A DNA stretch of 50,624 bases, from contig JAAYTH010000047.1 of NCBI GenBank assembly GCA_012523785.1, positions 1 through 50,624 of the forward strand. Reading direction: 5' to 3'. Within the stretch, counting starts at the first letter, position 1; the number at the start of each line of letters is the position of its first letter. The notes below the pieces were generated by a model, which worked only from the letters and a program-made list of their open reading frames with translations, was not told where the DNA came from and searched no databases. Origin of the DNA: Bacillota bacterium. GTDB lineage: Bacteria; Bacillota; DTU030. This document shows, piece by piece, positions 1 to 50,624 of the stretch. The position numbers and the translations under genes are program-made.

Positions 1-530
1 AATGTAGCTGCCAGGCCAAAATCAGGGTGGGCCTGATAAAATTCTTCCAAGATACCAACGGCACTGTCGGGGTCAATTCTAATTGTGTCCCCATCATTCA
101 AGTAGTTAAATTGCCCCTGGGTACCATCATCAAAAGTAATGATGACCGGTGAGAAGCCGGCGGGGATTTTAATGTTATTGTCTAAAAAGTCATTGAGGCT
201 GGTGAGTCGGTATCCTGCTTCATAGAGTTTGGTCAGATCCCGACGAAAGTTAGCCGGTGTCCTGGTCCATTCCCCCTCTGGTTCATCAATTTGGTGATAC
301 ATGAGGATCATAACCCTACCGACTTCATTGGGCTCTATTCCTGGTGGAAATGGTTCAGGCGGGGGTTGCACCACAGGTTTGTTTTCCTCCACTAGGGTGG
401 CTGCGGGATCCGCCTCCGGGGTAACGGTGCTATTTTTATTTTCCTTGGTTGTAGGTATTCCACAACCTGTTACTAAGTGAACAATAACTATCATGACCAA
501 TAAGTAGGAAGACAATTGTGTTATTTTCAT
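1..530 (-). CDS. Polysaccharide deacetylase (NodB-homology) family lipoprotein; N-terminal portion only, the gene runs off the left edge of the window
   Basis: Absent from the ORF track because there is no stop inside the window. My own minus-strand translation from the ATG at 530 reads MKITQLSSYLLVMIVIVHLVTGCGIPTTKENK...GRVMILMYHQIDEPEGEWTRTPANFRRDLTKLYEAGYRLTSLNDFL...PVIITFDDGTQGQFNY. There is a lipobox (LVTGC) after a hydrophobic segment. TFDDG matches NodB motif 1. The start lies 3 nt downstream of the nrdJ stop on the same strand. Confidence 0.7.
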   Translation of the reverse strand, partial: MKITQLSSYLLVMIVIVHLVTGCGIPTTKENKNSTVTPEADPAATLVEENKPVVQPPPEPFPPGIEPNEVGRVMILMYHQIDEPEGEWTRTPANFRRDLTKLYEAGYRLTSLNDFLDNNIKIPAGFSPVIITFDDGTQGQFNYLNDGDTIRIDPDSAVGILEEFYQAHPDFGLAAT

Positions 531-532
531 TG

Positions 533-3500
533 TCAGCACTCACTATAACCGCAGATACATTGGGCACATCCTTCCGCCCGCACCAGGGTGTAGTTGCCAC
601 AGGAGGGACAGAGTTCAAAATTGGGTCCATGGGTCTGGGGATTTGGCTTGTCCGGAGGTGTAACCTGTTCTGACTGGGTATTATTACTGATATATTCGTC
701 ATAAAGGACCTTACCAATGGCATCAGCCAAGGAGCGGACCCGGTCGGGGCCAAAACCTAACTGCCGTTCGCCTCCGATACCTTTCAGCTGTTTTGTGACC
801 CAGCGCAGGGGGACCCCGGCCCGCAGCAGGCCGCTGGTGAGGCGCCCGATGGCCTCGCAATCGGCCTGGATATCAGAACCGCCGTGGCCCACCTGGATGA
901 ACAACTGCACCGGAAGCCCATTGAGTTCTGTTACAAAAATCTGTGCTTTGCCCACCGGTGTTTCCCGTTCAAACCAGCGGGCGGGCAGGCGATCCGGAAG
1001 TTCCATAGGTCGAACATTGCCCCACTCAGCCAATACATAGCCTTGTTTACGCAGATAATTTCTAAGCTGGTTAAAGGTTTTTGCTTTAGCCAGCTGATGA
1101 TCCAGCCAGGCTAAGGATCCGGAAGGTGCCGGTTCATCTTCCTTATCCTGTTCTTTGGTTCCTATGGTTAATATCCCTTGTTTACTCCCATCCCGGAAGA
1201 TGGTAATACCCTTGCAACCCAATTTCCAGGCCAGGGTGTAGGCAGCCTTTACATCACTGATAGAAGCCTCGTGGGGCAAGTTAACAGTTTTGGAAATAGC
1301 ATTGTCGACATGCTGTTGTAAGGCGGCTTGCATTTTGATGTGATCTCGCCAGTGGATATCATGAGCCGCAGCAAAAACCTTCTGCCATTTCTCCGGGACG
1401 CCGTCAATATTTTGCACAGTACCCTTGTAGGCAATTTGATCCATTAATTTTTCGTTGTAAAAGCCTTCGCGGCGGGCTACTTCCTCAAATAAAGGATGGA
1501 TAAAGCGCAGGGTTTGGCCATCGGCCGTCCGGCGGGTAAAAGCTACCGCAAAAATGGGTTCGATGCCCCCGGTACCCCCGATAATGATTCCGGTAGTACC
1601 GTTGGGAGCGACGGTTGTAGTAGTAGCATTGCGCATGGGTTGGCCCAGTTTCTCCCAGGTGGAACCCTTCCAATTGGGAAAGGTCCCCCGGACAGCGGCC
1701 AGTTCTTGGCTGCCGGCATGGGCCGCCTCCTGAACAATTTGCATAACCTGGGCGGCAAATTGCCTTCCTTCCTCCGAATTATAAGGGATTTCAGCGGAAA
1801 TCAACAGGTCCGCAAGGCCCAAGATTCCCAAGCCAATTTTTCTATTGGCCCGCACCATTTGGTCCATTTCCGCCGTTGGATAGGAAGAAACATCAATGAC
1901 ATTATCTAGGGCTCGCACGGCAAAGGCTGTATCCTCCCGCAGCTTTTTTTCGCGGATAGATTTGGATTCTTTGTCCCAATATGCAGCCACATTGATGGCC
2001 CCAAGGTTGCAGGCTTCAGCATGGAGAAGCGGTTGTTCACCACAATTATGGATGATGAGGCCTCCGGCTACCAGGGCATTAGCCCCCGGGACCTGAACAT
2101 CATAGACTTCCTCATATCCCTTATATTCCACCTTTTTTACTGAGGTATATAGTTTGTCATTATAGGGCCCCCGGGATAGAGAAGATAGATACTGGGAGGA
2201 GATAGCCTGTTTTTTTTCATCGGCAAACCCGATAATATCTAGGAATTTTGCTGCCGACTTGGAGGTCAAGACTAATTCGTATTGGGTTTTTGTGGGGTAG
2301 TAGGCTTGGCCCCCTTTGCCGTCAGGTAAGAGTCTTTTTTGGGCTGATCGTCTTTTATAAATTGTTGCTATAATACCAAAACGGGAAAGTATGAGTTGGG
2401 CTCTTTGCAAGAAGGTAAGGCTACTTTGGGCCAGCCGTATGGAGAACCGTCCCTTGGCAAAAATTTGTACACTGCCATCTGCTGCAAATAGGGCCGACAG
2501 CAATCCGGCCTGGAAGGAAAGGGAGCCTTGCATTATTTCATCGGTAATTGTTTTGGTATGGGTATCAATAATGGCATATTCTGCCGCCAGTTTAGTTACA
2601 GCCCGGGATTTAATTCTAATTTCCCCCCGACCTGCAATAGGCACGGGGGTAACCCCTAGATCCGCTGCTAATTTTTCTCCAATTTCATTATCATCCCCCC
2701 AGAAGGATAAAATGGCATCGGTATCATTAAATGAGCCATCACCCAGTAACCATCCTAACAATTGGCCTTGGTGGTATTCCTTCCGGGAAAGGGCGAACTT
2801 GGGGACCTGGGATCCCAAGGCGATGGCAGTACCAGGAACAAGCTTTTTAACCGGTAACCATCCAGAATCTGTCTGAACGAGATGGTCGGCCGTCGCCTTA
2901 AGCTTATAGCCGCGGGTCGTCTCAATTTCATAGACTGCTTTCCTTCCCGTGGAAAAGAAAGGTAAAACTTCTTGTTCCTTTCCTTCGGGGGTTATGATGG
3001 TAAAAGGTGCTTCCAAAAGATCCCGAACCTGGCGCAGTCCCTCGGCTACCCATACCCAGGTGTCTCCGGTTATGCACGGATTTGTGGTTTCAATTGTTCC
3101 CACTTGGGGAGTGGGGTTATCCTGATTGATTGTATCGTAAAACAAAAGTCCTGGGTCGCCGGTTAACCAGGCGGATTCACAAATTACATCAAATAATTCC
3201 CGGGCATTGGCTTGTCCCCAAATTTCTCCATTGCGGGGGTTTATTAGGGGATAATAGGGATCATTGTCTTCGCCGATGGCTTTTCGCATGAATTCATCCT
3301 GGGCCATTACGGATATATTAAAATTTGTTAGATCCCCATCGATTTTAGATTGAATAAACTCTTTAATATCGGGATGATCGGCGGCCAGGGAGGCCAGGGA
3401 GGCACCCCGGCGTATACCACCCTGTTTTACAGCTTCGGTGGCCCGGTTGAAGACCTTAATAAATTCTACGGGCCCGGATGATTCTCCCCCGGTGGAGCTC

Positions 3501-3970
3501 ACCCGATCACCCTTGGGACGTAGGGAGGAGAAACTATACCCGGTTCCACCACCGGCCTGCTGTACCAGGGCCATAGTCTGCAGCATCTCAAAAATATGGC
3601 CCATGTCATCGCCAACTACAAAGGCTGTGCAGGCTGCCTTGGATAGCCTGCGGCCTTTGCCGGAATTTGTGAGGGTGGGGGTGTTGAAAATGAGCTTTTT
3701 CGCAACCATTAGTTTATAAATATCTTCTGCAACCTTACGGATATCTTCCTTATTTCCGCCATAGTTTTCTTCCGCTGAAGCTATTTCTACTGCAACTCGC
3801 CAACACATGTCTTCCGGGGTTTCAATTACCTCCCCCTTTTTATTGCGCAGAAGGTAATTTCTTTTTTTAAGAATGGTTATGGCATTATCGGTCCATTGGC
3901 CGGATTCTGCGGGGCGCGGCCATTCCCGCCAGAGGGGATAAGCCCGTTTGGTTTCTTTTGATTTAGTCAT
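533..3970 (-). CDS. nrdJ: Class II (adenosylcobalamin-dependent) ribonucleotide reductase NrdJ, interrupted by one intein
   Basis: 1145-aa ORF. RNR motifs are present: FNTPTLTNSG, AACTAFVV, GGGTGYSFSSLRP, the thiyl-radical loop TTNP/CGEQPL (split by the intein), VAPNGTT, and the Cys-rich tail CPSCGNYTLVRAEGCAQCICGYSEC typical of NrdJ. An RBS (GGAGGA) sits upstream of the ATG at 3970. Confidence 0.95.
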   Translation of the reverse strand: MTKSKETKRAYPLWREWPRPAESGQWTDNAITILKKRNYLLRNKKGEVIETPEDMCWRVAVEIASAEENYGGNKEDIRKVAEDIYKLMVAKKLIFNTPTLTNSGKGRRLSKAACTAFVVGDDMGHIFEMLQTMALVQQAGGGTGYSFSSLRPKGDRVSSTGGESSGPVEFIKVFNRATEAVKQGGIRRGASLASLAADHPDIKEFIQSKIDGDLTNFNISVMAQDEFMRKAIGEDNDPYYPLINPRNGEIWGQANARELFDVICESAWLTGDPGLLFYDTINQDNPTPQVGTIETTNPCITGDTWVWVAEGLRQVRDLLEAPFTIITPEGKEQEVLPFFSTGRKAVYEIETTRGYKLKATADHLVQTDSGWLPVKKLVPGTAIALGSQVPKFALSRKEYHQGQLLGWLLGDGSFNDTDAILSFWGDDNEIGEKLAADLGVTPVPIAGRGEIRIKSRAVTKLAAEYAIIDTHTKTITDEIMQGSLSFQAGLLSALFAADGSVQIFAKGRFSIRLAQSSLTFLQRAQLILSRFGIIATIYKRRSAQKRLLPDGKGGQAYYPTKTQYELVLTSKSAAKFLDIIGFADEKKQAISSQYLSSLSRGPYNDKLYTSVKKVEYKGYEEVYDVQVPGANALVAGGLIIHNCGEQPLLHAEACNLGAINVAAYWDKESKSIREKKLREDTAFAVRALDNVIDVSSYPTAEMDQMVRANRKIGLGILGLADLLISAEIPYNSEEGRQFAAQVMQIVQEAAHAGSQELAAVRGTFPNWKGSTWEKLGQPMRNATTTTVAPNGTTGIIIGGTGGIEPIFAVAFTRRTADGQTLRFIHPLFEEVARREGFYNEKLMDQIAYKGTVQNIDGVPEKWQKVFAAAHDIHWRDHIKMQAALQQHVDNAISKTVNLPHEASISDVKAAYTLAWKLGCKGITIFRDGSKQGILTIGTKEQDKEDEPAPSGSLAWLDHQLAKAKTFNQLRNYLRKQGYVLAEWGNVRPMELPDRLPARWFERETPVGKAQIFVTELNGLPVQLFIQVGHGGSDIQADCEAIGRLTSGLLRAGVPLRWVTKQLKGIGGERQLGFGPDRVRSLADAIGKVLYDEYISNNTQSEQVTPPDKPNPQTHGPNFELCPSCGNYTLVRAEGCAQCICGYSEC
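2045..3076 (-). mobile_element. Intein (344 aa, residues 299-642 of the NrdJ ORF) with a LAGLIDADG homing-endonuclease domain
   Basis: It begins with Cys (CITGDTWVWV, block A) and has a TxxH block B (ATADHLV). Two dodecapeptide motifs are present: LLGWLLGDGSF and LLSALFAADGSV. It ends VYDVQVPGANALVAGGLIIHN followed by the +1 Cys. Removing it restores the canonical TTNPCGEQPL motif. I checked the codons: TGC at 3076-3074, AAT at 2047-2045, TGT (+1 Cys) at 2044-2042. Confidence 0.9.
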
Positions 3971-4372
3971 TGCCGTCCTCCTTCACTGACTAGCATCAAG
4001 TAATTCTCGGTGCCCTAATCATAGCATAAAATAGCAATTATTTCACTGTCAGGATGATTGCCGCCGGTCTTTGAAAAACGGTTATATGGTAGAATATTGG
4101 TGTTAACCCTGTCTAATCCTGGCGATAAATTTCTTTTCTCATTGTTATTTTTTCCTTCCTTTGGTTTTTATTTACCCCCCCCCGAATGCCTCGGCCATAT
4201 CTGTCCATATAATGGGGGCAGCTCCTGGGGAAAAACCATTTCGGGCACCGCCAACACTCCTTACATGACTGGGGACTAGGCTATACCTTGTCCCTTAATA
4301 AATTTTGTCCCCATGAAAAGCAGGGAAGGGGTAGGTATAGGCAGAATTACAAAATAAAGGGAGGAGTGCCTA

Positions 4373-5389
4373 ATGCTGGCCCTGGACCAAGGGTTGCAAG
4401 AACTACTCATAACGGTAAATTCATTGTTGCGGGACCGGACTCAGAATTATCCCCGCCGGGATGCAATCAGGCGATATCTCCGGGAAAAAATAGGGACATT
4501 GCAGAAACGGGCCCCCCTTAAGATAGATGCTTTACGGGCCTTGGCCGATGGCCGCCCCCTGATAGGGGTGGATGGCTCTGTACATTCCTATGGGACTGTA
4601 TTTCCCCATATAATTTATTGTTTTCGGGCCTTGGCTTCGGCTTCAACCTTATCTGTGGAAAAGGGTATCTCCCGGGTGGACTTATTTTACCCTGAAATGG
4701 CAGACCATCGCCGGGAAATTGAGGAAATAATTTCCCAGGCTGCCGCAGGCGGGGAGGAATTAGCCCCCGAAACGGCCGCAGCCCGGGCGGTGCGGCAAAG
4801 GCTGGCTGTTTTAGAAGTACAGGTGGCTATGGAAGCAGTAAATAAGTACCAACCCTTTGCGGTTTTATTTGATGGTGGTTTTCTCCGTTATGGCGGCCTG
4901 GCCCCGGCCCAATGGCAGGAATACCGGGAATTATCCCTGGCCAAGGATGTGGTGAGCATTGGTATCATTGAAGAGATTGGGACCTTTGATTTGGCCCGGA
5001 AAGTTTCAGCTGGCTTTCCAGAAGCATCTCCTTTTAGCTGTGACCGGGAACTCCTTTTTGGTATCTTAAAAAAGGGGGAATGGCTGGCGGTAAAAGAGGA
5101 TCTGGAGTTTAAAAAGACCTATTATACCTGTTTTGCCCGGCCCGGCTATTATCCTGGCGCGGTGGCTTATGATTTTTTTCAGGAGCAAACCCGGCGGGCA
5201 GCGGAATTCGTCCCTCTCCTTTTTGGTCTCACCCCCCAAGGGGGGCGGGGAATTCCCCAGTGGCTTGATCAGGTAGATGCAGCAGTGCGGATTACCAGGG
5301 GTGAAATGGAACTTTTACTGGCCTCCGGTTTAGACCGGGAACTACGAGAACGGTTATTTGTGTCACAGCGGGAAAGAAGAACTCTGTAA
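4373..5389 (+). CDS. nurA: NurA-like 5'-3' nuclease
   Basis: 338 aa. Two NurA-type acidic motifs are present: PLIGVDGSVHSYG and AVLFDGGFLRYG. It sits immediately upstream (18-nt gap, with GGGAGGA before the next ATG) of a HerA-type ATPase, which is the canonical partner arrangement. Confidence 0.65.
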   Translation: MLALDQGLQELLITVNSLLRDRTQNYPRRDAIRRYLREKIGTLQKRAPLKIDALRALADGRPLIGVDGSVHSYGTVFPHIIYCFRALASASTLSVEKGISRVDLFYPEMADHRREIEEIISQAAAGGEELAPETAAARAVRQRLAVLEVQVAMEAVNKYQPFAVLFDGGFLRYGGLAPAQWQEYRELSLAKDVVSIGIIEEIGTFDLARKVSAGFPEASPFSCDRELLFGILKKGEWLAVKEDLEFKKTYYTCFARPGYYPGAVAYDFFQEQTRRAAEFVPLLFGLTPQGGRGIPQWLDQVDAAVRITRGEMELLLASGLDRELRERLFVSQRERRTL

Positions 5390-5406
5390 TTTAGGGAGGA
5401 TAATCA

Positions 5407-7275
5407 ATGCAGATTGTTGGGCACACCACACAACAGGTAGTTTATGCCGCCTCACGGCGGCGGCCCTTTCGTATCAATGAGCTCCTCTTGATAGAAGATA
5501 GGATCCACAGTAATAGTAATCCCCTGGGGGAGGTGGTGGAAACCCAGTCTTTTAATAGGTATATTCCTTTGGCCACGGAACATAGCGACTTAGTTGATCG
5601 CCAGGTGATGGAAAATTTGGCTCAATTAGGTTACGATATTGGGGCCGATACCATTCATTTGGCCAGAATTAGAATTTTGGCCGAACTTGCATCCCCCGTC
5701 TCTGTTGGCATAGCCGTACGGGTACCTACTTTTGCTGAGATTAGAGATTTTCTCATACCCCGGGATCCCGCCACAGGACTAGTGTTGGGGGTTATTAGGG
5801 GTACGGAAGAACTTACCGTTGGATTACCCGCCCAGCTATCTAGAGTGGCGCTGCTGTACCAAAAGGATAGCGGAATTATGCCCCAGAAGGGGATCCCCTA
5901 CATAATGGATCACTGGACTTGGCCTGAATACCCCCATATCGGTATTTTTGGTGGTTCTGGATCGGGTAAATCCTTTGCCTTGCGGGTTTTGTTAGAAGAA
6001 TTAATGCGACAACAGCTGCCGGGGCTTATCCTAGATCCTCATTTTGAACTGTCTTTTACCGAACCCTTTCCCGATTTGCCTGCATCTTACCGGGAGGATT
6101 TTACCCGCCGTTCTATAGTGCTTATGGCCGGGCGGGATGTGGGGATTCTTTTTGAGGAGTTGAATGCTGCCGATTTGATCAATCTCCTGCAGGCGGCGGG
6201 GGAGGTAACGGAAAATATGAATAACGCCATCCAGACCTTACACCGACGCCGGGATTCCTTTGTTAGTTTCAGCACTAGAATACGGGATTTGACCCGGGGG
6301 TTGGAAGAAGAACAGGATCTAAAAAGAAAACTCCGGGAAGATGATGGCGATGGTTTCCGGGAAAAACAGGAAATAAGGCGTATTTTAGGCTTAGTGGAAA
6401 AATATAAGGATCGAGTCGGGCACGTCAGTACCCTCCGGGCCATTTCCCGCCGCTTGAACCGCCTGCAAACGGAACGGATTTTTACCGGTGGCATTGAACC
6501 CATCCGGGAGGCTATTATGAATAGGCGTTTGGTAGTGGTTCAGGGGCCCATATGGTTTCTGCAGGTATTGGGGGCCTATGTGATTCGCAAATTTTATCGG
6601 GAACGGCGCCAATATCAGGATGCCGAGCAGACGGGGGGAGAGGCGCCGAAGTTCCCTCCTTTTATAGTAGCCACCGATGAAGCCCATAATTTTGCCCCTC
6701 GCTCACCAGAAATACCGGCGCCGGCCCGCTCAATCCTACGTACCATTGCCCAGGAGGGGCGAAAATATGGGGTGTTTTTAATCTTGGCTACCCAGCGCCC
6801 CGCCCTCTTGGAAGATACTATAACAGCCCAGTTGAATACTAAACTTATTTTCCGCACTATCCGCTCCTCTGATCTGGAGGTAATTCGCGAAGAGACAGAT
6901 TTGGGTCCGGAGGAAGTCAGAAGACTCCCCTACCTGGGCTCGGGAAATGCCTTTGTTTCTTCGGCGGCTGTGGGGCGGACCATTGCTGTTCGTATCCGGG
7001 TGGCAAAGACTGTCAGCCCCCATAGCCGGCATCCCTTTTTGGAGTTAAAGGAGGATTTTATTCCCCCGGAAGAAGAGCTGGGGGAGGCACTTTTGACCTA
7101 CCTCCCTTTAGGAGATTTTAACTTTGATGTTCATCTAGGTACCTTGCAGCAGGAGTTAAAGCGGCGGATTACAATAGAAGAAATAACCTGCTGTCTAGAA
7201 GACCTGGTAGGGGAGGGGATAGTCGAGAAGAAGGAGATGGTGTTGGGGGTGGAATACAGGCGGCGGGAGGATTGA
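5407..7275 (+). CDS. herA: HerA-like (FtsK/HerA superfamily) hexameric ATPase/translocase
   Basis: 622 aa. Walker A is GIFGGSGSGKSFALRVL, Walker B is PPFIVATDEAHNFAP, and the HerA/FtsK hallmark VFLILATQRPALL is present. Confidence 0.85.
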   Translation: MQIVGHTTQQVVYAASRRRPFRINELLLIEDRIHSNSNPLGEVVETQSFNRYIPLATEHSDLVDRQVMENLAQLGYDIGADTIHLARIRILAELASPVSVGIAVRVPTFAEIRDFLIPRDPATGLVLGVIRGTEELTVGLPAQLSRVALLYQKDSGIMPQKGIPYIMDHWTWPEYPHIGIFGGSGSGKSFALRVLLEELMRQQLPGLILDPHFELSFTEPFPDLPASYREDFTRRSIVLMAGRDVGILFEELNAADLINLLQAAGEVTENMNNAIQTLHRRRDSFVSFSTRIRDLTRGLEEEQDLKRKLREDDGDGFREKQEIRRILGLVEKYKDRVGHVSTLRAISRRLNRLQTERIFTGGIEPIREAIMNRRLVVVQGPIWFLQVLGAYVIRKFYRERRQYQDAEQTGGEAPKFPPFIVATDEAHNFAPRSPEIPAPARSILRTIAQEGRKYGVFLILATQRPALLEDTITAQLNTKLIFRTIRSSDLEVIREETDLGPEEVRRLPYLGSGNAFVSSAAVGRTIAVRIRVAKTVSPHSRHPFLELKEDFIPPEEELGEALLTYLPLGDFNFDVHLGTLQQELKRRITIEEITCCLEDLVGEGIVEKKEMVLGVEYRRRED

Positions 7276-7633
7276 TTAGATGTTTGCTTTATGCCGTCCC
7301 GATTGAAAACATCTTTATTTAAAGAAACAGTAACTACTCAACCGCCCGCGTAAGGCATATCTTGTTATCTTTCTTTATATACCCGCAGACTATCTAAATT
7401 GTTATCCTGCGCGTCCAGCCTGTCCAGAGTGAAACAAAGGAAGTGTAGCGGAGGGAGGGCAATGTTCAAAAGAACCTTCCAGCCTAATGCCAAGATCCTC
7501 TGCTCCGCTCCGGGTGACATTGCACGTTGCTGCTGACTAATGACTATTTAACTTTAGCGGCTGTTGTCTAATCTTCACAAAAAAACAATAAAAAGGCTGG
7601 CAACACCGAATATTCATTGGGAGGTGTACCTGG

Positions 7634-8623
7634 ATGAGATTGCTGTTTTTAACTGATACCCACCACCGGGGGACCTCGCCCCAGAACCGGTTGGATAATT
7701 TTCCCGCTAGCCAAAAGGAAAAGCTACAGGAAGTTGTCGCCTTGGTTGAAAAACATAAGGTTGATTTTGTACTCCACGGGGGAGACTTTTGGGATAATCC
7801 CTTTCCCGCCCTCAATGTCTGTGGGGAGATATTAGAAATATATCGTGCTATAAGTGTTCCCATCTATGCCATCGCCGGAAACCACGACCTCTATGGGCAC
7901 AACCTAAACACCCTCCATCGGACTATGCTGGGCTTTATGGCCCGCCTGGGATTAGTGCAACTTCTAAAACCCGGGGTGCCGGTATATTTGAAAAAGGAGG
8001 GCCTGGGGTTACAGCTTACGGGACAATCATATCATTATGATATGGACCGGAGGGATCCGGCTTTGGACTACTGTGTTCGCAAAGAAAAGTGTGATCTTGC
8101 CATCCATATGGTTCATGGTTTGCTGGCGGACCGTTCCCTGGGCAATATCATCCGGCATACAGTTGTTGATAGGATTTTAACAACAGAGGCGGACCTAACT
8201 CTGGCGGGACATTATCACCTGGGCTTTCCCCCTGTAGAAGTGGATGATCGCTACTTTCTTAACCCCGGTGCTCTAGTCCGGGTGAATAACCATCCCTCCG
8301 AAATATCCCGCCGGCCGGCGGTAATTCTTATTGATTTATCCGGTGGAGCTATAAACTATCAGCTGCTCCACCTACAATCTGCCCTTCCCGGCAAGCTTGT
8401 ATTGGATCGGGAACAAGTCGAGCTTAAAATGCAACGGGAGGAACGGCTGGCTGATTTTGTCCGGGGGGTAAAGGCAGCTGGTGAATACTATGGCCTTGAC
8501 TTAGGGGAAATGGTGGCCACGATTGCTGCCAAGGAGACTTTATCCCCGGCCGTCCGGGAGGAAGCCCTGCGACGCCTGGCCTTGGCCCAGGAAGATTTCC
8601 AGACTGGGGGAGCGCGAGCATGA
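7634..8623 (+). CDS. Mre11/SbcD-like metallophosphoesterase (DNA repair exonuclease)
   Basis: 329 aa. The calcineurin-type phosphoesterase motifs occur in order: LFLTDTHHRG, LHGGDFWD, IAGNHDLYGH, IHMVHG, LAGHYHLG. An RBS (GGGAGGTG) is present. The stop overlaps the next start (ATGA at 8620-8623). Confidence 0.85.
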   Translation: MRLLFLTDTHHRGTSPQNRLDNFPASQKEKLQEVVALVEKHKVDFVLHGGDFWDNPFPALNVCGEILEIYRAISVPIYAIAGNHDLYGHNLNTLHRTMLGFMARLGLVQLLKPGVPVYLKKEGLGLQLTGQSYHYDMDRRDPALDYCVRKEKCDLAIHMVHGLLADRSLGNIIRHTVVDRILTTEADLTLAGHYHLGFPPVEVDDRYFLNPGALVRVNNHPSEISRRPAVILIDLSGGAINYQLLHLQSALPGKLVLDREQVELKMQREERLADFVRGVKAAGEYYGLDLGEMVATIAAKETLSPAVREEALRRLALAQEDFQTGGARA

Positions 8624-9933
8624 AAAAACTTCAGCGACTGACCATTGAAAACTTCCAGTCCCATGAATTCACCCAAATTGATTTTTCCCCCGGATTCAAT
8701 GTCATCGTCGGCCAATCGGACCAAGGGAAATCGGCCCTAATTCGAGCCCTGAAGTGGCTTATTTATAATGAGCCCCGGGGTGTTGATTTTATCCGCGTTG
8801 GGGCAACAAGGAGTAGTGTTACCATTCTTTTAACAGATGGCACCCAAATAACGCGGGAACGGACCCCATCCCGAAATCGCTATTATCTTTTAATACCGGG
8901 GCAGGAGGAAAATATCTTTGAAGGGTTCGGATCCCGAGTTCCCCAGGAGATACAAGATGCTCTGGGGATGGGAAAAGTAAAATTGGACGAAGACCTGGAA
9001 AGGATGTTGAATTTAGGCGAACAGCTGGAGGCACCCTTTCTTCTAGCGGAAACTGGTTCTGTAAAGGCCAAGGCCATCGGCCGTCTGTACGGGGTGCATA
9101 TCATTGATGCTGCCCTACGAGAAACAGTGCGGGATATGAGCCGGGCCCAGCAGGAGGAAAAACGCCTCGAAGATCGCCTCCGGCAAGTATCCGGGGATCT
9201 GGATGATTACTCTGACCTTCCCAATTTGGCACAAAAGGTGCAATATTTAAGGCAAAAATTGACGGAACTCAAGGTACTAACGGGACGGCTGGATACCTGC
9301 CGGGGACTTAAACAGAGGAAGGAAGAATTAGACAGTTATATTTTGCGGGCTGAGATAACCATCAAGGGATTGGTGGGGCTGCCAAAATGTGAGGAGTTAA
9401 TAAAAAAGATCGCCTTACTCCGGTCCCGCCATAGTGCCGCTAGGGAATATCGCCGGGAATTAAAGCAGGCCCGGGAAAAGGTCCTGCAGGCAGAAAAAGT
9501 ATTGCAGGCTACCCAAGGTTTAAAAAGGGCGGAAGAGTGGCAGCTGGCGGCCCAAAATTGCCGCCGTATGGGAACAGAACTTGCTAATCTCTACCGGGAA
9601 AATAGAAGGATAGAAGGCCATATCAATAGGGCCCAGGAGATATTGCAGCGGACAAAGGGGATAGAACAAGCTGTAAGGCATTTGGAGCTATACCAGGAAA
9701 AGAGGAAAGAAAGGTCTGTTTTAGAAAAATATCGACAGGAGTTTAGAACTGCCTTTCAACGGGGCAAAGGTGCCGAAGAAGCAATTTTGAATGCAGAAAA
9801 AGCAATTCGTCAATATGGGGATGAATATGGGACTCTGCTGGAGGGGTTGGGTAAATGTCCCCTTTGCTTTAGCGATATAACCCCAGAGACTATTAAAGGG
9901 ATTTTGAGTGAGTATACCGGGGAGGGTAGTTAA
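8620..9933 (+). CDS. Rad50/SbcC-like ATPase, piece 1 of 3: N-terminal ATPase lobe, ascending coiled coil and CxxC zinc hook
   Basis: 437 aa. The N-terminus LTIENFQSHEFTQIDFSPGFNVIVGQSDQGKSALIRAL has an SMC/Rad50-type Walker A. About 250 aa of heptad-rich, charge-rich sequence follow. The protein ends 21 residues after GKCPLCFSDI, a Rad50-hook-type CPxC motif. Confidence 0.75.
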   Translation: MKKLQRLTIENFQSHEFTQIDFSPGFNVIVGQSDQGKSALIRALKWLIYNEPRGVDFIRVGATRSSVTILLTDGTQITRERTPSRNRYYLLIPGQEENIFEGFGSRVPQEIQDALGMGKVKLDEDLERMLNLGEQLEAPFLLAETGSVKAKAIGRLYGVHIIDAALRETVRDMSRAQQEEKRLEDRLRQVSGDLDDYSDLPNLAQKVQYLRQKLTELKVLTGRLDTCRGLKQRKEELDSYILRAEITIKGLVGLPKCEELIKKIALLRSRHSAAREYRRELKQAREKVLQAEKVLQATQGLKRAEEWQLAAQNCRRMGTELANLYRENRRIEGHINRAQEILQRTKGIEQAVRHLELYQEKRKERSVLEKYRQEFRTAFQRGKGAEEAILNAEKAIRQYGDEYGTLLEGLGKCPLCFSDITPETIKGILSEYTGEGS

Positions 9934-10200
9934 TTGGGCTATGAAGAACAACTAGATCAACTTAAAAGGGGCCTCCAACAGGCTCTGCGCCTACGGGCCG
10001 ATGCCGAGACAAAACACAGCTTTTATTTGGAACAACGGGAAAGGATTTTACAAAAGATCAAAGAATTAGGGGTGGAGCCGGAGGAGCTGGACAAGGAAAT
10101 TAGCCGTTTGCAAAGGGAAATGGACCGGCTGTTAAAGGAGGCCGAAAAACTTATTCCTTGGGATTTACTTAAACAGCAGGAAGGTCAGGGGCGAGGGTGA
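9934..10200 (+). CDS. Rad50/SbcC-like ATPase, piece 2 of 3: 88-aa coiled-coil protein
   Basis: TTG start directly after the TAA of piece 1, in the same reading frame. GGGGAGGG lies 7 nt upstream. The sequence is entirely coiled-coil-like (EEQLDQLKRGLQQALRLRADAETKHSFYLEQRERILQKIKELG...). Confidence 0.5.
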   Translation: MGYEEQLDQLKRGLQQALRLRADAETKHSFYLEQRERILQKIKELGVEPEELDKEISRLQREMDRLLKEAEKLIPWDLLKQQEGQGRG

Positions 10201-10207
10201 TAAATAA

Positions 10208-10867
10208 ATGGCAAACTTACTTCAATTACAAAATGCTTTAGTGGATCTAGAAGCCCTTTACCACCAACGGCAGGGGCAGCGGGATCAGCTAGTCAGGGAA
10301 AGAAAAAGGCTACAGCAACAATTGGAGGAGATCATCCTAAAACGTGATTTATTGGATGAGGTACGGATCCTGTTTCAGATGACCTCTGAACATGCCCGGG
10401 AACAGGCACGGCAAACCATCGAATCTATGGTAACCCGGGCCCTCCAATATGTTTTTGGAGCTGACTTAGAGTTTAAAATCCGTATCGAGGAATCCCGGGG
10501 ACGGCCGGAGGCTGAGTTTTATGTGGCCTCAACCTATGGGGGTGAAGATGTTGTGGAGAACCGACCTCAGGATGCCCGGGGGGGTGGAGTGGTAGATGTG
10601 ATTTCCTTGGCCCTACGCCTGGTTCTTCTCCAGAGTACCCGCCCCCTCCTAGAGGGCCCGCTGCTTTTAGATGAACCAGCTAAGCATGTCTCCGATGAGT
10701 TTGCCTTCAATGTGGCGGAATTTTTGCGTGAGCTAGCCCAGGTCTTTGACCGGCAGGTGATTATGGTAACCCACAATCATCAGTTGGCCGGTGTGGCTGA
10801 CAATGCTTTTCGGGTGGAGATGGGGGAAGGAAAAAGTAGGGTTAATCAAGTGGGGGAAATTTTATAG
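10208..10867 (+). CDS. Rad50/SbcC-like ATPase, piece 3 of 3: descending coiled coil and C-terminal ATPase lobe
   Basis: 219 aa with its own RBS (GAGGGTGA) and ATG. The N-terminal 70 aa are coiled coil. These are followed by a signature-motif-like region ARGGGVVDVISLALRLVL, Walker B/D-loop PLLLDEPAKHVS, and a His-switch VMVTHNHQL. Confidence 0.7.
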   Translation: MANLLQLQNALVDLEALYHQRQGQRDQLVRERKRLQQQLEEIILKRDLLDEVRILFQMTSEHAREQARQTIESMVTRALQYVFGADLEFKIRIEESRGRPEAEFYVASTYGGEDVVENRPQDARGGGVVDVISLALRLVLLQSTRPLLEGPLLLDEPAKHVSDEFAFNVAEFLRELAQVFDRQVIMVTHNHQLAGVADNAFRVEMGEGKSRVNQVGEIL

Positions 10868-10988
10868 TGGGAAGGGTTTTCTCGGTGGGCATGTTCTAAG
10901 GTGTGTATAAAAGAAGGATGTCATATAATAGCTAATGGCTGGGGTGTGTTATTGTTATTGTAGTTAAATTCATTTAGGGGTTGATCCT

Positions 10989-13901
10989 GTGTACCATTGG
11001 GAGCAGGAAGGGCTATTTGCCCCGGCTGGTAAACAGCTATTTTTCTGGGGCAGTGGAAGAGAAATGAAGGATTACCTCCGGCAATTTTTAAAAGAAATGC
11101 AGGGGATGGGTCTGGAGCCGGATGAGATATTACTATTGTCACCCTACCGGGAAACAAAGAATGGGCTTAATTATCTTCTTCAGGAAGTATTTGGTGGCCG
11201 GGTAGCCAGACCCCACCTGGCCACCCTTCAGGGATTCTGTTTGGAGTTTTTAAATAGGGAAGGGCACCGCATCGGGTTGGAGGACCGGCCGGAGGTAATT
11301 AGGGGTTGGCAGGAATTTCTCATCCTGAAGAATCTGCTCCCCGGGCTAGTCCCCCAAGGTTATGATCCAACCTTGTGGGAAGAAAATGGACTTGTAGGTG
11401 AGATCCTGAGTTTTTTCAACCACCTTTGGGGACAAGGTATTAACCCAGTGGAATTCCGGCAAAGGGCACATAATTTTTCCGGGCCCCAACTCCTTGATTT
11501 ATCCATTGCTTATTCTAAATATGCCGATTTTTGCCGGCAGAGGGGATACCTCCCCTTGGCGGCCATAGCGCCTCTATCCTTCCAGCTTTTACAAGAACAT
11601 TCCTTCTTGCTGAAAAAATGCCGGGAGGGTAGACGGCTACTCATCGCTACTGATCTGGATCAACTAAAACCAGTTCAACTGCAAATAGTGGAGAGTCTTT
11701 TCGCTGTTTTTCCCTACTCCTTGGGCCTGGCTTTTAAAGGTTCTGGCTTAAGCAAAAAATTAAAGGCCGGGAAATCTGTCCAAGTGATAATGGGGGAAGA
11801 ATTAAAGCGGGAAAAAAAGATACAAGGATACAGTAACGGGGAGATGGAAAACTGGGGTGTGGCCCAGAAGATTGGCCAACTACTGGCAGAGGGGAAATAT
11901 AATCCTGGGGAAATTGCAGTTTTTCTTGGTGACACCTCCCGGGGGCAGCCGCTGATGAAGATTTTGGCCGCCATGGGCATTCCTTGTTATACTAAATTTA
12001 TCGGAGATACACCCTTGGAGCCGGTGTTGAGTTTTTTATCTGATTACCTAGAGGCCTTAATGGAACCGGACAACAATGAGGGGCAGATGAAATGGTTGTC
12101 TTCGCCGCTACTAGGTCTGGATGGTTTATGGTTGCGGCGGGCCTTCTATCGGGCCCAGGAACAGGACCGGCAATTGTTAGATGTGTTGGCTGATACGGGG
12201 AAAAAACCGGTGAAATTTTTCCTTTACCATCTTGAGGGGATTAGGACAGCTTGCATAAGCCCCCTGGAAATAGTGGAAGAATTATATGAAGAATATAATT
12301 TATTTCAGCCCCATGTGGATGGCCCGGGAGAGGGAAAAGGACAGGAGGTCCCGGAACCTTCAAGCAAGCGGCAGGATTTTCTTATGCTGGCGCGGGAATG
12401 TGAAGACCTAAACCACCATTTTAGGGGTAAAGATGCAAGCCTCCAGGAATTTCTGCAGCAACTAGAAGGGGCCTGGCCTTATTTAAAACGGGAAATAAGG
12501 GTTGCTGTGGGCCCAGGGGAAGGGGTTATGTTTGCTCTTATTCGGGATGCCCCTAAGTACATGCCTGGGGCTGCCTTTCTACCCGCAATGGCTGCTAATA
12601 TCTATCCACCCCAACGGATTCCAGCTCCCCTCCTGGGCAAAGGGGAATGGAATGAGCTCCGGGATATTTTTCCCCACTTGGAATTGCCTCCGGATTTTGA
12701 CCCCCGCCGTTTTCATACCGAGCATCGAGTTGCTTTAGAGCGGGGGGCTGCTGCCGCTGATCAGGCTTGGATCAGTTGGGCCCGCTCCTATCCTGAAATA
12801 GAAAAAACCGGGCCCTCGGATCTCTTGAGTGAGAATGTAGAAAAAAGGTATAAAACAGAGTTTAAGGAGGAATACCATTTTACCTGGCCCGATCCCGCTC
12901 CGGGAGCAACTACCAGGGAACGTTTAAGTGATTTTTACTCCCAGCAAATTAGCCGTGGGGGGGCAAAGCCATTGCCCAGGGCCCAGGAGGAGCCGGGCCA
13001 ATTTGGTATTTACCTTAAGAACCTTACTCCTCCCATCGAGGGAAAGAGGATAGCCGCCCAGATCGACTATTTCACCCCTTCCGCTATTAGGACTTATTTG
13101 GCCTGTCCCCGGCGTTATTATTATCAAAACATCCTGAAACTAAAAACTCCCCCCTACCCCCGCGCCCAGTTGGGTTTATTTTTGCACCGGGTCCTGGAGG
13201 TTTTTCACCGCCGTTTTCCCTCCCTGTTTGGTGTTGATGAAGAAATCGCAGGGTCCTATATGGAACAGGTTTTCAAGGAAATATGGCTAGACATGAGGTC
13301 ATCCTTTGGAAAGGGACTTCTATCAGATTTTTACCGGCAGGAAGCCAAATCCATCTGCCGGGCTTACTTGGCCCGGGAATTGCCCAATTGGGAACCGGGG
13401 CGATGGGCCAGGGTGGAAGAAACTATTGATTTCACCTTTAGGGGCAACCGACTACGGGGCCGCTGGGATAGGTTGGATATACTACCCGGTGGTGGTTGGG
13501 AAATAATTGACTACAAGACGGGAAGGGATCAGACAGAAGGGCAGCGTAAAAGGGAATTCCTACCCCGCGAAGGCGAAGGACCGGTGGACATGCAGTTGAT
13601 TATCTATTACCTGGGGGCTAGGAAGAAGGGAATATCCCCGGAGTACTTTACCTGGTATCGACTTTCAGGACTCATAGGCCGAAGTAAGGTAAAACGCAGT
13701 TTGTTCTTTGGGGAGGGGAAGGGTGGTATCACGCCAAGCGATTTGGAAAAGGCCAAGGGGATCCTTACCGAAATATTAGGGGAGATGCGGACAAATGATT
13801 ACCCCCCTAGACCCCGGAATGATCGAATCTGCAAGTATTGTGCCTTCCGATTTCCTTGTCCCGGCTCTCAACCTCTGGAGGAAGGGGAAATAAATGAATA
13901 G
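10989..13901 (+). CDS. addB: AddB-like subunit: degenerate helicase-like N-terminal region plus C-terminal PD-(D/E)XK nuclease with an Fe-S cluster
   Basis: 970 aa. I see no intact Walker A in the N-terminal part. The C-terminus has the AddB/RecB-family pattern: first Cys in YLACPRRYYYQ, nuclease core GRWDRLDIL...WEIIDYKTGR, and a terminal CKYCAFRFPC triad. It overlaps the following helicase gene by 8 nt. Confidence 0.75.
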   Translation: MYHWEQEGLFAPAGKQLFFWGSGREMKDYLRQFLKEMQGMGLEPDEILLLSPYRETKNGLNYLLQEVFGGRVARPHLATLQGFCLEFLNREGHRIGLEDRPEVIRGWQEFLILKNLLPGLVPQGYDPTLWEENGLVGEILSFFNHLWGQGINPVEFRQRAHNFSGPQLLDLSIAYSKYADFCRQRGYLPLAAIAPLSFQLLQEHSFLLKKCREGRRLLIATDLDQLKPVQLQIVESLFAVFPYSLGLAFKGSGLSKKLKAGKSVQVIMGEELKREKKIQGYSNGEMENWGVAQKIGQLLAEGKYNPGEIAVFLGDTSRGQPLMKILAAMGIPCYTKFIGDTPLEPVLSFLSDYLEALMEPDNNEGQMKWLSSPLLGLDGLWLRRAFYRAQEQDRQLLDVLADTGKKPVKFFLYHLEGIRTACISPLEIVEELYEEYNLFQPHVDGPGEGKGQEVPEPSSKRQDFLMLARECEDLNHHFRGKDASLQEFLQQLEGAWPYLKREIRVAVGPGEGVMFALIRDAPKYMPGAAFLPAMAANIYPPQRIPAPLLGKGEWNELRDIFPHLELPPDFDPRRFHTEHRVALERGAAAADQAWISWARSYPEIEKTGPSDLLSENVEKRYKTEFKEEYHFTWPDPAPGATTRERLSDFYSQQISRGGAKPLPRAQEEPGQFGIYLKNLTPPIEGKRIAAQIDYFTPSAIRTYLACPRRYYYQNILKLKTPPYPRAQLGLFLHRVLEVFHRRFPSLFGVDEEIAGSYMEQVFKEIWLDMRSSFGKGLLSDFYRQEAKSICRAYLARELPNWEPGRWARVEETIDFTFRGNRLRGRWDRLDILPGGGWEIIDYKTGRDQTEGQRKREFLPREGEGPVDMQLIIYYLGARKKGISPEYFTWYRLSGLIGRSKVKRSLFFGEGKGGITPSDLEKAKGILTEILGEMRTNDYPPRPRNDRICKYCAFRFPCPGSQPLEEGEINE

Positions 13902-16341
13902 ATATCTAAAGGGGTTAAATCCTGAACAGCGGCAGGCCGTTACCTATCCTTTGGATAAACCCCTTAAGGTGTTGGCCGGGGCCGGAACCGGCAAGACCAG
14001 GGTACTGACCACCAGATATATACATATCCTGGCCCAGGGCGGCAACTGGGCCCCGGAAAACATTTTAGCCTTGACCTTTACCAATAAGGCGGCGGCGGAA
14101 ATGAAAGAACGCATTGTTGATTCTTGCCGGAGGATGAGGATTGCCACTGGCCCTCTGTTTTTGCAAGAGAGCTGGATAGGCACCTTTCATTCCTGCTGCC
14201 ATCGATTTCTGCGGGAACATGCCCTAGGGGCAGGATTAGACCCGGAATTTACTGTTTATGATGAGGCCCGTTCTTGGCTCCTCTATCGGCGGGTGGTGGA
14301 TGAATTTTTATCCGCTAAGGGGGCAGTGCCGGAGGGCTTTGTCCTTACTGATCTCAATTTCTACGTAAAGGATGTCTATTTCCTCATCAATCGCCTGAAG
14401 GACAGCCTTATCTATCCAGATGATTACCAGCAGATGGTCAGAGAAGAAAATAATAAATATTATGACCGCTGGGGGGAGCTCTTAATGGGTTTAGGTGATA
14501 TGGAGCTACACCCGGCAACCCGGAAGGTTTTAATGGAGAGGGGCGAGGAGGCCCGGGAACAATCGGCTTGGGAGGGGGATCTCATCCAGGTCACCAATTT
14601 TTTGTTTTCTGCCTATCAAGAGGCACTGGCAGCAGCAAGGGCCCTTGATTTTGCTGATCTCATCTATTATACCTACCGGCTTTTACGGGACAATGTGGCC
14701 CTGGGAGAGGAGTGCCGACACCGATTTGCCTATATTTTGGTGGATGAATTTCAGGATACCAATAGGGCCCAATTTGCCCTTTTGCGCCTTTTGGCCCGGG
14801 ATGAAAAAATGTCTAATGTAACGGTAGTGGGGGATGAAAGACAGGCCATATATGGTTGGCGGAATGCCCGGATAGAAAATGTGAGGGAATTTGCGGCCCG
14901 GGAGTGGGGGGGTGAAGAGATAAGATTGCACACAAATTACCGTTCCTATCAGCAAATACTAGATCTAGCCCAGTTTAGTATGGAAAAATCCCCCCATTTG
15001 CTGCAGGATAATTCGCCCCTCCGGGCCCAGCGGGGAGTTGCCCCTGGGCCCCGCATCAGTTTGGCACTGGCCCAGGATAGGGGAGAGGAAGGAAACATAA
15101 TTGCCGCCGCCATTGGTGAACTCCTAAAGCAGGGGATGAGGGCTGAAGATATAGTAATTCTTCTGCGCAGCCCCCGCTGGGCCCAACCCTACGAGGGTGC
15201 CCTGCGCCTAAGGGGTATCCCCTTTCAGACCGTCGGCGGTGTGGGTTTTTATGATCGGGAAGAAATTAAAGATCTTTTGGCTTACCTGCGGGTTATTACC
15301 AACCCCTACGACGACCTGGCCTTGGTACGGGCCCTCATGGCCCCGCCTTGTTTTTGCAGTGATGCCGATTTGGCACAGATATGCCAATTGCAAAAACGGC
15401 GGGAGGGGATTGGAGGGGAAGAGGTCCATTTATATGATATCCTGCGCGGAGTGTTAGTGGAACCTGAAATTCCCCCGGCGGTAAGAAAGAAGGTGGAAGT
15501 CTTTTTGGCGCTGGGGGAAGGACTTATTGAATTACAAGATAAGATGTCACTGACAGATTTTTTGAACCAGATTCTACAAAGGACCGCCTATCTTAACTAT
15601 GTTTATGCTAACCCACCAGATGAAGTTCGCCGTCGAATTGGCAATATCAAGAAACTCTTTTCCCTCGCTTCCCAAATAGATCCGGGAACAGCTGCTGAAT
15701 TTATCCGTTATGCGGAATTCTTTTCGGAAAATGATCTACGGGAAGGCGAAGAAGCGGCCGGGTATAGGGATGCTGTCACCATAATGAGTGTCCACCAGGC
15801 CAAGGGTTTGGAGTTTCCCTATGTTTTTTTACCCAATCTCACGGATACTAATTTCCCCGTCCGGGCCCCTTACCCCAATTTAGATTACAGTGAAGATCTG
15901 GGATTAATTATAAAAAAGGACCGGTTGGGAAGGGATATGGCAAAATTTGCCCCCCATAATTATGATAAAGAAAATTATCGAGATATTTATAACCACTTTG
16001 GGATTATTAGTTACAAAGATAGACAGCGGGAAGAACAGCTACAGGAGGAGCGCCGTCTTTTTTATGTGGCCCTGACCAGGGCCCAAGAGGGGCTGTATTT
16101 GACTTGTCCTAAACCTTTCCCAAAAAGATCCCGGGGGCCCCATTTCTTCCGGGAAATCTGGGAAGGATATGAGCCGGCGGAAAAAATTGTGGGGCAGAAG
16201 GTTCAAGGTCCGGCGGGAGATGAAGACCCTTTGCTAGACTGGAAGCCGGGAGAGCTGCAGCAATACCATGAGGTTTTGTCAAAGTGGCTAGAGCTAGGAA
16301 AAAGGATTTTTACCGCTTCTGACAAATTTTTGCCAAAATAG
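13894..16341 (+). CDS. UvrD/PcrA/AddA-type superfamily 1 helicase with no recognisable C-terminal nuclease domain
   Basis: 815 aa. Motifs: LNPEQRQAV, Walker A AGAGTGKTRVLT, TFTNKAAAEM, ILVDEFQDTN, VGDERQAIYGWRNA, TNYRS, VTIMSVHQAKGLEFPYVF, LFYVALTRAQEGLYL. The protein ends about 90 aa after the last helicase motif. Confidence 0.9.
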   Translation: MNRYLKGLNPEQRQAVTYPLDKPLKVLAGAGTGKTRVLTTRYIHILAQGGNWAPENILALTFTNKAAAEMKERIVDSCRRMRIATGPLFLQESWIGTFHSCCHRFLREHALGAGLDPEFTVYDEARSWLLYRRVVDEFLSAKGAVPEGFVLTDLNFYVKDVYFLINRLKDSLIYPDDYQQMVREENNKYYDRWGELLMGLGDMELHPATRKVLMERGEEAREQSAWEGDLIQVTNFLFSAYQEALAAARALDFADLIYYTYRLLRDNVALGEECRHRFAYILVDEFQDTNRAQFALLRLLARDEKMSNVTVVGDERQAIYGWRNARIENVREFAAREWGGEEIRLHTNYRSYQQILDLAQFSMEKSPHLLQDNSPLRAQRGVAPGPRISLALAQDRGEEGNIIAAAIGELLKQGMRAEDIVILLRSPRWAQPYEGALRLRGIPFQTVGGVGFYDREEIKDLLAYLRVITNPYDDLALVRALMAPPCFCSDADLAQICQLQKRREGIGGEEVHLYDILRGVLVEPEIPPAVRKKVEVFLALGEGLIELQDKMSLTDFLNQILQRTAYLNYVYANPPDEVRRRIGNIKKLFSLASQIDPGTAAEFIRYAEFFSENDLREGEEAAGYRDAVTIMSVHQAKGLEFPYVFLPNLTDTNFPVRAPYPNLDYSEDLGLIIKKDRLGRDMAKFAPHNYDKENYRDIYNHFGIISYKDRQREEQLQEERRLFYVALTRAQEGLYLTCPKPFPKRSRGPHFFREIWEGYEPAEKIVGQKVQGPAGDEDPLLDWKPGELQQYHEVLSKWLELGKRIFTASDKFLPK

Positions 16342-16384
16342 TATTTGTATGGTATTATTATGGTGATGTTAAAATAAAAACAAA

Positions 16385-16490
16385 TAATCTCCGAGCCTGA
16401 TTAGCCTAAAGGTGTAAAGCCCAGGGTACCAGGCCGCTAGGGTACACCGGAAACGGTGCTGCCTCCCGGAATTATGGAAAGGAGATGGCG
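16385..16490 (+). promoter_or_regulatory. Candidate molybdenum/tungsten cofactor (Moco RNA motif) riboswitch aptamer
   Basis: As I recall them, the conserved Moco-motif blocks occur in the expected order. They are CTCCGAGCC (16389-16397), CCTAAAGG (16405-16412), GCCTCCC (16461-16467) and GGAAAGGAG (16476-16484). CTCC and GGAG can close a P1 stem. There is a 5-bp hairpin capped by a GAAA tetraloop (CACCG-GAAA-CGGTG, 16445-16458). Tetraloop-receptor-like halves are present: CCTAA(A)G and TATGG (16473-16477). No covariance-model search was run. Confidence 0.55.
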
Positions 16491-16504
16491 ATATAGAAGT
16501 TTTT

Positions 16505-16535
16505 AAAACGTCTTCTCCAAGACGTTTTTTCTTTT
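16505..16535 (+). terminator. Intrinsic terminator forming the expression platform of the leader
   Basis: AAAACGTCTT (16505-16514), loop CTCC, AAGACGTTTT (16519-16528), then TTCTTTT. An alternative pairing exists between GGAGATGGCG (16481-16490, including the 3' half of the proposed P1) and CGTCTTCTCC (16509-18). That pairing has 8 Watson-Crick pairs plus 1 G-U out of 10 and would act as an antiterminator. Confidence 0.75.
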
Positions 16536-16620
16536 GTCTGTCTATTTTTCCTTGCCAGCCCTCTGTCCCTCGCCTTCACCCGATGGAAGAATAATTATCA
16601 CTAGTTTGGGGTGTTTTGTT

Positions 16621-18132
16621 GTGGTTCACATTAATAAAAGTGTTATTTCCCGCTGCCTACTTGTTATTTTGGCTACCTTTATGTTTGCCAGCTTATTGGC
16701 CCTTGCCCTAACACCGCTTGTGGAGGCTGCCAGCGGTGATCTGGAAATAACCGGCCCTGGTCTTAATGGGAGAAGAATTATTATCAGCCAAGGCCAGTTG
16801 CGGGGCACAGAACCCCTATTTTTCCCGGATGGTACAATGGTTGAACAAGAGGAAGAATGGTACAGTGCTATCAATACTTGGCCCAGTAAGATCTGGTACC
16901 GGGGTCAGGGCATCAAGTTGAGGGACCTTCTCAGAGCTGCCGGCGGGGTTAATGAACAGGCTACACTTATCAAGTTTACTGCTAGGGATGGTTTAACTAT
17001 GACCTTTACCCTAGAGGAGTTAATAAATGAACCCGCCTATCGTTTCCCCAATTTTATGGATGGTGGTTTAGAGGGCCATCTTCCCGGTGATCCTTCGGGG
17101 GCAGTACAGGTGGAACCCCTCCTCGCCCATAAGAGTTTTTCCCATCATAAAAAACTAACAATTATGACGGAAGAAAATGAATTAACTGGCAGTGATGCCC
17201 CCCATCTCCTCTTTGGACAGCGGGCGATAACCCAACAAAACAATGCCCGTTTTATCAAGCAGGTAACAAAAATTGAGATACTTACAGATGAAATTGATAA
17301 ATGGGACAAGCCCAGCGTTTCTCCGGCCCCGGGGTTAGTGGCGGCCGGAACCTTGGTGAAACTTTGCGGGCCCTATGGGGATGAAGATAAGGTTCACTAT
17401 ACTATAGATGGCAGCAAGCCAGGCCTAGGGAGCCCTATGTATAACCTGGTTGCCAGCCGCTGGTGGTCCTCCCGCCGCGATTTAGATGACATCAACCGCC
17501 CCATAGAAATTACTGAGGACACAACTATTAAGGCTGTGACAATTGGGCCTGGTAAAGCAGATAGCGATATTGTCAGCTTTATCTTTAGGGTAAAAGAAGA
17601 CGAGGAAGAGACAGGCAAAACCCTTACTGATATTAATGGTCATTGGGCCCAAAATAATATCATTAAACTTGTTAACCGCGGTGCCATCAGTGGCTATATC
17701 GATGGCACCTTTAGGCCAGATCATATTATTACCAGGGCCGAGTATGTTACCGTGCTTTTGAAGGCCTTTCAAATGGAGGGAGAGGGGGAAAGGGTGTTTG
17801 CCGATACAAAATCCCATTGGGCCAAGGGATATATCGCTGCAGCGGTAGCTAAGGGTATTGACGACGGATATGACAGCACTACCTTTGGCCCCGATGATGT
17901 TATTACCCGGGAACAGATGGCAGTAATGGTGGCCCGGGCGGCCAATTTGGCAGCCCCTGGGAATAGGATTTCCTTTGCCGACGGAGATAAGATTTCCCCC
18001 GGGGCTGTGGACAGGGTGGCGGCGGCGGTGGAAAAAGGCATAATTAGGGGATACCCTGACAACACCTTCCGCCCCCAAGGCAGTGCCAGCAGGGCTGAGG
18101 CCGTTACCATTATTACCCGGGCACTGCCCTAG
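16621..18132 (+). CDS. Secreted surface protein, paralog A: SUOX-fold molybdopterin-binding-like domain, then a chitobiase/hexosaminidase-C-like (Fn3-associated) domain, then 3 SLH domains
   Basis: The ORF-track start at 16534 lies inside the terminator. I therefore prefer the in-frame GTG at 16621, which has GGGGTG 7 nt upstream. Signal peptide: CLLVILATFMFASLLALALTPLVEAASG. Motifs: LEITGPG...YSAINTWPSKIWYRGQGIKLRDLL...FTARDG...LLFGQRAITQQ...KIEILT. Also VHYTIDGSKPGLGSPMYN. The C-terminal repeats are SLH-type: HWAQNNIIKLVNRGAISGYIDGTFRPDHIITRAEY, SHWAKGYIAAAVAKGI, ISPGAVDRVAAAVEKGIIRGYPDNTFRPQGSASRAEA. Confidence 0.85.
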   Translation: MVHINKSVISRCLLVILATFMFASLLALALTPLVEAASGDLEITGPGLNGRRIIISQGQLRGTEPLFFPDGTMVEQEEEWYSAINTWPSKIWYRGQGIKLRDLLRAAGGVNEQATLIKFTARDGLTMTFTLEELINEPAYRFPNFMDGGLEGHLPGDPSGAVQVEPLLAHKSFSHHKKLTIMTEENELTGSDAPHLLFGQRAITQQNNARFIKQVTKIEILTDEIDKWDKPSVSPAPGLVAAGTLVKLCGPYGDEDKVHYTIDGSKPGLGSPMYNLVASRWWSSRRDLDDINRPIEITEDTTIKAVTIGPGKADSDIVSFIFRVKEDEEETGKTLTDINGHWAQNNIIKLVNRGAISGYIDGTFRPDHIITRAEYVTVLLKAFQMEGEGERVFADTKSHWAKGYIAAAVAKGIDDGYDSTTFGPDDVITREQMAVMVARAANLAAPGNRISFADGDKISPGAVDRVAAAVEKGIIRGYPDNTFRPQGSASRAEAVTIITRALP

Positions 18133-18241
18133 CAAACAATAGTAACTGCTTAGTGGCACCCACTGATGTCATTCTGGGCAAAGCGAAGGATCAGGGCCAT
18201 GGTTATTAATCAGACAGCAGAAGGGCCAGGGGAAGGAAGTT

Positions 18242-19846
18242 ATGATGGGTTTTACTAGAATATTGGCAGCAAATCATAAAATATCAGCGTCGGCCCTATT
18301 CCTACTGCTGTTCTTTTTTTTGCTTCCATCTGCCTCCGCCAGTGCCGAACCTGGTGGGGCCTTGGAAATCATTGGCCCTGGGGTGGAAACCCCCGGGACA
18401 TTTAAGCTCTCTGAACTGGAGGCCAGGGAGCAATATGAACATATTTACAGTGCTGTAAATACCTACCCCACCAAGCAGTGGTATGTAGCCCGGGGTGTTT
18501 TATTAAAAGATTTGCTTGGGTCCCTTGGCCTTAGGGATGAGGCAACCCTAATCCGTTTTTATTCCCAGGATGGCTATGATGTTGTTTTTACGGTACAAGA
18601 ATTGCTGGTGGACAAGCGCTACTATTTCCCTAAATTAAAGGACAATCATCCCAGTGATGGAAGTGTTCCCGGGTCTTCAGAAGATGCGGAAGAGGTAGAA
18701 ACAATTTTAGCCCTGGTCAGTGCTGAGGGAAGTGATAACCCGGAACATATGAATACAAAGGATACCCTACAGCTTATCCTGGGACAGCGGGCAGTGACGG
18801 AACAAGTAAGCACCTTGTTTGTGAAAAACATAAACAAGATTGAGGTACTAACCAAAGAGCTGGAACAATGGGATCGGCCGCGGATGAATGTGCCGGAGGG
18901 TTTTGTGCTGCCTCCGGGGGCAAAATTAATTTTACAGAACAAGAACTCTGATACCGACAAAATTTATTATACTATTGATGGCAGTACCCCCACTGTGGAT
19001 AGTCCCATGTTTAACTGGAGTGCCAGCCGCTGGTGGCCTCTGCGGGGAGATCTGGATAAGATCAATGCCCCCCTTAAAATTACAGATGACATCTTAAAAG
19101 ACCATGATAAACAAACCCTCACCATTAAGGCCCGGACCATAGGGCCGGGAAAGAAAGATAGCGATATAGTCACCTTTACCTTCTATATAGATCCTGACGC
19201 AGTTGATCCCACATTGGAGACAGGGGGGCCTACTACTGGGGTTTTTCTTGATCGGCAGGAGATTGAACTCCCGGTTGGAGGCACCTTCCAATTGGAGGCT
19301 AGGGTGGAACCTTTTAATGCGGACAACAAACATTTGATCTGGCGTTCCAATGATACCACGGTGGCCGTGGTAGATACCCAAGGTTTGGTGACAATGGTGG
19401 GTACAGGCAGTGCTGTTATCACCGTTGAAACTGTGGAAGGGGGCCACAGGGCTACTTGTCTTATCAATGGTACAGGTGGGGAAGAGGAGGATAAGATTGA
19501 AGTCGAGGAATACCTTGTGGAAGGGGATAATAATGTAAAAGCAGATCCCGTCGAAGGCGGGGGGGTAGATCCTGCTGAAACTGCCCCGTCCCCTGTGTCC
19601 GATGAAAGGTTATCCACAGATAGGTGGCAATACCTGATAAGCAGAGATGAATTATCTAGCCCAACAATAGATGGAACTCCGGGGAAAGAACAAGCCCCTT
19701 TAGGGCAACAAATATTTGCGATGTCGGTGGTAAATCCCACCCCCTTACAGGCGGATAACCATGAATTATCCACCACCTTGATTTTTCTATTTTTACTTCT
19801 TTCCGGTGCTGGTATAAAATACAGCGAATATGTGAAGGAGCTATAG
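18242..19846 (+). CDS. Secreted surface protein, paralog B: same N-terminal two-domain core, then a Big_2-like Ig domain, a low-complexity linker and a C-terminal transmembrane anchor
   Basis: Signal peptide: ALFLLLFFFLLPSASASAEPGG. Core motifs: YSAVNTYPTKQWYVARGVLLKDLL, YSQDGY, LILGQRAVTEQ, KIEVLT, IYYTIDGSTPTVDSPMFN. Big_2-like segment: LPVGGTFQLEARVEPFNADNKHLIWRSNDTTVAVVDTQGLVTMVGTGSAVITV. C-terminal hydrophobic tail: TTLIFLFLLLSGAGI followed by KYSEYVKEL. Confidence 0.85.
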   Translation: MMGFTRILAANHKISASALFLLLFFFLLPSASASAEPGGALEIIGPGVETPGTFKLSELEAREQYEHIYSAVNTYPTKQWYVARGVLLKDLLGSLGLRDEATLIRFYSQDGYDVVFTVQELLVDKRYYFPKLKDNHPSDGSVPGSSEDAEEVETILALVSAEGSDNPEHMNTKDTLQLILGQRAVTEQVSTLFVKNINKIEVLTKELEQWDRPRMNVPEGFVLPPGAKLILQNKNSDTDKIYYTIDGSTPTVDSPMFNWSASRWWPLRGDLDKINAPLKITDDILKDHDKQTLTIKARTIGPGKKDSDIVTFTFYIDPDAVDPTLETGGPTTGVFLDRQEIELPVGGTFQLEARVEPFNADNKHLIWRSNDTTVAVVDTQGLVTMVGTGSAVITVETVEGGHRATCLINGTGGEEEDKIEVEEYLVEGDNNVKADPVEGGGVDPAETAPSPVSDERLSTDRWQYLISRDELSSPTIDGTPGKEQAPLGQQIFAMSVVNPTPLQADNHELSTTLIFLFLLLSGAGIKYSEYVKEL

Positions 19847-19851
19847 TCAAA

Positions 19852-20505
19852 ATGAATGGGCCCATATTGATCTACCTCAAGGATATGCTTCACGGCATTG
19901 CTAGCGGCCTATTAATACCAACCATAATCATCCTTATCTGCTTTTTGGCCTTGTCAGTGGTGGAATTAGGCGGTTTGCTAGTAGAAATCATAATGGAAAG
20001 ACGTCGGGAAAAAACAAATGTACCCCAATTAATAAGTGCCCTGCCGGGAAAAGGTGCTGTGGAGATAATGGCTAAAATAGAACAAAGCTCCCTTTTTCTT
20101 CGGCAGAAGGAAGTTATTGCCGAGATAATCCGCCATAGGGAATTGCCATCTGCTTCTTTGCGCGCCCTGGCTCGACGCCTTCTATCGGCAGAGGAAAGCC
20201 ATTTTACCAGCATAACTGATAGAACTGATCTAGTGGCCCGCTTGGCCCCTATGTTGGGCCTAATGGGCACCCTTATACCCCTAGGACCGGGCATAATTGC
20301 CCTGGGTCAAGGTGATACCCAAACCCTGGCCAGTTCCCTGCTCATTGCCTTTGATACCACTGTAGCAGGCCTGGCCGCCGCTGGCGTTGCCTACGGCATA
20401 TCCCGGCTGCGGAAAAGATGGTATGAGGAGCAGATCAATACATTGGCAGCACTGTTGGAAAGTTTGCTGGAGGTGTTTGAAAATGGACGGGGGCTTGCGG
20501 AATAG
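19852..20505 (+). CDS. MotA/TolQ/ExbB-family proton-channel protein
   Basis: 217 aa. There is an N-terminal TM segment (LLIPTIIILICFLALSVVELGGLLV). The C-terminal two-TM channel core is LAPMLGLMGTLIPLGPGIIALGQGD...LLIAFDTTVAGLAAAGVAYGISRL, typical of MotA_ExbB. The gap to the preceding gene is 5 nt. Confidence 0.85.
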   Translation: MNGPILIYLKDMLHGIASGLLIPTIIILICFLALSVVELGGLLVEIIMERRREKTNVPQLISALPGKGAVEIMAKIEQSSLFLRQKEVIAEIIRHRELPSASLRALARRLLSAEESHFTSITDRTDLVARLAPMLGLMGTLIPLGPGIIALGQGDTQTLASSLLIAFDTTVAGLAAAGVAYGISRLRKRWYEEQINTLAALLESLLEVFENGRGLAE

Positions 20506-20815
20506 AAGGTACAGCGGCCTTGGAAGGAAGGAAGACATCAATCCCCTGGAAGGGGTCATCAATGTTGCCGATATCATGCTGGTTTTTGCCTGTGGTTTGA
20601 TGTTGGCCTTGGCTGTCTATTGGAATATTGATCTGGGCCCGGTAGGGGAACGAATTGATCTCCACAAGGGGCAGGAAATGACAGAGGACCCAAAAATACG
20701 GGACGATTTGGTGGAAAGTCCGGACCAGGGCGGCAGGTATGAACGGGTTGGTACTGTATACAAGGACCCGGCCACGGGACAGCTTTTTATGCTCACTGAA
20801 GGTGAGGGAAAATAG
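20483..20815 (+). CDS. Small single-pass membrane protein, DUF2149-like / ExbD-TolR-analogous partner of the preceding channel protein
   Basis: I chose the ATG at 20483, which has GGAGGTG 7 nt upstream and overlaps the upstream gene by 23 nt. The sequence MDGGLRNRRYSGLGRKEDINPLEGVINVADIMLVFACGLMLALAVYW resembles the ExbD/TolR N-terminal pattern (short charged tail, INxxPhxDVxhVhhhhh TM helix). A soluble tail follows (YERVGTVYKDPATGQLFML). The family assignment is from memory. Confidence 0.6.
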   Translation: MDGGLRNRRYSGLGRKEDINPLEGVINVADIMLVFACGLMLALAVYWNIDLGPVGERIDLHKGQEMTEDPKIRDDLVESPDQGGRYERVGTVYKDPATGQLFMLTEGEGK

Positions 20816-20894
20816 TTTTTCCCCGCCGCTAAAGTACATATTCGGATGGTGTTGTGTAAACCCAACAATATAAAAAAGGGGGAGAACAGGGCCC

Positions 20895-22274
20895 ATGGTA
20901 TCAAATAAAAAAGACACTACCCTAGTTGCAAGGCCGGCCCCGGACCCGGGGAAAAAACTTTATTTATTTGGTCCCTTGTTTTTTCTTGTTGCCGGGGTTC
21001 TATTGTTTTCCTTGGTACTGGATCTATCCTTGGGGGCGATGGTTTTTGCTAGCCCCGATTCCCTGATAATTGCCGGGGAAGGGGTGAAGGAGGAAGTGAT
21101 CTTTACCCGGGAAGAATTAGAGGAAATGGAACGGGAGCAATGTCTTTACAGTTCTATAAATACTTGGCCCACCAAGAAGTGGTATGTGGGAGAAGGAATA
21201 AAGCTTATGGATTTGCTCCACCAGGCGGGCCTCAAAAAAGAGGCCACCCTCTTGAGATTCACCGCAGCCGATGGTTTTACCGTGGATTTAACTTATAAGG
21301 AGTTGTTTGAAGACCAGCGTTACTGTTTTCCCAATTTTAAGAAAGGGGCCGCCAGTGGGGAGGGACATGTACCCGGCAGTGCATCTAATGCTGTGGCAGT
21401 GGAACCCATCATTGCCCTTTATGCCGTGGAGGGAAGCAGTGACCCCGAATATATGAGTACCCTATATTCACCCCAGCTGATGTTAGGGCAACGGGCAGTG
21501 ACAGAGCAGACGGGAAACTTATTTGTCAAGTACTTACATAAAATTGAGGTTCTTACCGATGACCTAGAACGGTGGGATGTGCCCCGGGGAAACCCTCCGG
21601 CGGGCCAGGTACCCAAGGGCAGCATGGTAGCCTTGAGCAATGATAACTGTGATGATGACAAGATTTATTACACCCTGGACGGCAGCACCCCCACCATTAA
21701 CAGTCCCATGTACAACTGGATTGCCAGCCGCTGGTGGTCAACCCGGGCGGAAGAATTAGGCACCATCAACCATCCCTTGGGGCCTCTAGTGGAGGACACC
21801 ACCATTAAGGCTGTTACCATTGGTCCCGGCAAGTTGGACAGCGAAGTGGCTGTTTTCCACTATCGGCTGGAAGGTGGGGAAGGGGATAAGGGAACCACCA
21901 TCCTTTTGACCATTGGTGAATATGAAGTTGATGTGGATGGTGAAATTATTTACCTAGATGCTGTCCCCTTTATCAAGCCCGGTGTCGACCGCACCCTGGT
22001 ACCGATACGTTTTATTGCCAAAGCCTTTGGTGTTGATATTGCTTGGAATCCCGAGGCCAGGCTAGTTATCATCAGCCTGGATGGTAAGGAGGTGGTCCTG
22101 GAGATCAACTCTAGCCAAGTGTATGTCAACGGGCTAGCCCGGACCATTGAATGTCCAGCTGAATTGCATCCTCCGGGCCGCACCTTTGTACCCCTGCGTT
22201 TTATCAGCGATATTTTGGGGGCCAAAAGTGTAGATTATGATGGGGAAAGCAGGCAGATAAGTATTATTTGGTAA
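20895..22274 (+). CDS. Surface protein, paralog C: N-terminal TM/signal anchor, the same two-domain core, and a C-terminal copper-amine-oxidase-N-like (stalk) domain
   Basis: TM segment: LYLFGPLFFLVAGVLLFSLVLDLSLGAMVFA. Core motifs: YSSINTWPTKKWYVGEGIKLMDLL, FTAADGF, LMLGQRAVTEQ, KIEVLT, IYYTLDGSTPTINSPMYN. The C-terminal segment is DRTLVPIRFIAKAFGVDIAWNPEARLVIISLDGKEVVLEINS...GRTFVPLRFISDILGAKSVDYD, which is the Cu_amine_oxidN1-type repeat pattern. Confidence 0.85.
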   Translation: MVSNKKDTTLVARPAPDPGKKLYLFGPLFFLVAGVLLFSLVLDLSLGAMVFASPDSLIIAGEGVKEEVIFTREELEEMEREQCLYSSINTWPTKKWYVGEGIKLMDLLHQAGLKKEATLLRFTAADGFTVDLTYKELFEDQRYCFPNFKKGAASGEGHVPGSASNAVAVEPIIALYAVEGSSDPEYMSTLYSPQLMLGQRAVTEQTGNLFVKYLHKIEVLTDDLERWDVPRGNPPAGQVPKGSMVALSNDNCDDDKIYYTLDGSTPTINSPMYNWIASRWWSTRAEELGTINHPLGPLVEDTTIKAVTIGPGKLDSEVAVFHYRLEGGEGDKGTTILLTIGEYEVDVDGEIIYLDAVPFIKPGVDRTLVPIRFIAKAFGVDIAWNPEARLVIISLDGKEVVLEINSSQVYVNGLARTIECPAELHPPGRTFVPLRFISDILGAKSVDYDGESRQISIIW

Positions 22275-22376
22275 GGAAGCGGTTTGTTTTACAACCGTGT
22301 CTATTTTTTTGCTGGGGAGGTGATGTATCCGTTTTGCTTATGTCACCCGGGTAAAATATTATCAGGAGGTAGTAAT

Positions 22377-25300
22377 ATGCCAAAAAAGGTGAATAGGATA
22401 TCTGTACAGAAGGTTTTATCACTTATCTTGGGGTTACTTTTGCTTTTGAGTGGGGCTGGACAATTGACGGTACTTCCCGCCCGGGCCGCCGGAATGGAGG
22501 TACTTTATGAAGGACGGATTGACTTGCCAGCGGGCGAAACCTTTGCTGTAACAGCCTATAACTCAGGGGTATCTTATACGGTGGACATGGATACTCCCTT
22601 GGGGGCCCTCCAAATAGCGGGAGACCTGGCAGGCTTTGAGTATGATGTTACCGACAAGAACATTGATGCCTCGGGTGCCTTATTGCTGGACAATGTGGGC
22701 CAATATGAGCGGAAACCGGGCTATTGGTATGCTTATGTCAATGGTGCCTACAAGGATGGTTTTAACAATCCCGCCGGGGCCCTGAACCTTATTAAGCTCA
22801 CTAATGGCGATGAAGTTGAATTCTATTATGCTGCCGATGTAAAGGGCAAAGAAGAAGATTTAGCTGCTGTTCAAGGGGCTGCCATAGCAGCGGTCATAGC
22901 CCACATAGGAACAGATGGGGCAGCGGTTACGGATACAGGGGAAAAGACAGATGTGGATGTCACCCAAGATGACTGGACCCTGCAGCTTTCAGGTGCCCGG
23001 GAAGAAACGGTTAGCAGGAGCTACTTTGAAGAGGGATTAGCCTGTCATTCAAGCCATCAGGTGTTTTGGACCGATGAGGATGGCAATGAATGGGGTGGGG
23101 TACCCCTTTGGCTCTTGGTGGCCATGGTGGATGACGATCCGGATGAAGGATCGGCCCATTACAACTTTAATGATGAACTGGCAAATGAAGGCTATACCAT
23201 CGACGTTATTGCCGGTGATGGTTGGAAGGCTACCCTCGCTAGTGCAGACATCGCCCGGGATGATGGCTATATTATTGCCAACACCTTAAATGGCAAACCC
23301 CTGCCCAAGGAAACGCCGGGGGGTAAAGACTGCTGGCCCCTCCATTTAAAGGGAGAAAAGATCTTTGGTGGCCAACAGGTGGGTAACATTGTCCGCATTG
23401 AACTGACCGGCCTGCCAAAACCAGTAGAAGGATGGACATTAGAGCTGGTGGGTAAGGTTGGAGATTCCATCACCCAGGAAGAATTTGAAAAGGGGCAAGT
23501 CTGTATCGGGACCAAGGACCACTATGCCGAGTGGACCGATAATGAAGGGAAAGTTTGGTCCGGTACCCCCCTATGGATATTGGCCGGTGCTGTAGATGAT
23601 ATTGAAGAAAGCACCCATTGGACCTTTAATGATGTCGTGGCCCAGGAGGGTTATACCATACGCGTAGAGGCCGAAGACGGATTTTCCAGGACTTTTTCCA
23701 GCCAAGATGTGGCCCGCAGTGGCGACTACATTGTTGCCGATCGGGTAGATGGTAAACCTCTTTCTGCCAAACACTGGCCCCTCCGTCTTGTCGGTCCTGG
23801 TGTGACCAAAGAGGATGGTTCCCTGGGTGGGGCCGCTGTCGGCAACATTGTTAAAATTACAATTCCCGAATTGCTTACGCCGGCGGCGGAGGGGGGCTCT
23901 TGGAATCTTACCCTTACCGGTGCAATTGACTATATCATGTCCCAGGCAGAATTTGAAGAGGGCCTAGCCTGCCATAAAAAAGAATGGATAGATGCCGAGG
24001 GCCAAGTCTGGTCCGGGATGCCCCTTTGGTACTTGGCGGGTTGGGTAGATGATAAGGTACCCCACGATTTTAATGTCAATCTGGCTAATGCCGGGTATAC
24101 AATCCATGTCAAGGCGGAGGATGGCTATACCAAGGATTTTGCCAGTCAAGATGTGGCCAAGAGCAGTGACTATATACTGGCCAATGAAGTAGATGGTGAA
24201 CCCTTAACTGAATCCTGGCCCCTACGCTTGGTCGGTGACGGTGTAGCTACAGATGGTTCCTTAGGTGGTCACAGTGTAGGTGGTGTGGCGACTGTAGCCT
24301 TGACTGATTTTGAGGCAGAAACGCCTGTACCAGAAATTCGGATCATAAAATACGGCGAAGATGGCCAAACCGTTCTGGCTGAGGAGACAGTAACCTACCA
24401 GTGGATGGAGGAAAACTTGGAAGTAATTGGTGATGGAAAAACTGTTTACAGATATGAAGGAATCATTTTTGACCCCGAAGATGAATGGGGTGATAATATT
24501 GCTGTCCCGAAGGATTTCAAAATTGAGAATGCCGTAAAGGGTACCCGGGTCAAGGATTTAGTGGAACTTGTCGGAGGGATGGGGGCTGGGACCGAAATTG
24601 TTTTTGTGGCCAAGGATGGCTGGGAAACCAGGTTACCCTATTCCAGTATTTATACAGACCCAATGGTGCAGGAACGTCAGGGTGACGCCATTCTGGCATG
24701 GTATTCCGATGGCGAATATGTACCCGACTACGCTGGAATTCGCCTCTTCTTTACCCCCGGTGGGGATCATATCTACCGGCAAAAAGATATGCGGGACACC
24801 CTTCCGGAGGCTTACTGGCACTATTACGGTAAGGGCGGTACATTACTTCCCTCCTGTGCCGGTTTATCGGCAAAATGGCTTGCGGAGGTTTGGGTTTATT
24901 CTATGCCGGAAAAGGATTGGACACTGAAGTTGGATGGCAGGGAGATCGGTGGGCTGGAATATGAGGTGAGCAAAACCTATTGGGAGCAGGGTCTGACCTG
25001 TCAGTTTGGTGCCAACCATAAGTCTTCTTACACCGATGATAAAGGACGGGTGTGGGAGGGAATGTCCCTTTGGCTTTTGGCCGGATTTGTCGATGATGAG
25101 GATCAGCACTCCGACCATGCCTTTAACACTGCGCTGGCCGAGGCTGGTTACAATATCCTCCTCACTGCTGCTGACGGTCATTCTGTGACGGTCCACAGCA
25201 CCGATATCATACGAAATAAGGATTATATTGTGGCCAGTATGTTAGATGGCCGAGCTATGTCAGAAGATGATAAACACTGGCCCCTGCGTTTGGTGGGCCC

Positions 25301-25865
25301 TGCGGTAAGTGGTAAGAATTCGATTTCACAAATTGTTAAAATTGAGCTTCTCCCGGATTCCGACATTGCCGGACATTGGGCGGAAGAGAGTATTAAGAAA
25401 TTGATGGACAGGGGAGTAATAGAAGGCTATCCCGATGGCACCTTTAGGCCAGAAGAAAACATAACCCGGGCTGAGTTTGCTGCTTTACTAGTAAAAGCCT
25501 TTGGACTTGACGTCTCCGGTGAAAAGGTATTTGCTGACACAGCTGGCCATTGGGCTCAAAGTATCATCTCTACGGCTGAATACCATGACATCGTATCCGG
25601 TTATGATGAAAATACCTTTGGACCCAATGATCCGGTTACCCGGCAAGAAGTGGCAGTAATGATTGTCCAGGCGGCTCAACTAGATCCAAAGGCTAACTTA
25701 CCGGCCTTTGCCGATGCTGACAGCATTTCTCCCTGGGCTAAAGATGCCATTGCCCGGGCGACGGCAGCTGGGGTCATCAAGGGATATCCCGACGAAACCT
25801 TCCAGCCCCAAGGAAAAGCCAGCCGGGCAGAGGCGGTCACGGTTTTAGTCAATTGCTTGGGCTAG
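22377..25865 (+). CDS. 1162-aa SLH-anchored multi-module surface protein: DUF4430-like domain, then 4 similar plus 1 divergent SUOX-fold molybdopterin-binding-like modules, then 3 SLH domains
   Basis: I moved the start to the ATG at 22377, which has AGGAGG 7 nt upstream; the track start is 22284. Signal peptide: VLSLILGLLLLLSGAGQLTVLPARAAG. The DUF4430-like stretch (about 22494-22835) ends GYWYAYVNGAYKDGFNNPAGALNLIKLTNGDEVEFYYA. The repeated modules lie at about 22968-23411, 23427-23870, 23895-24308 and 24912-25352. A divergent module lies at about 24324-24902. Each module starts W(T/N)L.L.G and ends HWPLRLVGP or SWPLRLVGD ...VGNIVKI. SLH repeats run from 25362 (HWAEESIKKLMDRGVIEGYPDGTFRPEENITRAEF ...). 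Confidence 0.85.
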   Translation: MPKKVNRISVQKVLSLILGLLLLLSGAGQLTVLPARAAGMEVLYEGRIDLPAGETFAVTAYNSGVSYTVDMDTPLGALQIAGDLAGFEYDVTDKNIDASGALLLDNVGQYERKPGYWYAYVNGAYKDGFNNPAGALNLIKLTNGDEVEFYYAADVKGKEEDLAAVQGAAIAAVIAHIGTDGAAVTDTGEKTDVDVTQDDWTLQLSGAREETVSRSYFEEGLACHSSHQVFWTDEDGNEWGGVPLWLLVAMVDDDPDEGSAHYNFNDELANEGYTIDVIAGDGWKATLASADIARDDGYIIANTLNGKPLPKETPGGKDCWPLHLKGEKIFGGQQVGNIVRIELTGLPKPVEGWTLELVGKVGDSITQEEFEKGQVCIGTKDHYAEWTDNEGKVWSGTPLWILAGAVDDIEESTHWTFNDVVAQEGYTIRVEAEDGFSRTFSSQDVARSGDYIVADRVDGKPLSAKHWPLRLVGPGVTKEDGSLGGAAVGNIVKITIPELLTPAAEGGSWNLTLTGAIDYIMSQAEFEEGLACHKKEWIDAEGQVWSGMPLWYLAGWVDDKVPHDFNVNLANAGYTIHVKAEDGYTKDFASQDVAKSSDYILANEVDGEPLTESWPLRLVGDGVATDGSLGGHSVGGVATVALTDFEAETPVPEIRIIKYGEDGQTVLAEETVTYQWMEENLEVIGDGKTVYRYEGIIFDPEDEWGDNIAVPKDFKIENAVKGTRVKDLVELVGGMGAGTEIVFVAKDGWETRLPYSSIYTDPMVQERQGDAILAWYSDGEYVPDYAGIRLFFTPGGDHIYRQKDMRDTLPEAYWHYYGKGGTLLPSCAGLSAKWLAEVWVYSMPEKDWTLKLDGREIGGLEYEVSKTYWEQGLTCQFGANHKSSYTDDKGRVWEGMSLWLLAGFVDDEDQHSDHAFNTALAEAGYNILLTAADGHSVTVHSTDIIRNKDYIVASMLDGRAMSEDDKHWPLRLVGPAVSGKNSISQIVKIELLPDSDIAGHWAEESIKKLMDRGVIEGYPDGTFRPEENITRAEFAALLVKAFGLDVSGEKVFADTAGHWAQSIISTAEYHDIVSGYDENTFGPNDPVTRQEVAVMIVQAAQLDPKANLPAFADADSISPWAKDAIARATAAGVIKGYPDETFQPQGKASRAEAVTVLVNCLG

Positions 25866-25904
25866 ATGCAAAAGGCAAGCAGTAGGGTTTTATGCTAAAG
25901 GATG

Positions 25905-25949
25905 ATTGGGCAAAACTTCAGGGGCTTAGGCAACTATGTTTTGCCCAAT
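25905..25949 (+). terminator. Long-stem hairpin between the giant surface-protein gene and the phosphoesterase gene; a possible internal terminator or processing site
   Basis: ATTGGGCAAAAC (25905-25916) and GTTTTGCCCAAT (25938-25949) form a perfect 12-bp stem with a 21-nt loop. The trailing sequence TGTTACAT is not a clean U-tract, so terminator function is uncertain. Confidence 0.3.
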
Positions 25950-26019
25950 TGTTACATAAAAAGTAGTGCCATTATTCGGTAATGCCCCTGATATTATCTA
26001 GAATAAAAGGAGTAAAAAA

Positions 26020-27423
26020 ATGAAGTGCAGGGAATTTATCTTTAACATCTGCCGGGACAGGGCCGGCCCAGTGATTGTCCTGCTGGTGTATTTCTTACTG
26101 TTGACCAATCCTATTCCGGTGGCAGCAGGATGTGGGCACAATGCTGGCCGGGCTGACCATATTCTTCTTTCTTGGACTGGGGATCCCTTGACCACGCAGA
26201 CTATTTCCTGGCAGGCCGGGGCGGGAAGCGGCCAAGATTCCCTCCAATATATTGCCGCCGCCAAATATGACGGTACTTTTTCCGATGTTGGGAAAGTGAA
26301 GGGAAAGGGAAGCCCCCTTGATAAGGACTATTGGCGCTTTACAGTAACCCTAAGGGGTTTATTACCTAAAACCGAATATCTTTATAGGGTCGGCGGGGAA
26401 GGGGATTGGAGTGAACCTGCCTCTTTCACCACCGCCGCACCGGAGGATCGTTTTTCCTTTCTTTATATGGGGGATGTCCAAGAAGGTTATGAAGATTGGG
26501 GTGACATGTTGGCCCAAGTTTGGAAGGAAAATCCCCAACTCCGGTTTGTCCTTATGGGTGGCGACCTGGTGGATAAGGGAAATGATTTAAGTGAATGGCA
26601 GCAATTTTTAACTGCCGCCGGGCCCGTTTTTAGGAGCCTACCCCTACTAGCGGCGGTAGGAAACCACGATGATACAAACCTATTCCGGACCCTTTTTGCC
26701 TTACCTACCAATGGGCCCAAGGGGCATGAGGGGACTGTCTATTCCTTTGACTATGGTAATTGCCATATCACGGTATTGAATAGCAATTGCATGGGCATTC
26801 CCGGTACCCTGGGTTTTGATGACTTGGCCCATTGGCTGCGGCAGGATTTAGCCTCCAGCCGGCAGACCTGGAAGTTTGTGGTTTTTCACCATCCCCCCTA
26901 CCAGGTGGTTCAAAACTGGCGGGGAGAACACCTGCAAAAGAACTGGGTACCTTTTTTGGAGGAAGGTGGTGTGGACCTGGTCTTTAGTGGCCACCAACAT
27001 GTTTACATGCGGACAAAACCACTATGGGAAGGTTGTATTCAGCCCGAGGGGCAGGGTATTGTCTATGTAATGGGCAATTCAGGCACTAAATACTATGGGC
27101 CCGGCCCTGATCAGGACTATATTACTCAGCAGGTGGCCTGGGTAAGCAATTACCAGTTGATTGAGATTGACGGCAACACTTTATATATGACGGCCAAGGC
27201 TGCTTCGGGTGAGGTAATAGATACCTACAGGATAGTAAAGGGGAGCGGGGTCGTTGACAATCGCAATGATGAAATTTGCCCCGCCGGTTTTAGGTATTAT
27301 TTCATCCCCTGGTGGCTATTACACCCTGTAAAGACTCCTATTGACTATGCCGCCGTCCTTACACAGGCTAATGCGATTATAAGCGCTAACTTGGAGGGTT
27401 TCCCCAGCTATTTTACAAATTGA
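26020..27423 (+). CDS. Secreted or membrane-anchored purple-acid-phosphatase-like metallophosphoesterase
   Basis: 467 aa. RBS AAAGGAG. N-terminal hydrophobic segment GPVIVLLVYFLLLTNPIPVAAGCG. A PAP N-terminal Fn3-like part follows (ILLSWTGDPLTTQTISWQ...YLYRVGG...WSEPASFTTA). The metallophosphatase motifs are FLYMGDVQ, MGGDLVDKG, AVGNHD, VVFHHPPY, SGHQHVY. Confidence 0.8.
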   Translation: MKCREFIFNICRDRAGPVIVLLVYFLLLTNPIPVAAGCGHNAGRADHILLSWTGDPLTTQTISWQAGAGSGQDSLQYIAAAKYDGTFSDVGKVKGKGSPLDKDYWRFTVTLRGLLPKTEYLYRVGGEGDWSEPASFTTAAPEDRFSFLYMGDVQEGYEDWGDMLAQVWKENPQLRFVLMGGDLVDKGNDLSEWQQFLTAAGPVFRSLPLLAAVGNHDDTNLFRTLFALPTNGPKGHEGTVYSFDYGNCHITVLNSNCMGIPGTLGFDDLAHWLRQDLASSRQTWKFVVFHHPPYQVVQNWRGEHLQKNWVPFLEEGGVDLVFSGHQHVYMRTKPLWEGCIQPEGQGIVYVMGNSGTKYYGPGPDQDYITQQVAWVSNYQLIEIDGNTLYMTAKAASGEVIDTYRIVKGSGVVDNRNDEICPAGFRYYFIPWWLLHPVKTPIDYAAVLTQANAIISANLEGFPSYFTN

Positions 27424-27494
27424 TCTTTCGATCAGATGGGCTCCTCCCTATATGTTTTTAAATGTGTTATTTCCCAAGTATGGGGGTTAAGGAT

Positions 27495-28046
27495 ATGCAA
27501 GCACTTATTTTTCGCCAGAAAACATTTGCCTACCTACTTCTCCTTATATTTTGCTTTTGGGGTAACGGCTGTGGCCCAGTAGAAGATCATCCCCCGGGGG
27601 CCGTTATTATCGAAGGAGTTGGTGTAGAAAGTACAGTATCCTTCACTTTGGAAGAATTAAAGGCCTTGGAAGATGGCCTGGTGGAGGCTGATTACTATGC
27701 CCTTAATTCCTATGGCACCGAGGGGCGTTTCCACTTTAAGGGTATTTGGGTATGGCATATAATAGAGAAAATGGTAAATTTGCAGGATGATGCGGCGGTA
27801 GTCAACTTCATTGGCCAGGATGATTACCAGGTGGAGTTTACCCTGGAAGATGTAAAAAAGGAAGATTATATAGATGAAGGGGACCCGGCAGTAAAACACA
27901 AGATGATCATAGCATGGGAAGAAGATGGAGTAGAGTATGATCCTAGCCGAGGCAATCCCTTCCAGCTGGTGGTTGGCCAGCGGGAACCCGGGGATGTGAA
28001 TAGGCCCTACTGGGTGCGAAATCTCAAAATTATTCGTATAGATTAG
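27495..28046 (+). CDS. Small lipoprotein consisting of a single SUOX-fold molybdopterin-binding-like domain
   Basis: The start is uncertain (27462, 27480 or 27495). The signal and lipobox region is AYLLLLIFCFWGNGCGP. Domain pattern: VIIEGVGVESTVSFTLEELKAL...FKGIWVWHIIEKM...VNFIGQDDYQVEF...MIIAWEEDGVEY...NPFQLVVGQREPGDVNRPYWVRNLKIIRI. Confidence 0.75.
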   Translation: MQALIFRQKTFAYLLLLIFCFWGNGCGPVEDHPPGAVIIEGVGVESTVSFTLEELKALEDGLVEADYYALNSYGTEGRFHFKGIWVWHIIEKMVNLQDDAAVVNFIGQDDYQVEFTLEDVKKEDYIDEGDPAVKHKMIIAWEEDGVEYDPSRGNPFQLVVGQREPGDVNRPYWVRNLKIIRID

Positions 28047-28244
28047 TAGTTACTAGCCCGTGGTGTTTATAAAATCATCGCTTACAAAGTATCTAAACCA
28101 TACTATAAACCGACCTAATTATCGTTATGCAAAGATCCTTTGCTTCCTTCAATCTGGTACTAAGGGTTATACCCAGTAGTGGCAATTAGTACTACAGGGC
28201 TTGAAATCTATAGAAGATGGCTATCTAGGCTGGGGGGTAATATT

Positions 28245-29315
28245 GTGGAAGTAACAAAAAATCACCCAAAATACTACCTGGGCAATAGAGATCTGTTGAT
28301 CATTGCCGTATTAAGCGGTATTGGTGGGGTGATGAGTACCTATGTAGGCTATTTGGGCAACCTGATAAACCAAGTTTTTGGTGTACCCTTTGGTGCAGGG
28401 CAATTTGCTTCGGGGTTACATGTCTTTTGGTTTATTTTAGTGGCCGGGTTGGTAAAAAAGCCCGGTGCTGCCAGTGCCGCGGGCCTTCTTAAGGGTATTA
28501 TTGAGCTATTGACCGGCAGCACCCATGGTGTGGCCATTGTTTTGGTTTCCCTAGTTCAGGGGCTGTTGATTGATCTGGTTCTTTTTCTCTTCAGGCACCC
28601 TAGTATGGTCAGTTACATGCTGGCCGGCGGCATTTCCGCCGCTTCTAATGTTTTTATCTTTCAACTTCTTTATTTTTCTGGGGCACCTATTACATATATT
28701 ATTTTTATCGGCTCCCTAGCCTTTGTTTCTGGTATTCTCTTGGCTGGCAGTTTTGGGTGGAGTGTTTTGGATGTGGTACTGCAAGCCAGGCCCTATCGCA
28801 TTTCTGCCAGGGAAGAAAACAGCATAATTGCTCCTGATAAAGGAGTTAAAACAGCCCCCTCCACCATTAAAGTTGTTAGCACCTTCCTTTTGATACTATT
28901 ATTGGCTGGGGGGGCGGTATACTATTTTGCCCTTGTTTTTGAACCACCTTGGATTGCCCCCCTCATTCAAGTAGAAGGGGCAGTAGAAAAGACCATTTCC
29001 CTTCCCCTGGAACACTTTACCTCCCATGAAACAACGATTAGGGCCGAATTGCAGGGCCAGGTCAAATATGTCCCCCCCCAAGAATATACGGGGATTCCCG
29101 TCTATGCCATATTACAAGAATCAGTACCCTCAAGTGAAGCTACGAAACTCAAGGTTATGGCTTCTGATGGCTATATGGTGGAGTTTGATTTGATAAAGGT
29201 GTTAAATGATAACCAGATGCTCCTCATCCGTGAAGGGGATAGCCTACGGCTAATAGCCGGAAATTATGAGGGAGGCCGTTGGGTAAGGATGGTAAACAAG
29301 TTTATTATAGAGTAA
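28245..29315 (+). CDS. ECF-transporter substrate-specific (S) component fused, through an extra TM helix, to a C-terminal extracytoplasmic SUOX-fold molybdopterin-binding-like domain
   Basis: The start is ambiguous: GTG at 28245 with GGGGGG 7 nt upstream, versus the track start at 28179. There are about 6 hydrophobic helices in S-component style (LLIIAVLSGIGGVMSTYVGYL; GLHVFWFILVAGLV; AIVLVSLVQGLLIDLVLFLF; MLAGGISAASNVFIFQLLYF; ITYIIFIGSLAFVSGILLAG). A seventh helix follows (VVSTFLLILLLAGGAVYYFALVF). The soluble domain lies at about 28965-29312: IQVEGAVEKTISLPLEHF...YTGIPVYAILQE...KVMASDGYMVEFD...LRLIAGNYEGGRWVRMVNKFII. The gene is immediately followed by EcfA-A and EcfT genes. Confidence 0.7.
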   Translation: MEVTKNHPKYYLGNRDLLIIAVLSGIGGVMSTYVGYLGNLINQVFGVPFGAGQFASGLHVFWFILVAGLVKKPGAASAAGLLKGIIELLTGSTHGVAIVLVSLVQGLLIDLVLFLFRHPSMVSYMLAGGISAASNVFIFQLLYFSGAPITYIIFIGSLAFVSGILLAGSFGWSVLDVVLQARPYRISAREENSIIAPDKGVKTAPSTIKVVSTFLLILLLAGGAVYYFALVFEPPWIAPLIQVEGAVEKTISLPLEHFTSHETTIRAELQGQVKYVPPQEYTGIPVYAILQESVPSSEATKLKVMASDGYMVEFDLIKVLNDNQMLLIREGDSLRLIAGNYEGGRWVRMVNKFIIE

Positions 29316-29366
29316 GTAAACAAAAATCAGCCTAACTCCTTTTTCAAGCTAAGGGAGGGAATTGAT

Positions 29367-30905
29367 ATGACAATGCCCCTCGTAGCCATCAATAATTTAT
29401 CCTTCACCTACAATGGCACTGTCTCTCCTGTACTGAGGAACATTAACCTGCAGGTATACCCGGGGCAATTTTTAACCATAACTGGTCCCAGCGGCTGTGG
29501 AAAATCCACCCTGGCCCTCTGCTTGGCGGGTTTTATTCCCCATGCCTATCCGGGAAAAATGACCGGCAGCATTCACATACAGGGGAAGGATACCCGGGAT
29601 TATCCGGCCGGAGGTTTATCGGGTATTGTGGGCCTGGTGCAGCAAGATCCGGAGGCTCAACTTTGTACCTTGACGGTAAAGGATGAAATAGCCTTTGGCC
29701 CGGAAAATCTTTGTTTGCCACCGAAGGTGATAAGAAAGCGGGTTTTAAGCGCCCTGGAAGCTGTGGGAGCTAAAGATTTGCTTGCCAGGAAGGTTCATAC
29801 CCTTTCTGGGGGTGAAAAACAGCGAATAGCCATTGCCTCAGTGCTGGCTATGAATCCTTCCCTTTTGATCTTGGATGAACCGACGGCAAATCTGGACCCT
29901 TCCTGTACCAGGGAGGTATTGCTTACTTTGGGGGAACTAAAGGGAAGGCAGAAAACTGCCATTATAGTCCTAGAACATCGAATAGATAGGTTAGCCGGTA
30001 TTACCGATAGACTTTTTTATATGGATAAAGGAAGATTATTCACGGCCCGGGGTCCGGATAAATTCAAAAAAAAATATGTACCCAGCAAAAGGCGCCACGG
30101 GCCCATGTCAGCTGGGGTCCAGGTTGCAAATAAGACTAATGCAAGCAATAACAATAAAGTGCTTCCCCTATTGACAGTGGAAAATTTGCGGGCTGGCTAT
30201 GCTGCTAGGGACGTTTTTAGCGATCTCAGTTTTTCCATTTATTCCGGGGAAACCCTGGCCCTTATGGGGGATAACGGTAGTGGCAAAACCACACTTTTAT
30301 TGGCATTGTTGGGTCTTTTGCATAATACAGGGGGCAGTATATACTTTAGGGGCGAAAATATAACCAAAATGAAGGCCTCCCAGCGGGCCCGGGAGATGGG
30401 CCTAGTTTTCCAAAACCCTAACCACCAGATATTTGCTCCTACTGTTACTGAAGAAGCAATGCTGCCTTCCCTTTATTTAAGCCCGGAAACGCCGGGGCAA
30501 ATCAAAGGCAAGGTTAAAAAGCTGCTGGGGGAATTTGAACTATTAAAGTATGAAAATCTTAATCCCTTTACCCTGAGTTTGGGGGAGAAAAAAAGACTTA
30601 CTCTCCTTTCGGTCCTGGCCTATGCACCGTCCCTTTTACTTTTGGATGAACCCCTTGTGGGGCAGGATAGCCGGCGACTGGGGATTTTTTTCGCTGCTTT
30701 ACAAAAGCACCGGCACCGGGGAGGAGGGGCATTGATGATCTGCCATGAACCAGAGGTGGTTCATTCTTGCTGCCAAAGGGTTTTGTTTTTGGAGCAGGGT
30801 AAATTGCTCATTAATGCCCCGGTAAAGGAAGCCTTTTGCCAATTGGAAAAAATGGGGCGCGGGGAATATTTGCCCTTACAGGCCGAGGGGAAGTGGGGGG
30901 AGTGA
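29367..30905 (+). CDS. ECF transporter ATPase, fused tandem EcfA-EcfA' (two ABC nucleotide-binding domains)
   Basis: 512 aa. RBS GGGAGGG. The first domain has GPSGCGKST, LSGGEKQR and LLILDEP. The second domain has GDNGSGKTT, LSLGEKKR and LLLLDEP. Confidence 0.9.
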   Translation: MTMPLVAINNLSFTYNGTVSPVLRNINLQVYPGQFLTITGPSGCGKSTLALCLAGFIPHAYPGKMTGSIHIQGKDTRDYPAGGLSGIVGLVQQDPEAQLCTLTVKDEIAFGPENLCLPPKVIRKRVLSALEAVGAKDLLARKVHTLSGGEKQRIAIASVLAMNPSLLILDEPTANLDPSCTREVLLTLGELKGRQKTAIIVLEHRIDRLAGITDRLFYMDKGRLFTARGPDKFKKKYVPSKRRHGPMSAGVQVANKTNASNNNKVLPLLTVENLRAGYAARDVFSDLSFSIYSGETLALMGDNGSGKTTLLLALLGLLHNTGGSIYFRGENITKMKASQRAREMGLVFQNPNHQIFAPTVTEEAMLPSLYLSPETPGQIKGKVKKLLGEFELLKYENLNPFTLSLGEKKRLTLLSVLAYAPSLLLLDEPLVGQDSRRLGIFFAALQKHRHRGGGALMICHEPEVVHSCCQRVLFLEQGKLLINAPVKEAFCQLEKMGRGEYLPLQAEGKWGE

Positions 30906-31792
30906 ATTTACACCTTAAAGGCAAATATAAAACCTTACTCCCAAAAGCAAAACAAAAAGACATTTATCCCGGTTTGACCTATGTCGATAACCCATCCCGG
31001 ATTCACTCTTTGCACCCCCTTATCAAGTTGGCCTTGCTGTTTTGCTTTGGTATAATGGTTTTTGCCGTTTCCACGGTTATGGGTCAGGTTCTTCTCTTTT
31101 GCCTGCTTTTAACCGCCTGTCTCCTGGCCCAATTGGGTAGCTCTTTTTTCCTTCGCAGATTGAGATTTATTTTTATATTTTGTTTTTTTATCTTCCTGGT
31201 CCAAGCCCTGACGGTAAAAGAAGGCTTTTTGATCTGGCGTTTTTCCCTCGGCTACTTTCACCTATCTTTATGGTCAAAGGGGCCCTGGGAAGGTTTACGA
31301 ATGGCAATGCGTTTTATCAATATTATCGGCTCTAGTTTCTTGTTTGTGGCCACTACAGATCCTAATAGGTTGGCCTATGCCCTAATGCAGGTTGGACTTC
31401 CATATCGCCATGGCTTTGCCCTCATAACAGCCCTCCGTTTTATCCCGGTTTTTCATCTGGAGTTGGAGCAGGTAAAAAATGCCCAAGCGGCCAAGGGTAT
31501 AGAGCTGGAAGGACTTTCACCTAAGCAACTGCTGCGAGCCCTCAAATATATTTTGCTCCCCCTGGTTGTCTCTAGTTTGAGCCGGGTGGATAATTTGACC
31601 CTTTCCATGGAGGGCCGGGCCTTTGGTTTACACCCCCAAAGGACTTATATGCACTCCCAAGTATTATCAGAGAAAGAAAAAATAGTGCTTTTTATGATTC
31701 CGCCCGCATTTTTGCTTCTATATTTTATTTGTAATTGCCCGGCAGCGCTCCTTAATACCATCCTGAATATTGCAAAGTCCCTTTGGCACTGA
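30902..31792 (+). CDS. ecfT: ECF transporter transmembrane T component (EcfT/CbiQ family)
   Basis: The GTG at 30902 overlaps the TGA of the ATPase gene (GTGA), and the track start at 30836 is probably too early. The protein is multi-TM with the two coupling-helix-type motifs VKNAQAAKGIE and LSMEGRAFG (the AxxxRG pattern). Confidence 0.85.
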   Translation: MNLHLKGKYKTLLPKAKQKDIYPGLTYVDNPSRIHSLHPLIKLALLFCFGIMVFAVSTVMGQVLLFCLLLTACLLAQLGSSFFLRRLRFIFIFCFFIFLVQALTVKEGFLIWRFSLGYFHLSLWSKGPWEGLRMAMRFINIIGSSFLFVATTDPNRLAYALMQVGLPYRHGFALITALRFIPVFHLELEQVKNAQAAKGIELEGLSPKQLLRALKYILLPLVVSSLSRVDNLTLSMEGRAFGLHPQRTYMHSQVLSEKEKIVLFMIPPAFLLLYFICNCPAALLNTILNIAKSLWH

Positions 31793-31903
31793 CCCGTAAA
31801 GTTCTTTTGTTCTTAAGTTATCTTTCGTTGACATGTAGAAGGGATGAAAGCCGGGGCTCCTTAACAGCAATGAAATTGACACCCTATTTCCTCCGGAGCA
31901 AGC

Positions 31904-31942
31904 AAAAGAGGGTTATAGACAAAGCGTCTATAGCCCTCTTTT
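31904..31942. terminator. Bidirectional intrinsic terminator between convergent ecfT and the symporter gene
   Basis: AAAAGAGGGTTATAGAC (31904-31920), loop AAAGC, GTCTATAGCCCTCTTTT (31926-31942). The stem is 17 bp with one G-U pair. A-runs and T-runs flank both sides. Confidence 0.8.
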
Positions 31943-31972
31943 CATTGGCAGTTCTAATAGCCTGGCGGACTT

Positions 31973-33184
31973 TTATCCGCCTATTTCCGCTCCACTAGTT
32001 ACGGATGTTTCCAACCCTTCTTCGGTGGTGGCCACAACAATGGCACCGGCAGCATCACCAAGAATATTCATGGAAGTACGGATCATGTCAAAGATTCGAT
32101 CTACTCCGGCGATAAGCAGTATACCCTCCAGGGGTAATCCCACTGCCTGCAGTACCATACTCAGCATGATCATACCGGCTCCGGGAACACCAGCGGTCCC
32201 AATAGAGGCTAAGGTGGCGGTGAGGATGATCATTAGGTACTGGGGAAGTCCAAGCTGGATTCCATAGACCTGGGCGATGAAGTAAGCACAGACACCTTGG
32301 TAAATGGCTGTACCGTCCATGTTAATCGTGGCTCCCAAAGGCTGAACAAAGCTGGAGATTTCACTGGGTACACCCAAGTTTTCTTGGGCATTGCGCATAG
32401 AAACAGGGAGTGTAGCTGCACTGGAGCAGGTGGTAAAGGCTACTGCCCAGGCCTCAAACATCCCCCGGAAGAAATCCATTGGATTTATTTTGGCGAAGAA
32501 ATAAACGGCTCCGGAATATACAAGAGCTGCATGCAAAATATTGGCAATATAAACGGCCAGGAGTGCCTTGGCTAGGGGTAGCAGTACATCTGCACCACTG
32601 GTGGCTGTGACCCAAGCCATAAGGGCCCCGGCGGCATAGGGTGCCAGGTTCATGATCATACCGGTTATAGTATACATGGTTTCGGCTAGGCTCTCACAAA
32701 AAGCCAAGAAAGGCTTTCCTTTATCACCGACCATGGTGGCACCGATGCCGACGAATAGGGCGGCAACAATAATTTGCAACATGTTATCCGTGGCTAGAGA
32801 ATCAATGATGTTAGTGGGTACCATATCAAGGAAAACATCGATAATGTTTGGTATGGGTGCTGCTTCATATTCACCTACCTCTGTCAATATAAAGCCTGCT
32901 CCGGGCTGCATAATTAGTGCAATGATTATGCCAATAACAATGGCGATGGCAGTTGTAAGAAGAAAGTAGACTATGGTTTTACCGCCGACACGGCCTAGTT
33001 TTCTTATATCCCCTATACTGGAAGCCCCCACTACAAGTGAGGCAAAGACCATGGGTGCAATAAGCATCTTGATTAAACGGATAAACAAATCGCCTACTGG
33101 TTTGAGTGCTGCCAATTGCGGGATAAATAAACCCAGGATAGCGCCAATCAGAAATCCGATTAGGACCTTTTGCCATAGCTTCAT
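31973..33184 (-). CDS. Dicarboxylate/amino acid:cation symporter (DAACS, GltP/GltT/SstT-like)
   Basis: 403 aa and multi-TM. Family hallmarks: MKLWQKVLIGFLIGAILG, LIKMLIAPMVFASLV, TCSSAATLPV, GATINMDGTA, AGVPGAG, DRIFDMIRTSMNILGDA. Confidence 0.9.
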   Translation of the reverse strand: MKLWQKVLIGFLIGAILGLFIPQLAALKPVGDLFIRLIKMLIAPMVFASLVVGASSIGDIRKLGRVGGKTIVYFLLTTAIAIVIGIIIALIMQPGAGFILTEVGEYEAAPIPNIIDVFLDMVPTNIIDSLATDNMLQIIVAALFVGIGATMVGDKGKPFLAFCESLAETMYTITGMIMNLAPYAAGALMAWVTATSGADVLLPLAKALLAVYIANILHAALVYSGAVYFFAKINPMDFFRGMFEAWAVAFTTCSSAATLPVSMRNAQENLGVPSEISSFVQPLGATINMDGTAIYQGVCAYFIAQVYGIQLGLPQYLMIILTATLASIGTAGVPGAGMIMLSMVLQAVGLPLEGILLIAGVDRIFDMIRTSMNILGDAAGAIVVATTEEGLETSVTSGAEIGG

Positions 33185-33472
33185 CTTTAAACCTCCTTTG
33201 AAGATTTAATAAGATACAAAACCATGTCCCAAGGTTTCGGTTCCTAATTTATCACCCCCGAAAATATTATTTGTTCATAAGGATCAAAAACCTATCCTGA
33301 AGTCTATTCCGGTTCATGCAACCGGGCAACTTGCACAATTATTGTGATGTGCCTCAATATTATATATTGTCCTTGAAAAGGGAAATTCCTGCCTGCAAAT
33401 TCATATTTGTCCCAAATCCAGTAATTTTAGCTATTTAGAACAGAATAAAACCATTATAAAGATTCTTCAAAA

Positions 33473-33501
33473 TTGACAGGGGGGTAAGGTAAGCTTATAA
33501 T
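33473..33501 (+). promoter_or_regulatory. Consensus sigma-70-type promoter upstream of the DUF134 gene
   Basis: TTGACA (33473-33478), a 17-nt spacer, then TATAAT (33496-33501). It lies 43 nt upstream of the ATG at 33545. Confidence 0.7.
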
Positions 33502-33544
33502 TGTAGTGGGTTGGGCTGAAAAGGATTAAATGGGAGTGATTTAT

Positions 33545-34009
33545 ATGGCTAGGCCACCTAAATGGCGGTGGGTTGAATTTATTCCCAAGATAACACATTT
33601 TAAACCAGCCGGTCTTCCTATGCGGGACTTAGACGAAATTGTCCTCACCCACGAAGAATTAGAAGCTATTCGCCTAAGTGATAAAGAAATGCTTGAGCAG
33701 GAAACATGTGCCCAAAGAATGGGAATTTCCCGGCCTACCTTCCACCGCATAATCAAGGGAGCCAGGGGGAAGGTGGCTGAAGCCCTAGTTGGAGGCAAGG
33801 CCATTAGAATTGCCGGTGGACGCTATCGGGTAGTTAAACGGTATTACCATTGCCACAGTTGCAACCATAGCTGGGATGGACCCCTTGTCACGTGCCCGCC
33901 GGAAGAAACCCACTGCCCCCAATGTGAAAGTGGGGATGTTGATGGTAAAAATGAAAGCGATGGTCGTGGGGGCCGCCACCGACGTAGGAGGGGCCGGGGG
34001 GAGGAATAG
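33545..34009 (+). CDS. DUF134 (UPF0251) family putative DNA-binding protein with a C-terminal zinc-ribbon and Arg/Gly-rich tail
   Basis: MARPPKWRWVEFIPKITHFKPAG...LTHEELEAIRLSDKEMLEQETCAQRMGISRPTFHRIIKGARGKVAEAL is the DUF134 pattern with a sigma-70-region-4-like HTH. This is followed by CHSCNHSW...CPQCESG and GRGGRHRRRRGRGEE. RBS GGGAGTGA. Confidence 0.75.
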   Translation: MARPPKWRWVEFIPKITHFKPAGLPMRDLDEIVLTHEELEAIRLSDKEMLEQETCAQRMGISRPTFHRIIKGARGKVAEALVGGKAIRIAGGRYRVVKRYYHCHSCNHSWDGPLVTCPPEETHCPQCESGDVDGKNESDGRGGRHRRRRGRGEE

Positions 34010-34039
34010 AGGACACTAGGTTTTTTTATATTTTCTGCC

Positions 34040-34069
34040 TTGACAGGAAGAGCTAGGGGTTGGTATACT
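34040..34069 (+). promoter_or_regulatory. Sigma-70-type promoter with extended -10, upstream of the glutaredoxin-like gene
   Basis: TTGACA (34040-34045), an 18-nt spacer whose end is TGG, then TATACT (34064-34069). The TGnTATACT arrangement matches an extended -10. Confidence 0.6.
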
Positions 34070-34121
34070 GGCTGTAGCAATACCCCCATGGGTATATTAA
34101 AATGTGGAGGAGGTATTTATC

Positions 34122-34361
34122 ATGGCCACAAGAGTAATAGTCTACAGCACTCCCACCTGCCCTTATTGCAACCTGGTTAAGGAATATTTAGAAGAAAATG
34201 ATGTGGATTTTAGTGTAATTGATGTGACAGTTGACCAAGAAGCAAGGGAAGAATTTATCCGCAAGGGTTATCGGGGTGTCCCGGTGACTGTTATTGGTAC
34301 AGAAGAAATAACAGGTTTTGATGTTTCTAGATTGGAAAAAGCCCTGGCTGAACTCCAATAA
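34122..34361 (+). CDS. Glutaredoxin-like protein (NrdH/Grx family, CPYC active site)
   Basis: MATRVIVYSTPTCPYCNLVKEYLEENDVDFSVIDV...YRGVPVTVIG. GGAGGAGG lies 8 nt upstream of the ATG at 34122; the track start at 34104 falls inside the RBS. Confidence 0.85.
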   Translation: MATRVIVYSTPTCPYCNLVKEYLEENDVDFSVIDVTVDQEAREEFIRKGYRGVPVTVIGTEEITGFDVSRLEKALAELQ

Positions 34362-34549
34362 CATTAATTGTAAGGACAATGAATATTCCCCCCAATTACC
34401 TGGGGGGAAATATTTTACCCCCGGGAATATACTGTCTGGAAAGAAATATTTCCAGCGAGCAGGAATTCCAAATGCTAAAAAGAAAGCAATCCTAATCCTA
34501 TAGGCGAATATGTTAATAACAATATAATATAAGGAAAGGGGGTATAGGG

Positions 34550-35755
34550 TTGAGGTTGTCACAGCGCGTATTAACCGTGCCGGAGTCTCCTATTAGAAAA
34601 CTTACTCCTCTGGCTGATAAGGCAAAAAAAACGGGACGGAGGATCTATCATTTAAATATTGGTCAACCAGATCTGCCTACTCCAGAAGGCTTTTTAAAGG
34701 GGGTAAAAAATTTCCGGGGGGAAGTTTTAAGTTATTGCCCCTCCCCGGGGCTTCCGGAACTTTTGCAGGTGTTTTCTGATTACTATCGCCAGCGGGAAAT
34801 TCCGCTGGCACCAGAAGAATTGCTGGTTACAAATGGTGGCAGTGAAGCTTTACTTTTTTCCTTCATGGCTGTCTGTGATCCTGGTGATGAAATGCTTGTT
34901 CCCGAGCCCTTTTATACCAGTTACTACCTTATAGCCAGAGCCCTGGGCATCAAACTGTGCCCAGTGCCCACTTTTGTTGAAGACGGTTTTCACCTTCCAG
35001 CCTGGGGAGAATTTGAAAGACGTATTACACCCCGCACCCGGGCCCTACTGGTGACAAATCCCGGTAATCCCACCGGGACCGTCTACACAAGAGAAGAAAT
35101 GAATATGTTGGGTGAGTTGGCTAAAAAATTTAACCTATTCTTGATTGCTGACGAAGTCTATCGGGAATTTGTTTATGAAGGTGAACATAAGAGTTTTTTA
35201 GAGTATTCTACCCTTTGGGATCGGATTCTGTTGGTCGATAGCATCTCCAAACGCTTTAGCGCCTGTGGTGCACGGATTGGCTCCTTAGCATGTAAAAATC
35301 CGATAATTAGGAAACAATTGCACAAGTTGGCTGAAACCCGTTTGGCAGTAGCCATGATGGAACAAATGGGAGCCATCGCCCTTGCCGAAACACCCTCTGA
35401 CTATTTTCAGAGGGCTAACTTGGAATACAAACGGCGGCGGGATATAACTGTTGCTGGGCTACAGTCTATTCCAGGGGTCTATTGTCGTCGTCCGGAAGGG
35501 GCCTTTTATATTCTCGCTCGGCTTCCAGTAGTCGACGCTGAGGATTTTGCCGCTTGGCTCCTACAGGATTTTTACCTTGACGGTGCTACTGTGATGCTGG
35601 CCCCGGCCAATGGTTTTTATTTAACACCTGGCAAGGGGAAGGACGAAGTTCGCATTGCATATGTCCTCAAAGAGGAAGACCTGGTTGATGCCCTGGCCAT
35701 ACTTAAAGAAGGGTTAAGAGTGTATAATAATAGATCAACGGCTAGTTCGGGATGA
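34550..35755 (+). CDS. Class I/II pyridoxal-phosphate-dependent aminotransferase (aspartate/aromatic aminotransferase-like)
   Basis: 401 aa. Motifs: ESPIRKL, LNIGQPDLPTP, NPGNPTG, LIADEVYREF, DSISKRFSACGARIG (the PLP lysine context). Confidence 0.85.
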   Translation: MRLSQRVLTVPESPIRKLTPLADKAKKTGRRIYHLNIGQPDLPTPEGFLKGVKNFRGEVLSYCPSPGLPELLQVFSDYYRQREIPLAPEELLVTNGGSEALLFSFMAVCDPGDEMLVPEPFYTSYYLIARALGIKLCPVPTFVEDGFHLPAWGEFERRITPRTRALLVTNPGNPTGTVYTREEMNMLGELAKKFNLFLIADEVYREFVYEGEHKSFLEYSTLWDRILLVDSISKRFSACGARIGSLACKNPIIRKQLHKLAETRLAVAMMEQMGAIALAETPSDYFQRANLEYKRRRDITVAGLQSIPGVYCRRPEGAFYILARLPVVDAEDFAAWLLQDFYLDGATVMLAPANGFYLTPGKGKDEVRIAYVLKEEDLVDALAILKEGLRVYNNRSTASSG

Positions 35756-35907
35756 GGCCGGGCTTTAGTTAGGCTATCCAATGCCAAGCCTTTTACCAAA
35801 GGTTATTATGGATATTGCCATTTTTCCATTGCGGGATCTATTTAATCTATAAGGATGGCCAGGACTAGGCTACTGGCTGTTTCTTTTTATTCCGTTGGGG
35901 GAAAGGC

Positions 35908-35942
35908 AACAGGCAAGTACCCCAGACGATGTCTTGCCTGTT
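35908..35942 (+). terminator. Hairpin downstream of the aminotransferase gene (first of two tandem hairpins)
   Basis: AACAGGCAAG (35908-35917) and CTTGCCTGTT (35933-35942) form a perfect 10-bp stem with a 15-nt loop, followed by TAT. Confidence 0.45.
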
Positions 35943-35949
35943 TATAGTG

Positions 35950-35979
35950 AAGCGGAGGATCTTTAAAGATCCTCCGCTT
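35950..35979. terminator. Near-perfect 30-nt palindromic hairpin (second of two tandem hairpins)
   Basis: AAGCGGAGGATCTT-TA-AAGATCCTCCGCTT, followed by AGTTTTCG. The sequence is symmetric, so it could terminate transcription from either direction. Confidence 0.5.
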
Positions 35980-36135
35980 AGTTTTCGATAACATCGCCGG
36001 GCACCTCCGGGCAGTAATTCATGCCGCCCAGGGCGGCACCATTTAAAAGATGAAATAGAATAGGGTAGTGGCTAGTGACCGTAGTTATCCTTATCCCGGG
36101 CTTGGGCATAACGGGAGCCCATTGGTAATAGCCAG

Positions 36136-36167
36136 TGGTTAACCATACATAAAATATAGGTTGACCA
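36136..36167 (+). promoter_or_regulatory. Candidate BirA operator upstream of bioY
   Basis: TGGTTAACC, a 14-nt AT-rich spacer, then GGTTGACCA. This resembles the Firmicute BirA site (TGTTAACC-N14-GGTTAACA as I recall it) with 1 and 2 mismatches in the two half-sites. It lies 60 nt upstream of the bioY start. Confidence 0.45.
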
Positions 36168-36226
36168 TACAGGGAAAAGTTGATATGCTACATATAGTAA
36201 ATATAAACGCTAGGAGGGTATATGTA

Positions 36227-36805
36227 TTGGAGAAAAAAACATTCATGTCTTTGCGGGAGATGTTGAGAGCGGGCTTAATGGCTGCTTTAACAGGTGTTCT
36301 GGCCTGGGTTCAGATTCCTTTACCCTTTAGCCCCGTACCAATAACAGGGCAGACCTTTGGGGTTATGCTGGCCGGTTCCCTTTTGGGGGCCAGAACAGGT
36401 TTTATCAGTATGCTATTATTTTTACTTCTAGGGACAGCGGGAGTGCCAGTATTTGCCGGTGCCAAGGCCGGGATAGGGGTACTTCTCGGCCCCACGGGGG
36501 GGTATCTTTTGGCCTTTCCCCTGGCCGCCTATATTATCGGCCGCATTGCCTGTCCACCCCGGGGGGCCTCGGGGCTAATGCGGATGGGTTGGGCAAATTT
36601 AATTGGGGGTATTTTAGTTATTTACACAATGGGAACTATACAACTTGCCTTGGTTGCTAATATGGATCTTAGTACTGCATTTGTCGCAGGTTCTCTATAT
36701 TTCATACCCGGGGATCTCTTGAAGGTGGTGGTGGCAGCCGCTGTGGCTAGTCGTGTGCGGGCTATTATACCGCATTTTAAACTGGAGGGAAAAGGGGAAG
36801 GATAA
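36227..36805 (+). CDS. bioY: Biotin transporter S component BioY
   Basis: Motifs: AALTGVLAWVQIPLPFSPVPITGQTFGVMLAGSLLG...LLGTAGVPVFAG...GPTGGYLLAFPLAAYIIG...FIPGDLLKVV. I prefer the TTG at 36227, which has AGGAGGG 8 nt upstream. The ATG at 36245 is an alternative. Confidence 0.9.
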   Translation: MEKKTFMSLREMLRAGLMAALTGVLAWVQIPLPFSPVPITGQTFGVMLAGSLLGARTGFISMLLFLLLGTAGVPVFAGAKAGIGVLLGPTGGYLLAFPLAAYIIGRIACPPRGASGLMRMGWANLIGGILVIYTMGTIQLALVANMDLSTAFVAGSLYFIPGDLLKVVVAAAVASRVRAIIPHFKLEGKGEG

Positions 36806-36840
36806 AATACATAGATAGCCAGGACCTGAAAAAGGCCTTT

Positions 36841-36875
36841 AAACCCCGGAGTTTTAAACGGGGTTTTTCTTTTTA
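36841..36875 (+). terminator. Intrinsic terminator after bioY
   Basis: AAACCCCG (36841-48), a 10-nt loop, CGGGGTTT (36859-66), then TTCTTTTT. Confidence 0.8.
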
Positions 36876-37005
36876 AGGCTGGCATTACGTCGCTGAAAAC
36901 GATAAAATAGTGGCACAGTGCTAAACAACAAGCCCAATTATTAATGGGGCAACTGCCCTTAACTATAAAACAAGGGTTTCAAATGGCAGAAAGGAAGGGG
37001 AAGTA

Positions 37006-37458
37006 TTGGTGAAGAAATTGTACCGGTCGCGAAGGGACAGGATCTTGGGCGGGGTTTCCGGCGGTATAGCTAATTATCTGGGAATAGATGTTGTTCTAGT
37101 GAGGATTATATGGGTAATATTATCCTTGGGCGTTGGGAGTGGCCTTATCGGTTATATTATTTGCTGGGTTATTATTCCCGAAGAGCCCCTTGGACATTCT
37201 ACCAAGCAGGGTGATGTCATTGATACGGCAACGGGGGAGGGGGGGCGACGGGTCATCGGTTTGTTTTTAATGGGGTTGGGTGTTTTTTGTCTTCTACGCA
37301 GGTTGAGTGGCGTATTTTTATCTTTGCTAAATAGGTTTTTGCCGGGTATATACTGGCATCAGTTATGGCATTTAGCCTGCTCTCTTTTTTGGCCCTTGGT
37401 GCTAATACTAGCAGGAATAGCCCTGATGGTTGGGGCCCTTGGGAGGAGAAGATATTGA
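37006..37458 (+). CDS. PspC-domain membrane protein
   Basis: KLYRSRRDRILGGVSGGIANYLGIDVVLVRIIWVILSL is the PspC-domain signature. Additional TM helices follow. Confidence 0.85.
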   Translation: MVKKLYRSRRDRILGGVSGGIANYLGIDVVLVRIIWVILSLGVGSGLIGYIICWVIIPEEPLGHSTKQGDVIDTATGEGGRRVIGLFLMGLGVFCLLRRLSGVFLSLLNRFLPGIYWHQLWHLACSLFWPLVLILAGIALMVGALGRRRY

Positions 37459-37793
37459 AAAGCCAGCGCTTTTTACTGGGACTGTTTTTGCTGTCAGTTG
37501 GTTTTGTATTGTTTCTGCAGAGACTTGATTTGATCCCTTTTTTTTCTCTTGGGGAAACTTTAGCCAAGTATTGGCCCGTTATACTGATTGGGATTGGGTT
37601 TTACCTGGCATGCAACCGCGGTAATGCCATAATTATTGTAATCATGTCTTTGTTTGTACTTCTGCTTTTAGGGGCGGGCTTGGCCTGGTTGGAAAACTCA
37701 GGTGGGGACTGGAATAATTATAACCGGGGGCGGGATGAGGTGATTATTCCGCGACAGATTGAGGTTCTGCCCATACCCCGGTTACAAAGATAG
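37455..37793 (+). CDS. Small multi-pass membrane protein (LiaF-N/DUF5668-like), translationally coupled to the PspC-domain gene
   Basis: The TTG at 37455 overlaps the TGA of the upstream gene (TTGA), with GGGAGGAG 7 nt upstream. The sequence is LKSQRFLLGLFLLSVGFVLFLQRLDLIPFF...YWPVILIGIGFYLA. The track start at 37365 would overlap the PspC-domain ORF by 94 nt. Confidence 0.55.
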   Translation: MKSQRFLLGLFLLSVGFVLFLQRLDLIPFFSLGETLAKYWPVILIGIGFYLACNRGNAIIIVIMSLFVLLLLGAGLAWLENSGGDWNNYNRGRDEVIIPRQIEVLPIPRLQR

Positions 37794-37823
37794 TTTAGCT
37801 GCTATATAATAATGGTAAATCTT

Positions 37824-38588
37824 TTAGTCATTTTCTGATCTGGGGCCTTTTGGCCAATGCCGGGGTTGCCAATAAAATCGATATAGAATTACAGCGATTA
37901 TGGTAGCGGCACTGACCAATTGTGCGGTACGATAAGGGCCAAACATAAGGCTATCTGTCCGGAATCCCTCTATAAAAAAACGCCCCAGGGAATAACCGCC
38001 AATATATGTTAAAAAAATATCTCCAGTGCAAAGATCCTTACGGCGGCGCAGCCATAGAAGGAGAAGGAATATAAATATATTCCACAGGAATTCATAAAGG
38101 AAGGTGGGATGGCGGTATGCACCGGCAATGTACATGGCCCAGGGGAGGTCTGTGGGGTAGCCGTAGGCTTCTTGGTTAAAGAAATTTCCCCAACGACCGA
38201 TGGCTTGGCCCAAAATAAAGCTGGGGGCAACTATGTCCGTCAGTTTTACAAAGGGAAGCCCGTAATAACGGGTCATAATATAGCCTACCAGCAGCCCACC
38301 GATGATTGCCCCGTGGATGGCGAGGCCGCCCTCCCAGATCATAACAGTTTCCAGCGGGTGTAGGCTGTAATAATCCCAGCGAAAGATCACATAAAATAAA
38401 CGAGATCCTATTAATCCCCCCGGAATGGCCGCCAAAAGCACATTGAAAAACTGGTCTAGGTCAATGCCCTCGCGTTCCACTTCCCGGGTGGCCAGGTATA
38501 TCCCAATAAGGATAGCCGATGCGATTAAAAGGCCATACCAGCGGATGGGAATGTTTCCAATCTTAAATGCGACAGGATTAGGATTCAT
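37824..38588 (-). CDS. lgt: Prolipoprotein diacylglyceryl transferase
   Basis: 254 aa. Motifs: IRWYGLLIASAILIG, GGLIGSRLFYV, WEGGLAIHGAIIGG, GRWGNFFNQEAYG, GLFLxGY-like LTYIGGYSLGRFFIEGFRTD. Confidence 0.95.
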   Translation of the reverse strand: MNPNPVAFKIGNIPIRWYGLLIASAILIGIYLATREVEREGIDLDQFFNVLLAAIPGGLIGSRLFYVIFRWDYYSLHPLETVMIWEGGLAIHGAIIGGLLVGYIMTRYYGLPFVKLTDIVAPSFILGQAIGRWGNFFNQEAYGYPTDLPWAMYIAGAYRHPTFLYEFLWNIFIFLLLLWLRRRKDLCTGDIFLTYIGGYSLGRFFIEGFRTDSLMFGPYRTAQLVSAATIIAVILYRFYWQPRHWPKGPRSEND

Positions 38589-38965
38589 TTCTTTGCCCCT
38601 TTCTGAGGGTTATGTTAAATAAATGCCCCGACTTGATGGGATGTTATGCCCCTAGTGCATTAGGCGGAAGGAGGAATGCCCTTAGAAGAATTCGATTATA
38701 CGCTTTAAATTCCTCTTTTCATTTTTACTAACGGTGGATATAGTGTTTTTATATGGCATTTCCCCTAGTATAGTGTCCACCTGGACACTTCCACGGCAAA
38801 AGCCGCCTAGACTAATTTATGCCCCACATGAAGAGGATGTATTTTGAAAAGCCGCCCACACGGATAATTATCCGCCGGGTGCGGCCTGTAGTACAAGGTA
38901 AAGGAAACATATCATTGCTGATACTTTCTTTCTTAGAGGACTAAAAATGGGGGGGTGATGGTGGG

Positions 38966-39247
38966 ATGAAACATCCGGTTGCTAGTGATGCCAGAAAAAA
39001 TATCTACAACCGCCTACGGCGAATTGAAGGACAGGCACGGGGGATTCAAAGAATGGTGGAGGAGGGAAAGGATTGCACCCAGATTATTACCCAGCTTACT
39101 GCCCTTCAGGCGGCGGTTAAGAATGTAAGCAAGCTGGTCTTGAGTAATTACTTGGAATGCTGCATAGAAGAAGAAATGTCCCGCAGTGGTGATTACCGAG
39201 CGGCGATAAGACGACTTTCGGAAATACTTATTCAGGCCAAACTGTAA
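38966..39247 (+). CDS. CsoR/RcnR/FrmR (DUF156) family metal- or stress-sensing transcriptional repressor
   Basis: 93 aa. Motifs: NRLRRIEGQARGIQRMVEEGKDCTQIITQLTALQAAVKNVSKLVLSNYLECC. The sensing positions read C...Y...C rather than the CsoR C-H-C, so the effector is unclear. Confidence 0.8.
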   Translation: MKHPVASDARKNIYNRLRRIEGQARGIQRMVEEGKDCTQIITQLTALQAAVKNVSKLVLSNYLECCIEEEMSRSGDYRAAIRRLSEILIQAKL

Positions 39248-39269
39248 ACGGCGAGAAACCAAAAACGAA

Positions 39270-39300
39270 CCACGAGACCCGTTTTAGACGGGACTCGCGG
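39270..39300. terminator. Imperfect hairpin between convergent csoR-like and amidase genes
   Basis: CCACGAGACCCGT, loop TTTAG, ACGGGACTCGCGG. The stem is 13 bp with two mismatches. Flanking sequence is A-rich on the left and TATTTAT on the right. Confidence 0.5.
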
Positions 39301-39327
39301 TATTTATGGACAATAATTTATCTTGTT

Positions 39328-41769
39328 TCATTGGAAATAACGAAGGATGCCCGCAGTTATGCCTGCGGCTACTTTTTGTTGAAAACTATCCTGCCGCAGA
39401 AGTGCTTCTTCCGGCGCGTAAGAGAGAAAAGCTGTTTCTACCAATACCGCCGGTACGGTGTTATTGCGGAGGACATAATACTTGCTGTCCCTTACGCCGA
39501 CCCGGCGTAGGCCCGGGTTCTTTGCCAGCTCATCCATTATATGCACTCCCAACCTACTGCTCTCCTGACTCCGGGGGTTAGCACTGGAATAATAGACGGT
39601 GGAACCATTGGTCGCCGGGTTATAGTTGTAGTCGGCATGGATGCTAACAAATAGATGGGGCTTATGGGAATTGCTGAGGTTTACTCTTCCTTCCAAACTA
39701 ACATCCCGGTCCTGCTGTCGGGTTAAAATAACCCGGGCTCCTTGTGCTTCCAAAAGGGCAGCAGTTTTTAATGTAATGGGTAAAACAACATCTTTCTCCT
39801 TTGTGCCATAGGTTGGGCCAATGGCACCGGGGTCACTTCCCCCATGGCCAGCGTCCAGCATAATTATTTTACCCTTAAGAGCACCTTTAGATTCTAGGTC
39901 CACGGAACCTTCGAAGTTGGGATCATCACCAGGGTTAATGCCTAGTAGAACTTGGAGCCCGCCGTCTCCTGTAGCCCCTAGTTTAGCATCTACTTGCTGT
40001 AATTTGTGTTCCAAGAAAATTGTATTATCACTAATATGTAAATTGCTAAAGGGCCCGGGGGCAAGGGATCTTTTAACTTCCGGAATTTCCATTTTGGGTA
40101 TTTCTAATGTTATTCGCCCTGGGCCGGTCCTTAGTTTTCCGCCTAGGGGATGTGTCCCCTTAACTAGGAAGCTGTAAAGGCTATCATTTACCCGGCTTAA
40201 GGTTATTTCATTTATCCCCGGGGCAGGAGCATCTTGAGTTTCTTGGCTCAAAGTTGTATACCAAGCAGCCAGGTAGGCGCTTTTTCCTTGGAAGGATATT
40301 TTAAGCCATTTCTCATCACCCTTTGTTATTACCTGTTCAACGGGCACCTTGGTGCCGGCGGGTAGGCCGCCCAGGCGCAGTGAGTCCTCCCCAGGTGCCT
40401 TCCGCACATTGAGGTTGGACATAAGGGTGGCCATGGTAACTTTTTTACCGGGAATCACCAAGCGCAGTCCCCAAGTTGTCCCATTATCAATGAAACGATA
40501 TTGTATTTCAGCGGTCGGAACAGAAGGAAACTGGGTGTTATTGTCGGCTTGCTCTCCCGGATCCCGGTCATTATTTATAGTTGGATCATCTTGGAACGGG
40601 GGTTCTTCAATTCCGGTTTGCCCCCCACCGGTATCTTTCTTTGGAGGTTCTGATATGGCAACTATATCTGTATATTCACCAGCTATGTAGGCTTTTTGCC
40701 CTTGATAGAGTATCTGCAGCCAGGTTTCACCTTGATATTGCACCAGGTCCTTTACCGCAATGTCGGTTCCAAGGGGTAATTGCCCTATTCGGGGCGAATT
40801 GACACCCGGGTTAGTTCTCACGTTAAGGTTGGCGGTTGTCGTTGCCAGTAAAAGGTAGCCATTGCCATCATTTGGCGGGGATTTTTCCGGTTCGCGGGGT
40901 GGGGAAGTGGTCGTAAGGGATGTATAGGCGGCAGAGATGTACCCCACCCGCCCTTGGTATTGCACCTTCAACCATGTTTCCCCGTCGAGATTTTCCACAG
41001 CTTGTACAGATACTTCCGTACCCTGGGGTAGTGTTAGGATTATCGTCGATTTTGTACTGGGACCAGTTCGCAGGTTTAAATTGCTCCTAGTCGTGGCCTT
41101 AAGCTCTGGGCTGGATACCCCGGCCCCTCCTTGCCCATTATTCCCGGCAAGTCCAACACATTTGAGCATGACTTGGGCTGCTTCGTTCCGTCGAAGGGGC
41201 TGCTGGGGTTGAAAACGCCCTTGGGTATCACCACTAAATAATCCTCTTTCCCGGGCAATGGCTACAAAACTTAAGGCCCAAGGACTGATTTTATTATCAT
41301 CGGTAAATCCCGGTTTCCCCCTAAAGGTTTCTGCTTCTTGAGTCAGCCCTAGGGCCCGGACTAAAACAACCGCTGCTTCTTCTCTTGTCACCGGTGTAAG
41401 GGGCCCAAAGGTGCCATCACCTCGGCCTTGCATAATTCCTTCCCGCACCACTGCCGCTACAGCCTCCTGGGCCCAGGAGGGAATCTGCCAGGCATCTTTA
41501 AAGGAAAAAACAGGTTTGATTTCCGGGGGCAAACCCAAGGCTTGGGTGACAACTACCGCAAATTCTCCCCGATTTATGGCTCGTTGGGGAGCAAAGGTAC
41601 CATCAGGATTTCCGGAAAATATTCCTTGGGATACAGCCGCCAAAATAGCGTCTTTGGCCCAATCATCCTCAATATCACTAAAATTGGGGGGGTTGGCCAG
41701 GGCTGTAGCCGTTGAGAAGCTCAATACCACCAATAATAAAAAAGCACTAATTTTTTTCATATTATTCAC
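39328..41769 (-). CDS. Cell-wall hydrolase: signal peptide, 3 SLH domains, 3 SH3b-like domains and a C-terminal N-acetylmuramoyl-L-alanine amidase (Amidase_3)
   Basis: 813 aa. SLH: FSDIEDDWAKDAILAAVSQGIFSGNPDGTFAPQRAINRGEFA and two further repeats. SH3b-like: NLNLRTGPSTKS...GETWLKVQYQGRVGYISAAY, NLNVRTNPGVNS...GETWLQILYQGQKAYIAGEY, NLNVRKAPGEDS...DEKWLKISFQGKSAYLAAWY. Amidase_3: IIMLDAGHGGSDPGAIGP...LFVSIHADY...VPAVLVETAFLS. Confidence 0.9.
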   Translation of the reverse strand: MNNMKKISAFLLLVVLSFSTATALANPPNFSDIEDDWAKDAILAAVSQGIFSGNPDGTFAPQRAINRGEFAVVVTQALGLPPEIKPVFSFKDAWQIPSWAQEAVAAVVREGIMQGRGDGTFGPLTPVTREEAAVVLVRALGLTQEAETFRGKPGFTDDNKISPWALSFVAIARERGLFSGDTQGRFQPQQPLRRNEAAQVMLKCVGLAGNNGQGGAGVSSPELKATTRSNLNLRTGPSTKSTIILTLPQGTEVSVQAVENLDGETWLKVQYQGRVGYISAAYTSLTTTSPPREPEKSPPNDGNGYLLLATTTANLNVRTNPGVNSPRIGQLPLGTDIAVKDLVQYQGETWLQILYQGQKAYIAGEYTDIVAISEPPKKDTGGGQTGIEEPPFQDDPTINNDRDPGEQADNNTQFPSVPTAEIQYRFIDNGTTWGLRLVIPGKKVTMATLMSNLNVRKAPGEDSLRLGGLPAGTKVPVEQVITKGDEKWLKISFQGKSAYLAAWYTTLSQETQDAPAPGINEITLSRVNDSLYSFLVKGTHPLGGKLRTGPGRITLEIPKMEIPEVKRSLAPGPFSNLHISDNTIFLEHKLQQVDAKLGATGDGGLQVLLGINPGDDPNFEGSVDLESKGALKGKIIMLDAGHGGSDPGAIGPTYGTKEKDVVLPITLKTAALLEAQGARVILTRQQDRDVSLEGRVNLSNSHKPHLFVSIHADYNYNPATNGSTVYYSSANPRSQESSRLGVHIMDELAKNPGLRRVGVRDSKYYVLRNNTVPAVLVETAFLSYAPEEALLRQDSFQQKVAAGITAGILRYFQ

Positions 41770-42129
41770 CCCGGTCCTTTATGATTGCCTTGCACAGACA
41801 AGTGCTGATTCTTTGGGACACCTCCTTGTCTGGACTGACCCCCTCTAAACACATGCATATTTATTCTATACCAACATATATTTCCCCTTGATGTAATAAT
41901 TTCCAATTATGGTGCGGAAAGGGCTTCCCTTTTTGGTTAGACTGCTGGATGTCCTCGCATGTTCCATTATGCTATAAAAAAAGAGGATTTTTAGAATAAA
42001 AAGAGAAACTCCCATTAAACAGAACTATAACTATACAATATAAGTTAGGGGTGAAGGCTGTGCCGCCATATATACTTCTCCATTGAAGGCATATATCCCT
42101 ACAGTAATTAAAGTGGAGGTTAAAAAGGC

Positions 42130-42411
42130 ATGGCTAGTAGGTACAAGTCGATTGTTATTGGTGCTGCCCTTGGTTTAGCCGCAATGCCGGTTATCATGGC
42201 CCTGTCCTGGGGGCTTTTGCTGGCATCGGGTTGTGTGCAGGGTGTTACTAACATAAATAGATTTCAAACAATACTACCATGGGCTGGTTTGTTTTCCCTC
42301 TTTGCCGCACTGGTAGCCGCGCTGTTTTTCGTTTACCAGGGGTATAGGCTAGACAAAAGAGGGTTACTCTCTAAAGACGTTGGGGATATGAATAAAATCC
42401 AAAGCAATTAA
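42130..42411 (+). CDS. Small hypothetical membrane protein (2 predicted TM helices)
   Basis: 93 aa. There is a good RBS (GGAGG 10 nt upstream). Hydrophobic helices: IVIGAALGLAAMPVIMALSWGLLL and AGLFSLFAALVAALFFVY. I recognise no family. Confidence 0.5.
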   Translation: MASRYKSIVIGAALGLAAMPVIMALSWGLLLASGCVQGVTNINRFQTILPWAGLFSLFAALVAALFFVYQGYRLDKRGLLSKDVGDMNKIQSN

Positions 42412-42497
42412 AAACTGCTGACTTTAGGCAATGATAGTGCTATAAGTGGATTTTCCGAAAAGGGGGTAATACAGCCCTAGATTGGAGAAGTGATCTA

Positions 42498-43274
42498 TTG
42501 CCAAAACGTGGTCAGGAATTTAGAGCCGAAATTATAAAGGCCCGGCCAAGGCTATCCCCCGAAACGATATCCCAAAGCCCATCATCCCTACTCCACTTTG
42601 TTCGTTGGGTGACTGAAAGGGGAGAAGGGCTGACCCAAAGGGAACAAACTCTTATTCGGAATCACCGTATTATGCTCCATGATTGCGCAGCAGAAGAATT
42701 GAGACGGGAGTTTAACAATATTCTTCTTAGTCCTGCCGTTTTGGATGCCCTTGAGCTGATGGTAGATTCGGGGCTTTTGGAGGTACTTATCCCCGAATTA
42801 CTGCGGGGAAAAGGGATGAAGCAAAGTTTTATTCACCCCGATGATGTACTGACCCATAATTTACTCACATGCTCATTGGTGAAACCATTGCTTCATCTCA
42901 GACTTGCGGGGCTTCTCCATGATGTAGGTAAACCGGACTACTATGTGGATGATCCCCAGGTGGGGCGTAGATTTCCCAACCATAGCTACCGCTCGGCAAT
43001 ACTGGTCCCCACAATTCTGGGCCGTTTTTCTTATCCGGCTGAATTAGTGAAACAGGTTAGGCTTTTGGTAGAGAACCATATGTTTATTTGGGTTCCCCAG
43101 CATGGCCTGGAACCTGTGCGGGAACTCATGGAACGGGTAGGGAAAGAAAATATCGCAGACCTTGTTGAATTGATTACCAGTGACAGGGAAGCCATCTGGG
43201 GGGAGAAAATTAAGGAATGTAATAGGGCCTTGTGGCACGCACTGTCTGAAGTGATAACAAGTACTGAAATGTAG
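42498..43274 (+). CDS. HD-domain protein (metal-dependent phosphohydrolase, related to the C-terminal part of CCA-adding/poly(A) polymerase family enzymes)
   Basis: 258 aa with a TTG start and GGAGAAG upstream. HD motif context: DVLTHNLLT...LRLAGLLHDVGKP. Confidence 0.65.
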   Translation: MPKRGQEFRAEIIKARPRLSPETISQSPSSLLHFVRWVTERGEGLTQREQTLIRNHRIMLHDCAAEELRREFNNILLSPAVLDALELMVDSGLLEVLIPELLRGKGMKQSFIHPDDVLTHNLLTCSLVKPLLHLRLAGLLHDVGKPDYYVDDPQVGRRFPNHSYRSAILVPTILGRFSYPAELVKQVRLLVENHMFIWVPQHGLEPVRELMERVGKENIADLVELITSDREAIWGEKIKECNRALWHALSEVITSTEM

Positions 43275-43454
43275 TATATTATACTTGTGGGGATTCACTC
43301 CCCTACAACGCACTATTGAAAGAAGGAAACGAAAGGCGCTGTTTTAAGATGGTAATAGGGGAACTGCCCCGTGTAGAAACCCCGGGGCGTCCTGAGGGGG
43401 CGGGACAGGAAAACTTACCTTGTCTTGCCGAAGACGAAAAAGGAGGGAAACATT

Positions 43455-43814
43455 GTGGCACAGGATGAACTAGGTCGTACGAAAGTAGCAGAGGAAGTTG
43501 TGGCCATCATAGCGGGGCTCGCCGCAACAGAAATTGAAGGAGTGGCGGGTATGAGTGGTGGTATCGTCAGCGGGATTGCCGAACGGTTGGGTAGAAAGGA
43601 TCTTACCCGGGGCGTGAAGGTGGAGGTTGGAGAAGAACAAGTGGCTGTTGACCTTTTCGTCATCACCCATTTTGGCATGTCTATTCCTGACATTGCCCGG
43701 GATATTAAGGGAAATGTCAAGAAAAAGATCGAATCCATGACCGGCTTGGAAGTTGTAGAGGTAAATGTCAATGTCCAGGGAGTGCACATGGAAGCAAAAG
43801 AGGTGGAGCAATAA
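43455..43814 (+). CDS. Asp23/Gls24-family alkaline-shock / envelope-stress protein
   Basis: GTG at 43455 with AAAGGAGGG 7 nt upstream. Motifs: GRTKVAEEVVAIIAGLAATEIEGVAGMSGG...VKVEVGEEQVAVDLFVITHFGMSIPDIARDIKGNVKKKIESMTGLEVVEVNVNVQGV. Confidence 0.9.
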   Translation: MAQDELGRTKVAEEVVAIIAGLAATEIEGVAGMSGGIVSGIAERLGRKDLTRGVKVEVGEEQVAVDLFVITHFGMSIPDIARDIKGNVKKKIESMTGLEVVEVNVNVQGVHMEAKEVEQ

Positions 43815-43821
43815 TAAAGGG

Positions 43822-43850
43822 AACCCCGTAATTCTACGGGGTTAATTTTT
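43822..43850. terminator. Intrinsic terminator after asp23; it could also serve the convergent ATP-grasp gene
   Basis: AACCCCGT (43822-29), loop AATTCT, ACGGGGTT (43836-43), then AATTTTTAT. Confidence 0.8.
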
Positions 43851-43896
43851 ATCCTTTTTCCAGGCCCTGGTTTTGTGAATATAAGAGTGTCTGTGC

Positions 43897-44940
43897 TTAT
43901 CCCGTGACATCGGCCACTTCTTTACTATACACCCGTTCTAGGGCGGTATTTAGAATATATGCCAGTAAATCATCGTAGCTAATCCCGGTTTGCGCCGCCA
44001 TATAAGGCAGGGAACCACTGGGAGATAGGGAGGGGGTTCCATTGACATCAATGACCATAGGGGTTCCACTTTCATCTTCCCGCACATCGATCCTAAGAAT
44101 ATCTTGGGCACCAACGGCATGGAAAGTGTCTACTGCCAACTTATATAAACGCCAGTAGCGAGGGTCCTCACTAGTGATAACTTCTTGCTCCTGCCGTTTT
44201 GTGGAGGAACTTTTTTTCACCTGGGTAGTGAGAATGCCTCCATGGGGAGGGAAGCCTAATATAGGTAAAACAAGTTTCTTTTTATTTCCTATAATCCCGA
44301 TGGTATATTCGCGGCCGGGAAGATAATTTTCAACCAAGATGGAAGAATCATCTAACTGGGAGAGTATATAATCTATCTGGGTTTTGAGTTCAACCCGACT
44401 ATTGACAAGGGAGTTATCATTAATTCCAATACTATTACCACTGCCGCTGGGTTTAACAAAAAGAGGGTAGCCTATGATTCTATCAATGTTACTAAGTTGT
44501 TGATCAATGAAACCCATTTTGGGCTTAATTAGGGAATGGACGGGTATCCGGATACCCGCGGCGGCCAGGACCCGGTATGTTTCATCCTTGTTGCGACATA
44601 TCCGCATGGCTGCAGCACTGGAGTGGGTTGCGGGTATAGATATATTCTCCAGTAACTGTCTTACCCAAGGTGTTCCAGAACCATCATACAAAGTAGAGGG
44701 GAGAGCAAGAAAACCCTCGGCAATACAAAAGGCAATTAGAAAAGGCCCTTTGGTGTAGATAAACTCCTGTAATTGGGCAGGACTACGCAAATTGAGATGA
44801 ACTATTTCATATCCTTTTCGAGATAAAATGTGGCTTATTTGTACGACATTGTTCATAGTTATACATTCACTATAGCAATTAATTCTTTTATCGTCCGGGA
44901 CGGCATTATAGACGAATAGTACCTTATCATTCATAAACAT
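43897..44940 (-). CDS. ATP-grasp enzyme of the D-alanine--D-alanine ligase family
   Basis: 347 aa. Motifs: GYPLFVKPSGSGNSIG, VENYLPGREYTIGIIG, LRIDVREDESGTPMVIDVNGTPSLSP. Substrate specificity cannot be read from the sequence. Confidence 0.7.
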   Translation of the reverse strand: MFMNDKVLFVYNAVPDDKRINCYSECITMNNVVQISHILSRKGYEIVHLNLRSPAQLQEFIYTKGPFLIAFCIAEGFLALPSTLYDGSGTPWVRQLLENISIPATHSSAAAMRICRNKDETYRVLAAAGIRIPVHSLIKPKMGFIDQQLSNIDRIIGYPLFVKPSGSGNSIGINDNSLVNSRVELKTQIDYILSQLDDSSILVENYLPGREYTIGIIGNKKKLVLPILGFPPHGGILTTQVKKSSSTKRQEQEVITSEDPRYWRLYKLAVDTFHAVGAQDILRIDVREDESGTPMVIDVNGTPSLSPSGSLPYMAAQTGISYDDLLAYILNTALERVYSKEVADVTG

Positions 44941-45112
44941 TTACCCCCTTTAATAATTAGCAATTATGTGAGTTATTGCCACCGCTAACTTTAGAATGCA
45001 TAACAAGTTGGCGATAACGGTGAATTCATTTTATCTTATTGTGGTTGGTTTGGCAAGGGATGGGGGCAATTTTAGATTGTTTGGACTTATTAGGCATTGC
45101 CGGCTAGAAACA

Positions 45113-46846
45113 TTACTCCTTTAGCTTCCGATAAAGGGTGGCTATACTTATGGATAGACTGTCGGCGATTTTATGCTTTGCGGCCAGGCTATTGCCAAAT
45201 CGGCGTATCCGCTCCTCAATAATCCCCCTTTCATATCTTCTGGTAATTTCCGCCAGCGTCATGTTTTTCTCTTCGTTGGCTAAGGATATTTTATTGCCGA
45301 TATTTTCTATGCCTAACAGGTTTCCTTTTTCAAAAATAGTAGCATACTCGATTAGGTTGCGTAATTCCCTTATATTACCAGGATATGAATAATTCATAAG
45401 TAGCTCTTCACACTCAGCCGTAAAACCTTTTAGTCTTTTATTATATACCCGGCAAAAATGCTGCAAAAAATGTCGGGCCAGAATTATGATATCGTAGCCT
45501 CTCTTTCGTAGGGGAGGTATTCTAATAGGTACTACATTGAGCCTATAAAACAGATCTTCCCGGAAGGAACCCTTATCAACCAATGCTTGCAAATCCTTAT
45601 GGGTAGCCGATATGATCCTTGGGTTAACCTCAATTAAAGAATGGCCCCCCACCCGGGTAATTTCTTTTTCTTCCAAGGCACGCAACAACTTTGCTTGCAT
45701 TTGCAAGGGCAAATCGCCTATTTCGTCCAAAAATAAGGTACCATTTTTACAGATTTCAAACTTCCCCTGCTTACCTCCCGGGCTGGCCCCGGTGAAGGAA
45801 CCCTTTTCATACCCAAAAAGCTCACTTTCTATCAGGGTTTCGGGGATTGCACTACAATTTAGGGGTAGATAGATGTCGTTTTTTCGGCGGCTGTTATTAT
45901 GGATAGCCTTGGCAAACAAATCCTTTCCGGTTCCGGTTTCTCCTATTAATAGAACAGCCACGTCTTTTCCCGCCACTTGGATGGCCATCTGCCGTGCATC
46001 CAAAAGTGCCTCGCTCTCCCCCAAAATATCGTCAAAGGTTACCATGTTTCGGTCCCGAGCAGATTTTAATACCGACTCCCGCATTTTAATAAAATCCGTA
46101 AAAATTAAGATAATGCCTTTCTGCTCTCCCTTAATCATTATTGGGCTGGCGTTTATAACAAACTCGAAACTATTGATTATAAAAGGCCCAACCTCACCGT
46201 TAAAGCCTTGGGCCACCAATTGATTATATATTTTGGGGGTAATTATATTTTGGAGGGAGGAAAGACTGCCTTCCCCCAAACCAAGTTTTAGATTTATATA
46301 CTCATTGGTCGTAATGATTTCCAGAGCATTGTCGAGAAACATAATTCCTTCATTGACAGAGTTTAATAGGGTGATAAGCTCCGAAGAACGGTGTTCCAAA
46401 AGAGTACTGTATTTTTTTTCCTTAATCATGGTGGATATTATGTTACTTAACTGACTTTCAAAGGCCAGGTAGCTGCTTTTGTTATCAAGAAGAGTTTCCC
46501 GGGCTGATTGGTTAAAAGCACACATGCCCAATACACCAATAGTTTTATTGTTTAATTTAATGGGGATACATAATTCCGCCAGTTCCTTACAAGTAAGGCG
46601 CCCGGCACAATCAATACAGGCACTATTTTCCCTTGGGTTTTCAATAAAATACTGGTGGCCGCTGACAATGCATTTTTCAAAAACTGAATTGCGGGGCGCT
46701 ATCTTGCCGAACTGTTTTTTAACACGCTCCGTTGCCACCAACCTCCGGAGGTTTTCATCCACAACTGTAAGATCAACATTTGTAATGGCGTGAATTGCCT
46801 CCACAATGTGTTGGAGTTCCCCTTTAATGCTGTTTAAAACACTCAT
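45113..46846 (-). CDS. Sigma-54-dependent transcriptional activator (bacterial enhancer-binding protein) with N-terminal sensor (GAF/PAS-like) domains and a C-terminal Fis-type HTH
   Basis: AAA+ core: VLLIGETGTGKDLFAKAIH, ESELFGYEKGSFTGA (the GAFTGA-type loop) and GTLFLDEIGDL. HTH: LAAKHKIADSLSISIATLYRKLK. I prefer the ATG at 46846; the GTG at 46861 is an alternative. Confidence 0.9.
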   Translation of the reverse strand: MSVLNSIKGELQHIVEAIHAITNVDLTVVDENLRRLVATERVKKQFGKIAPRNSVFEKCIVSGHQYFIENPRENSACIDCAGRLTCKELAELCIPIKLNNKTIGVLGMCAFNQSARETLLDNKSSYLAFESQLSNIISTMIKEKKYSTLLEHRSSELITLLNSVNEGIMFLDNALEIITTNEYINLKLGLGEGSLSSLQNIITPKIYNQLVAQGFNGEVGPFIINSFEFVINASPIMIKGEQKGIILIFTDFIKMRESVLKSARDRNMVTFDDILGESEALLDARQMAIQVAGKDVAVLLIGETGTGKDLFAKAIHNNSRRKNDIYLPLNCSAIPETLIESELFGYEKGSFTGASPGGKQGKFEICKNGTLFLDEIGDLPLQMQAKLLRALEEKEITRVGGHSLIEVNPRIISATHKDLQALVDKGSFREDLFYRLNVVPIRIPPLRKRGYDIIILARHFLQHFCRVYNKRLKGFTAECEELLMNYSYPGNIRELRNLIEYATIFEKGNLLGIENIGNKISLANEEKNMTLAEITRRYERGIIEERIRRFGNSLAAKHKIADSLSISIATLYRKLKE

Positions 46847-47200
46847 GCAAACACACACCACACCTTCTTTGAATTGATTGTTGACGATTATATATGGGTA
46901 CTGTAACTATTTGCAAGAAACTATTCATAAAAATTCTATACACATGCTGTAACTGAGCTGACAATTAATTTTATCATATTTATCCATATTTGTAGAGGTC
47001 CCGGGTCAATATTTATTATAATTGATAAATACCTTTTATTTATGATAATTAGCCCATACATAGCTAGTGCTATATATGGGCAAGGCAAATAGTAAATAGT
47101 GCGATATCTTTATCATATATGACAAATTGATAGAATAACAACTAGTCTGTCTCACCGCATATTCCTCGAGATTGTCCGTATTGCACCTATCTAGTGGATT

Positions 47201-47216
47201 TGGCATAAATATTGCT
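47201..47216 (+). promoter_or_regulatory. Sigma-54 (-24/-12) promoter upstream of the UPF0597 gene
   Basis: TGGCAT-AAATA-TTGCT matches TGGCAC-N5-TTGCW with exact spacing. It lies 34 nt upstream of the ATG at 47250 and is divergent from the enhancer-binding-protein gene. Confidence 0.8.
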
Positions 47217-47249
47217 ATATATTGTAGTCGAAATGGGAGGTAAAATATT

Positions 47250-48515
47250 ATGCCAAGACAACTGTTAGTTAGGATTTTGCGAGATCAAATAAAACCAGCC
47301 CTGGGCTGTACGGAACCCGGTGCTGTTGCCTATGGGGTTGCCCTGGCAAAGGAGCTGTTGGATTCCCCAATTACAGAACTTAAAATTACTGTTGACAAAA
47401 ACATTCTAAAAAATGGTATGAATGTTGGTATTCCGGGTACAAAGGAACGGGGCCTTACTTTTGCTGCCGCCTTGGCCCTTGTTATAGGCAAATCGCAATA
47501 TGTATTGGAAACCTTAAAGGATGTCACACCCGGCAGCATACAAACCGCCAGGGAAATCATGGAATCTGGCATTGTTAAACTCAAACTCAATAAGGAAGCA
47601 GATCGCCTCTATATCTGTGTTGAGGCCCGGGGGAAGGAAGATAAGTCTCGCGTTATAATTAAAGATGACCATACCAATGTAGTATTTAAAAGCAAAGACA
47701 ACCAGATATTATTGAACACGGAAGCTACAGTTTTGGCAACTCCTATCCCTAAGGAAATTAAATACAGGATCAAAAATTACTGCATTGAGGAACTGATTGA
47801 ATTTGCCAGGGGGGTATCTATTGCAAGATTGACATTTATACAAGAAGGCATAGATATGAATATGCATGTTGCTAAAATTGGTCTCCAGAAAGATCTAGGC
47901 ATAGGCTTGGGAAAATTCTTTTTCTCTAAAGCCAAAGATGTGTTCGATAGAGCCAAGGCATATACCGCCGCGGCTTCTGAAGCCCGTATGTCCGGTTATC
48001 CCCTGCCGGTTATGAGCAGCGCCGGATCTGGGAATCATGGGCTTGTAGCCATTACCCCTTTAGCGGCAATTGGTTCGGAAATGGGCATTTCTGAGGAAAA
48101 TATAATTCGTTCAGTCACTCTCAGCCATTTACTCACAATATATGTTAAGGTACATACCGGCGCCCTTTCACCTGTATGCGGGTGTGGTATTGCTGCAGGG
48201 GTTGGATGTTCGGCTGGTTTAACTCTCCTGCTGGGTGGTAGCAATGAACAAATAAAAGCTGCCATAAGTAACATGGCTGCAGGTATTTCCGGTATGATAT
48301 GTGATGGAGCCAAGCTGGGATGTTCCTATAAGCTTTCAATAGCAGTTGATGCGGCAATAGATGCAGCAAACATGGCCTTGGAGGCTATTTATATTCCCTT
48401 TGATAATGGTATCCTGGCTGAAACTGTGGAGAAGACTATACAAAATATGGCCCTGGTTTCCAAGGTGGGGATGAGCAATACTGACAATGTTATTTTGGAT
48501 ATTCTAATGAAATAA
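47250..48515 (+). CDS. UPF0597 family protein (YhaM/CdsB-type L-cysteine desulfidase-like; serine-dehydratase-alpha-like fold)
   Basis: 421 aa. RBS GGGAGG. The N-terminal motif is ILRDQIKPALGCTEPGAVAYGVALA. Later motifs are SAGSGNHG and SPVCGCGIAAG, MICDGAKLGCSYK. Confidence 0.8.
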   Translation: MPRQLLVRILRDQIKPALGCTEPGAVAYGVALAKELLDSPITELKITVDKNILKNGMNVGIPGTKERGLTFAAALALVIGKSQYVLETLKDVTPGSIQTAREIMESGIVKLKLNKEADRLYICVEARGKEDKSRVIIKDDHTNVVFKSKDNQILLNTEATVLATPIPKEIKYRIKNYCIEELIEFARGVSIARLTFIQEGIDMNMHVAKIGLQKDLGIGLGKFFFSKAKDVFDRAKAYTAAASEARMSGYPLPVMSSAGSGNHGLVAITPLAAIGSEMGISEENIIRSVTLSHLLTIYVKVHTGALSPVCGCGIAAGVGCSAGLTLLLGGSNEQIKAAISNMAAGISGMICDGAKLGCSYKLSIAVDAAIDAANMALEAIYIPFDNGILAETVEKTIQNMALVSKVGMSNTDNVILDILMK

Positions 48516-48979
48516 TTATCATGGTAATTTGTGGCAGCCGTTGTTATTTTGATGTCTTTATTTGCTGTTGTTAGTCATTACTATGTCACTGTTTGTATAG
48601 TAACCGGGTGTTTTATACCACGAAAATATAAATGATGGAGGATTTCATTTCGAAAACTGTTTTGCAAACATTCCGGTAGGGATAGGTCTCTTTTTTGACG
48701 ATATTATCAAATGAATTACGGTGAGAAATGTCTGTATTATAGTCCTAAGTAGAAATACAATCATGGAAGCAGTGCAAAACTACTTTTAGCGGCAGAATTA
48801 TTGTTACACCTTCCAGGGATAAAAACTCCGGTGTCTTGTGGTACTACTGTGGTGCTACTAAGGTAGGATACGAAGTCTTGTTTGTTGGAATTAGTTAGTA
48901 TTACCGGGGAGGTGGTTTAGTTTATTATAATTAATAACCTTTGTTAAACATAAATAAAGGGCCCAAATGGAGGGTTACA

Positions 48980-49999
48980 ATGAAAATGATGACAAAGAGG
49001 GAACGGGTAGAAGCAGCATTGAATGGAAAGGAGGTGGATAGGGTACCCCATAGTATATGGTTGCATTTCCCCCACAAAGATCAGGATCCCCGATCATTGG
49101 CGGAACACCAGGTGGGATTTATGAAAAAATATGATCACGATTTTATAAAGCTTATGCCTTTTGGATTATATGGTGTACAGGACTACGGCGCAAAAGTTAA
49201 AATATTTGGGACAAAGACTGAGCCGCCAATTATTGATCAATACGGAATAAAAGACATAAAAGAATGGGAGAGAGTTGGAGTATTTAACGGCACATATGGA
49301 ACATTAGGGAAACAAGTTCAGCTGTCCCAACATGTTTCAAGATTGCTTCAAAAGGAAAAAGATGATATCCCATTTGTTCAGACAATATTTAGCCCATTAA
49401 CAACTGCGGAAAAGTTAGCTGGGCCAAGACTTTATGAAGATTTAAAGCAATATCCTAATATTATTCACCAAGCATTACAAAATATAACCGAAACAACAAT
49501 TAACTTTATAAAAGAAAATATTAATGCTGGGGTTAGTGGTTTCTTTTTCGCCACTAAATGTTCAACCTTGGATTTAATGACTAAGGAAGAATATACAGAA
49601 TTTGGTACGAAATACGACCTACAGTTATTTGAATCATACAAAAGTGAAACTTTCTTTAATATAATTCATATACATGGCGAAAATACAATGTTTGAAGAAT
49701 TGGCTGCCTATCCGGGAAATTGTATCAGTTGGCACGATCGTTGGGTTGCACCTGATATGGGGGAAGCTAGAAAAATAACTGATAAGTGCCTATTAGGTGG
49801 ACTCAATGAAAGGGATACATTGGTTAATGGTACACCGGAAGATATAGACACTCATGTTATGGAAGCAATAGAGATGGCAGGTAGAAAAAGTCTAATGATT
49901 GGCCCAGGTTGTGTCGCAAAACCAGAAACACCAGAAATAAATTATTTTGCGGCTAGAGTTGCGGTGGAAAAGTATGGAAGGTATAAATCCAAAACTTGA
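48980..49999 (+). CDS. Uroporphyrinogen-decarboxylase (URO-D) family protein, possibly a methyltransferase or decarboxylase of the MtaA/CmuA-like group
   Basis: ATG at 48980 with GGAGGG 7 nt upstream. The N-terminus is MTKRERVEAALNGKEVDRVPHSIW. Later motifs are IHIHGENTMFEELAAYPGNCISWHD and GPGCV. The assignment is at family level only. Confidence 0.65.
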   Translation: MKMMTKRERVEAALNGKEVDRVPHSIWLHFPHKDQDPRSLAEHQVGFMKKYDHDFIKLMPFGLYGVQDYGAKVKIFGTKTEPPIIDQYGIKDIKEWERVGVFNGTYGTLGKQVQLSQHVSRLLQKEKDDIPFVQTIFSPLTTAEKLAGPRLYEDLKQYPNIIHQALQNITETTINFIKENINAGVSGFFFATKCSTLDLMTKEEYTEFGTKYDLQLFESYKSETFFNIIHIHGENTMFEELAAYPGNCISWHDRWVAPDMGEARKITDKCLLGGLNERDTLVNGTPEDIDTHVMEAIEMAGRKSLMIGPGCVAKPETPEINYFAARVAVEKYGRYKSKT

Positions 50000-50028
50000 T
50001 TTTTTAAACAAAAATAGGGGGTTAGAAC

Positions 50029-50624
50029 ATGATTAAGAAGCAAAAAACAATATCATTGTTGTTATTGGTGGTACTAATATCATTACCTTTATTTTTCTTA
50101 AGCGCTTGCGGACCAACCGGAAATGGAGATGTAGCTGAAGAGGGAGATAGTCAAGAAAATGGTGAAACCTTTGAATTAAAGTTTGCTACCGTTGTGAATT
50201 CACCACATGCATGGGTAGATACTGCGAATTATTTTGCCGAAGAGGTAGAAAAAAGAACCAATGGAAAAGTAAAAACTGTAGTATATCCCGGGGGACAATT
50301 GGGCGACGATGAAACAAGTGCTGATGAACTCCGGATGGGTACAGTAGATTTAATGATTGGGGGAACATCAAATATTACATCCTTCGTACCGGAATTGCAA
50401 ATATTTAACTTAACATATCTATTTGATAATTTAGAACATCAACGACATAGTATACGATTTGGTGGCCCATTAGAGAAAAAATACAAAGAGATATTTGATG
50501 AAAAAGGGATTGGACTAAAACTATTGAATTTAACCGTTGGTGGAACTAGACACTTTTTCAACAATAAGAAACCTGTTGTTGACCCTGAAGATATAAAAGG
50601 AATAAAAATGAGAACTAGTGGCTC
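50029..50624 (+). CDS. TRAP-transporter solute-binding lipoprotein (DctP family); partial, runs off the right edge of the window
   Basis: Absent from the ORF track because there is no stop in the window. My own translation reads MIKKQKTISLLLLVVLISLPLFFLSACGPTGNGD...FELKFATVVNSPHAWVDTANYFAEEVEKRTNGKVKTVVYPGGQLGDDETSADELRMGTVDLMIGG...IKGIKMRTSG. There is a lipobox (LSAC) and the DctP-type motif pattern. Confidence 0.8.
   Translation, partial: MIKKQKTISLLLLVVLISLPLFFLSACGPTGNGDVAEEGDSQENGETFELKFATVVNSPHAWVDTANYFAEEVEKRTNGKVKTVVYPGGQLGDDETSADELRMGTVDLMIGGTSNITSFVPELQIFNLTYLFDNLEHQRHSIRFGGPLEKKYKEIFDEKGIGLKLLNLTVGGTRHFFNNKKPVVDPEDIKGIKMRTSG

Follow-up and report, generated by a model that had tools for sequence, protein, structure and literature searches.

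What does a proton-channel gene pair do in an operon of surface-protein genes? ExbB/TolQ/MotA-type motors are known to drive flagella, gliding, outer-membrane transport, envelope maintenance, and some defense systems; that they could help a bacterium with a single membrane to capture nutrients across its wall has, to our knowledge, not been described. The window analyzed here, a stretch of 50,624 nucleotides from a Bacillota genome (contig JAAYTH010000047.1), carries such a pair among genes for SLH- and wall-associated proteins. Our data lead us to the reading that the pair probably powers nutrient capture in a TonB-like manner in bacteria without an outer membrane. Its two genes are the following:

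19852 to 20505, + strand: MotA/ExbB/TolQ-family proton-channel subunit (217 aa, ExbB-like three-TM layout; PF01618)
20483 to 20815, + strand: DUF2149 small subunit (110 aa, ATG start; PF09919)

Both family assignments made in the original prediction held in Pfam searches. More specifically, the product of the first gene matched MotA_ExbB (PF01618) over residues 97-198 (E 2.8e-10; 40.5 bits, cutoff 22.9), and that of the second matched DUF2149 (PF09919; E 2.5e-8; 34.6 bits, cutoff 27.1). As had been described, the two ORFs overlap by 23 nt and the pair follows the upstream surface-protein gene (end 19846) after a gap of 5 nt; the gap to the next surface-protein gene (start 20895) is 79 nt, not the 80 nt first given. 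Shine-Dalgarno-like AAGGAG and GGAGG sequences lie upstream of the MotA-like and DUF2149 genes. A small ORF lacking homologs, which would have spoken against the prediction, is not what we found: the 110-aa ORF has 371 homologs at E <= 0.001, and the best 120 of these 371 are 60-86% identical. In comparisons with four relatives, differences fell mainly on codon position 3 (233, versus 118 at position 1 and 71 at position 2), and RNA contigs from two biogas (digester) metatranscriptomes cover the region, one of which (17445-20580) joins the end of the surface-protein gene paralog A, all of paralog B, the MotA-like gene, and the start of the DUF2149 gene. The homologs, the position-3-biased differences, and the RNA coverage establish that the small DUF2149 ORF is a real gene; both genes of the pair are under purifying selection.

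Whether the pair has the residues of an ion-driven motor was read from alignments. Compared with E. coli ExbB, TolQ, and MotA, residues P133, G136, and T170 of the MotA-like protein are invariant, with P133 in TM2 corresponding to MotA P173 and T170 in TM3 to ExbB T181 (TolQ T178 in the same criterion); in addition, T139 aligns with ExbB T148. The small subunit consists of a basic N-terminal tail, one TM helix (INPLEGVINVADIMLVFACGLMLALAV, residues 18-44 of the 110-aa ORF), and ~60 extracytoplasmic residues that end in a conserved GTVYxDPxTGxLF motif. Following the alignment check that the original prediction had proposed, we found that D30 in this helix is the sole column common to ExbD D25, TolR D23, and MotB D32 in a joint alignment; among the DUF2149 proteins aligned, 27 close and 60 diverse ones, none departs from D30, and N27 of the same helix is also invariant. 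By alignment, D30 is the same Asp through which ExbD, TolR, and MotB relay protons.

The description of the small subunit as ExbD-like was therefore right for the single TM helix with its conserved Asp, but it does not extend to family membership. The Pfam search at E <= 0.01 returned PF09919 only and no PF02472 (ExbD/TolR) match; the alignment stops where the ExbD/TolR domains start, such that an ExbD-type C-terminal domain is absent (~60 residues after the helix versus a folded periplasmic domain of ~80-90 residues in ExbD/TolR), and an OmpA-like (MotB-type) part was not found in the protein. With these three absences, the small subunit is not a member of the ExbD, TolR, or MotB families. 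An AF2 model of the DUF2149 monomer (27-sequence alignment) had a pLDDT of 55 and was confident for helix 21-49 only. PDB sequence searches retrieved no relative of the MotA-like protein (ExbB/TolQ chains were not reached), nor of the DUF2149 profile (no ExbD or TolR chain). The window DUF2149 subfamily forms a tight clade, in that only 3 of 485 DUF2149 cluster representatives matched its profile at E <= 1e-30. Separately, a PID-CTERM sorting domain suggested for the MotA-like protein (NCBIfam, 21 bits, below cutoff) was judged to be a hydrophobic-helix artifact.

The PF01618 match and the conserved Asp would also suit an ordinary ExbBD, TolQR, or MotAB paralog that serves a TonB-dependent receptor, a Tol-Pal system, or a flagellum elsewhere in a diderm host, its present position being incidental; moreover, a Bacteroidota pair of the same kind shares an operon with the TonB-dependent receptor HmuR. 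The genomic neighborhoods argue against such an arrangement. The absence of TonB, Tol, and flagellar context noted originally was confirmed for the large ORFs of the window, which hold no TonB, TonB-dependent receptor, Tol-Pal, or flagellar family, and the annotated related loci likewise lack TonB, TonB-dependent receptor, Tol, and flagellar genes. A survey of DUF2149 neighborhoods, as first recommended, gave a synteny set of 81 related genome loci, all from Bacillota according to their record titles, in which the MotA-like gene adjoins DUF2149 in 80 and the same non-Ton neighbors are kept. Named relatives belong to the class Clostridia, with spore formers among them, and not to known diderm Firmicute lineages. 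Given as well that the small subunit lacks PF02472 and OmpA-like domains and that PDB searches by sequence gave no relative of either protein, we consider a conventional system here hardly credible.

The constant neighbor of the pair is instead a surface protein. Three paralogs, here called A, B, and C, and a larger protein surround the pair:

16534 to 18132, + strand: paralog A, with signal peptide, PruR/SUOX-like domain, Fn3_assoc/CHB_HEX_C_1, and three SLH repeats (Pfam)
18242 to 19846, + strand: paralog B, with signal peptide, PruR/SUOX-like domain, Fn3_assoc, Big_2, acidic/Pro-rich linker, and C-terminal membrane anchor (Pfam)
19589 to 19846, + strand: conserved C-terminal module of paralog B, RWQYL ... 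QIFAMS ... TM helix TLIFLFLLLSGAG ... KYSEYVKEL tail (homolog consensus)
20895 to 22274, + strand: paralog C, with PruR/SUOX-like domain, Fn3_assoc, and wall-associated Cu_amine_oxidN1 (Pfam)
22284 to 25865, + strand: large SLH-anchored protein with ~five Oxidored_molyb-like repeats (PF00174, 1.6e-17 summed; SLH)

The true starts of paralog A and of the large protein are probably 16621 (gene call in L001) and 22377, respectively. The SLH and Cu_amine_oxidN1 domains bear out the wall-associated setting that had been proposed for the pair. In 66 of the 71 loci with enough upstream sequence, the gene immediately before the MotA-like gene encodes a paralog B-like protein with the C-terminal module; gene calls in L004, L085, and L092 show a 4-nt overlap between its stop and the MotA-like start. 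A gene resembling paralog A or C lies directly downstream of the pair in 48/66 loci. Across 71 non-redundant homologs, the module has the consensus QYL, QVFEMS, TM helix, G, and Y..EY.KE; in relatives, QVFEMS is juxtamembrane and the TM helix is followed by a KRYxEY tail. The distant locus L092 has this module too (RWQVFEMMS-TM), and in L027 the QVFEMS-TM module is carried by the gene after DUF2149. In Petroclostridium, ECF S-A-A'-T genes and a paralog B-like gene directly follow the pair.

Because of this conserved C-terminal membrane anchor, paralog B is likely the TonB analog of the system. The statement that the locus has no TonB-like partner therefore stands by homology, but probably not by function. 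Like ExbB-ExbD-TonB and TolQ-TolR-TolA, the locus combines a channel protein of the same Pfam family, with its TM2 Pro and TM3 Thr, a small one-TM subunit with an Asp, and a third, extended, membrane-anchored protein encoded beside the pair, and, as in the Ton system, its setting would be uptake of a scarce nutrient. In contrast to these systems, the helix that anchors the proposed third partner is C-terminal rather than N-terminal, and this partner has no TonB_C domain but a ligand-binding domain of its own; an outer membrane and TonB box receptors are absent, and the targets would be SLH- or wall-bound proteins. DUF2149 has no ExbD/TolR periplasmic domain, the part in contact with TonB/TolA, and coupling must therefore have another geometry. 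The original suggestion that the proton-motive force is coupled to the anchored receptors fits the very strict synteny over 81 genomes, although it stays an inference.

The closest known relatives of the pair are HmuU and HmuV, uncharacterized Bacteroidota proteins encoded in the hmuYRSTUV heme operon of Porphyromonas, Prevotella, and Bacteroides, where a MotA/TolQ/ExbB protein is likewise followed by a DUF2149 protein. This operon also acquires a metal-containing cofactor and is strongly induced by starvation for that nutrient. The metal or cofactor link that the original prediction had named for such pairs is thus borne out by HmuU/HmuV, and also by two further loci in which the pair lies beside Peripla_BP_2 genes and Big_2 surface proteins (with FecCD too in L092); the family is named for Gordonibacter/Ellagibacter. 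Hmu hosts are diderm and employ the TonB-dependent HmuR, a hemophore, a CobN-like dechelatase, and induction by iron or heme limitation, whereas the window has a Bacillota host, wall- or membrane-anchored PruR-like receptors, an ECF importer, and a Moco/Tuco riboswitch. The co-operonic CobN-like dechelatase HmuS raises the question of whether the pair energizes or scaffolds a chelatase or dechelatase, as proposed for Hmu-type and archaeal CobN-linked loci, rather than transmitting force to surface proteins. Neither the window nor the annotated loci of its relatives hold CobN-like, HmuY, or TonB-dependent receptor families, and what stays beside the pair is the C-terminally anchored surface protein; a chelatase role is consequently very improbable.

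To ask which nutrient the operon might serve, we turn to its regulatory head, which comprises three elements:

16330 to 16358, + strand: sigma-70-like promoter, TTGCCA-17-TATTAT with extended TG (consensus scan, 10/12 matches; rise in RNA depth)
16377 to 16500, + strand: Moco/Tuco riboswitch aptamer RF01055 without the P3 stem (64.9 bits, gathering score 36)
16505 to 16536, + strand: intrinsic terminator with a 10-bp stem and U tract (expression platform of an OFF switch)

Depth of the RNA contigs rose from ~4 upstream of the promoter region to 27-62 downstream. The riboswitch and terminator open a 15-kb operon with all genes on one strand. In the RF01055 alignment, P3 is deleted from the window aptamer, and P3-less aptamers constitute the Tuco class (PMC2408646); given the missing stem, we assign the aptamer to this proposed tungsten-cofactor type, for which, as even for the E. 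coli Moco RNA, direct ligand binding has never been demonstrated (PMC2408646). An alternative antiterminator pairing, GGAGAUGGCG:CGUCUUCUCC, was calculated at -14.3 kcal/mol versus -9.2 for P1. From its sequence, the element is a predicted OFF switch, in which riboswitch and terminator would shut the operon when the cofactor is plentiful. In related loci, we found 58 Rfam-confirmed riboswitch copies (33/81 loci, within 10 kb, all on the gene strand), preceding genes for paralog A-like proteins, S components, big SLH proteins, paralog B-like proteins, and phosphatases, and once the MotA-like gene itself. A terminator follows 46 of 57 aptamers, as opposed to 35 of 300 random stretches. No riboswitch was found in a variant group with more divergent receptors, and a search for other riboswitch classes in loci with ECF genes directly after the pair found none. 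As Moco riboswitches also precede genes of Moco-using enzymes, this regulation by itself is no proof of uptake.

The remaining genes of the operon encode an exported enzyme, a lipoprotein, and a transporter:

26020 to 27423, + strand: exported purple-acid-phosphatase-like metallophosphoesterase (Pur_ac_phosph_N and Metallophos)
27462 to 28046, + strand: small lipoprotein consisting of one PruR/SUOX-like domain (PF00174)
28179 to 29315, + strand: ECF S component (PF09819 at residues 37-154) fused to a C-terminal PruR/SUOX-like domain
29367 to 30905, + strand: fused ECF ATPase EcfA-EcfA' with two ABC_tran domains (domain search)
30836 to 31792, + strand: ECF T component of the CbiQ family (PF02361 at 4.9e-26)

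The domain that recurs through the operon was modeled in the small lipoprotein. The AF2 model (pLDDT 88.3) had as top Foldseek matches the PruR pterin-binding proteins (E 6e-7 to 9e-6) and SUOX Moco domains; a PDB sequence search with the lipoprotein yielded nothing useful. An HMM of the lipoprotein family matched paralog A (residues 42-166, 1.4e-11), paralog B (residues 10-123, 1e-17), paralog C (residues 51-139, 3.5e-16), and the S component (residues 250-345, 5.7e-8), all of which thus share the PruR/SUOX-like domain, and gave weak matches to the five repeats of the large SLH protein. In the 36-sequence family alignment, N82, W152, and W184 are invariant, Y84 is near-invariant, and no Cys is conserved except lipobox C37. 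A Mo-coordinating Cys defines SUOX enzymes, and PruR lacks it; in PruR, the pterin is sandwiched by a Tyr and a Trp and hydrogen-bonded to an Asn (N102/Y104/W160), and the protein binds small pterins rather than Moco, for which its cleft is too short (PMC11194511). The N-x-Y motif (N82, Y84) and the conserved Trp of the window family resemble this triad, an equivalence read from motifs and not from structural alignment. The window domain thus resembles PruR (PDB 7kom, 7kou, 7kos) in its small SUOX-like fold, the missing Mo-binding Cys, and the N-x-Y and Trp residues. Sequence identity is only ~16%, and whereas PruR, a protein of Proteobacteria, regulates a c-di-GMP enzyme as a single domain, the window domain is joined to SLH, Big_2, and Cu_amine_oxidN1 anchors as well as to the ECF S component.

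Databases label these proteins "molybdopterin-dependent oxidoreductase", in keeping with a reading in which the cluster serves to make a redox surface or extracellular enzymes of the molybdo- or tungsto- type, the ECF transporter exporting cofactor to the surface SUOX-like domains and the pair aiding assembly or energizing export. Outward flavin traffic by ECF subunits has a precedent in Listeria FmnA/EetB (PMC9973259), and the FMN_bind and Fer4_5 (NapH-like) proteins encoded in some related clusters are a hint at extracellular redox chemistry. However, the 36-sequence receptor family alignment lacks the Mo-ligand Cys that SUOX membership would entail, and the predicted shutdown under plentiful cofactor would be of the wrong sign for a cofactor consumer. 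Furthermore, no twin-arginine motif was found in the window proteins, the signal peptides of which are Sec-type or lipoprotein. We regard an enzyme-building role as quite improbable.

Uptake of a nutrient is the direction that we favor, and the S, A/A', and T components encoded together are those of an ECF transporter. As in many vitamin importers of this class, S (PF09819), fused A-A', and T (CbiQ) components come with riboswitch control. We know of no ECF system with a Moco riboswitch, with an S component fused to such an extracellular domain, or with coupling to a MotA/ExbB-type pair; consistently, none with any of these three features appeared in the literature searched, which covered PF09819 and extracytosolic molybdopterin proteins as well and yielded no account of the present cluster. 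The purple-acid phosphatase gene is present in 38 of the 81 related loci.

The same motor and uptake logic could instead serve inorganic W/Mo (tungstate, molybdate, or thio-forms), with the SUOX-like domains binding an oxyanion or metal and the PF09819 ECF transporter carrying it. ECF transporters carry mostly vitamins, and Tup, Wtp, and Mod already serve the oxyanions, which counts against such a cargo, as do the facts that the nearest solved relatives of the receptor fold bind pterins, that the N82/Y84 N-x-Y motif and invariant Trp recall the PruR pterin triad at the motif level, and that an exported phosphatase has no obvious role for an oxyanion. In its favor, Pfam calls PF09819 a cobalt-transport component; a MOT1 transporter, ABC transporters, and the tungsten enzyme AFOR adjoin related clusters; and the organism lives in anaerobic digesters, where W/Mo is poorly available under sulfidic conditions. 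In addition, molybdate and tungstate transporters are classic targets of Moco/Tuco riboswitches (PMC2408646). An inorganic cargo is, on balance, unlikely, though it deserves serious weight.

For a cofactor-related cargo, the genes suggest the following scheme. Upon scarcity of the W/Mo cofactor, the riboswitch would let transcription of the operon proceed, and the surface proteins would catch a ligand related to the cofactor, for which a molybdopterin-type pterin (Moco/Tuco, MPT, a precursor, or a breakdown product) is the likeliest candidate and a W/Mo species a less likely one. The exported phosphatase may trim the ligand, which the receptors would then hand on inward, one to the next, until the ECF transporter imports it. 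The MOT1, ABC transporter, and AFOR genes beside related clusters also suit this scheme. The stator pair would be one part of a three-part, envelope-spanning energizing module in this nutrient-uptake operon: proton flow through the MotA-like:DUF2149 complex (probably 5:2) would be turned into a mechanical action on the anchor at the C-terminus of paralog B, which, TonB-like, would pull or reset the wall-embedded receptors, such that tightly bound ligand is freed and crosses the thick wall. We give about even chances to the core of this scheme, in which the pair is a stator driven by the proton-motive force that acts on a C-terminally anchored surface protein, a TonB analog, for uptake of a W/Mo-cofactor-related nutrient. 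Moco and Tuco are very labile outside proteins. Syntrophomonas wolfei, a genus-mate of relatives that carry the cluster, has MPT-synthesis genes (PMC2408646), and salvage is therefore not obligatory.

Hosts of the cluster include Syntrophomonas, Pelotomaculum, Dethiobacter, and relatives, syntrophic degraders of fatty and aromatic acids in digesters. The formate dehydrogenases and aldehyde oxidoreductases of such syntrophs are tungsten-dependent. No bacterial transporter of the Mo/W cofactor or of its pterin precursors is known to us, and the regulon surveys consulted name only Mo/W ion transporters under this riboswitch. If these bacteria expose a dedicated and highly transcribed surface for scavenging cofactor, this would matter for how digesters are dosed with trace metals and for the sharing of cofactors within syntrophic consortia. 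The three-protein arrangement also offers a concrete, testable idea of what the DUF2149 family does, with HmuU/V of Porphyromonas and Bacteroides covered as well. Taken at its widest, the proposal would have the MotA-like:DUF2149 stator turn or pull a C-terminally anchored surface protein that extends through the wall to SLH-bound receptors, making it the first TonB-like force transducer of monoderms driven by the proton-motive force; it would add the first dedicated salvage route for a Mo/W pterin cofactor or precursor, switched by a Tuco riboswitch, and explain HmuU/HmuV of gut and oral Bacteroidota by the same mechanism. In this full extent the proposal is tentative, and we would sooner expect some part of it to fail.

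Two observations complete the account. The Moco/Tuco riboswitch, the terminal ECF importer, the PruR/SUOX-like fold in the paralogs, and the anchor of paralog B had all been missed in the original prediction. Lastly, the only DUF2149 match labeled "Parabacteroides" (P0474) looks mis-binned, its contig carrying SLH and Oxidored_molyb genes.

The gene pair lies in a riboswitch-headed run of 15 kb that is entirely on the + strand and in which, downstream of the initial hairpin (16505-16536), we found no further strong terminator. Its features are as follows.

Features of the riboswitch-headed operon, in order (window coordinates)
16330-16358, good promoter-like site upstream of the aptamer
16377-16500, + (same strand as the pair), Moco/Tuco riboswitch aptamer RF01055, 64.9 bits versus 36
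16505-16536, hairpin of 10 bp with a U tract, downstream of the aptamer
16534-18132, +, paralog A, SLH-anchored exported surface protein
18242-19846, +, paralog B, exported surface protein
19852-20505, +, MotA-like subunit, 217 aa; PF01618 (MotA_ExbB), 40.5 bits, cutoff 22.9
20483-20815, +, DUF2149 small subunit, 110 aa; PF09919, 34.6 bits, cutoff 27.1
20895-22274, +, paralog C, exported surface protein (Cu_amine_oxidN1)
22284-25865, +, big SLH protein, ~1160-1190 aa, with repeated Oxidored_molyb-like segments
after the big SLH protein, +, purple-acid-phosphatase-like exported enzyme
27462-28046, +, Oxidored_molyb lipoprotein, ~185 aa
after the lipoprotein, +, ECF S component (PF09819) with a C-terminal extension
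operon end, +, fused EcfA-A' ATPase, then EcfT/CbiQ subunit

The pair exists as originally described: its genes overlap by 23 nt and begin 5 nt after the paralog B stop, with a gap to paralog C of 79 nt (80 had been given), and each is preceded by a Shine-Dalgarno-like sequence. Family searches placed the two proteins in PF01618 and PF09919. Homologues of the small ORF numbered 371 at E <= 0.001, and the 120 listed were 60-86% identical and 89-116 aa long; its N-terminus (M-D/N-G-G-L-R) is kept from residue 1 in an alignment of 27 close relatives. Substitutions relative to four relatives fell mostly at codon position 3 (233, versus 118 and 71 elsewhere). These features establish it as a genuine gene.

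Alignment with ExbB, TolQ, and MotA of E. coli (sequences from NC_000913.3) revealed that the large subunit retains the ExbB/TolQ three-helix layout together with conserved channel residues. More specifically, its transmembrane proline P133 corresponds to MotA P173, the glycine three residues further also being retained, its last-helix threonine T170 corresponds to ExbB T181, TolQ T178, and MotA T209, and T139 aligns with ExbB T148. The small subunit had been described as ExbD/TolR-like, and the transmembrane Asp expected on that description was recovered: D30 is the sole invariant column relative to ExbD D25, TolR D23, and MotB D32, and both N27 and D30 are invariant in the 27 close relatives and in 60 representatives across the whole DUF2149 family (27-64% identical to the small subunit). 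Membership of the ExbD family did not hold up, as the protein has no PF02472 match, only ~60 residues after its helix, and no domain of ExbD/TolR or OmpA type. A DUF2149-wide motif (G90-T-V-Y93-x-D95-P-x-T98-G99) closes its extracytoplasmic tail. Confidence in its AF2 monomer was restricted to the helix, and a search of solved structures found no sequence relative of either protein. The pair lies outside the ExbD/TolR family, and likewise outside the Ton, Tol, flagellar, and Hmu systems. Its only named relatives are HmuU/HmuV of the Bacteroidota hmuYRSTUV heme operon, which one paper assumed to power the TonB-dependent HmuR; according to a review, it is unclear what they do, and HmuV is 'without homology to any known family'.

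One genome per species was scanned, in which at least 563 contigs carry a relative of the small subunit; synteny was assessed in 81 loci (the best 80 of these contigs and one fetched earlier; flanks up to 10 kb). By record title, every one of the best 80 is from Bacillota; many are MAGs, and carriers include Pelotomaculum, Syntrophomonas, Desulfoscipio, Sporotomaculum, Dethiobacter, Thermovorax, Desulfovirgula, and Petroclostridium. One further contig (L094, JAQWBH010000361.1, 4.8 kb), with DUF2149 beside Big_2, SLH, and Oxidored_molyb genes, is labelled 'Parabacteroides sp.' and is probably a Firmicute contig binned into the wrong MAG. We found the MotA-like gene adjoining DUF2149 in 80/81 loci, and a paralog-B-type C-terminus directly before it in 66 of the 71 loci whose upstream sequence was long enough; in 48/66 the next gene downstream of the pair is of the paralog-A/C type. 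Frequent neighbours among the 81 loci were the big SLH protein (48), the phosphatase (38), and ECF genes (28), and in Petroclostridium sp. X23 the pair (MotA-like, then DUF2149) is succeeded by ECF S, A, A', and T genes and then by a paralog-B-like gene. That the pair is a conventional Ton, Tol, or flagellar stator is an explanation weakened by this taxonomy and these neighbours; likewise, a role as chelatase helper is weakened because no CobN-like gene was found in the window or in the annotated related loci. We take the host to be monoderm on the basis of class Clostridia taxonomy, spore germination genes beside one locus, and general knowledge of which Firmicute lineages bear an outer membrane.

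What is constant beside the pair is the last ~200 residues of paralog B (Big_2, a linker rich in Pro and acidic residues, and a C-terminal module) rather than the entire protein. Across 71 non-redundant homologues, this module runs QYL, ~25 variable residues, QVFEMS, ~25 residues, a transmembrane helix terminating in SGAG, and KRYxEYxKE followed by the stop. By gene calls in three related loci (L004, L085, L092), the paralog-B-like stop overlaps the MotA-like start by 4 nt. In L027, which has no upstream paralog-B-type gene, it is the gene immediately after the pair that carries the module. A distant pair (48% identical), located on a chromosome of 3.9 Mb next to a FecCD/Peripla_BP_2 importer and a surface protein of 2802 aa, is preceded by a Big_2 protein ending in RWQVFEMMS, a transmembrane helix, and a basic tail. 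Because the module recurs in all these positions, the conserved unit is three genes: a C-terminally anchored exported protein, the channel subunit, and DUF2149. Another locus, with a DUF2149 protein named for Gordonibacter sp., has by the pair a Peripla_BP_2 protein and a surface protein of giant size.

The context originally described was incomplete, the riboswitch having gone unnoticed. The 3' strand of its P1 can alternatively pair with the 5' arm of the hairpin (-14.3 versus -9.2 kcal/mol for P1), and the predicted arrangement is the one usual for OFF switches that control transcription in response to a ligand. No P3 stem is present in the aptamer, and P3-less aptamers track tungsten-cofactor (Tuco) metabolism almost perfectly (Regulski et al., PMC2408646). 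With a covariance model trained on eight Rfam-confirmed aptamers, we detected 58 further Moco/Tuco aptamers in 33/81 loci, all on the gene strand and often in tandem pairs or triplets; they directly precede paralog-A-like (21), S-component (at least 7), big-SLH (7), paralog-B (4), and phosphatase (4) genes and, once (in a Dethiobacteria locus), the MotA-like gene itself. A terminator-like hairpin follows 46/57 aptamers, versus 35/300 random stretches. Sites with two or three tandem aptamers before a PF09819 S-component or paralog-A-like gene (L051:1210-1676, L026:2994-3290, L033:1416-1710, L036:3809-4152, L042:2882-3193, L046:2159-2460, L050:2186-2460), with a terminator-like hairpin after most copies checked, resemble the triple arrangement of an S. 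wolfei operon (PMC2408646).

The window belongs to a metagenome contig (GCA_040364275.1). Anaerobic digester and biogas metagenomes contain sequence near-identical to the window, and RNA contigs from two metatranscriptomes cover the operon, one of them (17445-20580) running from the end of paralog A through paralog B and the MotA-like gene into the start of the small gene. RNA word depth was 27-62, versus ~4 in the upstream addA gene, contig depth being a poor measure of expression; these contigs are evidence for transcription and co-transcription only. Depth falls to ~3-4 over 20603-21169 (DUF2149 end, paralog C start) and then recovers, and the sequence at two loose contig ends (21159 and 21190) departs from that of the window; the dip could be strain variation or contig breakage, not a transcript end.

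We used 36 small-lipoprotein homologues to make a profile, which on the operon proteins matched the N-terminal domains of paralogs B (1e-17), C (3.5e-16), and A (1.4e-11), the extension at the C-terminus of the S component (5.7e-8), and, weakly, five repeats of the big SLH protein. The lipoprotein AF2 model (pLDDT 88.3) gave as best Foldseek matches the PruR 'putative pterin-binding proteins' 7kom, 7kou, and 7kos, followed by Moco domains of SorA, sulfite oxidase, nitrate reductase, and YedY, all at probability 1.00. PruR is a periplasmic, non-catalytic SUOX-fold protein without the Mo-binding cysteine, in which pterin is sandwiched by Tyr and Trp and hydrogen-bonded by Asn (PMC11194511). The lipoprotein family likewise has no conserved cysteine besides the lipobox in its alignment; N82, W152, and W184 are invariant and Y84 near-invariant, the equivalence to PruR residues coming from motifs, not structural alignment. 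Its N-x-Y motif reappears as N-T-W/Y in paralogs A-C. As the paralog signal peptides are Sec-type or lipoprotein and the twin-arginine motif is absent, the paralogs would exit the cell unfolded and cofactor-free. We conclude that they are putative ligand-binding receptors of pterin-binding ancestry, not enzymes. An extracellular enzyme system as the function of the cluster is weakened by the missing Cys and by the direction in which the switch acts.

From synteny, conserved residues, fold, and regulation, we infer that the MotA-like and DUF2149 proteins may form a 5:2-type stator in which proton flux works on the paralog B anchor. Paralog B would take the TonB/TolA role with inverted topology, spanning the wall, and act on, or pass ligand between, SLH- or wall-bound receptors, the lipoprotein, and the S-component-fused receptor domain; the ligand would then be imported by the ATP-driven ECF transporter. 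The riboswitch sign (off when cofactor is plentiful) fits acquisition. As cargo we favour a molybdopterin-type pterin, given the receptor fold, the use of a vitamin-type ECF importer, an exported phosphatase recalling extracellular trimming of phosphorylated cofactors before import, and a strictly anoxic habitat in which labile compounds of this sort could survive. Tungsten or molybdenum itself is the chief alternative cargo. Beside related clusters lie a MOT1-family molybdate transporter with an ABC permease and ATPase (L085:1-2751) and the tungsten enzyme aldehyde:ferredoxin oxidoreductase (AFOR) with a binding-protein ABC transporter (L090:1089-6011). Our literature search found no paper describing the Bacillota cluster, no Moco-riboswitch-controlled ECF system, and no transporter of cofactor, as opposed to Mo/W ion, under a Moco riboswitch. 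A MotA/ExbB-type motor for nutrient acquisition is of a known kind; the cellular setting and partners are new.

Several loci depart from this layout. In L031, L032, L058, L062, L065, L072, and L084, receptors are ~30% identical to paralog A and ECF genes directly follow the pair; searches of L031, L058, L065, and L084 found no riboswitch of any Rfam family, and regulation and cargo may differ there. In L021, a c-di-GMP-I-GGC riboswitch (RF03167, 75 bits; 331-410) lies upstream of a phosphatase-like gene, with no Moco riboswitch within reach of the cluster. Many large receptors (L004:1-3528, L085:4256-7570, L086:3364-7494, L084:4592-7213) carry Shr-like_HID domains, the hemoglobin-interacting type of streptococcal Shr. 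Some Pelotomaculum clusters include an FMN_bind protein among the Oxidored_molyb-like genes (L085:15113-16690, accompanied by a Fer4_5, NapH-like protein; L004:15073-15684), insertions that hint at electron delivery to the cell surface.

Elsewhere in the window, the ribonucleotide reductase large subunit (533-3970, -) is split by an intein that carries a LAGLIDADG homing-endonuclease domain, and a DNA-end-processing run (4373-16341, +; NurA, HerA-like ATPase, Mre11-like phosphoesterase, Rad50/SbcC-like ATPase, AddB, AddA) stops just before the riboswitch promoter. A separate BioY gene (biotin ECF S component; 36161-36805, -) and an SLH-anchored N-acetylmuramoyl-L-alanine amidase with three SH3 domains (39328-41769, -) are consistent with an SLH-decorated cell wall.

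Follow-up and report, generated by a model that had tools for sequence, protein, structure and literature searches.

A YkoE-type ECF S component with a predicted extracytoplasmic SUOX-fold domain, associated with a Moco/Tuco riboswitch

ECF S components are textbook examples of minimal six-helix membrane proteins that bind their substrate directly. The open reading frame at positions 28245-29315 of the window (the whole stretch of DNA analysed, 50,624 nucleotides) was described in an initial annotation as an exception: an S component extended by a seventh transmembrane (TM) helix and by an extracytoplasmic domain of the molybdopterin-binding fold, resembling modules of surface proteins from the same gene cluster. 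This locus raises the question of whether such a fusion is genuine and, if so, what the transporter might capture. A conserved and widespread S subfamily whose members carry a seventh helix and, outside the membrane, a folded binding domain alters the textbook picture, and the tether raises a mechanistic question of its own, namely how toppling can proceed with it attached.

The fused S protein

The reading frame starts with GTG at 28245, preceded by a Shine-Dalgarno-like GGGGGG run, and its product of 356 amino acids matches the database entry P0001 without a difference. It is composed of the following parts:

28245..28790, + strand: S-component body of YkoE type with six TM helices (aa 1-182; Pfam, profile match to 5EDL, AF2 fold)
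28791..28862, + strand: predicted cytoplasmic linker, disordered, of variable length and net positive charge (aa 183-206; pLDDT < 50)
28863..28937, + strand: seventh TM helix (aa 207-231; predicted helical)
28938..29315, + strand: predicted extracytoplasmic minimal SUOX-fold domain and stop codon (aa 236-356)

Assignment of the N-terminal part to ECF S components is borne out by family, profile and fold. Residues 15-132 score 72.9 bits with PF09819 (Pfam cut-off 25.2), a family profile matches YkoE (PDB ID: 5EDL) over aa 15-186 with E = 2e-15 (hmmsearch), and the AF2 model of the S protein superimposes on 5EDL with target-normalised TM-score of 0.75 and rmsd of 2.2 (Foldseek E = 2.6e-6). The remaining components of the transporter adjoin the gene:

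29367..30905, + strand: fused double ECF ATPase (A-A', YkoD-like; two ABC_tran domains, TIGR04520/04521)
30836..31792, + strand: ECF T component of the CbiQ family (PF02361, 92 bits)

The A-A' ATPase and T component lie downstream of the S gene in all 39 related loci of at least 15 kb. The gene set of S, fused double ATPase and T is shared with the thiamine transporter YkoEDC of Bacillus subtilis, a group I ECF system, as are the PF09819 family and the six-helix fold. The protein studied here differs from it by the added linker, seventh helix and outside domain, and by its pocket: only Glu and Gln are retained from the thiamine-contact set of YkoE (Tyr46, Trp49, Glu77, Gln95, Asp131), with Glu77 corresponding to E87 and Gln95 to Q105, whereas Trp49 is replaced by H59, Asp131 by Q140 and Tyr46 by S/A56. 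E87, Q105, H59 and Q140 are invariant in 45 of 45 aligned S homologs. Judged from these residues, the S body probably combines YkoE fold and family with a specificity that differs from YkoE.

Homologs of the S protein number 641; the top 120 are all about 350-365 aa long and align over at least 92% of the query. At least 264 species-level genomes, from anaerobic Bacillota, Thermotogae and archaea, encode relatives, and those in the 80 loci kept for comparison align along nearly the whole S protein. The fusion is therefore genuine and recurs in other genomes, where the initial annotation had proposed to look for it; a frameshift or mis-assembly as its source is ruled out by the homolog lengths and by the 264 genomes.

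Charge distribution was used for prediction of topology. Among 45 sequences, a net positive charge of about +2 is found in each of the N-tail, loop 2, loop 4 and the linker between TM6 and TM7, while loops 1, 3 and 5 of the S body are K/R-free. The linker itself, 20-34 aa long, has a mean net charge of +2.6 and is positive in 43/45 sequences; the seventh helix has a mean Kyte-Doolittle hydropathy of 1.77, and the 20 residues past it are net negative in 41/45. This distribution places the C-terminal domain outside the cell in all 45 aligned sequences. The predicted topology is thus N-in, seven TM helices and C-out, which agrees with the additional helix and the extracytoplasmic location first suggested for the domain. 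As far as sequence analysis and modelling can show, none of the refuting outcomes named in the initial annotation applies.

Additional extracytoplasmic parts are not without parallel in group I ECF transporters. The metal transporters CbiMNQO and NikMNQO possess, beyond their six-helix S body, the parts CbiN and NikK/NikL. These extras are, however, separate small proteins serving Ni/Co transport, whereas here a folded domain is fused through a seventh helix.

The ectodomain and its relatives in the cluster

Pfam reports no PF00174 match in the S protein at E <= 0.01, and many of its homologs carry precomputed PF00174 matches, marked as weak where a strength is given. The family profile of the ectodomain (121 aa) matches SoxC with E = 2e-7 and SorA with E = 8e-6. 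When an ectodomain-only AF2 model (pLDDT 90.6) was compared with the PDB by Foldseek, the top 42 matches were SUOX-fold proteins (TMq 0.64-0.80). With SUOX molybdenum enzymes (SorA, SoxC, sulfite oxidase, MsrP/YedY) the ectodomain shares the homologous fold and the motifs G-[IV]-P, D-G and L-R-L-x-x-x-x-Y-x-G-x-x-W-V-K, and its invariant residues include D308-G-Y310, N340, Y341 and W346. It differs from these enzymes in being about half their size and in lacking the Cys ligand, dimerisation/heme domain and Tat export, all of which makes catalysis unlikely. Where SorA has a Cys hairpin of 37 aa, the corresponding stretch of the ectodomain is cut to 18 aa, and none of the 45 sequences has a Cys there. 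The routes of cofactor insertion, cytoplasmic location or Tat export, also do not apply to a domain that follows seven TM helices and is predicted outside. As modelled, the ectodomain is a minimal, Cys-less molybdopterin-binding (SUOX) fold with a shortened hairpin; the earlier designation thus holds for the fold, but not for the cofactor site of the enzymes, whose Mo-ligand Cys is missing.

The only PDB match of equal size is PruR of Agrobacterium and other Proteobacteria (7KOU, 7KOS, 7RKB), with TMq of 0.64-0.72 and TMt of 0.57-0.62 (0.57-0.72 over both normalisations). PruR is likewise a Cys-less SUOX fold of stand-alone size with truncated hairpin located outside the cytoplasm, and it presents a precedent for a Moco-free SUOX fold that binds pterins there (PMC11194511). 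Sequence similarity between the two is undetectable. The PW motif of PruR occurs in 0/45 ectodomains, and two attempts at residue-level alignment failed to place its pterin contacts N102, Y104 and W160 on the ectodomain. Furthermore, PruR is paired with a DcpA-type c-di-GMP (GGDEF/EAL) protein and acts in signalling, whereas the ectodomain, found in Bacillota and archaea, is fused to a transporter, neighbours ECF A-A' and T genes and is proposed to serve uptake.

Upstream of the S gene, the cluster consists of these genes:

16534..18132, + strand: secreted wall protein with weak SUOX-like module, CHB_HEX_C/Fn3_assoc and 3 SLH
18242..19846, + strand: secreted protein with SUOX-like module, CHB_HEX_C and Big_2
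19852..20505, + strand: MotA/ExbB-like channel protein (PF01618)
20387..20815, + strand: DUF2149 protein, partner of the ExbB-like protein (PF09919)
20895..22274, + strand: secreted protein with SUOX-like module, CHB_HEX_C and Cu_amine_oxidN1
22284..25865, + strand: S-layer-anchored protein with 5 SUOX-like modules and 3 SLH (true start probably the ATG near 22377)
26020..27423, + strand: secreted purple-acid-phosphatase-like metallophosphoesterase (PF16656 and PF00149; signal-like N-terminus)
27462..28046, + strand: small secreted single-module SUOX-like protein, possibly a lipoprotein (PF00174, 24.1 bits)

The motif pattern that had been noticed in both ectodomain and surface modules reflects a relationship recoverable by profiles. 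The ectodomain HMM, run against 251 window ORFs, matched only five others, all of them secreted cluster proteins: those starting at 27462 (E = 1e-8), 22284 (3e-7, 5 copies), 20895 (2e-6), 18242 (2e-5) and 16534 (4e-3). Alignment of ectodomain and wall modules by hhalign gave 91% probability and E = 1e-6. The closest paralog, encoded at 27462, is found also by BLASTP (6e-5), while the 1193-aa wall protein gives nothing in a BLASTP comparison (E about 1), so that homology to the latter is detectable by profiles only. In the hairpin region of the wall modules one Cys is invariant and, by its position in the hhalign alignment, may correspond to the Mo ligand of SUOX; a four-sequence profile of these modules gave chance-level matches only against the PDB.

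Much of this composition recurs elsewhere. SUOX modules are present in 33 of 38 loci, and 124 of 125 extra module ORFs are encoded on the same strand as the S gene. A secreted metallophosphoesterase is found in 31/39 loci; that of L071 has a weak PF00174 match, and those of L068 and L022 include a stretch matching the GEGP-model region, which is matched by SUOX-module proteins of the cluster as well. A kinase-like gene with no signal sequence occurs in 17/39 loci, including all five archaeal ones, and is absent from the window. No Moco biosynthesis genes were found in the neighbourhoods examined.

Riboswitch and regulon

The first clue to the substrate, missed in the initial annotation, is an RNA element at the head of the cluster, 11.7 kb upstream of the S gene:

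16330..16358, + strand: promoter-like site, TTGCCA-17-TATTAT with TG (consensus match only)
16377..16500, + strand: Moco/Tuco riboswitch aptamer RF01055, P3-less variant (Rfam 64.9 bits vs gathering score 36, E = 4e-13)
16505..16538, + strand: expression platform, a 10-bp hairpin followed by T-run (intrinsic terminator)

Our own CM scored this aptamer with 92 bits, P3 being deleted in the alignment. That a single transcript runs from the riboswitch to the S gene, through three intergenic gaps (110-200 nt), is an assumption; the window cluster yielded no second riboswitch, even with search filters off. Of 43 CM matches obtained from 82 sources of related loci, 41 share the strand of the S gene, and a same-strand riboswitch lies upstream of the S gene in 31 loci, including 19 of 30 bacterial loci with full 10 kb upstream. 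It stands directly upstream of the S gene in L045, L046, L049, L032 and L041, where 76-421 nt separate the end of the aptamer from the S start, and three further loci carry riboswitch copies. Terminator hairpins follow aptamers 3' in related loci as well, and giant SUOX-module surface proteins are preceded by separate riboswitch copies. P3 is missing in all 38 parsable copies; P3-less Moco RNAs are the proposed tungsten-cofactor class (Regulski 2008, PMC2408646). At the Rfam gathering score, neither the window nor ten related loci gave a riboswitch for TPP, THF, cobalamin or any other vitamin.

Membership of the S gene and its cluster in the Moco/Tuco riboswitch regulon is solidly supported by these matches, and ligand-dependent control is predicted from them. 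The protein encoded at 28245-29315 is best explained as the subunit that captures substrate for a dedicated ECF importer of group I within the W/Mo-cofactor regulon. This regulatory link matters more than the fusion itself and points to transport of a pterin-type W/Mo cofactor species. Regulon membership alone nevertheless leaves the substrate unfixed, since in E. limosum Tuco riboswitches also control FocA and transporters annotated as iron ABC systems (PMC11725836).

The imported compound

While architecture and regulon are solid, the substrate has to be deduced from fold, pocket residues, neighbours and regulation. From these we consider, with about even confidence for and against, that the cluster encodes a salvage importer for a W/Mo cofactor species of pterin type. 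Shortage of W/Mo cofactor would stop the riboswitch from terminating transcription, and the cluster would be expressed. SUOX modules of the wall proteins and of the lipoprotein would capture the ligand from the surroundings: candidates are molybdopterin, the W/Mo cofactor, its dinucleotide form, a precursor or a breakdown product. The secreted phosphodiesterase-like enzyme may then trim the phosphate or nucleotide part of the ligand, and the tethered ectodomain would receive it beside the pocket of the S body, where the Glu/Gln pair that holds the aminopyrimidine in YkoE is kept. Powered by ATP hydrolysis in A-A', the S body would topple against the T subunit and release the ligand inside, with the long linker providing slack for this movement. 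In many genomes the cytoplasmic kinase-like protein might re-phosphorylate the imported compound.

Hand-over of ligand from wall-anchored paralogs to the ectodomain, already suggested initially, is a supposition strengthened by synteny (the shared strand of nearly all extra module ORFs) and by one riboswitch class controlling these genes jointly. The same relay logic is known from NEAT heme relays of the Isd and Shr type and from the heme ECF transporter LhaSTA, in which a repeated binding module resides on wall-anchored proteins ahead of a membrane importer. The module here is SUOX-like instead of NEAT and under control of a W-cofactor riboswitch, and its hand-over step is deduced. Shr-like HID domains were seen in surface proteins of related loci.

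Several points count against a pterin-type cofactor as substrate. Moco and Wco are chemically labile, and we know of no kinase or salvage enzyme for dephosphorylated molybdopterin; absence of the kinase-like gene from the window, the unaligned PruR contacts and missing PW motif, and the want of Moco biosynthesis genes nearby weigh in the same direction. Among the alternatives, ECF import of bare tungstate or molybdate, bound by SUOX-like modules and the phosphatase-like protein as phosphate mimics, is unlikely, yet has regulation and some neighbours on its side: the riboswitch class classically controls tup and mod transporters (PMC2408646), L044 and L049 have genes for TupA-like binding proteins immediately upstream of the S gene, and a TOBE gene lies near it in L001. 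TupABC and ModABC, the known W/Mo uptake systems under this riboswitch class, whose genes are often neighbours of those described here, are classical binding-protein-dependent ABC importers of oxyanions, in contrast to an ECF transporter with a pterin-fold capture domain. Moreover, L027, L035 and L017 already have TupABC and a MOT1-type transporter within the operon or island concerned, in L027 and L035 within the operon itself. In the pocket, the Glu/Gln pair is that used by YkoE for an aromatic aminopyrimidine, and the other aligned positions are His, Gln and Ser/Ala, none basic; the recurrent cytoplasmic kinase-like gene would have no role in such uptake. To our knowledge, no ECF S component for an oxyanion has been described. 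The Glu/Gln pocket, TupABC/MOT1 already in the operon, the metallophosphoesterase and the kinase-like gene together argue for an organic substrate rather than an oxyanion. Some other nutrient, such as a tetrapyrrole or iron complex, merely co-regulated with demand for W cofactor, is improbable. The ExbB-like/DUF2149 pair, which corresponds to HmuU/HmuV of Bacteroidota heme operons (PMC11681262), the HID domains and the iron transporters of the E. limosum Tuco regulon would suit it, but the pair is found in only 8/39 loci compared with SUOX modules in 33/38, the modules have a pterin/Moco fold and not that of NEAT or HmuY, and the S pocket resembles a pyrimidine-binding site. Heme in particular was downgraded as a candidate, the HmuU/HmuV-like pair and HID domains being confined to a minority of loci.

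An importer of thiamine or hydroxymethylpyrimidine resembling YkoEDC, with the secreted phosphatase freeing thiamine from thiamine phosphates and the kinase-like protein acting as thiamine kinase, would accord with PF09819 membership, similarity to 5EDL, the retained pyrimidine-binding Glu/Gln, the remote ThiK/APH-like similarity of the kinase-like protein and source (JGI) annotations that say thiamine/HMP. We hold it to be very improbable: Rfam reports Moco RNAs and, at gathering score in the window and ten related loci, no TPP riboswitch, His invariably replaces the stacking Trp49 and Gln the thiazole contact Asp131, and the molybdopterin-fold ectodomain and the wall modules, which have no counterpart in YkoEDC, would have no evident role in capture. 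Highly improbable is also the view that the SUOX-like domains are extracellular Mo/W enzymes (MsrP/YedY-like), for which the S-like body serves as anchor or the ECF transporter delivers cofactor. Some homologs are indeed named 'molybdopterin-dependent oxidoreductase' (P0072), the wall modules retain their Cys, and Moco riboswitches also precede cofactor-using enzymes (PMC2408646). The small ectodomain with its short, Cys-less hairpin speaks against it, however, as does its location C-terminal to seven TM helices, which does not allow Tat export in a folded, cofactor-loaded state; the signal peptide of the wall protein has no twin-arginine motif, and terminator-type platforms imply expression at low cofactor, whereas an enzyme that uses the cofactor would need the reverse. 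ECF systems known so far are, moreover, importers.

If a pterin-type cofactor species is indeed the substrate, the cluster may allow scavenging of a cofactor that cells have long been assumed not to take up. Literature on Moco uptake and transporters yielded no bacterial importer, uptake reports concerning nematodes only, and no publication linking the Moco riboswitch with ECF transporters was found, although an earlier description elsewhere is possible. Other literature matches on Moco transport were mitochondrial and fungal reviews, an E. coli metabolic model and a MoaA review. It is conceivable, though we would sooner doubt than assert it, that the wall SUOX modules, capturing cofactor or stripping it from the surroundings, the phosphodiesterase, ECF transporter with tethered SUOX domain, new kinase and Tuco riboswitch make up the first prokaryotic uptake and salvage route for a molybdopterin-type cofactor (W/Mo cofactor or precursor).

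Carriers of the S protein include the syntrophic and fermentative anaerobes Syntrophomonas, Pelotomaculum, Syntrophaceticus, Thermovorax and Dethiobacteria, and several archaeal lineages. Such anaerobes depend heavily on tungsten enzymes, so that sharing of cofactor in their communities would be ecologically relevant. Many of the carrier genomes come from digester-type metagenomes; cultured carriers are Thermovorax subterraneus DSM 21563 and Anoxynatronum species.

Architecture, topology and spread of the S fusion

The plus-strand open reading frame 28179/28245-29315 is a real gene; its GTG start at 28245 is preceded by a GGGGGG run, and its 356-aa product, hereafter the S fusion, is identical to a database protein (P0001). 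The N-terminal part, initially annotated as an ECF S component, is indeed one: PF09819, the Pfam family of YkoE-type S components, matches aa 15-132 with 72.9 bits (cut-off 25.2), and a profile built from alignment A1, which holds 45 family members, aligns aa 15-186 with the solved YkoE structure, 5EDL (E = 2e-15). Over aa 275-355 this profile also matches SoxC and SorA, which are sulfite/sulfane dehydrogenases. By Foldseek, the N-terminal part resembles 5EDL (target-normalised TM 0.75) and the C-terminal part proteins of the SUOX (molybdopterin-binding) fold. The seventh helix claimed to follow the S body is present in the whole-protein AlphaFold2 model (pLDDT 79), and the fusion architecture is highly probable.

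Segments of the S fusion in the AlphaFold2 model
aa 14-181: six S-component-equivalent helices, helix 2 broken at aa 54-56
aa 183-203: disordered stretch
aa 207-231: extra (seventh) helix
aa 240-355: beta-rich domain

A single Cys (aa 241, motif GPxCxVEG) stands just after helix 7 in 33 of the 45 family members; the window protein has Ile.

All S components examined in the YkoE paper are positive on the intracellular side, following the positive-inside rule (PMC5037267). Charges of the S-fusion segments predict a topology with the N-terminus inside, seven helices and the C-terminus outside; location of the C-terminal domain outside the cell, as annotated initially, is therefore very probable.

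Predicted location and net charge of segments in 45 aligned S-fusion sequences
N-tail: inside, +2.3
Loops 2 and 4: inside, +1.9 each
TM6-TM7 linker: inside, +2.6 (above zero in 43 of 45)
Loops 1, 3, 5: outside, zero Lys/Arg
First 20 residues past TM7: outside, -1.8 (below zero in 41 of 45)
Whole C-terminal domain: outside, -7.8

The linker between TM6 and TM7 varies from 20 to 34 aa in length, shows little conservation and has a pLDDT below 50 in the model. Its slack may let the S body topple against the T subunit while helix 7 stays in place.

A protein search returned 641 homologs. The top 120 show 55-82% identity with at least 92% of the query aligned, and almost all of them measure 330-369 aa; many homologs carry precomputed PF09819 and PF00174 matches. 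In a scan of one genome per species, a relative is encoded in 264 genomes, and in the 80 loci retained the alignment spans nearly the whole protein. A sequencing frameshift joining two genes is excluded by these relatives, and the S fusion is genuine and old. Carriers among the retained loci include Syntrophomonas, Pelotomaculum, Syntrophaceticus, Thermovorax, Dethiobacteria, Anoxynatronum and Thermotogae, and, at 42-45% identity, the archaeal Thermoplasmata, Methanomassiliicoccales and Asgard archaea. The S-body family is small: in an exhaustive search, the S body by itself retrieved 238 clusters at E <= 1e-3, falling to 38 at E <= 1e-30, and most close relatives are fused. Rare unfused S bodies of about 190 aa occur (P0126, 191 aa, with the same pocket signature), as do a variant of about 455 aa in which two outside modules follow TM7 in tandem (P0141, 459 aa) and one S-AA' fusion (P0188, 717 aa). 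Source names for the homologs are "ECF transporter S component", "thiamin/HMP permease" and "molybdopterin-dependent oxidoreductase".

The outside domain and its relatives in surface proteins

Folded alone, the ectodomain gave a model with pLDDT 90.6 and pTM 0.83. The molybdopterin-binding fold first assigned to it is borne out by its best 42 PDB matches, all SUOX-fold proteins, among them SorA, SoxC, nitrate reductase, YedY/MsrP, sulfite oxidase and PruR pterin binders. Matches of similar size are PruR entries only (TM 0.57-0.72, both normalisations). PruR has a SUOX fold with a truncated hairpin lacking Cys, and holds pterin between Tyr and Trp in the periplasm (PMC11194511). The ectodomain, a small Cys-less SUOX fold, is like PruR in kind and at most a candidate member of the PruR family. 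In the profile alignment, the segment of the Mo-ligand Cys hairpin comprises 18 aa, against 37 aa in SorA, and contains Cys or a PW motif in none of 45 sequences. Invariant residues are D308-G-Y310, R335, N340, Y341 and W346, and we hypothesize a pterin site in this domain. The ectodomain is very unlikely to be a molybdenum enzyme, because it lacks Cys, has half the normal size and lies behind seven membrane helices, a position that makes folded export with bound cofactor impossible.

Among 251 window ORFs of at least 60 aa, the ectodomain HMM matches five others only, all secreted and of the same cluster: 27462 (E = 1e-8), 22284 (an S-layer-anchored wall protein, five copies), 20895, 18242 and 16534. 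With an hhalign probability of 91% for the ectodomain family against the wall modules, the claim of a module shared with the surface proteins is upheld. The closest paralog, a small secreted protein (27462-28046), is encoded directly upstream of the S gene, and genes of its type occupy the same position in related loci, where 124 of 125 extra module ORFs lie on the S-gene strand. Wall modules have an invariant Cys in the hairpin region, which both membrane-proximal modules, that of ORF 27462 and the S ectodomain, lack. Such a gradient would fit a relay, and the difference could separate outer capture from inner hand-off. In 22284-25865 (+), four modules (about aa 232-1020) carry this Cys (GLACH, QVCIG, GLTCQ).

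Riboswitches and partner genes

The first gene of the surface-protein/ECF cluster, 16534, is directly preceded by a Moco RNA and terminator (16377-16538, +), which thus head the whole cluster. Although distant from the S fusion itself, this element is key to its interpretation.

16377-16500 (+): Moco RNA RF01055, Rfam 64.9 bits, P3 stem missing

A promoter-like site lies 5' of this RNA, and a 10-bp hairpin with a T-run follows. Searched with a covariance model of seven P3-less Moco RNAs, 82 sources yielded 43 copies, of which 41 share the strand of the S gene. A copy lies upstream of the S gene in 31 loci, including 19 of 30 bacterial loci with full 10 kb upstream; three loci beyond these 31 also have copies, and archaeal loci have none by this search. 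P3 is absent from all 38 parsable copies, since only 2-4 nt separate P2 and P4. P3-less Moco RNAs were linked to tungsten-cofactor metabolism by Regulski et al. (PMC2408646), and the same criterion was applied in a study of E. limosum (PMC11725836).

In five loci the aptamer ends 76-421 nt ahead of the S start; these and the window, six cases, have a hairpin and U-run 3' of the aptamer, the usual OFF arrangement. Other copies head giant surface proteins with SUOX modules and PKD domains (in L044 also Shr-like HID domains); transporter and module proteins are therefore independently under the same control. Membership of the S-gene cluster in the Moco/Tuco regulon is strongly supported. In locus L033 (15278-19442), a second P3-less riboswitch is followed by genes for another ECF S component (PF12822), a NifX-like protein with a Nitro_FeMo-Co domain and a molybdoenzyme of the xanthine-dehydrogenase type.

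Partner genes in 39 loci of at least 15 kb (SUOX-module count over 38, window excluded)
A-A' ATPase: 39/39
T component: 39/39
At least one extra SUOX-module ORF: 33/38
Metallophosphoesterase: 31/39
Kinase-like gene: 17/39 (5/5 archaeal)
ExbB-like gene: 8/39
DUF2149 gene: 8/39
TrmO-like gene: 7/39
TupA: 5/39

The minimal operon, found in distant Bacillota, consists of the riboswitch, a SUOX-module protein and metallophosphoesterase, then S fusion, A-A' and T. Archaeal loci have the same core (L068 with a SUOX-module protein) and an adjoining kinase-like gene. Signal or lipoprotein-type N-termini are present on phosphoesterases and module proteins, and absent from kinase-like proteins. The phosphoesterases resemble class III cyclic-nucleotide phosphodiesterases; that of L071 has its own weak PF00174 match, and those of L068 and L022 match a GEGP-model region also matched by the cluster's SUOX-module proteins. 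The kinase-like proteins, small and cytoplasmic, have only remote similarity to Bud32, RIO, APH and ThiK, and the window encodes none.

Examples of kinase-like genes
L068: 13293-14054 (-)
L084: 7496-8332
L044: 13503-14192
L001: 13525-14307
L033: 846-1694

TrmO/TsaA-like genes (PF01980), with no apparent link to the ECF system, adjoin the S gene or follow the T gene (L003 9120-9929, L001 14550-15386).

Binding pocket and candidate substrates

In YkoE, the aminopyrimidine of thiamine stacks on Trp49 and is hydrogen-bonded by Glu77 and Gln95, while Tyr46 and Asp131 contact the thiazole (PMC5037267). These contacts were placed on the S fusion by HMMER alignment.

YkoE contacts and their S-fusion equivalents (conservation over 45 sequences)
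Trp49 (pyrimidine stacking): H59, 45/45
Glu77 (pyrimidine H-bond): E87, 45/45
Gln95 (pyrimidine H-bond): Q105, 45/45
Asp131 (thiazole contact): Q140, 45/45
Tyr46 (thiazole contact): S/A56, Ser in 32 and Ala in 13

The positions are strictly conserved within the family, but three of five residues differ from YkoE, which suggests a site for an amino-heterocycle other than that of YkoE. Pterin includes a 2-amino-pyrimidinone ring.

We regard the S-fusion system as an ECF importer whose fused capture domain is apparently without precedent and whose regulon is new. We favour, at about even chances, an importer that is switched on by W/Mo cofactor shortage and salvages pterin-type cofactor species, because of the pterin-fold capture modules, outside phosphodiesterase, inside kinase-like protein, heterocycle-type pocket, islands shared with oxyanion transporters, and tungsten-cofactor riboswitches of the OFF type. 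The tethered ectodomain would be the last station ahead of the S pocket. That the substrate is a pterin is plausible, at even chances or slightly below. Oxyanion uptake is unlikely, as neither pocket nor kinase-like protein fits it and TupABC and MOT1 are already in the same operons: L027 (4068-12586) and L035 each have one riboswitch-led operon of TupA, TupB, TupC, a MOT1-type molybdate transporter, phosphoesterase and ECF genes, in that order.

Another nutrient co-regulated with tungsten demand is slightly less likely still, even though an HmuU/HmuV-like pair, the Shr-like domains and Tuco-controlled "iron" transporters in E. limosum (PMC11725836) speak for it. The pair, encoded at 19852-20815 (+), consists of an ExbB-like channel protein with a DUF2149 partner and corresponds to HmuU/HmuV in the hmuYRSTUV heme operon of Bacteroidota. 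Thiamine/HMP uptake, as in the source annotations, is improbable given the changed YkoE contacts and the lack of any TPP riboswitch reported by Rfam in the window and ten loci scanned. True extracellular molybdenum enzymes are likewise improbable, with Cys absent from the ectodomain, no cofactor route and the wrong riboswitch polarity.

Cofactor salvage, if confirmed, would be categorically new. No paper linking "Moco riboswitch" with ECF was found, nor any bacterial Moco importer in literature on Moco uptake and transporters, whose coverage was partial, so that an earlier description is possible. A 2026 review of pterin signalling does not mention ECF systems and calls pterin passage across membranes unknown; a 2024 survey of the S-component fold leaves YkoE, molybdenum, a seventh helix and an extracellular domain unmentioned.

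The window has no ECF A or T genes besides those of the S-fusion cluster, and a solitary BioY S component (36161-36805, +) has no adjoining ECF module. At 533-3970 (-), a ribonucleotide reductase is interrupted by an intein that carries a LAGLIDADG endonuclease domain. A dense cluster of DNA-end-processing genes occupies 4373-16341 (+): a NurA-like and HerA-like pair, Mre11/Rad50-like genes and an AddAB-type helicase-nuclease pair, in this order.
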